A stretch of DNA of 63,654 nt, filler included, from Microthyrium microscopicum (lineage: Eukaryota), in assembly GCA_010405405.1 (NCBI GenBank). It is 11 parts of 5 records of this genome, joined end to end, with 100 filler letters (N's around TTAATTAATTAA, not from the genome) between each part and the next. Parts side by side here need not be neighbours in the genome. Positions count along the whole stretch, not along the records: positions 3,531 to 34,502 come from MU004243.1; 10 more parts are not named here. One strand, written 5' to 3'. The notes below the pieces were generated by a model. The model made no database searches. It saw only the letters and a list, made by a program, of their open reading frames with translations, and was not told where the DNA came from. Position 1 is the first letter of the stretch. Each line of letters starts with the position of its first letter. The position numbers and the translations under genes were made by a program. Shown in pieces: positions 1 to 63,654 of this stretch.

Positions 1-59
1 GTAAGTATTTATACCTAACTATTATAAAAAAAATAACTTATATTAACTATTTATATTAA

Positions 60-1260
60 ACTTAGCTAGTCTAGAGTTAGTTTACTTCTATTAAATATAT
101 CTACCTATATAGTTAGTATATATATTTTATTTATAGTTAAATTAAAATACTAATACTTATAATATAAGCTAATAACTTCTATTAATAGCTATAATAGTAT
201 CTTTAAAAGAAGCTAATCTAGTCTATAAGTCTACTACGTATAAAAATAAAGTTAATAATTCTACTATTCTTATTAAATCTAACTTATATATTTATAACTC
301 TTTAGGACAGTTTATTTCTAAAGATTAAAGTAATAATACTAGCTAGTACAATAAGCTTTATACTCCTATATCTAGCTAAGCGCTCTATTGTAACTTTATA
401 AAGAATAATACTATTATACTATTTCTTATTCTAGCTATAGGCTTTAAATTTATTATATATATACGTAAGGTGTATATAAGTAAAGAAACTACTAAGTCTA
501 TATATATACTTTTTTTTAGGAAAGATCCTCTTATTTTCTAGACTATTAATTACTTTATAGTATTTAGTAGTACTTTATTTAAGAATAATATCCTAACTAT
601 AAAAACTATTCTTAAATTCTCTACTACTACTTACTACTATTACGTAATTAGAAGCCCGCAGATTTAGGCTAGATTTAACGATATCTATTAGAAAGTAATA
701 CTATTTAGACTACGCTTTAAGTATTAGCTTAATATATACTTAATATAATTACTTACCCGTTGAATAAACTTAAAGTATATTATATATAGACATTAAGATT
801 TGTATTTACTAATTAAATTAAATATTCTTACTAAATTTAGTATATCTTCTAGTTTCCTAGAAAAAAACAATAAGTATATTTTTTTATATAAAAATACTTA
901 CTATTTTACGCTATATCTAGCTATAGAATTTTTATATTCTTAACTATTTATTTCGTTCTTAAATATTAGTTTTAAACTTAATATATTCCTATTTTTAATA
1001 GGGTAGACTTTATTAGCTATACTTATAGTACTTATAATAGCTACTCTATTATCCTTTTTACTACCTATAGCTTAGTCATCGTAGCGTTATAGCGTTATAA
1101 TTATTATAGTATTAATATTATACTACCTTAAATCGTTCTTATCTTTAGCTTTAAAATACTATTTATTATACTTATTTATTATTATAGTAAAACTACTCTC
1201 TTCTCTCTTCGTAAAATTATCTTTATAATTTATTTAAACTCTTTATGCTACTCTAGTAGA
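60..1260 (-). pseudogene. RIP-degenerate multi-exon gene relic, product not recognised
   Basis: Minus-strand frames interrupted mostly by RIP-type stops, with GTAAGT...(CTAA)..AG intron-like segments near 857-901 and 710-756. Ends approximate. Confidence 0.35.
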
Positions 1261-2159
1261 ATATCTTTAGTAACCTTGTTTTTATAATTAAGACTATTTT
1301 GTAAAATATATTAAAATTATATACGTAACTTCTTAATATAATATTAACTATAAGAGATATAAATAAGGTAAAAACTATTTATAGTAAGAATAAGACTTAA
1401 AATATATAGTATAGCATAAATACGAAATAGTTATTTCTATATAATAATTTATTAAGTTTATAAAGGAAGAATATAAGAATACTAAGTTTTTACTCTATAC
1501 TTATTCTAATTTATAAATTACCTAGTAAATTTATAAAAAACTATCTACTAATAAGGGCAAAGATCCTTAATTATACTATAATTTAATTAATTAATATACG
1601 TTTAAAGATAATAAATAATAGAAATATATTAATAAAAGTCTTATATATAGCTCTTTAGTAAGTCTATTCTTAGTAACTTAAGCCTAATAATTAGAATTAT
1701 TCTATTATATTCTAGTATAAGGAAAATATATAGCTTATTAACGCTAACTAGGACTATTACCTTAAAGAACGTTTTAAGATTTATAGTATTCTTATTAAAT
1801 TTAAGGAAATATANNNNNNNNNNTTTATTAGCTAATACTATAGCTAAGTATTTCCTATTAGCTAGAATATTAAGAGGACTATATATTAGCTATAGGATAT
1901 TACTTATTATAGGAGTAATACCTAACTTTTAATAATAGTATAAGTTATTAAGTATAGTAGTAGCGCGTAGTATTTATCTTAAACCTATACCTCTATATAT
2001 AGTACTAAGATAGAGAGACTATACTATAAGAATATATATAAGTAATTATTCTTAAATATAGCGCCTAAGATTATTCTTATATACTATTATCTAACTACTA
2101 ATTATTTAATAGCTTAGTAAAGAACTTAAGCTTTAGTTATAATAAAAGACTATAAGTAA

Positions 2160-2540
2160 CTTACTTATCTCTAACTTAGGCCTACTTAAAGCATTTATAA
2201 AGGCTTATTCTAAGTAGCTTAGTTACTAAATAACTAGTTATAGTAGAAATACTACGATTTTTAAGTTTATTTACTATAACCTTAGGGTAAAACTTAGTAT
2301 ATACTTCTACTATTATTAAGATTTTATTAAAACTTAGAAAATCTACGTAGTATATAAGTAGCTAGGTAAACTTAGCTAATAAGCTACTACTTTCCTAATT
2401 AAGGAAAATATTACTAATAAGTCTATTAAATTAGTATTAAAATTATAAGAGGCTTACTAAAACGTAGTATAGATAACTAATTTTAATTATATTAATATTA
2501 CTTAAAAGTAGTTACTATATATAGACTAGTTATAATATAT
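2160..2540 (+). pseudogene. RIP-degenerate ORF relic, product not recognised
   Basis: Frame LLISNLGLLKAFIKAYSK*LSY*ITSYSRNTTIFKFIYYNLRVKLS... with only TAA/TAG stops. Confidence 0.25.
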
Positions 2541-2924
2541 AATTTAAATCGTAATAACTAGCTATAGCAAAATAGCTATTATAATATATATTATTATTAT
2601 TAATACTCTAACTACCTAAGATATCTAAGGTAATAATAAATATAAGTAGGTAATATATAAATTAATCCTTTCCTTTAATTATATTATAGACTAAGTAAGT
2701 ACTAAGGGTTATACTATTTTCTAATAAGAAGACCTTAGTATCTAATATTATATATAATATAGTAAATAGTAGCAAAGGGGCTAGTATAATATATTAGCTA
2801 AAGTAATATTAAAAAGAGACTAACCTATATAGAGATACAAAGTAATAAAGTTTAAATAAGTTAAAGAATTCTAATAGATAAATAAAATAGTAGTAAAGTA
2901 AGTAGATATATAGTAAGAGAGAGA

Positions 2925-3102
2925 TAAAAGTAAAGATAAAGTAGAAGTAGAAGTAGAGGTAGAGGTTAAAATAGAAGTAGAGGTAGAGGTAAAGGTAGAG
3001 GTAGAGATAGAGATAGAAGTAGAGATAGAGATAGAAGTAAAAGTAGAAGTAGAAGTAGAAGTAGAAGTAAAAGTAAAAGTAGAAGTAGAAGTAGAAGTAG
3101 AA
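2925..3102 (+). repeat. Hexamer microsatellite (GTAGAR/ATAGAG)n
   Basis: About 30 tandem 6-bp units, directly visible. Confidence 0.95.
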
Positions 3103-3430
3103 AGAAAGGAGCTAGAATCTACTAGAATATTAATTAGTAAAGAGTAAAAATAAGGCTAATAATAGTATTAATTAATAAGTAGAATAATACTACTAGCTAG
3201 AATATAAAATAGTTAGAAAAGCTAAATATAGAAATAACTAAAAATAACGTAATAGCTTAAAAGAGTAAGTAAATAGATAGAAACCTTAACCTATAGAATA
3301 AATAAGAGTAAGATTATTAGAGAAAGGTATTACTTAATAAGTAAAGTTACTAATAGTAGAATATATAGTCCTTAACCTTAACGTTAATACCTAGCCTAAA
3401 ATATTTATATAAATATATTTATTTTATATT

Positions 3431-3530
3431 NNNNNNNNNNNNNNNNNNNNNNNNNNNNNNNNNNNNNNNNNNNNTTAATTAATTAANNNNNNNNNNNNNN
3501 NNNNNNNNNNNNNNNNNNNNNNNNNNNNNN
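3431..3530. other. Artificial 100-bp scaffold linker (N44-TTAATTAATTAA-N44); also at 34503-34602, 37107-37206, 39810-39909, 42722-42821, 45183-45282, 47128-47227, 55319-55418, 59987-60086, 61494-61593
   Basis: Identical six-frame-stop 12-mer centred in N runs of identical length. Confidence 0.97.
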
Positions 3531-5500
3531 AGTATAAATAATAATTAAAATATAGAAAATAAAGAAAGAAGTATATTATTATAAAGCTTACTAGTTCTTC
3601 TAACTCTAGCTAAATCCTTACCTAACCTTAAACTAAAATATTACTAACTCTACTCTTTAATACTACTACTTTTTTCTACTTAGTAATTATAGAAATACTA
3701 TTCTTTTATATTTCTTAATAATAAACTCTATATAAAAGAAAATTATTTATTCTACTATTAATTATACTAGTTAAAGACTTATAATAATAATATACTACTT
3801 ATAAAATATAGTAAAACTATAATAAATATATATATAACTAGTACTTTAATAAATTAGTCTTTAGAGAAATAAGCAAGTTTCTAAAAGAACTATAAGATAT
3901 ATTAAAGTAAATATACTTAATAAAGCTTAATATTAATACTAATTTTATTATACTAACTAATTAAAGTAGCCTAAAATATATTCTAAAAAAACTTAGAAAG
4001 TTATTAAGTAATAAGCTCTTCTATCTTACTAATAATATTACTTTATATATATTTTATATTCTTTTACTATATAAACCTTTTTTAGGTCTACTATACTTTT
4101 AGTATTAATACTACTTAGATATAAATACTTAAACTTATAAAGTATTAAAGTATATTAAAATATAGAAATATAATAATAAAGATAAATTTACTAGTTTATA
4201 TAAGATTAGTAAGTATATTAAAGTAGTTCTTATTACTTAGTATAAAATTACTTTATATTATTCTTACTTAATAACTATTTAATAAATTATATTAGCTATA
4301 AAATTCTATACGTCTTTACTATTTATTTATTATATAACTTTAGTACTATATCTTACTAAATATTAATAACTTTTATAGTATATTTTTATTCTAAGACTTA
4401 TATTACTTCTTTAATATTAATAAAGTTATATATACTAATTATAAAGAAATTTAGCTATTTAATTTTAATATATTTTAATATCTACTTATAACTACTAAGG
4501 TTACCTTTACTTAAAAGTACTATAAAAATATATAAAATAACTTCTATTTTTATTAATATAAAGCTAAAAAAGAAATAAATAATATATTTATACTTAGCTT
4601 ATTAAGCTATTTATTTTTTATATCTTTTTATTATAGTAAAAAAATATTCTTTATAAAGATTAACTTAGTAACCTTATTACTACTAAGGTTACTAAAATAT
4701 ATAAAATTACTTTTTATTTCTACTAATATAAAGCTAAAAAAGAAATAAATAATATATCTATACTTAGCTTATTAAGCTACTTATTTTCTATATCTTTTTA
4801 CTATAGTAAAAAAATATTCTTTATAAGAATTAACTTAATAACTTTATTACTACTAAGGTTACTAAAATATATAAAATTACTTCTATTTTTACTAATATAA
4901 GGCTAAAAAATAAATAGTTAATATATCTATATTTAGCTTATTAAGCTACTTATTTTTTATATTTTTCTATAATAGTAAAAAAAACGTTCTCTATAAAGAT
5001 TAAATAAGTAACTTTATTATATATAAGATTTAAACTTATAATTTTAACTTTATATAATAGTAGAGTTATATACTACTATTATACTAATATAGTAAAATTT
5101 TAAACTAAACTATAGTATTAAAGTTAGAATAAATTTAAAGTTAAAGTTTATAATTTTTAAATATATATTATTATATATTACTACTACTAATATTTAGCTA
5201 CTATTTACTTTAATTCTAGCTCTACTTAAATCTTTCTACTTAAAATTTATTTAGTAAAAATATACTAGGATTAAAATAAACCTAAGAAAATTTCCTAAAA
5301 AAATTTCTAGCTATTTACTTTAACTTTTAATACTAATATTTAGTATTTACTCTTAATACTAAAATCTAATATATACTCTTAGTACTTAGCTTTTATTAGC
5401 TTTAATTACTAATATATATATTTAATATTTACTTCTTAATTTAGTTTCTAGCTCTTAGCTTCTAGTTTTTAGTTCTTAGCTCCTAGTTTCTAGCTCTTAG
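3531..5500 (+). repeat. Direct segmental duplication, copy 1 (three 170-bp internal units at ~4525-5035)
   Basis: Colinear with 6298-8126; differences are transitions; TACTAAGGTTACTAAAATAT recurs at 4681 and 4851. Confidence 0.93.
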
Positions 5501-6297
5501 TATATAGTAGACGTTTGTAAGCTAGAGTTAGGTTAGTCTATATGCAAAATGTTAAACTATTAAAAGTTTATATTTTTAGTAGAGAGATACTTCTATACCT
5601 TTATAACTTCTTTAATATCTACTTAATAAATATGCTTTAAAGCTTATATTACTTAGGTTAACGTTCTCTATTAAATATATATAATTTTATATAATATAGT
5701 ACTCTTATTAGGTAGATAGATTTAATAGTATAAAGTTAGAACTTAGTAAAAATTCTATTATTAAAATACTACGTTAAGAAGACTTAGTAAGGTAATTTAC
5801 TAATAGAATATAATCTCTTCTTTAACTATTAGTAATAATACTTACTAAATTAATACCTAATAGTATAATACTACTTTACTTTATAGCTTTATATATTATT
5901 TACTTATATTTACTTTATCTAAAGTTAACTCTTTATTTAATTCTAGTAGTCTTAGTAACTTACTTTAAAGAGCTCTTTAAAAACTATAACCTAGCTTTTT
6001 TAATATTCTTTTTAGGCTATAGTTTTTAAGAAGCCTATAGTAATATTTAGATTATTAATATACTATACTATATTACGCTATATTATAATTAAGCTAAAAG
6101 TTAATAGTCTTAAATAAATATATTTACTCTATATACTATAGTTACTAACTATTATAATATAAGACTACTAAATAACTAGATTATAAACTTTAGATAGCCC
6201 TTTAGTACCTTATTATAAGACTAGAATATAGTAATAATAAGTACTACTCTAATTTATTATAGTAAATATTAAATAATTTATATATACTAAAGAAGAT

Positions 6298-8126
6298 AGT
6301 ATAAATAATAATTAAGATATAGAAGATAAAGAAAGAAGTATATTATTATAGAGTTTATTAATCTTCTTAATTCTAGCTAAACTTTTACTTAATCTTAAAC
6401 TAAAATATTACTAACTTTACTCTTTAATACTACTACTTTTTTTTATTTAGTAATTATAGAAATACTATTCTTCTATATTTCTTAATAATAAACTCTATAC
6501 GAAAAGAAACTACTTATTCTACTATTAATTATACTAGTTAAAGACTTATAATAGTAATATACTACTTATAAAATATAGTAAAACTATAATAAATATATAT
6601 ATAACTAGTACTTTAATAAATTAGCCCTTAGAGAAATAAGTAAGTTTCTAAAAGGACTATAAGATATATTAAAGTAGATATACTTAATAGAGCTTAATAT
6701 TAATACTAATCTTATTATACTAACTAACTAAAGTAGCTTAGAATATATCCTAGAAAAACTTAGAAAGTTATTAAGTAATAAGCTCTTCTATCTTATTAAT
6801 AATACTATTCTATATATACTCTATATCCTTCTATTATATAAACCTTCTTTAAGTTTACTATACTTTTAGTATTAATACTACTTAGATATAAATGTCTAGA
6901 CTTATAGAGTATTAAGGTATATTAAAATATAGAAGTATAATAATAAGAATAAATTTACTAGTCTATATAAGATTAATAAGTATATTAAAGTAGTTCTTAT
7001 TACTTAGTATAAAATTACTTTATATTATTTTTACTTAATAACTATCTAGTAAATTATATTAACTATAAAATTCTATATACTTTTACTATTTACTTACTAT
7101 ATAACTTTAGTACTATATCTTACTAGATATTAATAACTTTTATAATATATCTTTATTCTAGGACTTATATTACTTTTTTAATATTAATAAAGTTATATAT
7201 ACTAATTATAGAGAAATTTAGCTATTTAATTTTAATATATTTTAATATCTATCTATAACTACTAAGGTTACTTTTACTTAAAAGTATTATAAAAGTATAT
7301 AAAATAACCTTTATCTCTATTAATATAAAGCTAAAAAAGAAATAGATAATATATTTATACTTAGCTTATTAAGCTACTTATTTTCTATATCTTTTTACTA
7401 TAGTAAAAAAATATTCTCTATAGGGATTAACTTAGTAACTTTACTACTACTAAGATTACTAAAATATATAAAATTATTTCTATTTCTACTAATATAAAGC
7501 TAAAAAATAAATAGATAACGTATCTATATTTAGCTTATTAAGCTACTTATTTTCTATATCTTTCTATAATAGTAAAAAAAATATTTTTTATAAAGATTAA
7601 ATAAGTAACCCTACTATATATAGAATTTAAACTTATAACCTTAACTTTATATAATAATAGAGTTACGTACTACTATTATACTAATATAATAAAATTTTAG
7701 ACTAAATTATAGTACTAAAGTTAGAATAAATTTAGGATTAGAGTTTATAGTTTTTAAATATATACTACTATATACTACTACTACTAATATTTAGCTATTA
7801 TCTATCTTAATTTTAGCTTTACTTAAATCTTTCTACTTAAAATTTATTTAGTAAAAATATACTAGGGTTAAAATAAACTTAAGAAAATTCCTTAAAAAAA
7901 TTCCTAGCTATTTATTTTAACTCTTAATACTAATATTTAGTATTTACTCTTAATACTAAAATCTAATATATACTCCTAGTACCTAGCTTCTATTAGCTTT
8001 AATTACTAGTATATATATTTAATATTTACTTTCTAATCTAGCTTTTAGCTTTTAGCTCCTAGCTCTTAGCTTTTAGCTTTTAGCTCTTAGCTCTTAGCTC
8101 CTAGCTCCTAGCTTTTAGCTCTTAGT
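6298..8126 (+). repeat. Direct segmental duplication, copy 2 (two 170-bp units), ending in a 7-bp (TAGCTYY)n array
   Basis: Colinear with 3531-5500. The 7-bp arrays lie at ~5443-5500 and ~8038-8126. Confidence 0.93.
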
Positions 8127-8170
8127 ACTTTAACTCCTATATATATTAACTTCTATCTATTTTAACTTTT

Positions 8171-9262
8171 ATTTATCTTAATTCCTAATACTAATATATA
8201 CTTAAGTACTTCTCTTTTTAGTATTATAGCTAGTTATTAAATTAAATTTAGTAGCGTATCTTAGTAATAAAGCTTAATATTAGTTAAGGTATCTTATTTT
8301 TAAAAGTATAAGAATTATACTTTATTCTAATATTATTCTTTATTATTTTTAGATTAATTAACCTTATTTAGAGATTATTTTTTATATTTAAGAATAAATA
8401 GAAGACAATATATTTAGTAAATATTTCCTAATAATATATTAATTTTATTATAAGACTTAAATAGAGAGCTTAGAAGTATATTTATAAATAGATTAACTTA
8501 AGTAAATAATATTTCTAATATTAATTTTTATAAAGTTCTACTATTATCTTAGATATAAAGATACTTACTAGTATCTATATATTTATCTATATCTACTTTA
8601 ATTCCTAATACTAATATTTAATATTTTTTTCTAGTTTCTAACTTTTATACTTATATATAAAGTTAACTATTATTCTTAAAGTAGTATTAGTTTACTATAC
8701 TACTTATAAAGNNNNNNNNNNATCTATCTTAACTTCTAATACTAATACGTACTTAAATACTTCCTTTTTTAGTATTATAGCTAGTTACTAAATTAAATTT
8801 AGTAGTATATCTTAATAATAAAGCTTAATATTAGTTAAAATATTTTATTTTTAAAAGTATAAGAACTATACTTTATTCTAATATTATTCTTTATTATTTC
8901 TAGATTAATTAACCTTATTTAGAGACTATCTTCTATATTTAAGAATAAATAGAAGATAATATATTTAGTAGATATTTCCTAATAATATATTAATCTTATT
9001 ATAAAACTTAAATAAAGAGCTTAAAGGTATATTTATAAATAGATTAGCTTAAGTAAACTATATTTCTTATATTAATTTCTATAAGGTTCTATTATTACCT
9101 TAGATATAAAGATACTTACTAATATCTATATATTTATCTATATCTACTTTAACTCTTAATACTAATATTTAATATTTCTTTCTAATTTCTAGCTTTTATA
9201 CTTATATATAAAGTTAACTATTATTCTTAAAGTAGTATTAGTTTACTATACTACTTATAAAG
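8171..9262 (+). repeat. ~540-bp direct duplication either side of a 10-N gap (8171-8711 / 8722-9262)
   Basis: Colinear copies with transition differences; the junction is the gap. Confidence 0.85.
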
Positions 9263-11625
9263 GTAATTATACTATTATTTATATATTAGCTAAGCTTAAT
9301 ATATATATTATTTATATTTATAGCTTCTTTCTTTACTTCTCTTATTCTATACTTCTTTTTTTCTTCTTTACTTTACTACCTTTATTCTTTTCTCTTTTAC
9401 TCTTTATTCTTTATAATAGTTAATATTATAGTAATATATAAAATAAATAAATAAATAAGTTAATTTTATATAGAAAGTTTTACTATATATACTAATCTAT
9501 AAACTTTATTTTAGCTATATTACTATATTAAGTACTTAGTAAGACTTTATAGTTAAGGCCTTTAATATTATTAATTAAGAAGTAAGTATATAAAGTACTA
9601 TAGTATATATACTAATAGTAAGATTTAATAATAGTATCTTCTATTTATATCTAGCTATTAATACTTATAATATAGCTATTTAGTTACGTCTTTATAGTAA
9701 AACCTAATATAAATATAGCCCTATTTAGTTATAGTAGCTATATAATTAAAGTTATTACTAATATCCTTAATAATTAGCTTAATCTTACTATAGATTATAA
9801 TAGTATTAATTATAAAGTTAGCTATAATAGATACTATTTATATAGTATTAGAAAATACTTTTATATTTATCTTTACGTAAGTAGTTTATAAAAACCTAAT
9901 ATTTAATAAGCTATTACTAAATATAATATATAGACTATTAGCTAGAAATAGTTAAATAGCTAACTATAGTTTCTTATTTATATATAAGTCTAAACTAAAA
10001 TTATATTTTAGTTAGTACTAATACTATACTAGTACTAAGATTATTTAATAAAAATATAATAACTCTATAGCCTTTTTTAGTAATAAAGCTAAGTATATAT
10101 TAGACTTTAAGATTATTTTAAAACTACTATAGATAATAAAAGTAGTTACTAAATAACTAGCTAGAAGTATAATAGCGTCTAACTCTTAGAGCCTTTAAAA
10201 CTAAGAGTTTAAAGTACTTTATTCTAATAAAGAAGTTTATTAAATAGATTCTTAAGGTATTAGCTTTTAAGTCTTAATAATTAGTATTATCTATATAGAT
10301 AGTATAAGCCTAATTATAAATAAAATATATTTTAAAACCTAAATAATAATAATAATCTAGTACTAAAGTTATAATTTAGATTATAGTTTAGAACCTAAGT
10401 AATAAGAATTAACTATTTATTAACTTATATAAATAATATAAAACTATAACTTAGTATAAGATATATATTAATTTTATATTATAATTCTATTATACTTCCT
10501 TAAGGTAATAATAAAAGAAGTATAAAATATTATTATATTTATTTAAATTAATTCTTAGAGGTATATAAAATCTATAACTTAGTATAATATACTACTTTAG
10601 GGTTATACTTTTTATATATTTCTTTATAGTAATAGTAAAAGAAATATAATATACTAATTTAGAGTTATAACTTTTATATACCTTTTTATAATAATAAGAA
10701 AGAATTATAATATACTAGTCCTAGGCTATAGTTTTTATTTATCTTTTAGGCTTTAGTAGTAAAGAAAGTATAATATAGTATTATACTTATAATAAAAAAA
10801 AATATTAAGGTATATATTATATAAGTTATTAATATAGATAAAATTTAAAAACTAGAAGTAGAATAATTATATATATTAGAATACTTAAGGCTAAGAAGAT
10901 TTAGCTTAGAGATACTAGAACTTTCTAAACTAGAATCTAGTATTTAATTTTTATATAATAACTATAAGTAAGAAAGGTTAGAAAACTAGGCTATTACTTA
11001 CTTAAGATAGACTAGTTACTTAATAGTAATTTTATATTAATATTAATAACTTTAAGAACTTACTATATATTATAATTATAACCTTAATATTTTAATTACT
11101 ATTTATAATAATATAGTAATAGTAGGAAATACCTTAATATAAGTAAGTAACTTTTAGTTTCTAAGTTAGATATAGTAACTAACTAAGCGTTACTTTACTC
11201 TTACTTAATTCTATATAATAAATTAAAATATAAATACTTTATATACTAAATTTTTATCTTTCTCTTTTTATATCTACTAATACTTAATCTATATTTACTA
11301 TATCTATTATTATAAGCTTTATAACTTCTTTACGTAAAGCCTCCTACCTATATAAAATAATAGAAAAGTAAATAGAAGAGTAAATAAAAAGGCTAATAAA
11401 AGAGTAAATATAAACTAAACTAGATATATACCTTAAAGAATTACTTAGATTTTATAACCTTTTATAATTAATAATCTTACTAAAGCTAATACTAGCTAAT
11501 ATAATAGTATAGGATATTAAATTATAGAAAGATTTTAATCTTAATAATATAAACTAGCTATATAACTTTATTTAAACGTTTATAATTCTATATATATATA
11601 GTTAACCTTCCTAACGTTTTATAAC

Positions 11626-11690
11626 TAATAATAATAATAATAATAATAATAATAGTAATAATATTAATAGTAATAATAATAATAGTAATA
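11626..11690 (+). repeat. (AAT)n microsatellite
   Basis: Directly visible. Confidence 0.9.
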
Positions 11691-12139
11691 AAGGTTTTAG
11701 GTATTTAGATACGTTAGATAAGAATAACTTAGACTTAGAGAATAATATAGACTTAAAGGATTTAAGTTCTAATAAAGATTAGAGTTATAAATCTTATAAT
11801 TAATAGTTAATATAATTTAAGTTAAATTATAAAATAATATCTATACTTTAGATACTAAAGTAAATAGATAGATTTAAATTAAGATTAATAAATTTAATAT
11901 TTAACTTCTTTATTATATTAACTACTAATATAACTTTCTTTTACTAATACTAATTTATAATAATAAGAATATAATAACTTACTATAGTAATAATTATAAT
12001 TAAGATATAAATAGATTAAGAATATATATAGAAATAATACTAGTATAAGTATAAATAATAATAATATATATAATATTAATAATATTATTTAATAAATAAT
12101 ATTAGAAAAGTTAACTAGACTAAACTATTAGTACTCTAA

Positions 12140-12410
12140 ACTCCTAGCTAACTCTAAGCTAATTCTAGGTTAACTCTATATATAGATAGGCTAATATTTA
12201 AACCCTAGGCTAGTATTTAAACCTAAGCTAACTATAGACTAATCTTAGGCTAACTCTAGGCTAACCCTAGGCTAATTCTATATATAAGTAAGCTAATATT
12301 TAAACTCTAGGCTAATTTTTAAACTCTAGGCTAGTATTTAAACTATATACTAAACTAGGCTAATCTTATACTAATTTTATATTAATTCTATACTAACCCT
12401 ACGCTAATTT
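12140..12410 (+). repeat. Degenerate 11-bp tandem repeat (GGCTAACCCTA-like)
   Basis: e.g. ggctaactcta-ggctaacccta-ggctaattcta at ~12248-12280; related array at 15690-15780. Confidence 0.8.
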
Positions 12411-13790
12411 AATATTTAGTATTAAAAATAGAATAGAAGGTAATATATAGAAATAAGTTAAATTTCTTAGAAATATATATACTACTCTAGTAGTTTATAT
12501 AAATTATAAAATATTCTAGATAAAGCTTAAAATATATATTTTTAACTTTATATAAGAAAGCTTTAATAAAGATATAATACTTTATATAATTACTAACCTT
12601 TTTTATAAGCTTAGTTATAAGTAGTAATCTAGTTTAATATTATTTTAAAATATTAAATAACTAGTCTAATATTTACTAAATAGAGCCTACTAGATTAATA
12701 TTATTATACTAGGTAAATTACTAGTCTAAACTATAATTTAATAATTTTTAAACTTATAAAACTTAGTAAACTTTATAGTTTAATATTAGCGCTTAATAGT
12801 AGAAGTACTTTAATAAGTAGTTTACTTTTAGTAGTTAATAAATATAACTAGTTAATATAGATACTTTATTTACTTAATCTAGTTATAAATTTAAGTATAA
12901 ATTAACTACTAATCTTATAGTTATTAGTAGAAGTAGCGTACTTAGAAGTAGCTTTAGTACTACTTATCTTATAAAGAGTAGTTCTTATAGTAGACGTTAT
13001 AGTTAAATATTAGTAGAACTCTAATTACTATTAAAGACCTTTAAACTCTTAAATTACTTAATTAGCTTAATAATAAAATTATTAATAGCTTTTTTACTAA
13101 GCTTTATAAAAAGGCTAAGTCTAAACTTACTAAATAGATAAAAATAGTAGAAACTCTAATTAAAGATAATATTCTATAATATTATATACTTAATACCTAT
13201 TAGTTCTCTAAAATATAATAATAAAATAGTATTAAAAAGATTACTTACTAAATAAAGCGCTAAAAAATTAGTAGAAAAAATTTTCTTAGTATTTATAAAC
13301 TCTTTATTTTAATTTATTAACTTAGGTAGTTACTAGACTCTACTAACTATTCTTTCTTAATAACGTTAAGTACGTTAGTATAACTCTTTATTTATTAGTA
13401 AAGGACCTATTCTTACTTTAGCTAAAGAAATACTTTAATATAAGTTAAGTAATACTTAGAACGAGAGTAAATAAATATTTAAGAAAGTAGAAAGTAGTTA
13501 TTAATAAAACTTTTTAAATTATAGTACCTTTATCTTTATAAATACTTAAGCTACCTTTTATACTAATAATCTACCTAATATTTTTCCTAACTAATATAAT
13601 AAAGTAATATAATAACTAATTAGTTTAATTATCCTTTATAGTAGCTTAAAAGGTAACTTTAACTACTTAAAGGCTTAGTATAGTAGCTTTTATTTAGAAA
13701 CTTTATAAAATATTTCTAACTATCCTTTTTATAGAGTATAATATTAGTAGAGAGCTTATCTACTATAGAGGATAGCCTATTTTTTTCTTA
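12410..13790 (-). pseudogene. RIP-degenerate gene relic, product not recognised
   Basis: Long minus-strand frame (about 13320 to 12410) with only TAA/TAG stops, plus an upstream exon and a GTAAG...CTAAC..AG intron near 13360-13415. Confidence 0.35.
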
Positions 13791-13835
13791 ATCTAATATA
13801 TTTTTCTTATTAATATATATATATTTCTAACTAAA

Positions 13836-14089
13836 GATTATCCTTTTATTAATAATATAATCTCTTACTATTACTAATTCCTATTATTAGTAATATATCC
13901 TATTATTATAGATATATTCTATTATTATAGATATAGCCTCTTATTAAAGATATATTCTTTTACTAGAAAGATATCCTCTTATTAATAATATAATCTCTTA
14001 CTATTACTAAATCCTATTGTTAGTAACGCATCCTATCATTATAGATATATTCTATTATTATAGATATAGCCTCTTATTAAAGATATATT
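13836..14089 (+). repeat. Two tandem copies of a ~133-bp unit with ~21-bp sub-repeats
   Basis: AATAATATAATCTCTTACTATTACTAA at 13851 and 13984. Confidence 0.85.
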
Positions 14090-15689
14090 AAAAAGACTAA
14101 TAGCTATAGCTTAATCTACTTTAGTAGTAATTGCTATATATAAGCTAGTATAGGATAAAGAAGTTACTATTAACTCTAGTCTCTTAGTATAGATTAAGAA
14201 GGACTAGCTAGTAAGAGGGTAGATAGTAGTTTCTTAACTTCTAGTCGTTTTAATTGCCTTTTATTAACTATAGTATTTACTTATAAGCTATTTCTTTAAG
14301 TATCTATAATATATCTAACGACTTAGACTTTCTATAAAGAGTAATAAGTATACTTAATACTATATAATTAGACTAGAATAAGCTAAGTATTAGAATAATA
14401 GTAGTATCTTAGAAGAAATAGTTACTTAGAGTTATATAAGTATAATATTAATAAAGTTATTTTAAAAGGTACGTATAATATTAATAAAGTTATCCTAAAA
14501 AGTATAATAGCTATAGTATTAACTTTATTATTACTAAGGAAGAAGCTATTTTTTAATACTCTACTTCTAGAAGTTCTACTAAGACTAATTTACTATTACT
14601 AATATAGCTTACCTATCTACTTAAATAAAGATACTTTTAATACTCTATTCTAGTATTATAAAGTATAAAGTATATTTTAACTATAGGCTCTTTATAAGTA
14701 ACTATAATTTAGAGATAAAGTAAGTTTTCTATAGAATTTAATCTTAGCCTAGTTTAGTAATAATTACTATATATAAACTAATATAAGATAAGGAAGTTAC
14801 TATTAATCCTAGTTACTTAGTATAAGTTAGAAAGGACTAGCTAGTAGTATAGAAGGCTACCTATTTACTCTTAATACTTTATTTTAGTATTATAAGGTAT
14901 AAAGTATAATTTAATTATAGGCTCTTATAAGTAACTATAATTTAGAGATAAAAAGGTTTTCTATAGAATTTAATTTTAGTTTAGTATTACTATAGTTACT
15001 ACGTCCTTTGTTTTTATAGCTACTATATTCTTTACTACTATATTTATCTTTTCTACTTTAAGTATAGTTATAAATAATATAATCTAGCTTACTATTTATA
15101 AGAATAGTTAGTATATTCTACTTAGTAATAATTACTATATATAAGCTAGTATAGAATAAGGAAGTTACTATTAATTCTAATATAAGTAGTAAGATAGAAT
15201 AAGTAATAAAATAAAACGTAAAATTAAGGTAAATAAAGCTATTTAGAATAATAAGAAACTTATTTATATTTTATAAGTTCTTTCTAATATCTTAATTAAT
15301 ATACTTACTTCTCTATTAGAGTTATTATTCTATTATATACTACTAATAAAGAACTTATCTTTATTTTATTATATCTAGTATTATTAGTAAGATATATATT
15401 AAGTATTAGTAAAGTTAACTATATAACTACTATATAGTAATAAATTCTTAGGCTATAGTTTTTAAGTACTTTTTAAACTATAGAGTATATATATATTTTA
15501 AGTACTATAAAATATAAAGTTAACTATATAATTACTATATAGTAATAAATTCTTAGGCTATAGTTTTTAGGTTTTTCTTTAATTAATATAATTAAACCTT
15601 TTTAATAATAATAAAGGTTTAGTAAAATTAACTCTAAAGCTACTATATAGTATAGAATTTTAGAGCTATACTTTATAAAGACTTCTTTA

Positions 15690-15780
15690 TATTACTCTAT
15701 ACTAACTCTATACTAACTCTATATTAACTCTATACTAACTTTATATTAACTTTATACTAACTCTATATTAACTTTATATT
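15690..15780 (+). repeat. 11-bp tandem repeat (TAYTAACTYTA) x ~8
   Basis: Directly visible. Confidence 0.9.
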
Positions 15781-16850
15781 AATACTACTTAAATTCTAAA
15801 CTATCTATATTTATTTTATAATTAGTACTTATTATATAAACTAATATTCCTTAAGATATTAATTTTATATACTATCCTAATCTTATTTATACTATTATAT
15901 ATATATTAAATATCTTTATTTAAATATAATACTAGATAGTACTAAGGCTTATTTAAATTCTATTATATTTAATAGAATAAAACGTTATAATTATAGTAGA
16001 CTCTCTTTATAAATTATTAAGAAATTAGTAATCTTATTAAAGAGTAGTAGCTACTACTATATAAGCTTAAAACCTAGATATTATTATTCTAAGCTTTAAG
16101 AGTAGATAATAATATAGAATATAATTAAGGCTATTTAAGTATAATTAAAGTATACTTTTAGTAGTTATATTATAACTAATTCTAACTAAATTATAAGAAG
16201 TTATATTTAATTTTCTAACCTTTTTACTTATCCTACTACCTTAAGTCTAGATAGTATTAAGCAACTTCTAACTACTATTATTAAATATTGGATAGGCATA
16301 GGAGATTTAATATAGCCTATATACTTACTAAGAGAAGGGTATCTAAGATTTAAAAAGTATTAGGTAAATATCTTATATAATAAATAACATTTAAATTAAA
16401 ATACAAGTAAGCTAAAAGATATAGAATTACAAAACAAAATAAACTATTAATTTAGAATAGATAGAATTTAATAGAAGTAGGTATAAAAATCCTAAGCAAG
16501 ATAAGTAAATCTAATATTTAATAAGGTAAACATGTAGGGATTTATAAATTAGCTTAACTTGTTACTATAGCTTATAATATAAATGTTATAAGTATAACTA
16601 AATAATTAACATCTAGATTAGATTAGTATTTAATCTAATAGTAAGCCTAAAGGGGCATACCGCTCTTAATAATATTACCTACTACGTTTAACTTATAGTG
16701 TATTACTACTAACCTATACTACTTTAAGAACTTCTAAACTTCTAAACTTCTATTTTAGTAGTAGAAATTATCTTTATTTATAATAAGGTTATTAATATTT
16801 AGTAAAGTAGCACTTTTATATAATACTATAGCTTGCTTAGAAGGGTCTAG

Positions 16851-17722
16851 TAGGCTATACGTAGGTTTTAGTATAGTTATAGGGTTATATTTTAGGTAAA
16901 GATATTAGTTCGTAAGGAAGCTTACTAAATTTAGTAAAGGAATATTCTTTATAAGGACTACTTACTTATAATATCTCTCTTAAGGCGAGCTATATATAGA
17001 TTTTAATATAGTTATAAGTATATATTATAGATAAAGATATTAATTCGTAGGAAAGCTTACTAAATTTAGTATAGGAATATTCTTTAGGAGGACTATACTT
17101 ATAATATCTTTCCTTAAGTAGGCTATATATAGATTTTAGTATAGTTATAGGGATATATTATAGATAAAGATATTAATTCGTAGAAAAGCTTACTAGATTT
17201 AGTAAGAGAATATTCTCTAAGCTATACGTAGATTTTAGTATAGTTATAGGGATATATTGTAAGTAAAAATATTAGTTCGTAGGAAAGCTTACTAAGTAAG
17301 GAAATATTCTTTAAGCTATATATAGATTTTAGTATAGTTATAAGAACGTATTATAAGTAAAGATATTAGTTCGCAGAAAAGCTTACTAAGTAAGGGAATA
17401 TTCTTTAAGCTATATATAGATTTTAGTATAGTTATAGAGACGTATTATAGATAAAGATATTAGTTTATAGAGAAGCTTACTAAGTAAAGGAATATTCTTT
17501 AAGCTATATATAGATTTTAGTATAGTTATAGGAACGTATTATAAGTAAAGATATTAGTTCGTAGGGAAGTTTACTAAGTAAGGAAATATTCTTTAAGCTA
17601 TACATAGATTTTAGTATAGTTATAGAGATATATTATAGGCAAAGATATTAGTTTATAGGAAAGCTTACTAAATTTAGTAAGGAAATATTCTTTAGGAGGA
17701 CTATACTTATAATATCTTTCCT
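16851..17722 (+). repeat. Tandem array of 8 units (periods 135, 133, 99, 94, 94, 94, 94 bp)
   Basis: GCTATAYRTAGRTTTTARTATAGTTATA at 16854, 16989, 17122, 17221, 17315, 17409, 17503, 17597. Confidence 0.93.
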
Positions 17723-17879
17723 AAAATAGCTTTAATAAATAAAATAACACTACGCAAGAGTTTTAATTAGAGTAAATACTATAAGGCTTCTTCCTTAAAA
17801 GAATAAAAGTATAGTTAGGGATTTATAACTATAGTAAAGTTTAGTAAAGCTTAGTAGTAGTAGTTCCTTACTAAATTAC

Positions 17880-19110
17880 CTTATAAGTAAGCCTTAGCTA
17901 TAATGTCCCTTTAGTAGTATTATTCCTTTCGTATATATTATCCCTTTAGGTTAGGCGTTATATCTTAGTAGTAAGAAGGACGTAATTCCTTACTAAATAA
18001 TATTATTCTAGTACATTGTCCTTTTTGCTTACAACTACCTTACTAACTTCTAGTAAGTCTAAGTTGCTAAAGACTTCTATCCCTTTAGTAATAACGTCTT
18101 CTAATACTTTTCTACTACTAATTTATATCTCTAAAAGTAATATTTAGCTTTTAATATAATTGTACAAGCTTTAAGACGTTAATATAGAGTATTTTAGACT
18201 TCTCTATATATATTATATAAGGTAAAGTTACGTTTTAGTAGGCCTACATTCCTTAGCTTATATACTAAACTATTATATATACTATTTAGCTTACTAATTA
18301 GTAGAACTACTAATACTAAATACGTAAGTATTCCTTATAGATACTAATTATCTTATAAAACGTATTTATACTTAAATATCTAAGGGGCTAGCTTACTATT
18401 ATAGAACACTATACTATAGAAAATATAAAAAAAGTAAGAAAATAATATAAAATTAGTACTAAGATAGTTAGTACTACTATATAATAATTCTATAGAGCTA
18501 AATTATATATAAGTTTATCTTTCCTTATTAAATTAAGTATAACTAATACAATTAGGTAATAGAATTATAGTAGAGAAGGTTTAGTAAAGTAAAATTTTTT
18601 AGTATTAAGAGAGAGTAGGACTATAACTCTAATCTAGCTATTATATTTAAGTAGCGCTAAGCTAGTTTATATAGTAAGTAGTACGTATACCTAAGTCTTC
18701 TTAAGCTACTCTATAGCTATGTTAAGAACTAGGTAAGTAGAGAAATAATACTTTTTTAGCTCTTTTATAGAAGAAGGAAAAATTAATTAGCTAATTTAGC
18801 TAAATAATTATTATTTTACGTAACCTAAAATTATATAGAATTCATAGTAATTATTTAAGCTTATACTACATAGTAGTTTTATACTTACGTAGTCTTGCTA
18901 TACTAAATCTTAATAATTTAGTAGTAAGTATTACTTTAGAAATAACATTCTACTACTATAGAGTAAGTCTTCTTAGTTAAAAGGCTCTCTCTATTTCTTA
19001 ATCCTATATTCTCTAGTATAGTATACTTTTATAGCTATCTAATTTAAATATAAAGCTTACTATGCTATTCCTTTCTTAGGACTACTTAAGAAAATATATA
19101 TAGTAAAATA
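17880..19110 (-). pseudogene. Unknown cargo gene relic (spliced)
   Basis: Minus-strand frames with RIP-type stops only; GTAAGT...TTTTAG intron at ~18825-18888. Confidence 0.4.
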
Positions 19111-19164
19111 CTTTATAATAAAATGCTTAGTATTTTCCTTATAGCGTACGCTCTATAGACAACC

Positions 19165-19370
19165 TATTAGAATACGTTAAGGTATTTATCCTTTAATAGA
19201 GAGATACCTTATATAAGGAATTAAGATATTATTTATTAAAATACGTTAAGGTATCTATCCTTTATAAGAAGATGCCTTATATAAGAAATTAAGATATTAT
19301 TTATTAGAATACGTTAAAGTATCTATCCTTTATAAGGAGATACCTTACACGAAGGATTAAGATATTATTT
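19165..19370 (+). repeat. Three tandem 68-69-bp units
   Basis: AATACGTTAARGTATYTATCCTTTA at 19171, 19240, 19308. Confidence 0.92.
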
Positions 19371-19446
19371 TACTTATTATATATATTTATTTTAATAAAA
19401 CAAAAAGAATAACTTATAGTTACTTTTCAAAGTACTATTTAATAAT

Positions 19447-20880
19447 TACTTAGCTTTAAGGCGGCTAAAACTAGTAGAGATTACTAGTCTAACCTATCTC
19501 TATAACCTAGTCTAGTTTTCTAAATATATAGGTATTAACTAGTTAGGATAGCTATAAAGCCTTTCTATTACTAAGTAGTATTATTTAATACTACGTATTA
19601 CTTAGGTAAGTAGAGCTTTCTATAATAAAGCTTATTAAGTAGTATATTTATACTAATACTTAGTAAAATTGCTATAGAGGCATCTTAGTAGATCTTAATT
19701 AATATTAGGACTCTTTTAAGGCGATAATATTATAATAATCTTTATAACTATTTATACTTTAGCATTTATTATTAGAGATATCTTATTATACTTCATTAGT
19801 TACTTTTCTCTAATACGCTTTCTAGAGAAGATTAAAATAGTAAAGTATTTTTTATATTAATTTTTTTCTTTTAAAAAAAAGTCTTAACGTCTTTAACGTT
19901 AATACGTTTTATATTAATATATTACATTACGCTAAGTTAATTTATAGTAATATAGGTAGTTTTTAACTATTAATTAATTAGTATTTTAGTTATACTAAAT
20001 ACTATAACTACTTACTACCTAGAAATACTATATATAGAATATAAATAATATTACTACTCTTTATTAATTATAGCCTACTATAGACTACTATCTATAGTAG
20101 GCTTATTAATAATAACTAATTACCTCCTTATTTAGAGATTTTATCTTATAAATAGGCTTACTAGTTATAATAAAGTAATTCTAATATACCTTTTAAGTCT
20201 AATCTCGTTCTTTCTTTACCTATTTTTTTAACGATACTTTCCTAAGGCTATAGTTCTATATAACCTATTATACTTACGTAGTAATTATACTCTAAGCTAG
20301 GGTATAGTAATTAGGTTATTCTATATATTAGAGGAGCTTACGTTTTATAATATAGAGGAAAGTTAGTTAAAAACTAGTATATTATTTAAATACTATTTAA
20401 ACTAAATACTAGCAAGTTAGCAATTAGGAGAAAGGTTACCTAAAAACTAAAGCTAACTACTACAATTTTCTACTATAATCTTTAATTAAACTAGGCTATA
20501 TAAAGACTTTCTAATATTATTATAGCCTTATTATTATTATATATAGAGATAATTCTACGTAATACCTTATATCCTTAGGAAGTATAAGTACTATATTAAA
20601 AATAATATAAATAGTATAAGTAGGTTATAGGATTATTAACCTATATAAACTACAAGCTCTTAATTTTACTAAGAGTATTCCTATTTACAAAAAGTAATCC
20701 TACCTTAATTTAGTATTAATAGGTATATCTAATACGTTAGCCCTAACGCATAATAGAGGTCACACTCTTTACTTTAGTATAAAGTATATATTTTTTCTAA
20801 GAAGGTTAAGTTTATTAGGTAAAGACTCTAAGTAGCCTTATTAAGGTAATTTAACTATATTATTTATTAGCTAGTAGTTA
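19447..20880 (-). pseudogene. Unknown cargo gene relic(s)
   Basis: Protein-like minus-strand frames at ~19447-19920 and ~20440-20880, broken only by TAA/TAG; family not recognised. Confidence 0.3.
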
Positions 20881-22027
20881 TACTTTAGATATACCTAACT
20901 TTTCCTTAGATAGAAATCTTAATATATATTATTAATTTAAAGTAGTAAATATTATTATTAAAAGAATATAGACATAGAAGCCTCTAAAAAAATAGAGAAA
21001 CTTTATTACTTAGTATATAATTAGTAGTATATTATAAAAAAGGCAGAAATATGCTTTCTATTAATATATACTAGATAACGTAAATAAATATTAATAAATA
21101 TTATTATTAGTTTATTAATATATAGAAGCAAGCTAGTTAACTACTTCTAAATATTTTTATTTAAGTAGTATTCTCCTTAAGTTAAAAAGTACTAGTCCCT
21201 AGTAGATAAAAGTAGCAACTATAGTATATATCTAACTACTAGACAATTAAGTAGTAAAAGAGTAGCTTAGAATTAGCTAACATCTAAAAATATATTACTA
21301 GCTATAGTAGTTACTAACTAGTCGTTATACTTATTTATAAAGAAATATTATAAAATCTAAGTAGTTAAACTTTTAACTTATAGGGCTTATATATCTATCT
21401 ACTTTATTACTTAGTAATAATTAATAACTTTAAGAACAAACTAAGGGTTTATTTAGAATATCTAGGAGTATAGTATAGTAAGCCTATATTTTATATATTA
21501 TAACTAATAGAAATAAAAATACAAAAAGCGTATTATAAGCTATCCTTTGCTAAATTTAAGCTTATAATCTACGCTTTAAGTAAATTCTAAATTTACTCTA
21601 TTATCTACTAATCTACTTTAAGACAGTAGGAATTACTTTTAGCATCCCTATTTATTTTAGTAGTTATTTTTTAATATATTTACTTTTACTTATTATTACT
21701 ACGCCTAGGATAGCAAAGTAAGTATACTACTTTGCTTACTCTAGGTACTTATTATATATTTAGTTCTTTTATCTTTTTAGGAAGTTTTCTATCTATAGAG
21801 ATAGTATTATATTAATAGGTTAAAGCTAATTATAAACTTAGGTATATATTATAGGTATTAATTAGAGTATAGCTAATAGTACTTCTTTATAAAAAGATAG
21901 TTATATTTAACGTAATAGTATATTTCTACTAAAGACTATATTATATATATACTAATAGAGTACTAGATCCTTATCTACTATATTATTAAACAAGGCAATA
22001 CTTTACGTAGAAGAAATATATATTAGT

Positions 22028-22228
22028 AACAAGATAACTAATAAGTAAGAATATATCTACTTCCTTTTACTATTAAAAAGAATACTAACTTAATATTAGA
22101 TTAATAAAAATCTTAATTTAGGTAAGCATTAGCTTCTTTAGAAGCTATATTAGACCCTAATTATTCTCTTAGTTTACCTAGGAGGTAGTTAAGGTTTAAT
22201 ATTAAAAAATAAAGACTTAAAAATACTA
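22028..22228 (+). repeat. ~200-bp direct repeat, left copy, with internal hairpin 22147-22202
   Basis: Colinear with 23151-23350. Confidence 0.93.
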
Positions 22229-22420
22229 AGGAAAACTAAGAACTAAAGATATAAACTAAAAAAAAAATATAGACTTAAAGCAGACCTAGGTATATTATTA
22301 GCAAACTACCCCTTATAAGTAATAAGTTTATAAGTACTATTAATTTATAAGCAAATTAAGAGCAAGACTAACATATAGGTTAAATAAGAGCAGGACTAAT
22401 CTATAGCTTAGCTAGCTAAG

Positions 22421-23120
22421 GGAACTAAAATTAAGAAGGAATTACTTAAGTTAATATATAATAGCTTATAAAATAAGACCTTTACTAGACAAGCTAAGTT
22501 ACTTACGCTAATTAATAATAATTAGCATTAATACCTATAAAAGCAAAAAGAATATTAATCCTACTTATATTGCTTTTTACTATAAAGAGATAAAAAAGAG
22601 AGATAGCTACGTTTCTCTTTTTTATATATAATAATATAGTAACTCTTAATATAAGATTTAGATACGTTAAAACGAAATAGGATCTTTTAGTAATATAATA
22701 AATAATATTATAATAAGATTTTATTTCTAATATAATAAATAACGTTATAATAGAAATAGAATCTTATTATAATATTATTTATTATATTACTAAAAGATCC
22801 TATTTTATTTTAGCACATCTAAATCCTATATTAAGAGTTACTATATTATTATATATACTATCCCTTAATATTCTACTAAACCTTAATATCTAGCTTATTA
22901 AGGTTTAGTAAGACATATATAGTTAGGAACGTAGCTATTCCTCTTTTTTATTTCTTTATAGTAAGGAGCAATATAAGTAGAACTAATATTCTTTTTACTT
23001 TTATAGGTATTAATGCTAACTATTATTTATTAGCTTAAGTAACTTAGCTTATTTAGTAAAGGTCTAATTTTGTAAGCTATTATATATTAACTTAAGTAAT
23101 TCTTTCTTAATTTTAGTTTC
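22421..23120. repeat. 700-bp branched inverted repeat
   Basis: Outer arms 22421-22616 / 22925-23120; inner arms 22623-22736 / 22744-22857; side hairpin 22874-22888 / 22896-22910. Confidence 0.95.
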
Positions 23121-23150
23121 ATTATTCTATATTATAGTAGGAAAATTAAC

Positions 23151-23350
23151 AACGAGATAACTAATAAATAAGAGTGCATCCACTTCCTCTTAATATTAAA
23201 AAGAATACTAACTTAATATTAGACTAATAAAAATCCTAATTTAGGTAAGCATTAGCTCCTCTAGAGCTATATTAGACCCTAATTATTCTCTTAGTTTACC
23301 TAGGAGGCAGTTAGGGTCTAATATTAAAAGATAAAGACTTAAAAATACTA
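23151..23350 (+). repeat. ~200-bp direct repeat, right copy, with internal hairpin 23269-23324
   Basis: ATATTAGACCCTAA...TTAGGGTCTAATAT stem; colinear with 22028-22228. Confidence 0.93.
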
Positions 23351-23559
23351 GAGGAAGTATAATAGCTCTAGATTAATTAGGGAAATAGGCATAGTTAGTA
23401 ATACACCATTATATAAAGGAAAGGGCACGCTACTCTTAATAAGATTACGTACTACGTCTAACTTATAAGATAAAGCCTAAACGCTATAATATTACTAAGA
23501 CGAACTATATACTTTTAAGAACTTCCTATTTTACTATTTAGAATCTATAAATTATAAAT

Positions 23560-26500
23560 ATAGATTATTTTAAGGCAATCTTTAAGAAATATCTATAATA
23601 TAAAGTTATAGTCTATTCTAAATATAGCTATATAGTCCTACTAATATTATTTTCTAGATATATTAAAAAACACTATAAAAGCTTATTACTAACTACTAAG
23701 AAAGAGCTTATTTAGAAACTATAACTCGTTACGAGACTTATATAGAATATTAATAAAGTAGTATTTCTAACTAAGACTTATCTACTAATTCTAAAGATTT
23801 TAATTTATTATAATAGATAAAAATGCTTAGAGTATAGGTATATATATAAAGGCTAAGTAATTTATATTTAAGAGCATTATTAAATTAAGTATAGCTAGAT
23901 TAATCTAAATAAATAAGGTCGTTAGATAATTAAAATACAACGAAATATATTAAATTAGTATTATCTATAAAGAAATAATATTTATTATTAAAAGATCTTT
24001 ATACAGCTACCTTAGGACTAAATTATTAAAGTCTATTAACTACTAGACACCTAGTAAGCAGCTTAGCTACATCCTAAGTACAAAATAATTTAATATTAAG
24101 TATTAGCAACTTAGTAAAGAAAACAAGAAAACTAATATAAGGAATTAATTAATATAAAGAGCATAATAAGCTATCTAGAAGCTAATATATAGGTTAAGCA
24201 TATAGAATAGGCATAAATCCTATAATTATATAAATAAACGTAGCTAATTAGTTTTATACGACCTATTAACGTCTAAATAGAGGCTAAACTCGTAAAAATT
24301 AGTAGATTAGTCTAATAAGTTATCTAAAATACTATTAAGAATTTATAAAAAAATATTATTAGTTAAATAGTACTTAAAATAATTAATTAAAAGATTTTTA
24401 GTAGTAATAGCAAAGATAGAGCTAGAAAGCTAATACTAGTTTAATAATTAGCTAAAATAATTTAAAGATATAGTAATATCTAGTTATAGATTATTTAATT
24501 TGTTTAGCGCATATATAAGGAAGAATAGCTTAAGCTAACTATATCTAATAAAGAAGGCTAAAAAAAGTATTAAAACCTTACTAAAGAGAGGAAAGTAAGG
24601 CTAGACTTTAAGTTAACTAAAAGATAAGATACGCTACTTAATAATATCTAGGACTTATTAAGTATATTACTAAGTAGGGAAGTAAATAATAATTTAATAG
24701 ACGTAGAGTTTATAAATAAGAGTAAAGATAAGAGTATAAAAATAAAATTAAAAGAGGAAAGAAAAAAATTAGATAGTTTAGTTTTAGATTTATTTCTAGC
24801 TTTATTAGATTATAACATTAGTAATATTACACATAAGAGTATTTTTATTACTATAATTATAGTTATTAGTTTAGAAAAAGATAGTAGATAGAAAGATCTA
24901 TTATTATTTACTCTACGTTTATTAGCTATTATTACACTTAAGCATATATTTATATTATATAAAGCTATATACAAGAGAGTAGAAAGAATTACTAAGTTAT
25001 TAAAAAATAAAGAAATATATAAAAAAGATATAGAAGATATAGCTAAGTAGTATTATAAAATTATTAAGTAAATAGTAAAGAGGTTTATAGGATTAGTAGT
25101 AGTAAGGTATATTCTAGGTCTAATTAACTATGTCTTAAAGGTACGTATATATAGATTAAAGATTTAATATAATATAATAGATTAAGAAGTAATTAGCTAG
25201 ATAGATAATAAGTTATTATTTAGTAAGGTACGTTTCTACTTTAATTATGATTTAGAGAATATAATAGCTAAAGTACTAGTAGGTAAGGTATACTTTAGTA
25301 TATTATAACTTAGTTCTATAGTAGTAAACTTATTAGAAGAGACTAGAGAGCATCTCTATAAAGACTTATTATTATTTACAATAGTTATTAATAATAATAC
25401 TATTAAATAGTAGAAATAATATAAATTACTAATAATTTACTAGAAATATCTAGAAGATAATGTATCTAAAATATAGTAAGATTAGAATTTTTTAGTTAAT
25501 AGAAGAAATACTTAAAATAATATATTACTTAAAGAAGCTAGAGACTATTAGATTCTAGACAATTAAGTACTTACTAATTTAAAGATTAATACGAAGTTTT
25601 TACGCATAATACTAAATAAGAAGGAGATACTTAAAGTATATCTAGATTAAAAGCGGATGTTTAAGTACTAAGTAGTAATAGAGAAGATAAAAGAGAAGTT
25701 ATTAGTTCTAATCTATATAACAAGTAGCTAGCTAGCCTAAGGCATAGAAATCATTATAACAAAATTTAAAAATAGGCTAGCTAGTTTATATTAAGGAATT
25801 TTTATTAAGAATAGCTTAATAGTATTTATTACTAAATACTATAAAGGTTTTAATTTATTAGCAATCTTAAAGGTAGTTTATTAATATATACTATTAGAAG
25901 TTAGTAAATTGTTATATTATTATTTATAGCTTATAAAACCTTTTTAGGTATATATATTAGAAATAGCTAGAGTAGAGATAATAAAGAGTAAGTACTTATA
26001 GCTACTAGTAAGTAATAAAAAGGAGTATAATATAGATAAAGTAGATATTAATAATTAGGAAGAAAGGGAAGATAAAGATAGCTATATAGCTATAGAATAA
26101 GAGATATAAGGGTTAAATAATAAAATAGAAGACATAATAGTACTTAAAAAGGATAAAGATAACAATATAGTAAAGTAGGATAAAGAGAAGAGTATTTAAT
26201 TATAGTAAAAAAGTAAGGAATCTATAGAATTTATAAATAAAGAATAGTTATTAATTTAAGTTTAAAAAGTATTAATTTAAGAGATAGAGAAGCATCTAGG
26301 TATATAAATAATAATGTTAATATAGTAATATATATATATTATAATTATATATAAGTATATTAAAGATAGATTAGTAGAACGCATAATTATAAAGTAGGAA
26401 GACAATTTAGGAATAGAAGAAGTATTAAAAACTAGAGTAGAGATAAGTATAGGTAAATTAGATTTAATAGCTAATAAATAAGCTAGTTATAATACGCAAA

Positions 26501-28773
26501 CATTAGTAATAATATATATACGTAGCTATAGTAAAGCGTTTAGTATATTATATACTAGGTAAGAGGCATTTAGAAAAGTAAGTACTACTTAGTATAAGGT
26601 ATTACTATTACTATCTACGCTTAAAGAGGAATAGTAGTTAGAAAAAAGAGGAATACAAACCTTAGTAAAAGTAAGTATAGAGGATAGTATAATATTACGC
26701 TAGTCATTATTACGTTAAATTAATATAAATATATAGTTAGAAAAGTTAGCTAGTAAAGATATAAAGTTTTAGAGTATTTAAAAGCAAGGGATTAAAGTAG
26801 TTATATTACGAAAAAGTCCTATTATTATAATTATAAAAATGGAAGGAGGTAAAAGTTTATTATTTATATTACTAGCGTTATATAAAAGTAGAGGAGTTAA
26901 GGATATAACTATTATTATTATTCTATTTATTACTTTAGAGAAGAATATAATAACGAGATATAGAGATTTATAAATTAATACTATAGAGTAAAACCCTAAA
27001 GGTTAGCAAGATTAGGTAAATATTATTTTTATAATACTAAAGGCGGCTATAGGAAAGGCTTTTTTATAGTTTTTAACTAAGCAAAAGTAAATTAGTTAGT
27101 TAGATAGGATTATATTTAATAAGTATTATACAATATTAGATGCTATAGCGCTAAAGAAGTAGAGGGAAAAGATGCTAGATTTATAGCTATTAATTAAGTA
27201 AGAGATATAAATAGTTTACTTAATAGCGATATTGCTACTAAGGGATAAAGAAACGTTTAAATAAGTAATAGGTTTAATAAGTATTAATCTAAAAACTATT
27301 ATATAGCTATAAGAGTTAATAATACGTAAGAATATTACGTATAAGGTTTAAAAATAGAACTAAAAGCAAGAGAAAGAGGTAGAAGTTTTAAAGTTAGTAG
27401 TAAATAAGTTATTAGTTAAGTATAAAGAAGAGTAAGGGAAGATTATTATATATATTAGTAGGTCTATAGGAATAATTTAAAAGATAACAAATACGTTAGG
27501 CGTAGTGTATTATTATTAGACGTTATTAAAGGATATAAAGAAGAAGACATTAGAGTAGTTAATATAAAGAAGCGTATAGGTGTTTATTTATTTAAGTATA
27601 ATAGGGGTAGGTATTAATAGGCTACTAGTTTATATAGTTATATATCAAGGTAGGACGAGAATAATATAAGACTATATATAGAAAAGTAGATAAGTAGGAA
27701 GGTAAGAATAACTAAGTAAGGTAATTATATTATATTAGGTTATAAAGAATGTTTAAAGAAAGGAGCAAGATAGGTTAGATAAGTAGGCTAAGAAAAATAT
27801 AGTAAAGTTAATCTAAACTAAGCACTATTAGTAACGTATAATTAACTTAGTACTTAATAGTAATTAGACTAGATAATGATATTAAGAAGATAAAGAGAGA
27901 TATAATAATTACGACGCTAAATACTAAGAACGTAGAAGAGAGGTAGCTTATTTAAGTAAAAATAGATAAGTATAATAAAGATATTAGTAAAACTTATTTA
28001 TTTAATCTATTACGATAGCAAAGCAAATACAACCCTATTAGTTTCTAGAAGAATAAGATTAAATTACAAATAATATATAATAAGAGTTTATATAAATTCT
28101 AAAAAAAGATTATAACGACTTTAAATACGCTACATTATTACAAAGAGCCTAAGTATAAGAAGAGTAATAAAGAGATAATAAAATTACTAAGGAGAAGTAA
28201 GGAATAGTAGATATATTTTAAAAATAGAAAAATATTAGCTATTAGTTTTGTATAGTAGTTAGAGGTTATAAGGAAGGAAAAAGAATACTATTACAAGAGT
28301 ATTAAGGCTATATATTAAATAGCTACTAAAGACTAGACGCTTAATTAATTAAGAAGAGGGTAGCTAAGGCTAAAAAAGCTTATAAGGACAAAAGAAATAC
28401 GTAAGCTATATAGACATTACTTATATATTATTTTATATATAGTACGCTATAAGAACTTTATAATAGCTAGACTTTAATAAGATATAGTTATTTTAAAAAG
28501 AAATCTAGCTAAAAGAATATATAGACCTATTAATATAGTAGGCTTATTATTAGAGTTATTATAGTATTATTATATATTTATTAAGACGAGACTTCTACTT
28601 AGATAATAGAAGAAATATAAAAGGAAGGAATTATAAACGTAAAAGCTATAAAGTAGATATAGTTAGGAAGTAGAAGAATATTATATAAGATTAAGTATAA
28701 TTAAATAGTAGAACTTATAATAAAGTTTAAAGGATATATAATTACGTAGTAAGATATATATAAAGCTAAATAG
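23560..28773 (+). pseudogene. RIP-inactivated telomere-linked RecQ-like helicase (DUF3505/OrsD-like N-terminus + tyrosine-recombinase-like region + SF2 helicase + Zn-binding C-terminus)
   Basis: One frame at every point checked. Raw > de-RIP readings: VIVYSKYSYIV > VIVCSKCGYAV (~23605); YITSS*LA*GIE > HMTSGQPARGTE (25714-25749); MEGGKSLLF > TGGGKSLLF Walker A (26839); FNKYY > FDECH (27115-27129); LIAILL > LTATLP (~27220); *KSR*VGR > QESGRAGR (27679-27702); CRR...C...CDNC (~27826-27912). Start and stop inferred. Confidence 0.93.
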
Positions 28774-28946
28774 TAATCTAAGAAGCACTAGGCTAAAGGT
28801 TATAGTAAACGCATATATTATACTTTAATTAGATAACAATAAAATACTATATATATTAAATAATAATACAAGTATAGATTAGCTTATCTATATAGATAGT
28901 ATCTAAATATAGTTTAGTATATAATACTATATATATAATAGTTTTA

Positions 28947-29898
28947 ATGCAGACATTTAGCTAAGGCAAAATTTAATAGATAAGCTTAAAAAAAACTATA
29001 TAAAATGTAAGAAGTTCCTACCTACAAATTATTAAACTTAATAACAAAAAGTATTATTTATATTAAGGATAATATTACTAAGTTAGTAACTACTACTATA
29101 TAGTATTATAAAGAAATTATAATAGTTATAAGCAGAAATTAATAAGGCAATATTAGAAGGACTTTATAAGAGTTAACTATAGTAAGAACGAGGCTTTATT
29201 ATAGACTCTAAAGATAAAACTAATAAAGAATCTAGTAATCTAGATAGATTTATAGTATCTAATAATAAAGAAAAATATAATAAAGAGCAAAACGAAGAAT
29301 AAAAGTATAAGTAAGAGTAAGGAGAAGAGAATAGTAAGAAATATAATATAAGGTACGAGGAGAATAATAAGAATAACTCCTATTTACTAAGTATTATAGA
29401 TAATAGTACTAAGAATACTACAAAATACTAGCAGCATAATTAACTATAATAGTAGAAATATATTATTTTTTTATTATTACTATCCTAATACGAAAGCAAG
29501 TAAAAAGTAAGTACTAATAACATCCTAGAAAATAAGACTAAATTAGCTAATTTATAATATTCTATACGAAATAGGAATTACGTAGAAGAAGACTAAATAG
29601 TAATAGAAGTTATAGTATTTTAAATAAAACAAATAAACGAAGCTTAAATATAAGAATAATATATTATATAGCTTAAAGAGCAATTAGAACAAGTTCGTAT
29701 AAATAAGAAATATAAGTTTTATATAATAAGAAAAGATATTATAAATAGAGATAAGTATAAATAGATAGACTATATATAAGAATAAGCTATTAAAGAAGGT
29801 ATTTAAAAGGGAATTAATTTTAGGCTTTAGGAAGGAATATAACTATTAATTTAAGCAAAGAATATAAATAGTTATAATATATATTATATACCTTATAG
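28947..29898 (+). pseudogene. Unknown acidic / coiled-coil protein relic
   Basis: Frame from ~29130 de-RIPs to GFIVDSEDETDEESGDLDGFIVSDDEEEYDEEQDEE..., followed by a Q/E/K-rich helical region; 5' end uncertain. Confidence 0.55.
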
Positions 29899-30210
29899 TA
29901 TATATAATTATTAAATTTTAGTTAATAGTATTAACTAGCAAAAATCTAAGAATAATAGCTATATTTATAAAGAATAGATTTTAAGAATAATTATTATAGC
30001 TTTAATAATAAACTTAGAGAATATTTAAGACTAAGTATATATATAAGTTAAGAGAAGTAGATTTATAAATAGTAAAGTTTTTATATAGTTTTCGTAACAT
30101 GTAATAATTAGTAATATAGATTCTAATAATTATATTTAAATATTTATATATATAGTTAGTAAAGATACTTAAAATTAAAAAAGAAAAAGTAAAATATCTA
30201 GTAGTAATAG

Positions 30211-31093
30211 AGTGTACTAGCTTCTATTAAATGCAATAGCTACTACTAAGTACGATAGCTACTACTAAGTATAATAGCTCCTATTAAATGCGATAGCTAC
30301 TACTAAGTGCAATAGCTACTACTAAGTATAATAGCTACTACTAAGTATAATAGCTACTACTAAGTATAATAGCTCCTACTAAGTGTAATAGCTCCTACTA
30401 AGTACGCTAGCTTTCATTAAATACGCTAGCTTCTATTATACTTACTAGCTCCTATTAAGTATAATAGCTTCTATTAAGTATAATAGCTCCTATTAAGTAC
30501 GCTAGCTCCTATTAAGTACGCTAACTCCTATTAAGTATAATAGCTCCTATTAAGTATACTAGCTTCTATTAAGTACGCTAGCTTCTATTAAGTGTGCTAG
30601 CTTCCATTAAGTGTGCTAGCTCCTATTAAATATAATGACTACTACTAAGTATAATAGCTACTACTAAGTGTAATAGCTCCTACTAAGTATAATAGCTCTT
30701 ACTAAGTATAATAGCTTCCATTAAATATAATAGCTCCTATTAAATGCGCTAGCTTCCATTATACTTACTAGCTTCCATTAAGTATAATAGCTTCCATTAA
30801 GTGCGCTAGCTCCTATTAAGTACGCTAGCTTCTATTAAATATGCTAGCTTCTATTACACTTACTAGCTTCTATTAAGTATAATAGCTCCTATTAAGTACG
30901 CTAGCTCCTATTAAGTACGTTAGCTCCTATTAAGTATATTAGCTTCTATTAAGTGCGCTAGCTCCTATTAAGTACACTAGCTCCTATTAAGTACGCTAGC
31001 TCCTACTAAGTACAATAGCTCCTATTAAATACGATAGCTCCCATTATACTTGCTAGCTCCTATTAAGTATAATAGCTCCCATTAAGTACGCTA
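30211..31093 (+). repeat. 19-bp minisatellite, ~46 copies (GCTAGCTCCTATTAAGTAC / AATAGCTCCTATTAAGTAT)
   Basis: Units at 30501, 30520, 30539, etc. Confidence 0.97.
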
Positions 31094-31313
31094 AATCCAT
31101 TCTAAGGATCCAGTATAGAGAGGACTAAAAATTAGCTATTAATAACTTTATCTATTACGAAAAAAGGACTAGCAAGAATAAGGTAGAGATCGTTTGTAAT
31201 TTAAAGTTTATAAGCTAGTTTAGGGTCTATATATTAGGAGAAATAGTAATAGTACTTGTAAGGATAGTCGTAGTAGTAGTAATTAATATTAAAGTAGAAG
31301 TATAGATTCTTAC

Positions 31314-32992
31314 TAATAATAGGAGGAGGATTAAGAGATTAAATAGCCTTTATTATTAATTTTTTTATTACGCCAATTATCTAATGTCTTTATAATAGAC
31401 TTTATAAATTAGCTCTACACCTTAGGTAGAATAGCGTTTCTAATCTACTTTATCTTTTAAGTCTTGCCTTTTATAAAAATATAATTAGGAGAAAACTCTT
31501 AATAGTAGCTAATTTCCTAGGAACTAAGAGCTTATTAGCTATCCTAATAACTAGCCCTATTAGCTTTAGTAGTAATGTAGCTAAGTTAAGTTTTTATTTT
31601 TAAGTTATAAGAAGTCCTAGGTACATTATACTAATTAAGCATAGTATAATAATAGAAAGCATTATAAGGAATTCTTCTATAGACGTCCTAGACTATTATA
31701 TATAGAAGAAGACTAGAGCCTAATAGACTATAAGTAGAGGAAAGAAATACTAGCATAGGAACCTAATATTAGTTAGTAATAGTAATAAGTCGTTTTTATA
31801 AGCTTATAAGACTATAGTTAGTAAATTAATATACTTACTATTATATATTATAGCCTTAGTTAAGTATATTAGAAATAATTATCTAAAAGAAGTATTTAGC
31901 TTTCTCTATACTCTTAAGGCTAAAAGTATTTTCTTAAGTATAGTAAAGAGGTTATATAGTTTTTAAATAATGCTTTATAGCTAAGATAAGTACGGAATTA
32001 ATTTTATTATTTTACTAGCCTTAAGTTATTATAGCAACTATATTTATAAGTAAGAAGGCCTAGTATAGCTAAGAAGTATATATTATATTAACTTTATAAT
32101 AGTAGATAATTTTAAGCGCTTTAGATTAGTCTATATAAAAGATAAGAAAGCTATTATAGTTAGCTCTTAAGCTCTCTACTACTAACTAGTCTTTATTAAA
32201 CGCCTATATAACTTAAGCGCCTACTATTTTTACACCTATAATATTACTACTAGTACTAGCGTATCTAGATCTATACGTTATTTCTTTTTCTTAATATTAA
32301 ATAGCCTTAGAACGATTAAAAATTTTGTATCTTTCTAATAGAAGACAATTAGAGTAAGTAGAATGTAATTTAGAGAAATAAATATAATAAATCTTTTCTC
32401 CTACTAGCTTTTTCTTCTTCTAAATATTTTCCTAAACTATAAAGTAAATAGTACGGTAGAAAAGTAGGCTATTACGCTTAAGGAACTCCTTATTAAAGAG
32501 TTTTTTTATTATAATACTCTTAGGATTATAGGTAGGCTAAGCATTATAGGATTTAATAACTTCTTACTTTTATAGCTTATTGCTATTAATTAAAACTTAT
32601 AAGATAGGAACATTATTATATTACTACTCTTTTTTATACTTAGTATCTTAGTCTTAGATATTTCGTTTTAATATTACTTCATTAATATATATATAGCTAA
32701 CTTTAAAAAGATAAACGGAATAGCAAAATAATTATCTATAGAGGAATACGCCCTTCTTCTTACGAATTATTTAGATAACCTTTAGTATATCGCCTTACTT
32801 ATAGTCTTATAGTTAGAGCTCTAAAGTATTATTTAAGGTAATAGTCTATTCTTAAGAAGTATAAAAATCTAGAAACGACTTAGTAAACTACCTAGCTTAA
32901 GGTACTAATTAAGCTAAGGTTATTGTAAGCTAAACCTACATTGTCTTAATAATCTCTAAGTCTAAATTACTATTACTACTATTATCTATTAT
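31314..32992 (-). pseudogene. RIP-inactivated Masc1/RID-like C5 DNA cytosine methyltransferase
   Basis: One continuous intronless frame with motifs in order (raw > de-RIP): I TYRSRYASTSS > TYGSG(C/Y)AGAGG (32278-32246); II AFNKD > AFDKD; IV YTS*LY*AF > HASWPCQAF (PC at 32068-32063); VI *ENTF (EN at 31933-31928); VIII NYSL..*KRL > DYGL..RKRL; FLSSTYSLLGSSLL > FPSSTHGPSGSGLL; IX S*EI..*EF; X K*IRNAILP > KQIGNA(I/V)PP (~31450-31424). The C-terminal tail may run on toward 31100. Confidence 0.9.
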
Positions 32993-33166
32993 AACTACGT
33001 TATATAAGAATTAGTTAAAATTAATTTCTTTATTTAAAATATCTAATAGAATAATACTTAGGCTTCTATAAGTCGTCTTATTTATAGTAAGAGCTTATAA
33101 AAACAATCTATTAATTTTAGTAATTTTATTAGGTTTAGGCGAACTAGTTAAGTTAATAAAAACTCG

Positions 33167-34072
33167 TTAAATATAATAGCTACTACTAAGTGCAATAGCT
33201 ACTACTAAGTATAATAGCTACTACTAAGTGTAATAGCTCCTACTAAGTGTAATAGCTCCTACTAAGTACGCTAGCTTCTATTAAATATACTAGCTTCTAT
33301 TATACTTACTAGCTCTTATTAAGTATAATAGCTCCTATTAAGTATAATAGCTTCTATTAAGTACGCTAGCTCCTATTAAGTACGCTAGCTTCTATTAAGT
33401 ACGCTAGCTCCTATTAAATGTACTAGCTTCTATTAAATATACTAGCTTTTATTAAGTGTAATAGCTTCTATTAAGTGTAATAGCTCCTACTAAGTATGCT
33501 AGCTCCTACTAAGTGTGCTAGCTCTTATTAAATACAATAGCTTCTATTAAGTATAATAGCTCCTATTAAATATAATAGCTTCTATTAAATGTAATAGCTT
33601 TTATTAAGTACGATAGCTCTTATTAAGTATAATAGCTCCTACTAAGTACAATAGCTTCTATTAAATATAATAGCTACTACTAAGTATAATGGCTTCTATT
33701 AAGTACGATAGCTTCTATTAAGTATAATAGCTCCTATTAAGTGCACTAGCTCCTATTAAGTGCGCTAGCTCCTATTAAGTACGCTAGCTCTTATTAAGTA
33801 CGCTAGCTCCTATTAAGTACAATAGCTACTATTAAATATAATAGCTACTACTAAGTATAATAGCTTCTATTAAGTATAATAGCTCCTATTAAGTATAATA
33901 GCTCCTATTAAATATAATAGCTCCTATTAAATGTAATAGCTTTTATTAAATACGCTAGCTTCTATTATACTTACTAGCTCCTATTAAGTATAATAGCTCC
34001 TATTAAGTGCGCTAGCTTCTATTAAGTATACTAGCTTCTATTAAATGTAATAGCTTCTATTAAATACGCTAG
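33167..34072 (+). repeat. 19-bp minisatellite, ~47 copies, same unit and orientation as 30211-31093
   Basis: Directly visible; shares the order of variant units with the first array. Confidence 0.97.
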
Positions 34073-37000
34073 TAGGTACTAATTAGTAATAATACTAATA
34101 TAATAACTAGTATCTACTATTTTCTAATACTAGTATTTAAAATCTAATAAAAAATTATAAATTTAATTAAACTATTTTTTTATATAACTTTAAGTTTTTA
34201 ATAATATATTTTTAGGTTTATAACTAGTAATTACTACCTTTAGTTTTAATTTATTTTTTTCTATACTTTTAATAATTCTACTAGTCTAATACTAGAATAT
34301 TATTAAATTATATTTATAATTAGACTATATAACTTACTATTAAGTACTAAATTAATAGTTAAATTCTTAAATATTAAATATCTCTAGAACTATAGCCTAT
34401 ATAGATAAAATAAAAGAAGTATTAGAATTCTTATAAATAAACTAATCTAATAATATAATATTTAGCCTATATTTATAACTAGTATTAAATACTAATAAAT
34501 ATNNNNNNNNNNNNNNNNNNNNNNNNNNNNNNNNNNNNNNNNNNNNTTAATTAATTAANNNNNNNNNNNNNNNNNNNNNNNNNNNNNNNNNNNNNNNNNN
34601 NNATTATATATATAAAACTAATAAATTATAAAATAATTAATATAATATAAATAATAAAGTATAATAAAGATAAATTTAAATACTAAATATATAATTATAT
34701 ATATAAATATTTAAAATCTATTTATTAATATAAGCTTAAGATATTACTTTTATTTAAAATAAATTAATAATAAATTATATTAATAACTTTATATTATAGT
34801 ATTACCTTATATTATTAAACTTTTAGAAAGTATATATATTAGAATAGTATATACTTTTAATTACTATATATTTTAGCATAGGTTAGATATAAGTAAAAAG
34901 TATAATAGCATTTTAGGTTACTTAAAGAATAAAAATTTATAAAAGAAAAGAAAATAAGTTTTTTAGTATATATTAAGGCTATAGTTTTAATTTAACTACT
35001 ATATAAAAATAAATATATACTTAGCCTAGTAAATCTTTTACTTTATAATAGTCTAAATTTAGGTCTAATATATACTAAGCCTAGATATTAGTCTTATACT
35101 AAGATAGTAGTAAAGTAAAATTATAGATATTAAGTACGTACTTATTATTAATAATATCTTTTTCCTTAATAGTAAAGCTAACTTTAGTATATATTAGCAA
35201 TTTATCTCTAGCTCCTTAGATATATTCTTTAAATATAATTTAGGCTTTTATAGTTAATACGTACTCTATATAATAAGACTTAGACTTATTAAAAACGTGC
35301 TAGCTAATAGCTTTTAGCTTATACTTAGCTAGCTTATACTTAAGCTTAGCCTTAAGCTTAGTATAGGCTAAGATTAAGGCTTTATACTTTTTTAGCGCTA
35401 TAAGCTTCTTATTATAATAATACTTAGCTTAAGCTTAGCTATAAAATTTTAAAAAAAACTTAGAGTTAGTATATACTTAGTAATAAGATTTTAAAGAAGC
35501 CTTAAGCTTAGTATAAGCTTAGCTCTTATAGGAATAAGTAAGTAATAAAGTAATAATCTTATTATTTTTAGACTCTACTTATAGTATTAATATATACTTA
35601 GTATAAGATTATTAAACTTACTATATTTAGGAGTAAAAGAAGAAAGTAAAGTAATAGCTCTTTACTAGGTTAACGTTAGTATATACTTAGCTTAAATTAA
35701 GTAAAGGTTTAACTTATATTATATATAAATTTAGTATAACTAAGCTTATAGTAATAAAATAAGTAAGTACTAATAAGTTTATAAAAAGCAAAATTATTTT
35801 TTCTACTTAAGTTTAGTATATATAAAGCCTATATAAGTATTTTACTTACGCTAAATCTTTTAACTTATTATAAATATTAAAGATTAGAGAATTATTATAA
35901 ATATAATTATTTATATTAGTCTAGTATATATAATATATAGGCTATACTTATTTAAGCTTATTAATAAACTACTAAAATTTCTAATTCTAGACTAGAATTA
36001 TAAAAGTAAAGATATTATATATAGTTAGTATATATAAGCTCTAAGTAAAAGTTATACTTACTAATAAGAAGCGTTAACCTTAATAGTAAACTAGTTAGAT
36101 AACTTAGTATCTTTAGCTACTAATAAAGAATAAGTACGTACTAAATATAAGTAAAATAGACTTACTAAGGCTAAGGTATTAAACTTAGTAGTAGTAGTAA
36201 AGCTACTTAATTAGTAATAAGTTAAGTATAGATAAAGTATATATATACTTATAAATATCTTAATAATATAATTATAGATTATACTTTCCTTATTAATATA
36301 CTAATAGCTATTTAGGTTATAGTTAGTATATGCTAGTTTTATATAGTAATTAAACTTATAGGCTTAAAATTATAGAGAGCTTAACTAAATTAGTAAAAGG
36401 CTTATTATTTTCTATTTAAAGGTTAGTATAGCTCTTATATATACTAAGCCTATATCTATATTATTATAACTATTACTCTATTCTTTATAACTATTATAGC
36501 TACCCTATTAATTTAGTTTAAGTAAAGTATAATTAGTTTTACCTATTATAAGCTTAGTATATACTAACTATAGCCTTAATATAAAAACTTACTTATTAAT
36601 AGGATATATTTAGGATTTAAGTATTTAACTAAACTTATAAGTATAACGTTAGTATAGGCATAAAAAGGGCTATAATACGTACTAAACTTACTATAAATAT
36701 ATTCTTATTTTAGGTATATATTTCTAAGAGGGTTCTTAAAGATTTTATAGTACTAGTCTATACTACGTATAATTTTAGCTTAGGCTAAGAAATTAAGATA
36801 AATAGTTATTATACTTAAGATAAGCTTAAGCTAAAGATATAAAATAGTTAAAGAAGTAAAGAAGAGGTAATACTTTAAGTAGACTATAAATATAAGCTTA
36901 GCCTATATAGATTATTATTATGCTAGTAGTAAATATAAACGTAATATATAAATCCTTACTTTTTAAGGTTTTATAAAGTTAATATAGATTAAAAAAGAAA

Positions 37001-37849
37001 GAGGAATTAATCTTATGTATAATATATACTAATTAAGGTAAATAGTTTAAGATTAATTACTATATATATACGCAAAAGTAAGCTAGTACTACTTAATAAG
37101 ATAAATNNNNNNNNNNNNNNNNNNNNNNNNNNNNNNNNNNNNNNNNNNNNTTAATTAATTAANNNNNNNNNNNNNNNNNNNNNNNNNNNNNNNNNNNNNN
37201 NNNNNNTAATAATAATAGTTTTATAGAATAATTCTAAGAAATTAATCTTTTAGTATAATGATGCTTTTTTTAGCTTTATTATAATACTATATAATAGTAT
37301 AATCTATATAATAAAGAATAATAAGAATAATATATAACTCTTTATAGCCTATTATAAATAGGAATAGTAGAAAAGTAAGAATAATAATTAATAGTATAGT
37401 AAAGTCTTAACTAAGAATTATTAGTAATATAACTTTATATAAGCTTAAGCCTATTTTATATCTAAGAAAGAGCTTAATAATAATTTTAGTCTTTTAGGTT
37501 AACTTTCTATATAATTATTTATTATTTATATAGTATATAATATAAATTAAATAATAAGAGATTTTAAATTATAGCGTAAATATATTAAATTTTTTATAGC
37601 TTTAATTTAAAAGTATATACTAATCTTAGGAAAAGCTATAAAACTTATATTTAATAAGCTATTAGGTTTTATATTATTTAAGCTAACTATAAAGTTAAAA
37701 GTATATAAACTAAATAAACTATTAACTATTATATATATAGTTCGTTATAAGTACTTAAAGTATTCTAATTATTATTAATTAAATTTATACTCTAATTATA
37801 ATAATTATATTAAAATATATAACTTAGTTATCTTTAGTAAATAAGGAAT

Positions 37850-38120
37850 TAAGGTAGCTAAAGCTAAAACTATAGTAAGATATAAAGCTTTAAAGAGAAA
37901 GAATAAAGAGCTTTATAAAGCTTAGATTAAAGTTTATCTTAAGAAGCTTACTAATAAAGTAAAAAGAATAAAGCGTAGTAATAAAAAAGAAGTAAAAAAT
38001 AGAGAAAATAGACTAAATAATAATAGAGAGAATAAGTAAAAGATTAATAAAGATAGTAAAAAAGAGACTAGTAATAATAGTAAAAAAGATAGTAGTAATA
38101 ATAGTAAAAATATATAGTAA
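37850..38120 (+). pseudogene. Acidic C-terminal tail of an unknown gene relic
   Basis: Plus-strand frame KVAKAKTIVRYKALKRKNKELYKA*IKVYLKKL..., then K/N/S-rich text consistent with RIP-converted E/D/G codons. Confidence 0.4.
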
Positions 38121-40714
38121 AATAAAGGTTTAATAAACATTTTATTACTTAAGAATTATATATTTTATAAACTACTAAGTATTATTATTATTATTATAAT
38201 ATTATTTTCTAAGTAATTTAGTTTTATTAGTATTAATTATAGACTTAAATATAATACTAGTTAGTATAATATAGAATATAATAGAATAAATTAATCTAAA
38301 AACTTTAAAAATATATATTTATATAAAATAGTATATATATAAAAAGTAAAATTATTTATTCTTTTTAATAACTTTTAATTTATAATTCTTTAAATAAAAT
38401 AATAAGCTATTAATTTTAAATCTTTTTTCTTTAGTACTTATAGTAATCTAAACTTATTTTACTTTTTTATTTTACTTTTAATATATATATCTTCTTTATA
38501 CTTTACTTTAAGCTTCTATAGAAAGTTTATCTAGTTACTAGACCTAAATATTACTTAATAATTATTTACTACTTATAGTAATAATTAAAATAGTAGCTAT
38601 CTATTTTTATTATATATCTTTATTATCTTAATTTCTAATAACTTTTTTTATTTATAATAACTTACTTAGTTAATTAATAGCTTTATTATTACTTATTATA
38701 ATATTATTATATCTTTTATTTAATTTTATTATAAACTATATACTATAGTTTTTAAGATAACTAAAAACTATACTTAACTTTTTTAGTACCTTTATTTAAA
38801 GTATACTCTTATTTAAAAAATATAAATTATAAATACTTAAAATCTTAGACTACTTCTTAACTCCTTAAAGCTATTATATTAGCTAAATTAATCTCTAAGC
38901 TAGAAAAAAATAATAATAATACTCTAGACTTAAATATAGAATTTTCCTTAAAAATTAATTAAACTAAACTTAAGTATAAAGTTTATCTAGATTTTTATAC
39001 TACTTATTAGTAAAACCTTAGTTCTACTAAATAGATTACTAGCTAACTTATAAATATTATATTACTAGACTCTTCTTAATAAGATATAATCTTAGAAGTA
39101 AATAAGTAAGTTATTACTATATAAGTATATAAAAACTAAATTTTTAAATAAAGCTTTAGTATCCTTTTAAAAGTAGTTAGGTTATTAGTACTAGTATTAA
39201 TAATAGAAGAGAAGATATAAGTATAATATTTTAATATATATTAAGATATTTATAAGGTACTAAATTTATAGCTATCTATATAATATATATTATATTATAG
39301 TTTAGTTAGAATATAGTAAAAATTTTCTCTTTTTAGCTATAAATAGTAAAGCTTATAATAAAAAGATAATTATTATATAAAGATATAAAATATTTCTTTT
39401 TAAATAAATAGAAAGAAAAATAAGATATAAGTATAAATAATATATTATTTAAGAAAAGTAGAAATAAAAGTTTAATATAGGCCTAATAGAATTTATAGTT
39501 TTATTAGAATATTTTTAATTTCTTTATTTTTAAGTAAGTAAGACTTTATAATTAGAGCTTTTAGATTTACTCTTTATATCCTAATAAGTATAAAGCTAGG
39601 TTTCTTTTAGTATAGTATATTTTAAATATTAATACTTAATCTTTTTAAGTTATTATAAATAAGTATATTAATATTAGTTAATTAGCTTTTATCTTACCTT
39701 TTCTATATATTAAGCTTACTCTACTAATACTACTTATTATCTTCTAGCTAGCTCTTAATTAATAATTATATTAGCTTTAATAACTAATTAATTCTTATTC
39801 TACTATAAANNNNNNNNNNNNNNNNNNNNNNNNNNNNNNNNNNNNNNNNNNNNTTAATTAATTAANNNNNNNNNNNNNNNNNNNNNNNNNNNNNNNNNNN
39901 NNNNNNNNNTATATTATTTTATAATAGACTTATACTACTAAAATATAAAGTTAGAGTTTATAAAGTTAATAATAATATTATTATTCTTTAAGATACTTAA
40001 GTAAGGCTTTATAACTAGCTTTAATTAGCTTTACTACTTATATTTTAACTAATCTATTTAGGATAGTAATTATAGTAATATTAAACTACTAAACTTCTTT
40101 ATTAGTATAAGAGCTATATCTAGTATAAAAGTAATACTTTTAACTTAATATATATTACTATAAAAGAAAACTACTATTACTTAGCTTTCCTAAAAAATAC
40201 TATATTTAAAGGCTATTACTACTATATATAGCTATATTATTTTTTTTTACTTATACTTTTAAAATACTCTAGAAGTTTAAGAACGTTTAAAAAAATACTT
40301 TAAGTATTTACTACTTAGTACTTTTTATTCTCTATAAAGTCTACTTTATATAAAAAAAAGTTAGAGATATTATAATAGTAATTTATATACTACTCTATTT
40401 TAACTACTATAAAAGTTATCTTTATAATTATTATCTTAGCTTTTCTATATTTTTACCTTAATTATTATAAAACTTACCTTTATTATTATTACCTTCTTTT
40501 TTATTATTACTTTAACTATTATAGAATTTACCTCTATTATATATTCTATATATTTTAAAGCTTTTAATATTTTAGTTAGCTTTATAAGTAAAGTAGTAGG
40601 ATTATATTAAAGTTTAAAAGTAGTAAAAAAGAAAGAGATAAAAATAAAAGATATAGCTAGGCTATTATTAGAGCTATTAAGTAAATACTAGAAGAAGTAT
40701 AATTAATAATAATA

Positions 40715-41410
40715 ATTACTACCTTCTTCTCTATTAAACTTACTTCTATATTAATTATTATAAAATTTATCTTTATAGTTACTACCTTCTTCTTTATTAA
40801 ACCTATCTCTATCTTAACTATTATAGAATTTACTTTTATAGTTACTATTTTTTTTTCTATTAAACCTACTTCTATATTAATTATTATAAAATTTACCTTT
40901 ATAGCTACTACTTTTTTCTCTATTAAACCTACCTTTACTTTAATTACTATAAAATTTATCTCTATAACTACTACTTTTTTCTTTATTAAACTTACCTCTA
41001 CCTTAATTACTATAAAATTTATCTCTATAGCTACTACTTTCTTTTTTGTTAAACTTACTTTTATATTAACTATTATAAAATTTATCTTTATAGCTACTAT
41101 CTTCTTCTCTATTAAACCTATCTTTACCTTAATTATTATAGAATTTACCTTTATAACTACTATCTCTTTCTCTATTAAACTTACCTTTATCTTAACTATT
41201 ATAAAATTTACTTCTATAGCTATTATCTTTTTCTTTATTAAACTTACCTTTACCTTAACTACTATAGAATTTACCTCTATAGCTATTACTTTCTTTTTTA
41301 TTAAACCTACCTTTACTTTAACTATTATAGAATTTACCTTTATAGCTATTACTTTCTTCTTTATTAAATTTACCTTTACCTTAACTACTATAGAATTTAC
41401 TTCTATAGCT
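40715..41410 (-). repeat. 63-bp in-frame tandem repeat, ~11 copies (degenerate units also at ~40395-40545)
   Basis: TTAAYTAYTAT at 40751, 40814, 40877, etc.; minus strand reads VKVEVGLIEKKVVAIEVNSII. Confidence 0.9.
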
Positions 41411-43464
41411 ATTATAATAACTATAGTAAAATATAAAAGACTTATTAAGTTAAAGAATATAAAAATTAAAGTAATGAGAAAATAAACTCTAAATAAAGAT
41501 TATTTTTAACTATATTAAAATAGTAAGTATTTAAAGATTTAGTAGTTACTAAAATAGTTATTAAGGTATAATAATTTTTCCTTTTTAATTAAAATAGTAT
41601 TCTTTCTAAATTTTTCTTTTAATTTTAACTTAATTTAATTTCTTTTCTTTCTCTTTATTCTATTTTCTACTTAGCTTAAGTATAAAAAAACGCTTATTAA
41701 AGTTATTTTAATAGCTTTTATATAGTATAATACTAAAATACTACTATATCTAAAAAAATATATTTCTTTATAGCTATTTAAGACTTTAAACTTTATATAT
41801 AAAGTAAAAGAAACTTTATTTTTTTATATTATAAATATTCTTTATATAAAAGATAAAAAAGATTAATAGCTAAGTATAAGTAGCTTATTTTTCTTCTTTA
41901 CTTTACTTTCTATACTTATTTAGTTCCTTTAAATTAATTATATAAAATATATACTTACTTTATAGTCTCTTTCTTTATAATAGATATAATAAATAGAGTT
42001 TTAAGTAACTCTTATTTTCTTAAATTAGTAATAAACTATATATATTTATATACCTATCTACTATAAAAGTATAAAAAAGTTATAAAGCTTTATTTTATTT
42101 ACTATTTAGTTAATATTATACTATTATATATAGTAAGACTATTTTTTATAAGCTTATATTTATTAAGATATAGAAATAACTATATAGTTTTATATAAGTA
42201 AGTATTATTTCTTATTTATATATACTTAATAAATAATTTTAGTTATATATAGTATATAAATAATATATATATAAATATTTAGTATAGCTATATAACTTTT
42301 ATACTATTAGAGTTATAAATATTAAGTAGTTTAGTAATATATTTACTACTAGTAAATAGAAAAAGATATTTTAAGTATATCTTTCTAAATTAGAAGTTAA
42401 CTAAGTAAGTTTACTATTCCTAAACTATAATTAACTTAGTAAAGTAGTTAAAGATATAGATTCTTAATACTAAGAAGTATTTACTAATAAAATAGTCTTT
42501 TCTAAGTAAACTAAGTAAAGTATTTAACTAATTCTATATTATATTATAAAAGAAAAGTAAATAACTTATCTTAAAAGAATTTTTTATTAAGCTAGTAAAT
42601 TATAGTAAAGTTATAAGAAACTAAGAGATTACCTTTAGCTACTACTCTCTATAATAAATATCTTAGTAGCTATTTAGTTTATATTAATTAAGATAATATC
42701 TAATACTAGCTATAATAATTANNNNNNNNNNNNNNNNNNNNNNNNNNNNNNNNNNNNNNNNNNNNTTAATTAATTAANNNNNNNNNNNNNNNNNNNNNNN
42801 NNNNNNNNNNNNNNNNNNNNNTATTAAAAGCTAGTACTAAAGCTAAAAAAGAATATAAGCTATTTATTATTATTTTCTAAATACTTTTAGAGAATAAAGT
42901 AGATAGCGTTCTAGTATTAATAGAGCTATAATTAATAAGAATGTAGGTTTTAGTAGTAAGATAAATAAATAAACTAAAAATAATATAATATAGTAGCTTA
43001 GTATACTAGAATAACTATTAGATTAAGAGAATAAAGTAGAAGATAGTATAGTAAATTAAGTTAATAAATTAGATTATTAGCTTATAGGTTTATATTATTT
43101 TAATTATAAGAGTATAGTAATAATAGCTAGTTCTAAAATTAATATTTTTTAGAATTCTTAATATTACTTAACTATCTCTAGATATCTTATATTCTACTAA
43201 ATATACCCTTCTAATACCTAACTAGTTATAAAGTCTAATAAAATACTAGACTACTTATTTTAAGTTAGCATATCCTATAGTTTTATAACATATATATTAG
43301 CTATATAGATATTATATATTTTCTAACTTTACCTATTTATAATTAACTATTTACTAATATTAATATTTATATTATAGTATATATAATAAATAATAAGATA
43401 ATAAGAATAATATAATTAATATACCCTATATAATTAATTTAAATAACTATAATATATTACTATA

Positions 43465-43712
43465 TACTTATAATACTTATAACATATACCTTATAGAATA
43501 CTTATAGCTTTTAAAATAACTCCTACTTACTTCTTATAGAACTTAATTAAATAATATAATTATAAAGATATTAGAGAATACTAAATATACTTATAATTCT
43601 TATAATATACACCTTATAAGATACCTATAGCTTTTAGAGTAACTTCTACTTACTTTTTATAAAACTTAATTAAATAATATAATTATAAAAAAAGTATAAG
43701 ATACTAAATACT
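43465..43712 (+). repeat. Two tandem copies of a ~124-bp unit
   Basis: AACTTAATTAAATAATATAATTATAAA occurs twice (~43540, ~43663). Confidence 0.8.
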
Positions 43713-46141
43713 TAAGTAGTTACTATTATTATAAGAAGTATATATTAATATATTATTCTATACTAACTACCTACTCTAAACTACTACTTCCTAAACTTTT
43801 ATTTTCTAACTAGTTTATAGACTAGATAATTTACTTAAAGTCTTATACTTTACAACTTTACTTTTAGATTTATAATAATTATCTTTAAAGGTATAGTCTT
43901 TAAGAAATATAATATAATAGGTATAATAACTTTTAGGATTCTTCTATATATCTTTTGCTTTCTATATAAATTACTAATATTCTTATCTATACTTAATATA
44001 TACTAAATATATAGTAGTATCTAGTATATATTTACTAAAAATTATTTCTATTATATAGCTAATATTACTATATAGTTTTTTTTTTTAAGATATTAAGATA
44101 TTTTATTTCTTAGTAGTCTAAGACTACTATTTATTAAGTATAGTAAGGCATCTTATATCTAGACTTAGCTTTATTACTATAGAACGTAGCTAGCTAAGGT
44201 TAATTCTAGCTATTAAGCTAGAGTTAAATTTTTATATAAGTACGTTATACTTAGCCTTAGTAAGGATAGAGGTAAGAAGAGAGAGAGGGTTAGGATTAAT
44301 AAGAGTCTTATTGTCTTTATTATTATTATTATTATTATCTATTAGCTTATTATTACTAAAATTAAAGGGTAAACCTAGGGAAAGAAATAGCTTAGGTAAG
44401 CTAGATATAAGAAAATTTAGAATAAAAAAAAGACTCTCTTTTTACTTAATAAGTATAGCTAAATAAGCTTAGTAAATAGCTTAGTAAGTATTAAACTTAA
44501 CTTAGTACTAACTATAATTATTACTACTAATATTTATAAGTAATATACTAGAACTTATAGATTATTAAAATTATAATGCTTTATAATATAATTAGAAATC
44601 CTATTCTTTAAATAAGTATATTTATTTTTTTAGTATAATATACTATAAAAAGTTAACTTTACTACTTTAATAAGCTAAGATAGCAAAAAACTATTAAATA
44701 GCTAATAAATAAAGATAATATATATATTAAATATAAAATAGTATTAAGAGTATATTTTTCTTTTAAGAGTAATAAAAGATATAAATATATAAAGTTATAA
44801 AGTTAAGAAATTAAAGTTTAAAAGTTAAGAAGTATAAAAGCTTTAAAAAGACTATAATATAGTAGTCTTATTATTTTAAATACTTAGTCTAACTAAGAGT
44901 ATTAGCTATTAAATAGTTATAATTACTTAATTTAGTAATACTTAGTTAGCTTATTATATCTTTATAAAGCCCTTATTTAATAAAAGAGATAGAATAAAAT
45001 TAGTTAATATATAAAGAGTATTAATAGCCTAAGAGTTATATTAAAAAAATATAATAAAGACTTAAAGCTATACTTTCTTAAAAGTAGTCTAGTTAAGTAT
45101 AAAGAAAACTACTTAAGAGAAGACTTAAAGATATATAAAGATAAAAAAGAGAAGAGAATATATTTAGTATAGTAAAAGATATNNNNNNNNNNNNNNNNNN
45201 NNNNNNNNNNNNNNNNNNNNNNNNNNTTAATTAATTAANNNNNNNNNNNNNNNNNNNNNNNNNNNNNNNNNNNNNNNNNNNNTAACTCTTAATATAACTA
45301 TATATAATTCTTAATATAGCTATATATAATCCTTACTAGTATTTAAAAGTTAAAATAAATTAATTTAAAGTTATTACCTAGACTAGATATACTAGTTAAA
45401 ATAGAAAAGAGTACTACTATATATAGAATTAACTAACTTATAGCCTAAGATACTTAAAATACTTTATCTAAGAATATTACTAAAAATAGATTACTTAGCT
45501 CTACTCTATCTTAGCTAAAGACTACTAGAATATTTATATATTAGTATAATAATCCTCTATCTTTTTCTAAAACTATCCTTTTACTTAATATAAAGACTTA
45601 GAGGAGTATTATAATTACTACTCTCTTAATATTAAATCTTAATACGTTTTTATTATTACTATTATTTAGTTCTAATAATATACTAGCTTTTAATATAAAA
45701 CCTTTATTATTAATATTTAGCTCTTATTATACTATTAAGAATATCTAAAGTAAAGTCTTTATTACCTTAGCTTACGCTATTAGTATAATTATAATAAACT
45801 TAATTATACTATTTAATACTATATAAAAATTATATTTATTAGAATATTTTTATAAAATTTAAGATATAATATACTAATATATTATATAGAGTAAATATAA
45901 ACTAGCTATCTTTATAGAAGTATATTTTTAATCTATAACTAATTAATAGATATATTTAAATTAAATTCTATAGAATTTTTAATTTTCTAATTCTTAAACT
46001 AGTTAGCTAAACCTAGATAACTTTAATAAGAGTCTACTACTTATAAAAGTAGTTAATTATTAGATATAATATAAGTTTAAAAAGACTATAGTACGAATTA
46101 TTTTTATTATTATTACTAAGAAGTACCTTTAGTAAAGTAAT

Positions 46142-46940
46142 AAGATTAGTCTTACTAAACTTATAACTACTAAATTTATAGCTACTAAATTTATAACTAC
46201 TAAATATATAATTATTATTACTAAAATAGGATATACTATTACTTAAGATATTTATAAGGATCCTAACGTTAAAGTTTATAGTAAGACTATATATATAATA
46301 CTATTTTATATCTATCCTAAATATAATACTAATAGTATATTTAATATATTCTCTACTATATCTATATATTAGAGCTTATAAAATATAACTTTTCTACTTT
46401 TTACTTAATAATAACTAGACTAAATTAAAGGTATAATCTAGTAATACTATAAGATTATACCTAATAGATATTTAATATAGAATATTTAAGTCTTTATCTA
46501 GTAGGAAAATCTATTTTAAGATTTAGACTTAGTAAAGAGCTAGCTAGGACCTAAATTAGATATTAATAGCGTCTATATAAAAGCTATATATAATAAGAAT
46601 ATTATAGTATACTAGTACTATATACTATATTCTTATAAGCTACCTAATCTAGAATATAAATATAATAAACTAAAGATGTATTTATATATTCTAAATAAGA
46701 AGATAAAGTATCTTAAGTTTACTTCTATACGTATTAATATATTAGTAGATAATAGTACTAACTTAAAATACTTTATTACCCTAACCTAAGATTCTTAAAT
46801 ATAATTATATTTTATTATATATTATAACTCTAAATATAATCTAAAATATTACTAAAATATAGTATATAAACTTATAAAACGTCTAATACTAAAGCTAGTA
46901 AATATATTTCTAGGCTAGATAATTTATATTTACTAAATAG
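46142..46940 (+). pseudogene. RIP-degenerate ORF relic, product not recognised
   Basis: About 260 codons in one frame with only TAA/TAG stops. Confidence 0.3.
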
Positions 46941-47389
46941 TAAAATATAAAGCTTTTAGAACTTATATATACTACTTTACTCTTTATATAATTAAGAGAA
47001 AAAAAAAGTAAATATTATTAAGTAAGATTAAAGAGTAGTATTATAATATTACTATAGGTCTAATATTAGGTCTATAGTTAAAAGTTAAGGCTATAATATA
47101 TAAAACGTAAATAAATACTTTACTATTNNNNNNNNNNNNNNNNNNNNNNNNNNNNNNNNNNNNNNNNNNNNTTAATTAATTAANNNNNNNNNNNNNNNNN
47201 NNNNNNNNNNNNNNNNNNNNNNNNNNNTAGGTATATATATAGGTATTTTAATTTATTAAATATATATATAAGATAATAAGTACTTAAAAATATACTTAAT
47301 AAATAGTATAGTATTAGAATATAAACCTTACTTTAGGTTAGAGGAAGATATTAAATAAAAAACTATATACTTTAGAGTACTATTAAGCC

Positions 47390-50200
47390 TATTTTCTTTT
47401 TGTATTATATTATATTACTTAATTAGTATAATTTAACTATTTTTTAAATTTAATAGATATAGAATATAGGTAAAGAATAAAGTACTATATTTTTCTATTT
47501 TAAGAGATAAACTAATTAATTTTTAGCATTAGATAAGAAAATAAATTAAATTTATATATAATCTTTACTACCTTAGTACTACTATTTACCTTATACTTTT
47601 ATATTATATTACTTAATTAGTATAATTTAACTATTTTTTAAATTTAATAGATATAAGATATAGGTATAGAATAAAGCGCTATATTTATCTATTTTAAGAG
47701 ATAAACTAATTAATTTTTAGTATTAAATAGAAAAATAAATTAAATTTATATATAATTTCTACTACCTTAGTACTACTATCTACCTTATACTTTTATATTA
47801 TATTACTTAATTAGCATAATTTAACTATCTTTTAAATTTAATAGATATAGGATATAAGTAAAGAATAAAGTACTATATTTTTCTATTTTAAGAGATAAAC
47901 TAATTAATTTTTAGTATTAGATAGAGAAATAAATTAAATTTATATATAATTTCTACTACCTTAGTACTATTATCTACCTTATACTTTTGCGTTATATTAT
48001 TTAATTAGTATAATTTAACTATTTTTTAAATTTAATAGATATAGGATTTAGGTATAGAATAAAGCGCTATATTTATCTATTTTAATAGATAAACTNNNNN
48101 NNNNNNNNNNNNNNNNNNNNNNNNNNNNNNNNNNNNNNNNNNNNNNNNNNNNNNNNNNNNNNNNNNNNNNNNNNNNNNNNNNNNNNNNNNNNNNNNNNNN
48201 NNNNNNNNNNNNNNNNNNNNNNNNNNNNNNNNNNNNNNNNNNNNNNNNNNNNNNNNNNNNNNNNNNNNNNNNNNNNNNNNNNNNNNNNNNNNNNNNNNNN
48301 NNNNNNNNNNNNNNNNNNNNNNNNNNNNNNNNNNNNNNNNNNNNNNNNNNNNNNNNNNNNNNNNNNNNNNNNNNNNNNNNNNNNNNNNNNNNNNNNNNNN
48401 NNNNNNNNNNNNNNNNNNNNNNNNNNNNNNNNNNNNNNNNNNNNNNNNNNNNNNNNNNNNNNNNNNNNNNNNNNNNNNNNNNNNNNNNNNNNNNNNNNNN
48501 NNNNNNNNNNNNNNNNNNNNNNNNNNNNNNNNNNNNNNNNNNNNNNNNNNNNNNNNNNNNNNNNNNNNNNNNNNNNNNNNNNNNNNNNNNNNNNNNNNNN
48601 NNNNNNNNNNNNNNNNNNNNNNNNNNNNNNNNNNNNNNNNNNNNNNNNNNNNNNNNNNNNNNNNNNNNNNNNNNNNNNNNNNNNNNNNNNNNNNNNNNNN
48701 NNNNNNNNNNNNNNNNNNNNNNNNNNNNNNNNNNNNNNNNNNNNNNNNNNNNNNNNNNNNNNNNNNNNNNNNNNNNNNNNNNNNNNNNNNNNNNNNNNNN
48801 NNNNNNNNNNNNNNNNNNNNNNNNNNNNNNNNNNNNNNNNNNNNNNNNNNNNNNNNNNNNNNNNNNNNNNNNNNNNNNNNNNNNNNNNNNNNNNNNNNNN
48901 NNNNNNNNNNNNNNNNNNNNNNNNNNNNNNNNNNNNNNNNNNNNNNNNNNNNNNNNNNNNNNNNNNNNNNNNNNNNNNNNNNNNNNNNNNNNNNNNNNNN
49001 NNNNNNNNNNNNNNNNNNNNNNNNNNNNNNNNNNNNNNNNNNATCTCTACTACCTTAGTACTACTATTTACCTTATACTTTTATATTATATTACTTAATT
49101 AGTATAATTTAACTATTTTTTAAATTTAATAGATATAAGATTTAGGTATAGAATAAAGTACTATATTTTTTTATTTTAATAGATAAACTAATTAATTTTT
49201 AGCATTAGATAGGAAAATAAATTAAATTTATATATAATCTTTACTACCTTAGTACTACTATTTACCTTCTATTTTTATATTATATTACTTAATTAATATA
49301 ATTTAACTATTTTTTAAATTTAATACGTTTATAATTTAAGTATAGAATAAAGTACTATATTTATTTATTATAAGAAATAAACTAATTAATTTTTATTATT
49401 AGATAAGGAAATAAAATTAAATTTATATATAATCTCTACTACCTTAGTACTACTATCTATCTTATACTTTTGTATTATATTACTTAATTAGTATAATTTA
49501 ACTATTTTTTAAATTTAATAGATATAGGATATAGGTAAAGAATAAAGCACTATATTTTTCTATTTTAAGAGATAAATTAATTAATTTTTAGTATTAGATA
49601 AAAAAATAAATTAAATTTATATATAATCTCTACTACCTTAGTACTACTATCTACCTTATACTTTCGTATTATATTACTTAATTAGTATAATTTAACTATT
49701 TTTTAAATTTAATAGATATAGGATTTAGGTATAGAATAAAGTACTATATTTATCTATTTTAATAAATAAACTAATTAATTTTTAGTATTAAATAGAGAAA
49801 TAAATTAAATTTATATATAATCTCTACTACCTTAGTACTACTATTTACTTTCTACTTTCGTATTATATTACTTAATTAGTATAATTTAACTATTTTTTAA
49901 ATTTAACGCGTTTATAATTTAGGTATAGAATAAAGTACTATATTTATCTATTATAAGAGATAAACTAATTAATTTTTAGCATTAAATAGAGAAATAAAAT
50001 TAAATTTATATATAATCTTTACTACCTTAGTACTACTATCTACTTTATACTTTTACGTTATATTACTTAATTAGCATAATTTAACTATTTTTTAAATTTA
50101 ATAGATATAGGATATAGGTAAAGAATAAAGCGCTATATTTATTTATTATAAGAAATAAACTAATTAATTTTTAGTATTAGATAAGAGAACAAATTAAATT
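47390..50200 (+). repeat. 194-bp satellite array spanning the gap at 48096-49042
   Basis: TATATTACTTAATTAG at 47411, 47605, 47799, 47993; about 6 further units after the gap. Confidence 0.95.
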
Positions 50201-50239
50201 TATTACTAATAAATTAAAATTTAAATACAATATCTATTA

Positions 50240-51535
50240 TTCTCTACTAGGCTATTATATAGTATTTATAGTATTATAAATTATATCTACTTATTAATTA
50301 TTTTATTAATTATTCTAATTTTTTTAATTTTAATACTAACTAGTTTCTACGTACTTTAGAGATTAAAACGTATAAGGTATATTTAATATCCTAACTCCTT
50401 TATACAAAATGCTTAATAAGATATACTAATACTAGAATGCTCTCTACTTAAATATTAACTACTACTTAAGGATTTAAAATACTTAGAGAAACTTTTATTA
50501 CTTTAGTAGAGAAATTAAAGAGATACGTAATTAGTATATAAGCTTCTAATAAATATATAATATTATAAATCTTAATACTACCTAAGACTTATACTATTAA
50601 GTATTTAAGAAGATTAATTAATAATTTTAATCCTTAATAAATTTAAAGATATAATACGTCTTATTAAGGCTTAAAGAGATTAACGATCTAGAGCTTATAG
50701 TCCTAGTATTTAAATATATTATAGTAATAAGTTAGTAATAAATTACTTAATTTAAATATATAGTATAGAAGGTTTAATCTAAGTAATATTTATACTAAAT
50801 ACTCTTAAAGAAAATAATATAACTAACTACTTATTTCTACTTAAAAGGTTATAAAAAACTTTATTAAAATAAATATATTATGCTACTTATAGTATTATAT
50901 AATACTCTACTTATAAATAATACTAATTACTATAAATGATACCTTATAATATAAAGCTTTACTACTATTAATCTTTTATATATAATTTAGCTTAATTAGC
51001 TAAATTTTTAATACTAAAACTATACTTATTTTATTAAGGAAATATAAATATAATAAAAAAATTCTACTTAATATTAAGTAGTATATTATATTATAAATAG
51101 CGCTAGATTATAATTACCTTACGCTTAGGTAAAAGGTTAAAGTCTTTAGCTACGCCCTAAATAATACTACTAGCTAAGATTTATATTAAGTCTTTTAGCT
51201 TAAGAGTAAAGGCGTATAATTCTAGCTTAGCTATTAAATAAACTATACGTACTTTTTAGTAGTTATATTAACGTTTAAATCTATTCTTAGATTAGGTAAT
51301 TATTACCTATTAAATCTTATACTAAACTAAATTACTTAAAAGGTTATTTATATATTATTAATTATAGTAACTACTTTAAAGTTACTATAGATTATAAGAG
51401 ATATACTAAACGCTTACTATTCTATTTTATATATATACTTATATTTATAATAGAAGTTAGTAATATCTATCTAGGTAGGCCTCTTATTATACTATTTATA
51501 AAGCTATAATATATATACTATAATAAATTAAGTAG
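50240..51535 (+). pseudogene. TOR: TOR kinase fragment (FRB + PIKK catalytic domain), copy 1
   Basis: De-RIP readings YFRDQNVQGIF...NLDAAWDLYHRVF...QYVSPRLKEINDLELVVP...SKQR...LKGHE..RQDE; QMAPDY...QKVEVFGYA; NYTRSLAVMS..ILGLGDRHPSNLML (51241-51325). Cut by a gap. Confidence 0.9.
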
Positions 51536-51545
51536 NNNNNNNNNN

Positions 51546-52275
51546 ATTATATTACTTAATTAGTATAATTTAACTATTTTTTAAATTTAATGCGTTTATA
51601 ATTTAGATATAGAATAAAGTGCTATATTTATATATTATAAGAGATAAACTAATTAATTTTTAATATTAGATAGAAAAATAAAATTAAATTTATATATAAT
51701 CTCTACTACCTTAGTACTACTATCTACCTTATACTTTCGCGTTATATTACTTAATTAGTATAATTTAACTATTTTTTAAATTTAACAAATATAGGATTTA
51801 GGTATAGAATAAAGCGCTATATTTATCTATTTTAATAAATAAACTAATTAATTTTTAGTATTAGATAAGGAAATAAATTAAATTTATATATAATCTTTAC
51901 TACCTTAATACTACTATTTACCTTTTACTTTTACATTATATTACTTAATTAGTATAATTTAACTATTTTTTAAATTTAACGTATTTATAATTTAGGTATA
52001 GAATAAAGCGCTATATTTATCTATTATAAGAGATAAACTAATTAATTTTTAGTATTAGATAGGGAAATAAAATTAAATTTATATATAATCTCTACTACCT
52101 TAGTATTACTATCTACTTTATACTTTTACATTATATTACTTAATTAGTATAATTTAACTATTTTTTAAATTTAATAAATATAAGATATAGGTAAAGAATA
52201 AAGTGCTATATTTATTTATTATAAGAGATAAACTAATTAATTTTTAGTATTAGATAAGAGAATAAATTAAATTTG
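51546..52275 (+). repeat. 194-bp satellite, ~3.8 units, preceding the second TOR copy
   Basis: Same unit as 47390-50200. Confidence 0.95.
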
Positions 52276-52313
52276 TTACTAATAAATTAAAATTTAAATA
52301 TAATATTTATTAT

Positions 52314-53632
52314 TCTCTACTAGGCTGCTATATAGTATTTATAGTATTATAAATTATATCTACTTATTAGTTATTTTATTAATTATTTTAATTTTTTTAA
52401 TTTTAATACTAACTAGTTTCTATATACTTTAGAGATTAAAACGTATAAAGTATATTTAATACTTTGACTCCTCTATATAAAATACTTAATAAGGTATACT
52501 AATATTAGAACGTTCTCTACTTAAATATTAACTACTACTTAGGAATTTAAAATACTTAGAGAAACCTCTATTACTTTAATAGAGAAATTAAAGAGGTACG
52601 TAATTAGTATATAAGCTTTTAATAAATATATAATATTATAAATCTTAATACTACTTAGAATATATACTATTAAGTATTTAAGAGGATTAATTAATAATTC
52701 TAATCCTTAATAAATTTAAAGATATAGTACGTTTTACTAAGGCTTAAAGAGATTAATAATCTAGAGCTTATAGTCTTAATATTTAAATATATTATAGTAA
52801 TAAGCTAGTAGTAAATTACTTAATTTAAATATATAGTATAGGAGGTTTAATCTAAGTAACGTCTATATTAAATACTCTTAAAGGAAATAACGTAACTAAC
52901 TACTTATTTCTACTTAAAAGGCTATAAAAAACTTTATTAAAATAAATATATTATATTACTTATAGTATTATATAATACTCTACTTATAAATAATACTAAT
53001 TACTATAAATAATACTTTATAATATAAGGCTTTACTACTATTAATCCTTTATATATAATCTAGCTTAATTAGCTAGATTTTTAATACTAAAACTATACTT
53101 ATTTTATTAAGGAAATATAAATATAATAAAAAAATTCTACTTAATATTAAGTAGTATATTATATTATAAATAGCGCTAGATTATAATTGCTTTATGCTTA
53201 GATAAAAGGTTAAAGTCTTTAACTATACTCTAGATAATATTATTAGCTAAGATTTATATTAAGTCCTTTAGCTTAAGAGTAAAGGTATATAATCTTAGCT
53301 TAGCTATTAAATAAACTATATATGCTCTTTAGTAGTTATATTAATATTTAGATCTATTTTTAAATTAGGTAATTATTACTTATTAAATCTTATACTAGAC
53401 TAAATTACCTAAAAAGTTATTTATATATTATTAATTATAGTAACTACTTTAAAGTTATTATAGATTATAAAAGATATACTAAATACTTACTATTCTATTT
53501 TATATATATACTTATATTTATAATAAAAGTTAGTAATATCTACCTAGGTAGGCTCCTTATTATACTATTTATAAAGCTATAATATATATACTATAATAAA
53601 TTAAGTAGTCTATTATAGCTATTATAGAACTT
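52314..53632 (+). pseudogene. TOR: TOR kinase fragment (FRB + PIKK catalytic domain), copy 2
   Basis: Raw LDNIIS*DLY*VL*LKSK > LDNTTGQDLYRVLWLKSK (53230-53283); LGNYYLLNLILD > LGDRHPSNLMLD (53365-53400); IDYGDCFEV after a frameshift; similarity fades near 53630. Confidence 0.9.
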
Positions 53633-56097
53633 ATAAGACCTCTTTACCTATTTTCCTACTTATATTATAATATCTTATATAGTAAGTATATACTCTATAG
53701 CTTATTTATAATTTTTATCTTAAATAGCGTCTTAATAGCTATAAATTACTACCTAATACTAAATCCTTAACTAAGTGCTATAATAGTATTATAGATACTA
53801 ACNNNNNNNNNNNNNNNNNNNNNNNNNNNNNNNNNNNNNNNNNNNNNNNNNNNNNNNNNNNNNNNNNNNNNNNNNNNNNNNNNNNNNNNNNNNNNNNNNN
53901 NNNNNNNNNNNNNNNNNNNNNNNNNNNNNNNNNNNNNNNNNNNNNNNNNNNNNNNNNNNNNNNNNNNNNNNNNNNNNNNNNNNNNNNNNNNNNNNNNNNN
54001 NNNNNNNNNNNNNNNNNNNNNNNNNNNNNNNNNNNNNNNNNNNNNNNNNNNNNNNNNNNNNNNNNNNNNNNNNNNNNNNNNNNNNNNNNNNNNNNNNNNN
54101 NNNNNNNNNNNNNNNNNNNNNNNNNNNNNNNNNNNNNNNNNNNNNNNNNNNNNNNNNNNNNNNNNNNNNNNNNNNNNNNNNNNNNNNNNNNNNNNNNNNN
54201 NNNNNNNNNNNNNNNNNNNNNNNNNNNNNNNNNNNNNNNNNNNNNNNNNNNNNNNNNNNNNNNNNNNNNNNNNNNNNNNNNNNNNNNNNNNNNNNNNNNN
54301 NNATAAATAGAAACTTATTATTATTTATAATATATAATAGTAATATATCTAAATATATAAGTACTAATATTAAGCTTAAGTTAAGATAGCTTTCTAAGAG
54401 TAGTATTAGTAGTATTAATAATAACCCTAATAAGGTATCTTTTCTTAAAAATAGTAATACTTTACTACTACCTAGTAATATATCTTACTTAGTTATTACT
54501 TTTAAACTAAATTATTATTATTTATTAAAAAAAAGAAGGAAAATCTTTATTATAGCCTTATTTCTATCTTCTATACTACTACTACTAATTAAGCTTATCT
54601 TTAATACTTTATTATATAATAATAAGTATAGCTTTATACTTAATACTACTACTCTATTAGTATTTATATCTTAGAACTAATAAAATTACGCTAATACTTT
54701 TATAACTATTTCTTTAAGAATAAGTATAATAACTTTAGTAAAGAAAGTAGTTAAAGTTATTAAAGCCTTCTTCTCCTTTAATTCTCTTTCTTTATTACTA
54801 AATTATTATCTTAAGAGAAATATATCTTTACGTTATATAATGCTAAATATTAAGTTCTTCTTTAGGTTTAATTTATTAATTACTTTAAAGAAGAAAAGTA
54901 GTTACTATCTACCTTATAGAATAGCTAAACGTATACTAGTTTCTAAGCCTTTAGGCTATAAGACATAAAATATTTTAGTTACTTTATTCTTACTTATTAT
55001 AAAACTAATATTTTTTACTAAATTATAATAAACCTAAGCTAGTAGGCTATTCTATAATATTATAGATATATCTATTCTATTTCTAATACTCTATTATAAA
55101 AATTATATTAATATATATTACTTTTATAAATTAATATATATATATACTAGTAACGTAAGAAGTAGAAAATAAAATACGCTACTAGCTCTACTAAGCTAGT
55201 AAATTACTAGCTATAAAATAAATAAATAGCCTAGTCTAAAGCTATCTTAGTCTTAGGTATTAGTTAATAAATAGTTTATTAATAATAGACTAAAGATTAA
55301 GGAGTTAAAGAACTATATNNNNNNNNNNNNNNNNNNNNNNNNNNNNNNNNNNNNNNNNNNNNTTAATTAATTAANNNNNNNNNNNNNNNNNNNNNNNNNN
55401 NNNNNNNNNNNNNNNNNNAGTAAAAGATATATTAATTAAAGTATAAACTATAAAATAATTAGATTATAGATATAAGTTATTATTTAGATCTCTTTTCTAG
55501 TATTAATATTCTCTAAGGTATAGAACTTATTTATAAGAACTTAAGATTCTATCTTAATACCTCTTCTTCTTAGGAACTTATTTAGTAATAAAATATAGTA
55601 AGTTAGTCTTAGAGCTCTTATAGAGCTAGAAATAGGGCATAGAAAAGGCTAGACTAGACTAATAGTAAATATATATAAGAGCTATTATTAGAATAATATT
55701 AACGTTCTAGTTAAAAATAAAGACGTATAAAGCTATTATATTAAGAACTATTAATAAGTATTATAAAGTAGTAAAGTAAGTACTTACTTAACTTATAAGA
55801 TATAAGTTATACCTAAGCTATATTTTAGCTACGTAATTATTAAAATAAAATTAACTTAGATACTATTTTTTTTTTATTTAAATAGGCTTTATTATATCTA
55901 CTAGTAAAGTAAATAAAGTATTAGAGTATATAGCTTTTTAAGGATAATAGCTATTATTACTTATACTAGGTACTTAAAGTATAGTAGTACGTAATTTCTT
56001 AAATACTTAATAATATTATCTTTTAAAAGCTTAAAACTTAATTAATTAGTTTACTAAGCTTTATATAGATAGCTAATATACTTTAGTATTATTAGTA

Positions 56098-59000
56098 TCT
56101 AAGTAAATCTTAAATATATAAGTATAAGAAATAATCTAAAAAGACTAGTAGCTTATATATTAATACTTTTTATTAACTTAGTTAAATTTCTATAAGATAT
56201 TATGCTAGCTTACTTATATTAGCTTATAAAGCCTAGAGAATATTAGCTAAAGAGTATCTAGATTAATAAATTTTAGTAAATTATAAATAAGTTAGGTTAC
56301 TTTTACTATTAAGAGTAGTACTTTAAATAGATTATTAAATATATTATTATTAACTTTAATATATTTTATTATAGTAATAAGTTAATTAACTAAACTATTT
56401 TAAATATCTATAATAGGTAAGTATAAGCTTAATTATAGGAATAAAGTACTTATATTAGTATTAAGAACCTATATAAATCTTTCTACCTTAAAGCTAAATA
56501 TAAGGCTTTCCTAGCTCTAATTTTAAGTAAGTAAGCTAGTACTATATATAGAAGGCTTAAATATTAAGCTAAGTATCTTTAATTTTACTTTTTATAAAAC
56601 TTCTAGTATAAATATAAAGTAAAGTAATAGTATTAAGTATACTAGCTATAATAAATATTTCTAAATTATATAGATAAGGTAATAAGACTAGCTATAAAAC
56701 GTTTATTAGTAATAAAAATAAATTCTTTAATTAGCCTAGGGTTAAGAATATTATTTTAAGTAATATTAAGAGTTTAATATATAGTTCTAAAAATAAAGTA
56801 GTTAGGTAGTACTAGGTAAGCTATATAATACTTAGTAGTAATTTATATATTTTAGTTTAGTCCTTTAGTAATAAGCCTTTTTCCTTAAGCTCTTTACTAT
56901 TACTAGACTTTTTAAGAGTATTATTTTTAGGGCTATTTTTAGAAGGTTTAAATCTATTAGCATTATAGAAGCTAATATATTCTCTAGCTTTAAGAGCCTC
57001 TTTAATATTCTTATCTTAAGAATTAATTACTAGTTCTTACTCTTTTAATTTACTATATTACTTACTTAAAAGAAAATATAGATTTATAACTAAGATAAGT
57101 CTCTATAGTATTATAGCTTACTTTAATAAGTTTATATCTTCTTTAATCTATAGTCCTAGTAACTTAATACTTTCTTAGGTAATTATATTTAGAACCTTAA
57201 AAAGAAAGCTAACTAACTTTAGATACTTATAAAAAGACTCTAATATAGTAAAAAGACTTTTAATAATATTATCTAAGAATAGTAATAAAGATAAATTAGC
57301 TAGTCTAATTATTATAACTAAAACCTAAAGTACTTATAATAAGAAGTTAAAAGTATTAAGCTATAATATAACTATATTAACTAGGTAGTTTATATTATTA
57401 ATAATTATTTCTTTACTACTATAATATTTATAGTAACCTACTAAAAGATTAAAAGTAATAATAGTATACTAATAAAGCTTAGGAATTAATAAACTTATAG
57501 TTTATATAATAAGATAAAAGTAATTAATAAACTTAGAGTAAAACTCTTCTTTATAAAAATAGGCTTATAATATTATTACTTTAAGAAATAAAGCTTAAAT
57601 ACGCTAGTTCTTTATTTTATAATCTAAGATATTAAGTATTTATAGAGTAAAGTTATAGGCTTCTTTAAGTAAATCTTAAAGTCTATTATTAATACTATCT
57701 ATATATAGTATATTAAATAAAAAAGATTTACTTACTACTTAGAGTAGCTAGAGTAATACCTAAAGGAATATAAGCTAAATTTTCTTATTATAATTTTATA
57801 AGGAAGCTACTAATTACTTAGTTAATTAAAAAGAATAGTTATTTATAGCTAGTTAGCTTATTATTCTAGATATTTCTAGAATAATCTACTTTTAAGTTTT
57901 ATTAATAGTAATAATATTTAGTATAGATATTTCTTTACTTCTACTAAGTATTATAATTTCTATAGAAAATAGCTAGTTTTACTTAGAGATTAGAGTTAAT
58001 TTTTTTTAAGAAGAGAAAACGTTAATAATACTATTTCTAATACTTATAGCTAATATATATTCTATATAGAAAGATCTATTCTATTATTACTTAAGAAATA
58101 AAAGTTTAAAGAAATTTAATTAAGTATTTATTAGTATAGAGTATTATCTATAGAGAGTATAACTCTTAAGAGTAATATAATACTATTATAAAGAATAGAA
58201 TAAAGTATCTTTATAATTAACTTATTAATAACTATAAAATACTCTAAGTCTATTATAATTTATTTATTATTAGCTATAACTATAAGTATACTCTCTAATA
58301 GTATATTTTAAGCTAGCTCTAAAAAGATTTAGTAATTTTTAAAGTAAATTAAATATAAATAAGCTAAAGTATACTTAACCTAAATATAATTATAAGTTTA
58401 TAACTTTATAATATTTAAGAGTATAATTTTAACTTATTCTACTATAGTATAAAGCTATACTTAATTTAGTACTTTAGATAATTCTTCTTCTTACGTATAT
58501 TATTCTAGTAGAGATTTAGTTTTATTATCTCTTAGTATACTTACTAGAAGCTTTAATAGAAATTTAAGGCTTACTACTAAAGGTTTATAAAAAGTTTTAT
58601 TACTAAGCTTTAGACTTAGTAGCTATACTAAGTAGAATATAAAGCCTAAAAAAAAAATAAAGATAAAGTTATATAATCTAGCTATACTTTATAGAATAAA
58701 TTAATAGCTTTTAGAGCTATAAACTAAATATTAGATAAGCTAGAATTTATAATATTCTCTAATATAATTATTAAGATCTTACTAATTTATAGAATATAAA
58801 GTATAAATATTAAAGTATTTTTACTATATAAACTACTTTCTAAAGACTAGAATATTTTACTAAAGTACTAAAGTACTATAGTATAAAGCTTTTCTAAGTC
58901 TAGTCTAGTTAGTATACTTTTCTTCTTTAGATTAAGTAGAAAGATAAGTAAAATTATAAGCTATATACCTAGTTCTAGTATAATATCTCTTTTTTATATA

Positions 59001-59284
59001 GTATCTAGAAGTAGAGATATATATTTAAAGGTAAGTTTTTATGCTTTAAAAGAGACCTTTTCTAGTTATTAAAGTATATTAGATAATAAGAAGAAGATAT
59101 AATTAGCTAGCTTCTTATCTAGTACTTTTAAAACTAAAGGATATTTAAAGATCTTTAAGAAATTTAATAGCCTAAGAATAATAATAGTAGAGTCTTTATT
59201 ACTACTTATAGAAGTAAGAGTAGCCTAGCTTAAAGTAATATATAGTAGTTTAAGTTTTTAGAAAGCTTTATTTTAAGTATTTAT
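56098..59284 (-). pseudogene. TTI1: TEL2-interacting protein 1 (TTT complex HEAT-repeat subunit) relic, near full length
   Basis: De-RIP readings MDARNEAFQKLKPPCVALSQ (from 59284); LDKKLADYIFFPLS (~59120-59080); IDNVNYLVD.V.LRLNAFDFSSQAPQVLVMMIRLA...LPFLDDVVESL (~57410-57255); LTQHYLT...FLPLVNVLWPVLLPRLYDSE (~56820-56660); DPDALWL (~56265-56245). Confidence 0.85.
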
Positions 59285-60544
59285 TTCTAATTATTATAAG
59301 ACTTCTTATAAGACTTCTTTTTAAAATCTTAAATTCTAAGTATCTAAAAAGTTACTAATATTATATTTAAAGAGTATTTTAAGGAGAGTTTAAAGGCTAA
59401 TTTTATAAACTATACGTTATACTATAGTAAGTTTAAGTATCTCTTTATAGTCTTTACTCTTATACTTTATTTAATAAAACTTTAATCTTATTCTTTTTTA
59501 AAACTATTAAGAGATTTATAAGCCTAGATTTAATACTAAAGAAATAAATAGAAGAAAAGAGCTTAAAGAAGGCTCTATAAAAGTAAAGTCTAAGTACTTT
59601 TAATTTCTATATTAAATAGAGTAGTAGTAGTCTAATAGGGTGCTACTTCTTCTTTATAAACTAGTAACTTTAATCTATAACTTTATTTTAACTTTACTTT
59701 AGATTTTACTTAAATTAAAGTATAATAGATTTTACTAATATTAACCTAAACAAAAATTATAAGTATATACTATAAAAAGAGCTCTACTTTACCTTTTATT
59801 CTAACCTTATTACTAATAGGTATTAGTCTAAAGTAGTATATTATAACTATAATAATACTAGTAATATAACTTAATAAAAGTATATAGAGTTATAAAGAAA
59901 GTAAGTTAATATATTTTCTTTATAAATACTAAGCCTTTTAATACACTATTATAGTATATTTATAAGTACTTAATATTAATAAGATANNNNNNNNNNNNNN
60001 NNNNNNNNNNNNNNNNNNNNNNNNNNNNNNTTAATTAATTAANNNNNNNNNNNNNNNNNNNNNNNNNNNNNNNNNNNNNNNNNNNNTACCTTCCTTTCTA
60101 TTAATATTACTAATATATTCTTTATTACTACCTTAAATACTATCTACCTTAGTTAATAGGTAAATATAGATTAAGTATATACTAAGCCTATAAGTACTAT
60201 TAACTTAAAATTTAACTTTATAAGTATTTTTCTCTTATGCTAATTTTATATTTATTATAGATATATTATTATCTTTATATATATATAGCTTAAAATAAAA
60301 AGTAATAAGCTCTTTAATTTTAATATAGAGTATAAAGGAATAATAATTATTACGAAAATAAGAAGCTAGATAGTAAATTAAGAAAAAGAAAGTAAAGTTA
60401 CTTATATTACTTATAATTACTAATATAGAAGATAATAATAATAAAGAGAAAAAAGAGAAAAAAAAAGAAGAAAAGGCTAAAGAAAGGAGTATATTAGAAT
60501 AATACTAAGAGGTTAAAATTTCCTTATATTAAGTATATATTATA

Positions 60545-61080
60545 AAGATAATAAGTATATACTTAAAATATAAATTATTTTCTCTACTAAGAAACGCTAG
60601 TTAGTATATACTTATTAATACTCTTCTTTCTTTAAGTAAATAAGGTAATAAGTATAAGCTTAAAATATAAATTATCTTCTTTATTAAGAAATACTAGTTA
60701 GTATGTACTTATATTATATACTTTTTTTTTTAGTAAAAAAGGTAATAAGTATATATTTATTAATACTTCTTCTTCTTTAAGTAGATAAGATAGTAAATAC
60801 GTACTTAAAGTATACTCTATTTTCTTAAGTAAAAGATACTAGTTAATACATACTTATATTATATAACCTCTTCTTTAAGTAGAAAAATAATAAATATATA
60901 CCTATTATTACTCCTTTTTCTTTAAATAAATAAAGTAATAAGTACGTACTTAAGGTATACTTTATCTTCTTAAGTAAAAGATACTAATTAGTACCTACCT
61001 TTATTAAACACTTTTTTATTAAAATAGAGAAGATAATAAGTATATACTTAAGCTATACTTTTTCTTTTTTTAGTAAAACT
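60545..61080 (-). repeat. Degenerate array of ~40-50-bp units, reverse complement of the 62283-62870 array
   Basis: e.g. GATAATAAGTATATACTTAAGCTATACTTTTTCTTT at ~61032. Confidence 0.75.
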
Positions 61081-62282
61081 TTTAATATATATAAAATTTT
61101 TATAAGAAGAGACTATAGTACGTACTAAATATAAAGCTTCTAACTTTTATTTAGCTAATAAATTCTATTTACTAATATATACTTACTTCTATATAAATAT
61201 AAATTAAGTATATACTAGATATATATTAAATATATACTAAGTATAAACTAAGTATAGTTATAGTTATATAATTAATAAATAAGAAATTAACTTTTAGTTA
61301 ATAAATATTATTTAGTAGTATAAACTTAATTTTAACTATATATATACTAAATATAAACTAAGTATAAACTAAGCCTAGTTATAGTTATATAATTAACTTA
61401 TATTTAGTATATAATATACTTATTAAATAATATAAACTTAACTTTAACTATATATATACTAAATATATATAATATTCTCTCTTTATTTATATANNNNNNN
61501 NNNNNNNNNNNNNNNNNNNNNNNNNNNNNNNNNNNNNTTAATTAATTAANNNNNNNNNNNNNNNNNNNNNNNNNNNNNNNNNNNNNNNNNNNNATTATAA
61601 CTTAAAAAATAAAGTAAGTTTATAGTATATACTAAGCTTATTATTAATTTATTTTTAAATTTATATAATATTTTAAAAGTATATAGTATTATATATTAAA
61701 TATTAGCTTTAAACTAGTAGTTATAGCTATTTATTATTAATATAAAGAATAGATAAAATAGTTTAATAGTACTATAGTACGTACTAAGCTTTCTATTAAT
61801 TTGTTTTTTATTTTATAAAATAATATTTTAAAAGAAATATATAATATATATTAAGCTTAAAGCTTTATTTTTTTTTTTAGTTATATAAGAATATTATTAA
61901 AATAATTAATATTATATATAAAGTTTATATTTTTTATTAATAGTTATAACTAATTATAATTATTAAAAAATATAAATTATAAAAAATTAAATAAAAATTT
62001 AATATATATTATACTTTTATTATTAATTTATATTTATACTTCTATAATATTATTTTAAAAGTATTAAGTAGTATAAATTAAAAATAAACTTTATTCTTAA
62101 TTTTTATAGTTAAATTAATATAAAAAATAAAGTAAAGTATAGTTTATTTTAGAAGTACGTACTAAGCTATATATATAATTTTATTTTACTATTTATAAAA
62201 TAAAGCTTTAAAAGTAGTTAGTAGTACGTACTAAATAAAGGTATACTTATTTTTAACTATTAGTAGTATTATATTATAATTA

Positions 62283-62870
62283 TTTCTACTTAAAGAATAA
62301 GGAGCGTAACTTAAGTATATACTTATTACCTTTTCTACTTAAGGAAAAAGAAGCGTAGCTTAAGTACGTATTTATTATCTTTTATATTTATAAAAGAAAG
62401 AGCGTAGCTTAAATATATATTTATTATCTTTTATACTTAATAAAGAAGGAGTATAGCTTAAATACGTACTTATTCTCTTTTATACTTAAGGAAAAAGAAG
62501 CGTAGCTTAAGTATATACTTATTACCTTTTATACTTAAGAAAGTAAAAGCGTAACTATAGTATATATTTATTACTTTTTCTACTTAAGAAAGAAGTATAA
62601 TTTAATTATATACTTATTACTTTTTCTACTTAAGGAAGAAGGAGCGTAGCTTAAGTATATACTTATTATCTTTTATATTTAAGGAAAGAAAAGTATAACT
62701 TTAGTACGTACTTATTTTCTTTCTTTACTTTAATAAAGAAATTATATAATAAAGATATATACTAATTAGCGTCTCTTACTTAAAGAAGAAGAGGCATAAC
62801 GTAGATATATATTAATTAGCATTTTTTATTTAGAGAAGAAAGAGCATAATATAAGTACGTACCTATATTA
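62283..62870 (+). repeat. 49-bp tandem array (~9 clear + ~3 degenerate units)
   Basis: Unit TTCTACTTAAGGAAGAAGGAGCGTAGCTTAAGTATATACTTATTACCTT. Confidence 0.92.
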
Positions 62871-63654
62871 CCTATTTATTTTAAGCTATATTAAACCTTT
62901 TAATATTTATCTCTTTAAAATTTAATTCTATTTTCTATTTTATACTTACTATAACCCTAGCCTATATTAGACTATCTTATACTTAGTATAAGCTAAAAAT
63001 ACCTTAAGATTAAGCTTATTATTATATTAATAGTGTATATAACATAATTAATCCTTATTTATAATTTAAATATACTTATAGTATATTCTATACGTACTTA
63101 GTATAGAAAATAGCTTATATTTTTAGGTCTATTAGATAATCTAAACCCTAGTTTTATTCCTTTAAGTATATATCTAGTAATCTATACTTTATATATACTA
63201 AACCTAGGCTAAGCTAGCTAAAAGTTCTACTAATTAAAAAGAACCTAGATAAAGCATATATTAAAGTCTTTTCTTACAAGAATAAGACTACTAGTAAGTT
63301 TTTCTAATAAGTATATACTTAGTTTAAGCTAAAATAATAATAAAGAATAGTTATTATATACTTAATATAGTTTATATCTTTATAGTTAGCTAAATATATA
63401 TTATTTCCTTAGCCTATATTAAACTTATACTTATACTATAGAGTTACTAAATAAAAAATAATAATAATAAAATATATAGTAGATTTATTACCTAACTTAA
63501 TAGTATTTATAAATTAAGTATATACTTAATATATCTTCTAACTTATTAATAGCTTTAAACTTATTACTATATTAACTATCTAAGTTATAGTAAGTTTAGT
63601 CTATATTATACTTAGTATAAAACTAAAGTTTCTTAGTAGCTAAAGTTAGCGTTA

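Follow-up and report, generated by a model that had tools for sequence, protein, structure and literature searches.

A probable RIP-inactivated TLH subtelomere-type unit in Microthyrium microscopicum, with a predicted tyrosine-recombinase fold in its TLH domain

TLH genes are represented by Magnaporthe oryzae TLH1, Fusarium oxysporum TLH, examples from Ustilago maydis and Schizosaccharomyces pombe tlh1/2. Saccharomyces cerevisiae Y' elements are subtelomeric repeats encoding the Y'-Help1 helicase, for which we know of no recombinase domain, and Starships are giant transposons of fungi whose mobility depends on a DUF3435 tyrosine recombinase, the 'captain'. The published TLH architecture, as far as the cited text sets it out, consists of C2H2 motifs, the TLH domain and RecQ (bioRxiv 10.1101/2024.02.27.582403), and in the cited parts of the TLH literature the domain is described as having no known function (bioRxiv 10.1101/2024.02.27.582403; PMC1635262). 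For M. oryzae, the cited text describes blocks of tandem repeats flanking TLH genes, 'helicase-associated repeats' upstream of them and chromosome ends that can capture internal sequence (PMC1635262).

The window analysed here is a stretch of 63,654 nucleotides, filler included, from M. microscopicum (GCA_010405405.1), in which unplaced scaffolds are strung together with linkers. The block under study, 16260..34072, is contained within one gap-free piece (no N in 8722-34502) of an AT-rich scaffold; because this scaffold stops at 34502, the block's right 'end' lies merely 430 bp from the scaffold end. A preliminary description had assigned to one gap-free block a TLH-type gene, a convergent C5-methyltransferase, a branched palindrome of about 700 bp inside direct repeats and four tandem arrays, and all of these were recovered. 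The several unknown ORFs that it also listed were not recovered: every stop-to-stop frame in 15000-35500 is shorter than 100 aa, and a Pfam search of all six frames of 16000-22300 gave zero matches. The features are as follows, with the strand in brackets where one applies.

16852-17694: compound tandem array, 94/133-bp units, ~6 copies, upstream of the helicase (TRF, self-BLAST)
19165-19370: tandem array, 68 bp x3 (TRF, self-BLAST)
22022-22233 (+): 213-bp direct repeat, left copy (self-BLAST)
22417-23124: nested ('branched') palindrome, 708 bp, between the 213-bp direct repeats
22417-22616 and 22925-23124: outer arms of the palindrome, 200 nt, 91% complementary, ~200-bp stem
22623-22735 and 22745-22857: inner arms of the palindrome, 113 nt, 93% complementary, hairpin 22623-22857
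~22858-22920: small third hairpin, ~25 bp, inside the outer stem
23145-23356 (+): 213-bp direct repeat, right copy (self-BLAST)
24466-27935 (+): TLH-type pseudogene, 1,157 codons, single frame, many stops
~24750-26600 (+): N-terminal helical region and predicted tyrosine-recombinase-fold 'TLH domain' of the pseudogene
25738 (R, now TAA), 25843 (K, AAA) and 26326 (R, TAA) (+): putative recombinase catalytic positions of the pseudogene
26488 (H, TAT) and 26515 (Y, TAT) (+): the remaining putative catalytic positions
~26750-27750 (+): RecQ helicase core of the pseudogene
26848-26856 (+): Walker A G-K-S of the RecQ core
27118-27129 (+): DExH of the RecQ core, now N-K-x-Y
to ~27935 (+): RecQ zinc-binding cysteines, 3' part of the pseudogene
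30218-31090 (+): 19-bp minisatellite, consensus TAGCTCCTATTAAGTATAA, ~46 units, downstream of the helicase (TRF)
31091-33172 (-): RID/Masc1-like C5-cytosine methyltransferase relic, convergent with the helicase, 70 stops in 692 codons
31093-31091 (-): stop codon TAG of the relic
31447-31424 (-): motif X of the relic, Q-I-G-N-A-V-P-P, now *IRNAILP
31519 (-): motif IX of the relic
31798-31790 (-): motif VIII of the relic
31933-31925 (-): motif VI of the relic, E-N-T
32074-32051 (-): motif IV of the relic, S-W-P-C-Q-A-F-S, now S*LY*AFL
32263 (-): motif I of the relic
33167-34063 (+): 19-bp minisatellite, second block, ~47 units, abutting the relic at its truncated 5' side (TRF)

The RIP signature is extreme over the whole window (GC ~0.18; TpA/ApT 1.5-1.8; (CpA+TpG)/(ApC+GpT) 0.00-0.22), the last of these indices being 0.09-0.22 within the block and 0.00-0.02 in the sequence to its left. 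Between the paired repeat copies (palindrome arms and direct repeats) there are 39 transitions versus 6 transversions in total, showing that RIP struck after duplication; the helicase gene and the methyltransferase fragment were hit as well, and nothing in the block is functional today. Self-BLAST found no second copy of the block in the window, where it also has no terminal repeats. A position of this copy at a chromosome end is a candidate only, the scaffold being unplaced and the window containing no telomere repeat. Between 71 and 77% of the sampled words of 22000-31999 occurred in four runs of one sample, which is possibly the source and so gives no independent support.

With stops read as X, the helicase frame matched 879 proteins at E<=1e-3 in a phmmer search of 1.84 billion representatives. 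Residues 3-1114 of the top match, P0001 (E 3.2e-123), map by tblastn to 24466-27864 in a single frame over 3.4 kb, and hmmalign extends this frame to ~27935. At 125 conserved columns, defined as those kept by 90% or more of 13 relatives, 52 codons of the window copy are identical, 67 are reachable by C>T/G>A changes and 6 are incompatible, giving 119/125 identical or transition-compatible codons versus 22/125 for a random-codon control. Judged from its codons, the helicase gene was in frame when transition mutations destroyed it. The N-terminal C2H2/OrsD part had no match in the window copy.

A domain-only model of the TLH domain (pLDDT 76.6) was compared with 48,161 chains. Its best match was Xer (4a8e_A; Z 11.3, rmsd 3.4, 155 residues aligned), the best 31 of the 48,161 chains were tyrosine recombinases, topoisomerases IB, Ndc10, QRICH1 or protelomerase, and the first unrelated row appeared at Z 3.8; the whole 601-residue model matched 4a8e_A at Z 10.7. 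Foldseek E-values for the domain were above 1e-3 (best 0.052, XerH), hhalign against six E. coli recombinases was weak (E 0.11), and NDC10_II was the sole named neighbour in a language-model search (score 0.84), which we treat as a lead only. The boxes GQPxRxxEL, YHKG, WRH and QAGHS...Y are kept among the relatives, and R-K-R-H-Y is present in 49 of the 52 that cover the domain; in the H-x-x-R box, the leading His is not conserved among them. The TLH domain is thus modelled as a tyrosine-recombinase fold, with the predicted catalytic residues complete in the intact family. The recombinase-helicase fusion of the preliminary description is real, but it is not undescribed, its architecture being that of the known TLH family.

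The relatives examined come from metagenome contigs and are distant, none exceeding 39% identity to P0001. Among 11 scanned with Pfam, 8 had both DEAD and Helicase_C and 4 had OrsD, a pair of C2H2 motifs, which also occurred in 7 further long ORFs; this make-up equals the published TLH architecture, and family membership was set by architecture and context. Of 32 loci of relatives, 24 have tandem arrays with a period of at least 10, in many cases immediately behind the ORF. The contig of L016 terminates in (TTAGGG)n 1.7 kb past the ORF, and of 38 relatives just one visibly adjoins a telomere. Seven relatives are stop-riddled (L010, L011, L012, L022, L023, L025, L028), tandem copies or extra fragments occur at L014, L013 and L025, and the contigs of many relatives stop near the ORF. 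Co-occurrence of helicase, methyltransferase and palindrome elsewhere, to which the preliminary description had looked, was not seen at the loci examined: Pfam DNA_methylase was absent from 44 flanking ORFs at 18 loci, a Dcm-based HMM found no methyltransferase in 3,767 ORFs at 38 loci (a weak test, run without a positive control), and no inverted repeat with arms of at least 100 nt was found at 19 loci. Over these loci, the outcome speaks against a single unit. A lineage-specific composite unit in the source genome may still be compatible with these negative results from such distant relatives.

In the methyltransferase relic, motifs I, IV, IX and X, at 32263, 32068, 31519 and 31441, form an ordered one-frame chain that is the only one in the window and was found in 0 of 60 Markov resamples. 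PF00145 is its sole Pfam match at E<=10 (E 0.014, below the gathering cut-off), and its single database match is P0281, an annotated intact Dothideomycete gene (815 aa; sole domain PF00145; E 2.1e-63), with no BAH or RFTS. Residues 123-815 of P0281 align colinearly to 33166-31094 without a change of frame and with 2 gap columns (E 6e-154). The alignment holds 691 codons, of which 331 are identical, 302 transition-compatible and 58 incompatible; the random control for compatibility was 122/691. On this codon comparison the methyltransferase, too, was in frame when transition mutations hit, and the pre-RIP gene would have been up to ~92% identical to P0281; it departs from P0281 chiefly in the target-recognition region and so did not arise simply as a recent copy of that very gene. 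The preliminary description had both genes keeping their frames and destroyed by transitions only; the frames were indeed single, and C>T/G>A changes make up almost all of the differences from intact relatives.

By its motifs (motif VI E-N-T, ~91 codons between VIII and IX) and the lone PF00145 of its intact homologue, the methyltransferase is RID-like, as had been proposed, but its ownership by an element is another matter. The relic covers P0281 codons ~121-815, the 5' ~120 codons and any promoter being absent. Its ends coincide with array ends, the 2.08-kb fragment exactly filling the gap between two halves of the 19-bp array that have identical unit and orientation, and the final unit of 30218-31090 reaches the methyltransferase stop codon. 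Because the 5' end is missing and the fit between the array halves is exact, a captured gene fragment fits better than an element's own gene. The intact P0281 gene may itself have a TLH gene as neighbour or be flanked by arrays of this kind.

The 213-bp direct repeats are 90.6% identical (17 transitions, 1 transversion, 2 gap columns), and 22022-23356 amounts to ~1.19 copies of a 1,123-bp unit holding the palindrome. As DNA, the palindrome folds at -242.5 kcal/mol versus -66.9 for shuffles (z = -36), and the ratio of transitions to transversions between its arms is 15:4 (outer) and 7:1 (inner).

The locus, on its unplaced scaffold, is likely to be a TLH unit of subtelomere type that took up part of a host gene and was inactivated by RIP, an assessment that applies to the identity of the locus and not to how such units spread. 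The unit would consist of one very large intronless gene with arrays upstream (94/133-bp, 68-bp) and downstream (19-bp); the product of the gene presumably combined a helical N-terminal region with a tyrosine-recombinase-fold domain, complete in its catalytic residues, and a RecQ helicase that bears zinc-binding cysteines. The nested palindrome lies 1.3 kb upstream of the gene, within a partial tandem duplication of 1.1 kb, and a piece of a host RID/Masc1-type gene was most likely captured or duplicated, antisense, into the downstream 19-bp array. RIP acted after that, on helicase gene, methyltransferase fragment, palindrome arms and direct repeats alike. On our best reading the block is not a new composite mobile element. 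That it is instead one self-mobilising element, combining an integrase/replication helicase, a palindromic origin and its own RID-like methyltransferase manipulating RIP or heterochromatin, is very unlikely, even though no gap separates its parts, which share one scaffold and show somewhat weaker RIP decay than the sequence on their left, both genes still kept their frames when mutated, the pre-RIP methyltransferase departed from P0281 mainly in the target-recognition region and the nested topology of the palindrome is that of hairpin replication origins. The truncated methyltransferase has the 19-bp array on both sides and lacks its upstream sequence, the searches of the relatives' loci for methyltransferases and large palindromes were negative, and the window holds neither terminal repeats nor a second copy. 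An error of assembly, such as a hairpin chimera of long reads or a wrong join within AT-rich repeats, is extremely improbable as the source of the palindrome or of the entire layout. In its favour, this scaffold is unplaced and part of a concatenated pseudo-molecule, and missed adapters in long reads can create palindromes. Those would be near-perfect, whereas complementarity between the arms is just 91-93%, with mostly transitions separating them, as for real DNA RIP-mutated after duplication.

How intact TLH units spread is a separate question. We tentatively infer activity and mobility, intact units spreading between chromosome ends by Crypton-like, recombinase-catalysed site-specific exchange with the helicase assisting, a mechanism that falls a little short of probable. 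TLH units could also be host subtelomeric genes instead of mobile elements, with the recombinase fold serving telomere or subtelomere maintenance (e.g. recombination-based rescue after telomerase failure); their copies would then travel from one chromosome end to another solely through ectopic recombination or break-induced replication, the window copy having landed in RIP-targeted repeats. This is plausible, if rather doubtful. Recombination duplicates subtelomeres and no element ends were found in the window. The cited text presents TLH genes as candidates for telomere maintenance, with expression in S. pombe confined to telomere crisis (PMC1635262), and Crypton-type recombinase folds have been domesticated before, the cited survey naming Ndc10 and DUF3504 genes (PMC3212892). 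However, R-K-R-H-Y is kept across diverse relatives, unlike in domesticated cases; the stop-riddled relatives, tandem or extra copies and contigs ending near the ORF are what a selfish repeat shows; and M. oryzae ends that lack TLH genes propagate normally in the cited account (PMC1635262).

Like Masc1/RID, the relic has all C5-methyltransferase motifs in canonical order, Thr instead of ENV's third residue in motif VI, a short target-recognition region (91 codons versus ~80 aa reported for the family) and an intact homologue free of any domain besides PF00145; unlike them, its triad is ENT where EQT or EET is reported, and the copy is 5'-truncated, stop-riddled and lodged in a minisatellite. 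The likeness to Y' elements, by description, lies in a helicase-encoding repeat unit at chromosome ends with short flanking repeats. With Starships the locus shares a fungal repeat unit, a tyrosine-recombinase-fold protein and neighbouring 'cargo-like' DNA; it differs in having no DUF3435 match in 11 relatives scanned, a recombinase fused to a helicase, and neither captain-first architecture nor terminal repeats found. As in Cryptons, a tyrosine-recombinase catalytic domain is predicted in a eukaryotic repeat without terminal inverted repeats (Kojima and Jurka 2011, PMC3212892), and the TLH-domain model matches Crypton-derived Ndc10 (Z 5.0) and QRICH1 (Z 4.7), but a helicase is present here, whereas Cryptons are described without one in the cited text (PMC3212892), neither GCR1_C nor a Pfam Phage_integrase match was found in the 11 relatives scanned, and the H-x-x-R histidine is not conserved. 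The closest likeness is to TLH: a very large gene in which a conserved domain, several hundred residues long, immediately precedes the RecQ core, two N-terminal C2H2 motifs (Pfam OrsD) in relatives, tandem-repeat blocks on both sides (that at 16852-17694 comparable in position to the M. oryzae 'helicase-associated repeats'; PMC1635262), and a multi-copy family with frequent mutated copies and one member ending in TTAGGG repeats. The window copy departs from TLH in being RIP-dead, with no C2H2 part found and its telomere position only a candidate, and from TLH descriptions in that the family's domain models as a tyrosine-recombinase fold with its predicted catalytic residues intact. The locus is ordinary, yet it indicates that the TLH helicase family carries an integrase-like domain.

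No open frame of at least 100 aa lies within 15000-35500, and pseudogene frames were therefore read through with an X at each stop. Compared in this form with 1.84 billion representative proteins, the + strand frame from 24541 gave 879 matches at E<=1e-3, the best of them a protein of 1,385 aa (P0001, E 3.2e-123) that aligned to query positions 53-1137 in one stretch. By tblastn, residues 3-1114 of P0001 fell on 24466-27864 in a single frame, and hmmalign carried this frame as far as about 27935, taking in the zinc-binding cysteines of RecQ. The resulting helicase pseudogene lies within a block (16260-34072) that contains the following features.

16852-17694, tandem array upstream of the pseudogene
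19165-19370, second tandem array upstream of the pseudogene
22022-22233 and 23145-23356, direct repeats
22417-23124, palindrome
24466-27935, + strand, helicase pseudogene
31091-33172, - strand, methyltransferase relic within a 19-bp array

The preliminary description held that the reading frame had been kept and the gene destroyed by transitions alone, and for the helicase a codon comparison bears this out. At 125 columns that are at least 90% conserved among 13 relatives, the window codon encodes the same residue in 52 cases, is reachable by C>T or G>A in 67 and is incompatible in only 6, whereas random codons were compatible at just 22 of the 125. The codons for the helicase core (G-K-S, D-E-x-H, Q and R) are all identical or transition-derived. 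Pfam found nothing in the read-through frames of the helicase region even at E<=10. Frames damaged by RIP almost escape family HMMs, and the zero matches, DUF3435 included, in the other window frames scanned are thus weak evidence. A word-index search with the helicase pseudoprotein placed 0 of 8,000 scored candidates at E<=1e-20, and intact copies in the same species may still exist. Two further approaches gave little. A home-made RIP-aware Smith-Waterman comparison was abandoned for lack of power with single distant sequences (positive control of bacterial RecQ against the window, 29.2; best on the opposite strand, 27.0; elsewhere, 20-21 per strand), and with E. coli Dcm it did no better than shuffled queries. 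A codon-usage model trained on the pseudogene tracked mostly purine richness and did not help in the search for other genes.

RIP is recognized by C>T and G>A transitions in duplicated DNA, an excess of TpA and a depletion of CpA and TpG. The 63.7-kb window is AT-rich throughout (GC about 0.18), with TpA/ApT of 1.5-1.8 and (CpA+TpG)/(ApC+GpT) of 0.00-0.22, and the RIP footprint, an extreme one, is seen in these composition indices, in the codon-level compatibility of both genes and in the transition excess between repeat copies. Ten 100-bp linkers, each consisting of 44 N, TTAATTAATTAA and 44 N (a six-frame stop linker), connect short AT-rich scaffolds at 3431-3530, 34503-34602, 37107-37206 and seven further sites; this makes the window a pseudo-molecule, concatenated from unplaced pieces that are not physical neighbours where they adjoin. 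The block, which matches nothing but itself within the window, sits on the unplaced scaffold 3531-34502 (single 10-N gap at 8712-8721). Its right edge is 430 bp short of the scaffold end, and the sequence past 34502 is no true neighbour. No (TTAGGG)n run of at least three units occurs in the window; a telomere may lie past the scaffold end, 430 bp after the 19-bp array. Four sequencing runs match window sequence, all from one sample and one study, and no RNA run is among the runs listed as matching. Other repeats were also observed.

4525-5019 and 7286-7616; 5312-5501 and 7909-8125, a 170-bp array, then 26-bp and 21-bp arrays, seen twice
40717-41415, 63/189-bp tandem array of 11 copies, strongly pyrimidine-rich on the + strand
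47405-48095, 49043-50203 and 51546-52274, 194/389-bp satellite, 89-92% matches

The 170/26/21-bp set occurs twice on the scaffold of the block with an offset of some 2.7 kb, which suggests that a unit of about that length has been duplicated. The array at 40717-41415 produced a spurious 'coding' signal in the codon-usage model. The satellite recurs in pieces 47228-48095, 49043-51535 and 51546-53802 with only N runs between them, and the linker at 47128-47227 precedes it.

Members of the helicase family are encoded by 511 metagenome stretches, and the relatives indicate which kind of gene the pseudogene once was. With Pfam, DEAD and Helicase_C were both present in 8 of 11 relatives scanned, OrsD (PF12013, a C2H2 motif pair) was N-terminal in 4 of the 11 and was found in seven further long ORFs at metagenome loci, and the roughly 600 residues between OrsD and the helicase matched no Pfam family. 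This arrangement matches the order published for telomere-linked RecQ helicases (TLH), namely C2H2 motifs, then a 'TLH domain' whose function is described as unknown, placed ahead of the helicase, and finally RecQ motifs (bioRxiv 10.1101/2024.02.27.582403). In the window the RecQ core is represented by the Walker A and DExH codons and the aligned zinc-binding cysteines (DEAD and Helicase_C being matched in the relatives), and the region directly upstream aligns to five relatives (P0001, P0003, P0004, P0005 and P0009); the two alignments of the relatives' middle region used below, A2 and A3, include this TLH-domain region. From its position and architecture we infer that it is the same domain as that of the named TLH proteins. 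The source names of the relatives are only 'superfamily II DNA helicase RecQ' or 'hypothetical protein' and never TLH. No C2H2 or OrsD motif was detected in the window upstream of 24466, where RIP damage may mask it; P0001, the closest relative, is also without OrsD.

The surroundings agree with this assignment. TLH genes of M. oryzae are reported to be flanked by tandem-repeat blocks termed 'helicase-associated repeats' (PMC1635262), and the pseudogene has arrays on both sides, two upstream and the 19-bp array downstream. Among the relatives, 24 of 32 loci contain tandem arrays of period at least 10, often immediately past the ORF. The telomere-adjacent position of the TLH family is not seen in the window, whereas one relative's locus (L016) does end in (TTAGGG)n, 1.7 kb beyond the ORF, the sole case among 38 loci.

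One metagenome contig (L014) carries two full-length TLH-type ORFs in tandem.

L014, 2671-8007, full-length TLH-type ORF
L014, 10041-14825, full-length TLH-type ORF

Sequences shared after each ORF (7971-8013 with 14890-14932 at 95%; 9316-9556 with 15096-15339 at 78%) could mark unit ends. At seven loci (L010, L011, L012, L022, L023, L025 and L028) the recombinase region holds 3-14 in-frame stops and GC is lowered to 0.38-0.51, and RIP-like decay of the helicase family seems common. A reverse-transcriptase ORF of 1,202 aa (RVT_1, E 3.9e-28) lies convergent to the TLH-type ORF at L019:8213-11818 (- strand); retroelements are known near fungal telomeres, and the arrangement recalls them.

The preliminary description had proposed a recombinase-helicase fusion as part of a new mobile element. 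Alignment of the relatives' middle region revealed boxes of the kind that characterize tyrosine recombinases (GQPxRxxEL, YHKG...K.IHR, WRHIAIAI.R and QAGHS...AG..Y). When 601 residues were modelled with AlphaFold (pLDDT 75.9), the best match was an archaeal Xer recombinase (VIA-align, Z 10.7), followed by ten rows of only tyrosine recombinases or topoisomerases IB; Foldseek returned nothing at E<=1e-3 for this model. For a model of the catalytic part (317 residues, pLDDT 76.6), ranks 1-31 of 48,161 chains were all Xer, Cre, phage or transposon integrases, Flp, topoisomerase IB, Ndc10, QRICH1 or protelomerase. The best of them was 4a8e_A (Z 11.3; rmsd 3.4 over 155 aligned residues), and unrelated chains began at Z 3.8. 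With Foldseek the top 19 were again all recombinases, yet the best E was 0.052. The domain is thus predicted, from these models, to have the catalytic fold of tyrosine recombinases and topoisomerases IB.

Tyrosine recombinases cleave DNA and exchange strands through a 3'-phosphotyrosine intermediate. At the five putative catalytic positions R, K, R, H and Y are kept in 49 of the 52 relatives that cover the domain, and the window has TAA, AAA, TAA, TAT and TAT there, all unchanged or transition-derived. Among the relatives, conservation does not extend to the first His of H-x-x-R. Roles were provisionally assigned to these residues by motif order and by hhalign, in which A2 weakly matched the Arg and Lys boxes of XerD, the profile similarity to six E. 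coli recombinases being weak (E 0.11) and confined to those boxes. In a language-model atlas, 29 of the 30 clusters nearest to the recombinase-fold domain of another relative (L002:2436-3386) were unnamed fungal 'hypothetical proteins', and the sole named neighbour, NDC10_II (score 0.84), is a lead only; NDC10_II has been reported as derived from CryptonF recombinases (PMC3212892). The fusion is therefore real as far as the fold models and the R-K-R-H-Y positions go, and it is a property of the known TLH family. A search of the open literature, domain databases and subscription journals not included, found no publication tying a tyrosine recombinase to telomere-linked helicases, and a record of it may exist elsewhere.

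The second gene of the block is a C5-methyltransferase relic. Motifs I, IV, IX and X follow one another in a single - strand frame (32263, 32068, 31519 and 31441), a chain that is unique in the window and appeared in none of 60 Markov resamples. The spacings are canonical, with 66 codons from motif I to the Cys of IV, 44 from there to the Glu of VI, 45 to the first Arg of VIII, 91 from the last Arg of VIII to IX and 26 from IX to X. The sole Pfam match of the frame was PF00145 (E 0.014, short of the cut-off), and a word-index search returned a single protein, P0281 (E 2.1e-63), a Dothideomycete protein of 815 aa named SAM-dependent methyltransferase in its source and matching PF00145 only (E 1.2e-30). 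PDB phmmer yielded chance-level rows only (antibody chains, E 0.85; DNMT1, E 2.8). Residues 123-815 of P0281 align to 33166-31094 within a single frame (2 gap columns), and the 691 aligned codons comprise 331 identical, 302 transition-compatible and 58 incompatible (control, 122/691); before RIP, identity of the gene to P0281 therefore reached at most about 92%. Sites not explicable by RIP are concentrated in the target-recognition region (P0281 588-695, window 31771-31456) and are absent from residues 171-523. The source was a diverged allele, paralogue or orthologue rather than P0281 itself.

Two candidates were discarded. A low-stop - strand frame at 27600-29400 had no Pfam or PDB match as a methyltransferase and is probably the pyrimidine-rich antisense of the helicase gene; a 'GPPCQxFS' at about 31761 lies in another frame and was dropped once the true frame emerged. 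A word-index search with E. coli Dcm retrieved close Dcm orthologues only and was of little use.

According to PMC6709928, Masc1/RID enzymes have EQT or EET rather than ENV at motif VI and a recognition region of about 80 aa. The relic reads GAA AAT ACT at motif VI and P0281 has E-N-T, so that the third residue, Thr, is as in Masc1/RID and the middle Asn as in canonical enzymes. The target-recognition region is short (the 91 codons between VIII and IX), P0281, with PF00145 as its only domain, has no BAH or RFTS regulatory domains, and C5-methyltransferase motifs I to X are present. The label 'RID-like' given to the gene is consequently fair, except that the middle position of motif VI differs from EQT and EET. 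The relic extends from about codon 121 of P0281 to the stop codon, and both of its ends adjoin blocks, alike in orientation, of one 19-bp repeat. It is a promoter-less fragment inside the array downstream of the helicase gene. For such a fragment to undergo RIP needs only its being a duplicate of the host gene, or its location among repeats. It is a minor oddity that RIP has destroyed a copy of a RID-type gene, a member of the family to which the mutator itself belongs.

The branched palindrome between direct repeats is likewise real, as judged from the complementarity of its arms and a predicted DNA folding energy far beyond that of shuffles (z = -36). In the 708-bp structure, outer arms of ~200 bp pair at 91% complementarity and enclose two hairpins, one with arms of 113 bp (93%) and one that is small. 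It sits in sequence amounting to 1.19 copies of a 1,123-bp unit, as marked out by the direct repeats. Differences between arms and between direct repeats amount to 39 transitions and 6 transversions; the duplications therefore predate RIP and are no sequencing artefact. Short perfect palindromes were also seen downstream of two TLH-type genes, at L007:11413-11444 (32 nt, 18 nt past the ORF end) and L021:5169-5208 (40 nt, about 650 nt past the match end), too few for a pattern.

What did not hold up was the proposal that helicase, methyltransferase and palindrome formed one self-mobilizing unit. No DNA_methylase match was found in 44 flanking ORFs at 18 relatives' loci, nor with a Dcm-based HMM, a weak test run without a positive control, in 3,767 ORFs at 38 loci, and inverted repeats with arms of at least 100 nt were absent from 19 relatives' loci (the longest arms measured 85 nt and 63 nt). 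As the relatives compared are distant and on short contigs, a lineage-specific composite element of all three parts may exist; against this, the methyltransferase copy is truncated and bounded by arrays, which argues against its having been the element's own working gene. We conclude that the locus, on an unplaced scaffold, is a subtelomere-type TLH unit inactivated by RIP, and that it carries, besides the unexplained palindrome, a captured fragment of a RID-type gene. The unit is new but dead and of a kind already known, assigned to the TLH family by architecture and context as opposed to direct protein comparison.

The locus itself is a graveyard, and its value is in what it points to about the TLH family. 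The presence of TLH genes at the ends of fungal chromosomes has been on record since the late 1990s, and two reports (bioRxiv 10.1101/2024.02.27.582403; PMC1635262) still describe their function as unknown. A recombinase fold with conserved catalytic residues beside a helicase provides a concrete, testable mechanism for TLH spread or for action at chromosome ends, and if the TLH domain is an active recombinase, TLH units would be more than subtelomeric genes. In the intact family the recombinase would drive a Crypton-like spread between chromosome ends, with the helicase assisting; we favour this tentatively, at a little short of even chances, given the catalytic residues kept across the relatives. 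The main rival is that ordinary subtelomeric recombination spreads TLH units and the domain serves telomere maintenance; no element ends were recognized in the window or at the relatives' loci, and the same fold and residues could act at chromosome ends. Protelomerases share the fold, and the substrates of the enzyme might therefore even include palindromes or hairpins like the nested one described above. The further step from recombinase-driven spread to a joint reading is rather doubtful: here the TLH domain would be a catalytically intact tyrosine recombinase, TLH units would be widespread, unrecognized, Crypton-like selfish elements of recombinase and RecQ that colonize chromosome ends, and the window copy would be one of these, killed by RIP after acquiring a RID fragment.

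Starships have a DUF3435 'captain' at the 5' end of the element, and DUF3435 had no match in the 11 relatives scanned. Crypton DNA transposons lie between short repeats of the recombination site and are polymorphic for insertion and excision; for GCR1_C, the DNA-binding domain of the CryptonF type, Pfam also gave no match in the 11. Domesticated Crypton-derived proteins are described as having lost the catalytic residues (PMC3212892), whereas the helicase relatives keep them.

Follow-up and report, generated by a model that had tools for sequence, protein, structure and literature searches.

In Microthyrium microscopicum, the relic of a helicase gene is preceded by a palindromic stretch of about 700 bp, and the question raised by this locus is whether that stretch was a working part of the helicase unit or came to lie at its edge for other reasons. 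A branched foldback had been predicted here, and this structure is real: it occupies 708 nt of the window, by which we mean the whole 63.6-kb stretch of DNA that was analysed, and consists of two long inverted repeats and a small hairpin that meet in a three-way junction. The repeat search placed the outer inverted repeat at positions 22417-22616 (left arm, plus orientation) and 22925-23124 (right arm, minus orientation), with 200-nt arms that are 91% complementary (181 of 200 positions). The arms of the inner inverted repeat, at 22623-22735 and 22745-22857, measure 113 nt, are 93% complementary (105/113), lie 9 nt apart and form a hairpin of 235 nt (22623-22857). It is followed by the segment of the small hairpin (22858-22924), the stem of which, at 22874-22910, was detected by local BLAST as a palindrome (38 nt, 89%) with its loop at 22889-22895. 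The structure is far beyond chance: folding of 22400-23140 as single-stranded DNA yielded -242.5 kcal/mol, compared to -64.3 +/- 5.5 kcal/mol for 20 dinucleotide-preserving shuffles, none of which equalled the real fold (z = -32). The edges are sharp, as pairing ends at 22417 and 23124 with the flanks remaining unpaired, and that of the inner hairpin ends at 22623 and 22857. Each outer arm additionally carries two copies of a 23-nt subrepeat at a distance of 57 nt (in the right arm at 23020-23042 and 23077-23099). Neither Rfam nor a tRNA scan returned a match in the foldback region, and the only open frames longer than 50 aa (52-83 aa) all fall within the AT-rich palindrome.

The geometry of the foldback strongly suggests how the branched shape came about. 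The full 708-nt structure has two terminal loops; when the 235-nt inner hairpin is excised in silico, the remaining 473 nt form a single continuous hairpin (-159.9 kcal/mol) with the 7-nt loop at 22889-22895 as its sole terminal loop, and the midpoint of this construct falls on position 22888. The outer palindrome thus ends in the small hairpin, which is nothing but its tip. By itself, the inner hairpin folds at -79.1 kcal/mol; it is located 36 nt to the left of the outer palindrome's centre, and neither of its arms belongs to the 473-nt palindrome, which is otherwise symmetrical. Since removal of the inner hairpin leaves an intact and centred hairpin, the geometry is that of the insertion of a ready-made palindrome rather than that of a designed Y. 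We therefore favour, as the somewhat more probable reading, that the 708-nt structure represents two nested foldback or MITE-like repeats that lie at the upstream margin of the helicase unit and were fossilised by RIP; a nested insertion is what the original prediction had named as the alternative to a functional role. A 473-nt palindrome with a 7-nt loop would have taken up a second palindrome of 235 nt, and the off-centre position of the latter would give rise to the apparent Y shape. The derivation of both palindromes from mobile or captured DNA is an inference, as is the succession of events.

Palindromic miniature inverted-repeat elements of the foldback type exist and do nest into one another. 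The structure described here resembles them in being non-coding, hairpin-shaped throughout and sharply bounded, with tiny loops, and in carrying one unit inside another; a TA dinucleotide may also be present at each edge of both units. This would suit an element that targets TA, although in RIP-mutated DNA with 80% A+T the TA itself is uninformative, and a longer target-site duplication cannot be discerned. Unlike a proven foldback or MITE family, however, neither palindrome has a further copy in the 63.6-kb window, as judged by local BLAST, although nesting of mobile units would lead one to expect a dispersed family, and we know of no related transposase. The window also contains runs of N, which occur as pairs of 44 N placed 12 bases apart at 11 places (including 3431-3530, 34503-34602 and 37107-37206) and as longer runs at 48096-49042 and 53803-54302; repeats under these runs are invisible to such comparisons. 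Four DNA sequencing runs from a single sample and study contain 54-65% of the words sampled, and may derive from the material that gave rise to the assembled window; no RNA run was listed.

The region is mutated in the manner of RIP, and this signature bears on both the age and the authenticity of the palindromes. The window has a G+C content of about 20% throughout, like RIP-mutated fungal DNA, and the (CpA+TpG)/(ApC+GpT) ratio is 0.22 in the foldback, 0.13-0.24 in its flanks and 0.17 in the helicase gene; the TpA/ApT ratio of the foldback amounts to 1.46. Most differences between the repeat copies are transitions, with 15 transitions and four transversions between the outer arms, seven and one between the inner arms, and 19 and six between the two copies of a direct repeat that brackets the region (see below), the mutated base residing in the upstream copy for 17 of these 19 transitions. 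If transitions are disregarded, the copies are 97-99% identical (transversions at 4/200 positions in the outer and 1/113 in the inner arms, and in 6/229 columns of the direct repeat), indicating that this was their identity prior to RIP and that all of them were present when RIP struck. The divergence of the arms by RIP-type transitions excludes an assembly artefact in which the arms would be identical. RIP would thus have mutated insert, repeats and gene together at a later stage. On this reading the foldback would be functionless today, and a nested relic of this kind would be ordinary genome debris in a RIP graveyard.

The resemblance of a Y-shaped foldback to viral replication origins requires comment. 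The inverted terminal repeats of AAV and other parvoviruses are T-shaped, with a long stem that branches into two hairpins, and the long stem of the M. microscopicum foldback likewise branches into two hairpins. In contrast to parvovirus termini, the foldback is internal, with tens of kb of assembled DNA on both sides, and its branches are of very different size (235 and 67 nt), the geometry being that of a palindrome plus an insertion. In addition, its neighbour encodes a zinc-finger, recombinase-like and RecQ protein and not a Rep-type (HUH) nickase as in parvoviruses. The value of our analysis is in this respect mainly negative, as it advises against taking the Y shape for an origin of the parvovirus kind.

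The neighbouring gene is a RIP-killed relic of a telomere-linked helicase on the plus strand, which extends from 23563 to 28680, the 3' end being extrapolated. Its domain order is an OrsD-type zinc-finger N-terminus, a tyrosine-recombinase-like middle domain and a RecQ-like helicase. Stop-masked translation of 24397-27996 retrieved 881 relatives at E <= 0.001, the best of which (P0004, E 9.5e-125) was matched over nearly its whole length; by tblastn, residues 3-1114 of this 1,385-aa protein are collinear with 24466-27864. Pfam searches of the stop-masked translation returned nothing because RIP defeats Pfam. Many of the relatives extend further at the N-terminus, where they possess a zinc finger of the OrsD type (PF12013). 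When a profile was built from the first 520 aa of 17 relatives, its positions 6-475 aligned with 23578-25095 in the helicase frame (E 4e-31), placing the coding start near 23563; a profile of the first 300 aa alone gives a weak but collinear match (E 0.0014). At the finger positions the relic displays Cys-to-Tyr and His-to-Tyr changes, as RIP would yield. The foldback thus ends 439 nt ahead of the coding start, in agreement with the 440 bp given in the original prediction. The foldback had also been placed between divergently oriented gene relics, and this statement holds for the helicase on the right side only: on the left, a Pfam search of stop-masked translations in all six frames of 17000-22400 returned nothing, and ORFs from 80 related loci matched the window nowhere outside the helicase relic, where matches begin at about 24600-27600. 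A RecQ-type core preceded by a domain specific to the family, the TLH domain, is what characterises the TLH family, and this arrangement is present here. In two of the relatives, L016 and L048, the sequence beyond the 3' side of the gene terminates in TTAGGG arrays, which identifies the family as that of the telomere-linked helicases. The window itself contains no match to three TTAGGG units with up to two mismatches, so that this particular relic is internal. An assignment to the AcademH-type helicase transposons was rejected, as a DUF6589-type transposase domain was absent from 29 flanking ORFs, hand-picked among the 69 that reach a length of 130 aa or more in 23 related loci.

The description of the neighbour as a recombinase-helicase is supported by two parts of the protein. 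A RecQ helicase makes up the C-terminal half (RecQ1, E 4.6e-58). For the middle domain, an alignment of 14 intact relatives was made and the structure was predicted (pLDDT 65.5, pTM 0.67). Foldseek ranked Cre, XerH, XerA, Flp and lambda integrase at the top with weak scores (E 0.03-0.1), and VIA-align gave Z-scores of 8.8 for Brujita integrase (rmsd 3.6, 148 aligned residues), 8.7 for Cre and 8.5 for XerH, bearing in mind that a Z-score near 8 can reflect a common arrangement. Altogether 25 chains reached Z >= 8, and all 18 entries listed between Z 8.8 and 8.0 are tyrosine recombinases. A sequence profile search of the middle domain against the PDB retrieved no recombinase. In the family alignment, columns for Arg, Lys, His/Arg, His and Tyr are invariant. 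Together with the VIA-align scores, these columns support a tyrosine-recombinase-like fold for the predicted middle domain.

Such a fold beside a palindrome invites the speculation that the foldback was a working DNA element of the helicase unit, that is, a hairpin origin, a site for the recombinase-like domain or a junction of an extrachromosomal form. We regard this as improbable, although the fold and its invariant residues are among the points that speak for it. TelK, TelN and ResT are telomere resolvases of the tyrosine-recombinase kind, which cut the palindromes of replicated telomeres, and the window resembles these systems in that a palindrome lies beside a gene for a protein with a tyrosine-recombinase-like catalytic fold. 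Unlike resolvase substrates, the foldback is no dyad of the spacer-less type, and relatives do not keep it beside the gene for the enzyme (0/10, see below). The fold matches listed for the middle domain comprise integrases, Cre, Xer and Flp with no resolvase among them, which is uninformative either way.

If the foldback were a working element, an equivalent structure should precede other copies of the gene. A metagenome scan for helicase relatives returned 80 loci, and 41 of these were scanned for inverted repeats over the whole locus. Inverted-repeat pairs were present in five of the 41, and only in L012 was such a pair located upstream of the gene. Using the N-terminal profile to define true starts, at least 1,138 nt of upstream DNA are available in ten relatives (L007, L022, L028, L030, L038, L042, L043, L044, L045 and L048), and none of these ten carries a large inverted repeat upstream of the helicase, the largest pair among them being one of 32 nt in L044 (E 0.004). 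A comparison of the foldback and of the direct repeat with the 80 related loci gave low-complexity matches in L029 only. In eight of 21 contigs (L002, L006, L014, L015, L016, L024, L029 and L033), the sequence begins 387-553 nt upstream of the helicase start, and these eight therefore have no say on the presence or absence of a foldback. Six of the eight begin 3-146 nt before the short upstream module described below, and the upstream margin of the helicase unit seems to be a place at which assemblies break. Two of the loci contain a second or partial helicase 5' region, with an OrsD-type N-terminus, in tandem with a full copy (L014:6076-7065 and L045:590-4372), and these regions have diverged past recognition at the nucleotide level.

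The inverted repeat of L012 deserves mention: it is large, holds inner palindromes and precedes the helicase gene, and it therefore speaks for a functional element and against a nested insertion. Between its arms of about 180 nt (299-476 and 1090-1270, 82%), units of 60 nt are repeated in tandem, and every one of them carries a palindrome of 25 nt of the type TTTCGGCATG..CATGCCGAAA. The helicase gene of L012 is 5'-truncated, with the profile matching from position 194, and a third copy of the arm is located at 8202-8338. The whole inverted repeat (295-1272) has no sequence in common with the foldback of the window. The TTTCGGCATG..CATGCCGAAA palindrome recurs at six more places around the L012 gene, and the exact 24-nt palindrome of L012 is also found at L042:6732-6755. 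The original prediction of an origin, resolution site or fused-end junction is not upheld by these comparisons, given that large inverted repeats were absent from all ten informative relatives and that the one in L012 is unrelated.

The immediate surroundings of the foldback hold a further feature that any explanation has to accommodate. A direct repeat of 222 nt, referred to as DR1 (22020-22242) and DR2 (23143-23364), both in plus orientation, brackets the foldback together with 175 nt of unique DNA. The copies lie 1,123 nt apart and match at 22022-22233 and 23145-23356 over 213 nt with 90.6% identity, DR1 being the more RIP-mutated copy. The order is DR1, the unique spacer U1 (22243-22416, with 1.9 copies of a 28-nt unit at 22357-22410), the 708-nt foldback, about 19 nt, and DR2, which corresponds to positions -420 to -199 relative to the helicase start. 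DR2 contains an imperfect palindrome of 57 nt (23269-23324) with single CCCTAA and TTAGGG units, and it is possibly the upstream boundary segment of the helicase unit. Neither U1 nor the direct repeat has a further significant copy within the 63.6-kb window. An LTR-like reading of the direct repeat was dismissed, since a matching flanking duplication and a primer-binding-site-like sequence were both lacking. A flanking direct repeat of 222 nt is not a feature of transposons either, and the insertion of a transposon leaves it unexplained, so that a second event or another mechanism is needed. According to the nested reading, the foldback composite and the 175 nt of unique DNA would form an insert of 900 nt at the upstream margin of the helicase unit, with a copy of the unit's 222-nt upstream segment on either side.

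The direct repeat would be accounted for, without any mobile element, by a local accident of repair or replication at a boundary of the subtelomere type, from which both the palindromes and the direct repeat might have emerged. Conceivable routes are fold-back priming at breaks, template switching and break-induced copying from another chromosome end. We consider such an accident rather unlikely, while acknowledging that several observations fit it. The identity of 97-99% shared by the direct repeat and both inverted repeats points to one complex event or a short window of time, and the absence of another copy of either palindrome from the window is as expected. One foldback arm and DR2 share a weak similarity over 52 nt (z 4.4, equalled by 2/300 shuffles, one of eight comparisons), and truncation of chromosome ends with capture of sequence is documented for the helicase ends of Magnaporthe oryzae (PMC1635262). 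Simple fold-back copying, however, duplicates neighbouring sequence, and U1, the inner hairpin and the arms all lack a nearby source copy. An inner hairpin with arms foreign to the surrounding palindrome is also better explained by the insertion of a ready-made unit than by copying in place.

Some relatives do share a feature upstream of their intact genes, which is much smaller than the foldback. Eleven of the 21 loci, and likewise the DNA ahead of the second gene copy in L014, carry three copies of a lineage-specific word (10-14 nt) in the same orientation, with spacings of 50-64 nt (53-55 in nine) followed by 14-25 nt; the resulting module is located at -620 to -340, its first copy of the word at -620 to -342. 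A relaxed test for three copies yielded 89 hits in total, many of them tandem arrays elsewhere, compared to 0-2 per shuffle. A strict test, in which an adjacent inverted copy has to complete a palindrome of 20-26 nt, yielded six instances (L019, L023, L024, L028, L033 and the second copy of L014), all of them 360-620 nt upstream of the gene start; one further hit was a low-complexity array, and each of ten shuffles gave none. L015, L016, L029, L037 and L038 were recovered by the relaxed test only. In nine loci in which the surrounding 6-12 kb were checked, the word was absent elsewhere except for two one-mismatch matches in L028. Around the module, L024 and L028 are 82% identical, and the word differs at all four sites; such co-variation would be expected of binding sites that co-evolve with a protein. 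Judging from these sequence patterns, it may be that the protein binds the upstream words through its own zinc finger or through its recombinase-like domain. The expectation of an equivalent structure upstream of other TLH copies is thus borne out in a changed form only, as a palindrome of 20-26 nt at the same relative position, and not as a large foldback (0/10). This short palindrome, the position of which is conserved in some relatives, is not the same object as the 708-nt foldback. Single TTAGGGTTA units occur near the module in four loci.

In the window, words resembling AATATTAGAC are present at 23192, 23215 and 23268 on the plus strand and at 23316 on the minus strand, with spacings of 23, 53 and 48 nt. 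These words of DR2 were considered as a mirror-image module; the formal test failed on either strand, and their arrangement is possibly due to chance. Over the whole window, AATATTAGAC-like words are not enriched (46 compared to 38.6 expected). The stretch 22089-23328 is enriched in CTTAATAT and in a 13-nt word, with seven of the 60 and seven of the 41 matches in the window, respectively; several of these matches duplicate one another through the repeats, however, and the choice of the word was made post hoc.

An upstream repeat boundary of this kind is partly known already from the helicase-associated repeats of M. oryzae. In that species, repeats upstream of the gene constitute the 'near boundary' of the shared unit, beyond which the chromosome ends become unique; the repeats include telomere-like motifs and an imperfect palindrome of 23 bp in HAR-D, and transposons were mapped across these terminal regions (PMC1635262). 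DR2 and the module of the relatives occupy the same kind of place as the block HAR-CDEF described there, and the foldback adjoins this place. In contrast to HAR-CDEF, the foldback measures 708 nt, is copy-specific and lies beyond the boundary; the two are likened by position. Furthermore, the repeats of the M. oryzae block stand in tandem (PMC1635262), whereas a distance of 1,123 nt separates DR1 from DR2. The palindrome of HAR-D may be the same thing as that found in the relatives. A text search of a Fusarium TLH preprint yielded no mention of palindromes or hairpins. By its position, ending 19 nt before DR2 and thus outside the duplicated upstream segment, the foldback adjoins the helicase unit on the outer side of its upstream edge, a kind of place in which insertions are frequent and chromosome ends switch partners. 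It would accordingly be an insertion or rearrangement specific to this copy at a recombination-prone boundary of the subtelomere type, which the helicase element would not have needed.

The module nevertheless has to be weighed in favour of a functional element, as the relatives keep a 20-26-nt palindrome and two direct copies of the word at a similar distance from the start, and as the word co-varies between L024 and L028. Moreover, a copy of the upstream segment flanks the insert on each side, as would also be seen after the integration of a circle. If the module were the putative site of the recombinase-like domain, a circle of about 1.1 kb, made up of a copy of the module, the 175 nt of U1 and the foldback, might have integrated into it, leaving a copy of the module on each side and explaining the bracketing repeat in one step. 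We consider this very improbable. Were it true, the helicase-recombinase would have mobilised a small element with the foldback as its body and perhaps as its replication hairpin; and if the upstream module were the protein's site of action, this would bear on the long-standing question of the way in which helicase units spread among chromosome ends. Against any working role of the foldback in the unit stand its absence from the relatives, the nesting which in itself explains the Y shape, its location outside the duplicated upstream segment, the failure of this segment in the formal module test on both strands, and its internal position in an assembly window that lacks telomere repeats. We thus retain two nested foldback repeats, inserted at the upstream edge of the unit, as the preferred reading.

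Two further observations concern the DNA of the helicase unit itself. The GC skew is strongly positive along the coding strand of the helicase, ranging from +0.28 to +0.55 between 25000 and 30000 of the window and from +0.37 to +0.77 along 1500-6000 of L012. About 1.5 kb downstream of the helicase relic, two arrays at 30187-31093 and 33148-34121 with about 46 copies of the 19-nt unit TAGCTCCTATTAAGTACAA flank a 2-kb stretch with a raised G+C content of 25-29%, and the helicase-associated tandem repeats of M. oryzae occupy a place comparable to that of these arrays.

Follow-up and report, generated by a model that had tools for sequence, protein, structure and literature searches.

A degraded methyltransferase gene between two minisatellite arrays

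The window, by which we mean the whole stretch of DNA analysed (63,654 nucleotides from Microthyrium microscopicum, filler included), consists of small contigs joined by ten linkers of 44 N, TTAATTAATTAA and another 44 N. The locus described here lies on the piece at 3531-34502, and the artificial linker at 34503..34602 marks the end of its contig. On the minus strand of this piece, at 31094..33166, we found a RIP-degraded C5-DNA-methyltransferase gene of the RID family, which can be read in a single uninterrupted frame and is collinear with residues 123-815 of KAF2671800.1 (hereafter P0001), a protein of 815 aa named [quoted passage not shown]. The frame contains 69 stops and one deletion of two codons (P0001 639-640), with no frameshift and no intron. 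A stop codon, TAG (31091..31093, minus strand), directly follows the last sense codon and could equally be read as the start of an array unit. The preliminary description of this DNA had placed an intronless frame at 31314..32992; the frame is real and the copied part indeed carries no intron, but those limits were too short, and the true extent, 31094-33166 plus the TAG, is about 400 bases longer.

The identity of the relic was established in both directions. When its read-through translation was used as the query, P0001 alone, out of 6012 candidates that were scored, reached E<=0.01 (E 4.8e-184, 54% identity, 100% query cover), and the 5.8 billion clusters contained no other close relative. 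A tblastn search of the window with P0001 gave one match (aa 123-815 on 33166..31094, E 6e-154) and nothing else in the window resembling P0001. No second copy of the relic body of about 2 kb was present in the window either, the best permissive blastn match reaching about 58% identity, which is the level expected from base composition; the 2.08-kb segment at 31091-33166 is thus single-copy within the window. The Pfam family PF00145 scored below threshold on the relic when stops were written as X (minus frame starting at 33151; E 0.019, 14.8 bits), and above the cut-off of 22 bits when the stops were read through as TAA=Q, TAG=W and TGA=W (E 7.6e-7, 29.3 bits). The read-through match consists of two collinear stretches, residues 386-456 on profile positions 88-157 and residues 518-588 on profile positions 254-324; the intact P0001 scores 107.5 bits. 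A homologue search with the whole of P0001, for which the query words were drawn from its non-conserved N-terminus, returned the protein itself and one weak match.

The relic starts at P0001 codon 123, three codons past the probable start Met120. The proteins of Venturia and Tothia start near P0001 residue 120 and contain nothing that corresponds to its residues 1-119. The 5' junction of the relic shows no start codon; since the copy begins past the probable Met120, it lacks both a start codon and an upstream region. The copied span therefore corresponds almost exactly to the conserved protein, minus its start codon.

Both ends of the gene adjoin arrays of the same 19-bp minisatellite, as delimited by TRF. 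The left array (30211..31090) holds about 46 units of TAGCTCCTATTAAGTACAA and its variants, and the right array (33167..34063), which runs in the same direction, holds about 47. Each of these direct arrays measures about 0.9 kb, and they share 77-85% identity by blastn. The left array lies right after the TAG stop, and the right array begins one base upstream of codon 123. The left array breaks off after 8-11 nt of a unit and the right one resumes at unit position 19, a phase compatible either with one array split by an insertion or with two separate arrays. Both gene ends show a short likeness to the array unit, TAAGT at the 5' end and CTA..TCC at the 3' end, which is too weak to count as microhomology.

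A repeat search of the contig at 3531-34502 revealed no LTR or TIR bracketing the relic; the two direct arrays were the only repeats found to do so. Three inverted pairs touch the arrays (62-63 nt, 71-73%). A Pfam scan that covered the three plus frames of 22001-30201 detected no family, although RIP may hide relics there. In the regions scanned, a transposase or reverse transcriptase accompanied by target-site-duplicated terminal repeats was not found around the relic.

Motif organization and family membership

The collinear alignment to P0001 located motifs I, II-like, IV, VI, VIII, IX and X together with the FPLPTHGPEGSGL linker, in this order, in the relic, all on the minus strand. A conserved N-terminal module common to RID-family proteins lies at 32675..32851 (P0001 228-286) and was recognized from near-invariant alignment columns. 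Motif I, for SAM binding, lies at 32219..32275 and reads YGSGCAGAGGDVTGAKMAG in P0001 and YRSRYASTSSNIIGVKIVG in the relic. Motif IV follows at 32042..32089 and ends in TSWPCQAFSPAN in P0001 and in TS*LY*AFLLIN in the relic, where asterisks are stops. The catalytic PCQ has become L-Y-stop, with a Tyr codon in place of the catalytic Cys, so that the function of the relic is lost and the order of its motifs is retained. Motif VI (31916..31948) still carries its triad, ENT, intact in the relic (YT*ENTFSL), and motif VIII lies at 31772..31828. A short target-recognition region of about 80 codons (31538..31771) contains the FPLPTHGPEGSGL linker at 31709-31747. It is followed by motif IX (31490..31537), which falls within the second Pfam stretch, and by motif X (31415..31450), which reads KQIGNAVPPKVW in P0001 and K*IRNAILPKV* in the relic. 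In P0001, motif VIII ends at residue 587 and motif IX starts at residue 668, so that 80 aa separate the two. At E<=0.01, P0001 and seven relatives matched no Pfam family other than PF00145, one sub-threshold chance match in the relative P0006 excepted, and the Pfam search detected no BAH, RFTS, CXXC or PWWP domain in any of these eight proteins.

RID and Masc1 family proteins were reportedly studied by Freitag in 2002 and Malagnac in 1997. With the relic as query, phmmer returned 119 matches at E<=1e-3 from 1.84 billion representatives. Both motif IV and motif X were present in 48 proteins, made up of phmmer matches, P0001 and a few added cluster members. The motif VI triads of these 48 were EQT in 20, EET in 16, ENT in six, EQV in two, ENV in one and unclear in three, so that E-Q/E/N-T occurs in 42 of the 48. 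According to the available text of Grognet et al. (2019, PMC6709928), Masc1/RID-type proteins are marked by EQT or EET in place of ENV and by a target-recognition region of about 80 aa, and the PaRid gene has no intron. P0001 and the relic carry ENT, which combines the canonical N with the family-typical T; the same triad is also found in Tothia and several metagenomic relatives.

One of the phmmer matches is named “RIP defective [Neurospora tetraspora]”, and BLASTP aligned it with P0001 over 563 aa at 28% identity (E 1e-44). This alignment starts at P0001 residue 210 and takes in the N-terminal region as well as the FPxPTHxP linker, which is nearly invariant across 40 aligned RID-type proteins. 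A profile built from these 40 proteins matched 394 proteins at E<=1e-10; the best 120 of the 394 come without exception from filamentous ascomycetes, among them proteins annotated as “RIP defective” and “DmtA”. The best matches of P0001 among solved structures, a bacterial-type enzyme (7e-14) and DNMT1 (about 1e-12), extend over 120-190 aa and are far weaker than the match to Neurospora RID.

We placed the relic and P0001 in two quick maximum-likelihood trees, with SH-aLRT as the only support measure, three ENV-type proteins as the outgroup, and DIM-2, DNMT5 and Masc2 left out. The relic and P0001 grouped at 99% SH-aLRT, within a 97% clade that also holds Tothia fuscella and several metagenomic proteins and, in the named tree, Venturia nashicola. 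Separate clades were formed by the Pleosporales (with Pyrenophora “DmtA”) and by the Sordariomycetes (with Neurospora and Colletotrichum “RIP defective”), and the P0001 clade was placed among those holding the named RID and DmtA proteins. Microthyriales and Venturiales are both Dothideomycete orders. Because the tree tracks fungal classes, contains each named species once and puts P0001 beside Venturia and Tothia, P0001 looks like the usual rid orthologue of this lineage, one whose motif VI takes the ENT form.

The assignment to the Masc1/RID family made in the preliminary description is therefore supported by the short recognition gap, the linker, the shared N-terminal region and the trees, within the limits of their sampling and support. 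The motif order and the RID-typical linker that it had listed could all be located, and the resemblance that it saw in the N-terminal region agrees with the Neurospora alignment.

RIP signature, non-RIP codons and a second junction copy

The relic and P0001 could be compared over 691 aligned codons, 331 of which are identical, 302 differ by C>T or G>A alone and 58 need other changes. RIP-type transitions alone hence account for 302 of the 360 differing codons. Identical and RIP-compatible codons together number 633, as compared to a mean of 118 and a maximum of 146 in 200 shuffles of P0001; this test is permissive, as about 17% of shuffled codon pairs pass it. Among the uniquely inferable transitions (n=343), an A follows 142 of 177 C>T changes and a T precedes 145 of 166 G>A changes, so that 287 of the 343 lie in CpA/TpG context, that is, a CpA>TpA preference. 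The RIP indices of the relic are 1.72 for TpA/ApT and 0.17 for (CpA+TpG)/(ApC+GpT), and its stops comprise 44 TAA and 25 TAG. These observations support the destruction of the rid relic by RIP, in agreement with what had been proposed from the DNA at first sight.

RIP-type composition is a feature of the whole window, which has about 19% G+C, a TpA/ApT of 1.62 and a (CpA+TpG)/(ApC+GpT) of 0.08; in the left array, TpA/ApT reaches 2.27. The differences between array units are mainly C/T and G/A at fixed positions, indicating that RIP hit the arrays too, and did so after the arrays had formed.

The 58 codons that RIP does not explain are unevenly distributed. More than half of them (33) fall within P0001 600-699, which overlaps the target-recognition region and reaches into motifs IX and X. 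When the 58 sites were compared with seven relatives, 20 fitted only the possible ancestors of the relic and 12 fitted only P0001, in a test that is again permissive. At position 588, for example, all seven relatives have R, the TAA of the relic is derivable from CGA, and P0001 has L. Since these codons need non-RIP changes, the relic is no recent duplicate of the present P0001 sequence; comparison of the sequences suggests instead that the relic and the living gene have both diverged from a common ancestor.

To follow the locus in read data, four public runs of one sample, possibly the source data of the assembly, were compared over 29800-34502. Logan contigs of about 2.2 kb span 30975-33205 without difference, which shows both array/gene junctions to be genuine in these runs. 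At 34064-34502, the right flank has a word depth several-fold above that of the gene. Depth bumps were also seen within the gene body at 31684-31840, 31998-32311 and 32626-32782, which could be diverged copies or chance AT-rich matches; the first of them, tied to one 22-nt side of a joint with 34312, is probably spurious.

The end of the left array together with the last 85 nt of the gene (31056..31178) also exists in a second version, represented by a 197-nt contig in two of the four runs (X2 and X4). This contig differs from the window at 22 positions. Eight of the differences are listed, and as all of these are A>G or T>C relative to the window, the second version is the less RIPped one. 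Seven of the listed differences fall in the gene; the P0001 residue is restored at four of these (S, P, Q and H), and the fragment is still unlike P0001 at the other three. Past 31178, the contig runs on as CGGGGCGG(TTAGGG)n. Its word depth is about 4-5 times that of the main contig (222 vs 46 in X2, 295 vs 77 in X4), a ratio that is not a copy number. Because the contig enters telomere repeat 85 nt into the gene, the array/gene junction is also present at one or more chromosome ends. The window itself contains zero matches to (TTAGGG)3 with up to three mismatches.

Origin of the copy and comparison with known systems

Taken together, the segment is probably a partial, never-functional duplicate of the host's RID-family gene, lodged in repeat DNA and destroyed there by RIP. 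In this explanation P0001 would be the orthologue of Neurospora rid and Aspergillus dmtA, and the intact P0001 and the relic likely reside in one genome. The copy would have arisen by segmental duplication of a subtelomeric type rather than by transposition. As for the order of duplication and RIP, a promoter-less rid copy may have arrived in minisatellite DNA of the chromosome-end kind, or may have been duplicated along with it, after which at least two junction copies would have coexisted. Candidate triggers of RIP are the arrays, the duplicated junction and, perhaps, the native gene; RIP would then have swept the arrays and the intervening 2-kb segment over many sexual cycles, changing CpA to TpA on both strands and leaving the 69 stop codons and the loss of the catalytic PCQ as its outcome. 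Besides the 58 non-RIP codons and the lack of a telomere repeat in the window copy, two points weigh against duplication of this kind. The copy has the same limits as the reading frame on both sides, a coincidence not expected of a random segmental duplication. The native gene should itself have been RIPped if it was more than about 80% identical to a coexisting copy, yet it appears intact.

The uneven spread of the non-RIP codons raises a different source for the copy. It might have come from a different rid allele, old or introgressed, that reached DNA at a chromosome end, where amplification and RIP followed. The 58 codons not RIP-derivable from P0001, with their concentration in the target-recognition region, would fit such an origin, as would the sites at which the relic agrees with the consensus of the relatives and P0001 does not, and the three listed sites at which the less RIPped telomeric fragment still differs from P0001. 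There is also precedent in Zymoseptoria: the available text of Moeller et al. (2021, PMC8016269) describes three highly distinct rid alleles, as well as non-native dim2 copies in Z. tritici that share transversions, are subtelomeric and RIPped and sometimes stand beside an intact native gene, and an old or introgressed source has been proposed there for this non-native “transversion allele”. However, the RIP-compatibility test is permissive, fast change of the native variable region after an old duplication would give the same pattern, and no second allele or donor species was seen, so we regard an allelic source as unlikely. A fuller version, in which rid was copied into a chromosome-end minisatellite, spread to several ends and was RIPped in its copies, with the native gene surviving and the relic left as the fossil of a distinct allele with a different target-recognition region, is quite unlikely in our estimation; if true, it would point to diversifying evolution or introgression of the DNA-recognition part of RID.

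It is very unlikely that the window comes from another genome than P0001 and that the relic was the only rid of its lineage, killed in place by leaking RIP, which would amount to the loss of the RIP enzyme by RIP. Leakage of RIP into adjoining single-copy DNA (PMC7882544, in its available text) would allow for this, and the non-RIP codons, 8% of those aligned, could be read as divergence between species. On the other hand, P0001 is the sole close relative among all the clusters searched, a native gene should retain its start codon and flanks and should not adjoin arrays at both ends of its frame, and the junction has a second copy at a telomere.

The least likely origin is the one favoured in the preliminary description, namely a transposable element of which the relic would be a dead copy and whose cargo was a divergent RID-like methyltransferase that served self-methylation or acted as a decoy or anti-defence factor: the RIP-type, AT-rich repeat DNA of the entire window and the greater word depth of the right flank speak for it, yet the relic is nearly identical to the host orthologue once RIP is allowed for and forms no separate lineage, has neither start codon nor upstream region, is single-copy in the window over its body, and is immediately flanked by minisatellite arrays instead of terminal inverted or long terminal repeats, with no Pfam family in the plus frames of 22-30.2 kb. 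A transposon with a working divergent methylase is thus not what these array flanks, the missing terminal repeats, the empty Pfam scan and the absent start codon describe. The idea of a divergent paralogue likewise gives way to the number of codons identical or RIP-compatible with the host protein and to a tree position that is the orthologue's, and no decoy or anti-defence role finds support in a start-less near-copy of the host's RID-family gene. The word “repeated”, also used of this gene, holds for its setting between two repeated arrays and for the left junction, which has its second, telomere-capped version; it does not hold for the body.

We therefore return to a RIPped partial duplicate of the host gene, which looks like a routine outcome of duplication and genome defence. 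RIP in Neurospora depends on the enzyme encoded by rid, and the twist here is that the victim is a copy of the RIP enzyme's own gene. The relic lends no support to a transposon-encoded anti-defence methylase. An older or alternative version of rid can still be read in it, and its non-RIP differences cluster in the target-recognition region. If this pattern holds across isolates, it would offer a means to study how fast the recognition part of RID evolves and how the native gene escapes RIP. The rid relic is a new example of a known process. We found no earlier description of a RIP-killed rid copy in the literature searched.

Compared with the published RID, Masc1, DmtA and PaRid (PMC6709928, in its available text), the gene has the same order of motifs I-X, a recognition region of about 80 aa and no BAH, RFTS or CXXC domain; it is intronless over the copied part, has Thr third in the motif VI triad, and its N-terminus can be aligned with that of Neurospora RID. 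It differs from the EQT or EET of the published RID/Masc1 proteins in its ENT, and the copy in the window is a pseudogene.

The setting also recalls RIP leakage, which is established for adjoining unique DNA (van Wyk et al. 2021, PMC7882544, in its available text), and the RIP of repeat-linker-repeat arrangements (PMC11969663, likewise): a single-copy segment of 2.1 kb lies between two direct 0.9-kb arrays and shows CpA>TpA changes. Unlike in those cases, the mutation load of the relic is far beyond the yield of one cross. RIP may have acted on the relic because it was a linker, because it duplicated the native gene, or for both reasons. As in the amplification and RIP of histone H3 with hAT elements (PMC6710886, in its available text), a host gene is present as RIPped extra copies in repeat DNA; unlike in that case, no transposon structure was found around the rid relic.

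The closest precedent, by analogy, appears to be dim2 in the wheat pathogen Zymoseptoria tritici. Amplified, RIP-inactivated copies of dim2 were reportedly described in this species by Dhillon et al. in 2010, and the rid relic would be the second example, after dim2, of a methyltransferase gene drawn into chromosome-end-associated repeats and killed. The gene here is rid, of the RID/Masc1/DmtA family, rather than dim2. We saw one full-length relic and one telomere-capped fragment, in contrast to the 23 dim2 copies of Z. tritici IPO323, and the flanks are a 19-bp minisatellite, whereas dim2 is associated with LINE elements (PMC8016269, in its available text). Also unlike dim2 in Z. tritici, the native rid appears intact, and so no loss of function is implied. 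What the two systems would have in common, going by the same text, is that a host cytosine methyltransferase gene was copied into repeat DNA associated with chromosome ends, that its copies combine RIP transitions with some non-RIP differences from the native gene, and that dead copies may stand beside an intact native one.

Composition of the window and its repeats

The window contains ten artificial linkers, each made of 44 N, TTAATTAATTAA and a further 44 N, at 3431-3530, 34503-34602, 37107-37206, 39810-39909, 42722-42821, 45183-45282, 47128-47227, 55319-55418, 59987-60086 and 61494-61593; it therefore consists of small, AT-rich, unplaced contigs strung together, with no physical linkage between the pieces on the two sides of a linker. 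Other runs of N comprise three of 10 N each (at 1814, 8712 and 51536), one of 947 N (48096-49042) and one of 500 N (53803-54302).

The repeat search revealed a nested palindrome at 22417-23124, in which outer arms of 200 nt (22417-22616 and 22925-23124; 91% complementary) enclose inner arms of 113 nt (22623-22735 and 22745-22857; 93%) lying 9 nt apart. A 194/389-bp tandem repeat forms long arrays with 89-92% matches at 47405-48095, 49043-50203 and 51546-52274, on pieces other than that of the methyltransferase relic.

Sequence on both sides of the relic

Between the right minisatellite array and the contig end, the 440 bases at 34064-34502 showed a word depth, which is not a copy number, of 5-9x that of the relic gene in the public sequencing run X1, and were represented there by many variant contigs. 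This stretch is probably a multi-copy repeat. At 24000-30000, the plus strand has a strong purine excess, the GC skew reaching +0.55 and the AT skew +0.22, a bias that a long coding relic would be expected to show; a profile scan of the three plus frames over 22001-30201 found no Pfam family.

Features of the RID-family proteins

A conserved N-terminal module, common to RID-family proteins, was identified from relic positions 32675-32851 together with the 40-protein alignment A1. Its consensus is G.TVEL...G.FLRI...LRG....R...NEV, and no Pfam family matches it at E<=0.01. By sequence comparison, residues 1-119 of P0001, the intact Microthyrium protein KAF2671800.1, have no counterpart in the Venturia and Tothia proteins, which start near its Met120; this stretch is not in the window. 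Judged from these sequences, the public gene model of P0001 probably reaches too far at the 5' end.

The motif VI triad of the relic is ENT (31925-31933, minus strand). The same triad is found in P0001 and in the RID-family proteins P0002, P0004, P0008, P0010, P0016, P0020, P0102, P0117 and P0119, six of these ENT proteins, including those of Microthyrium and Tothia, falling in a Microthyriales/Venturiales clade of the tree. In all of them, ENT stands in place of the published EQT/EET.
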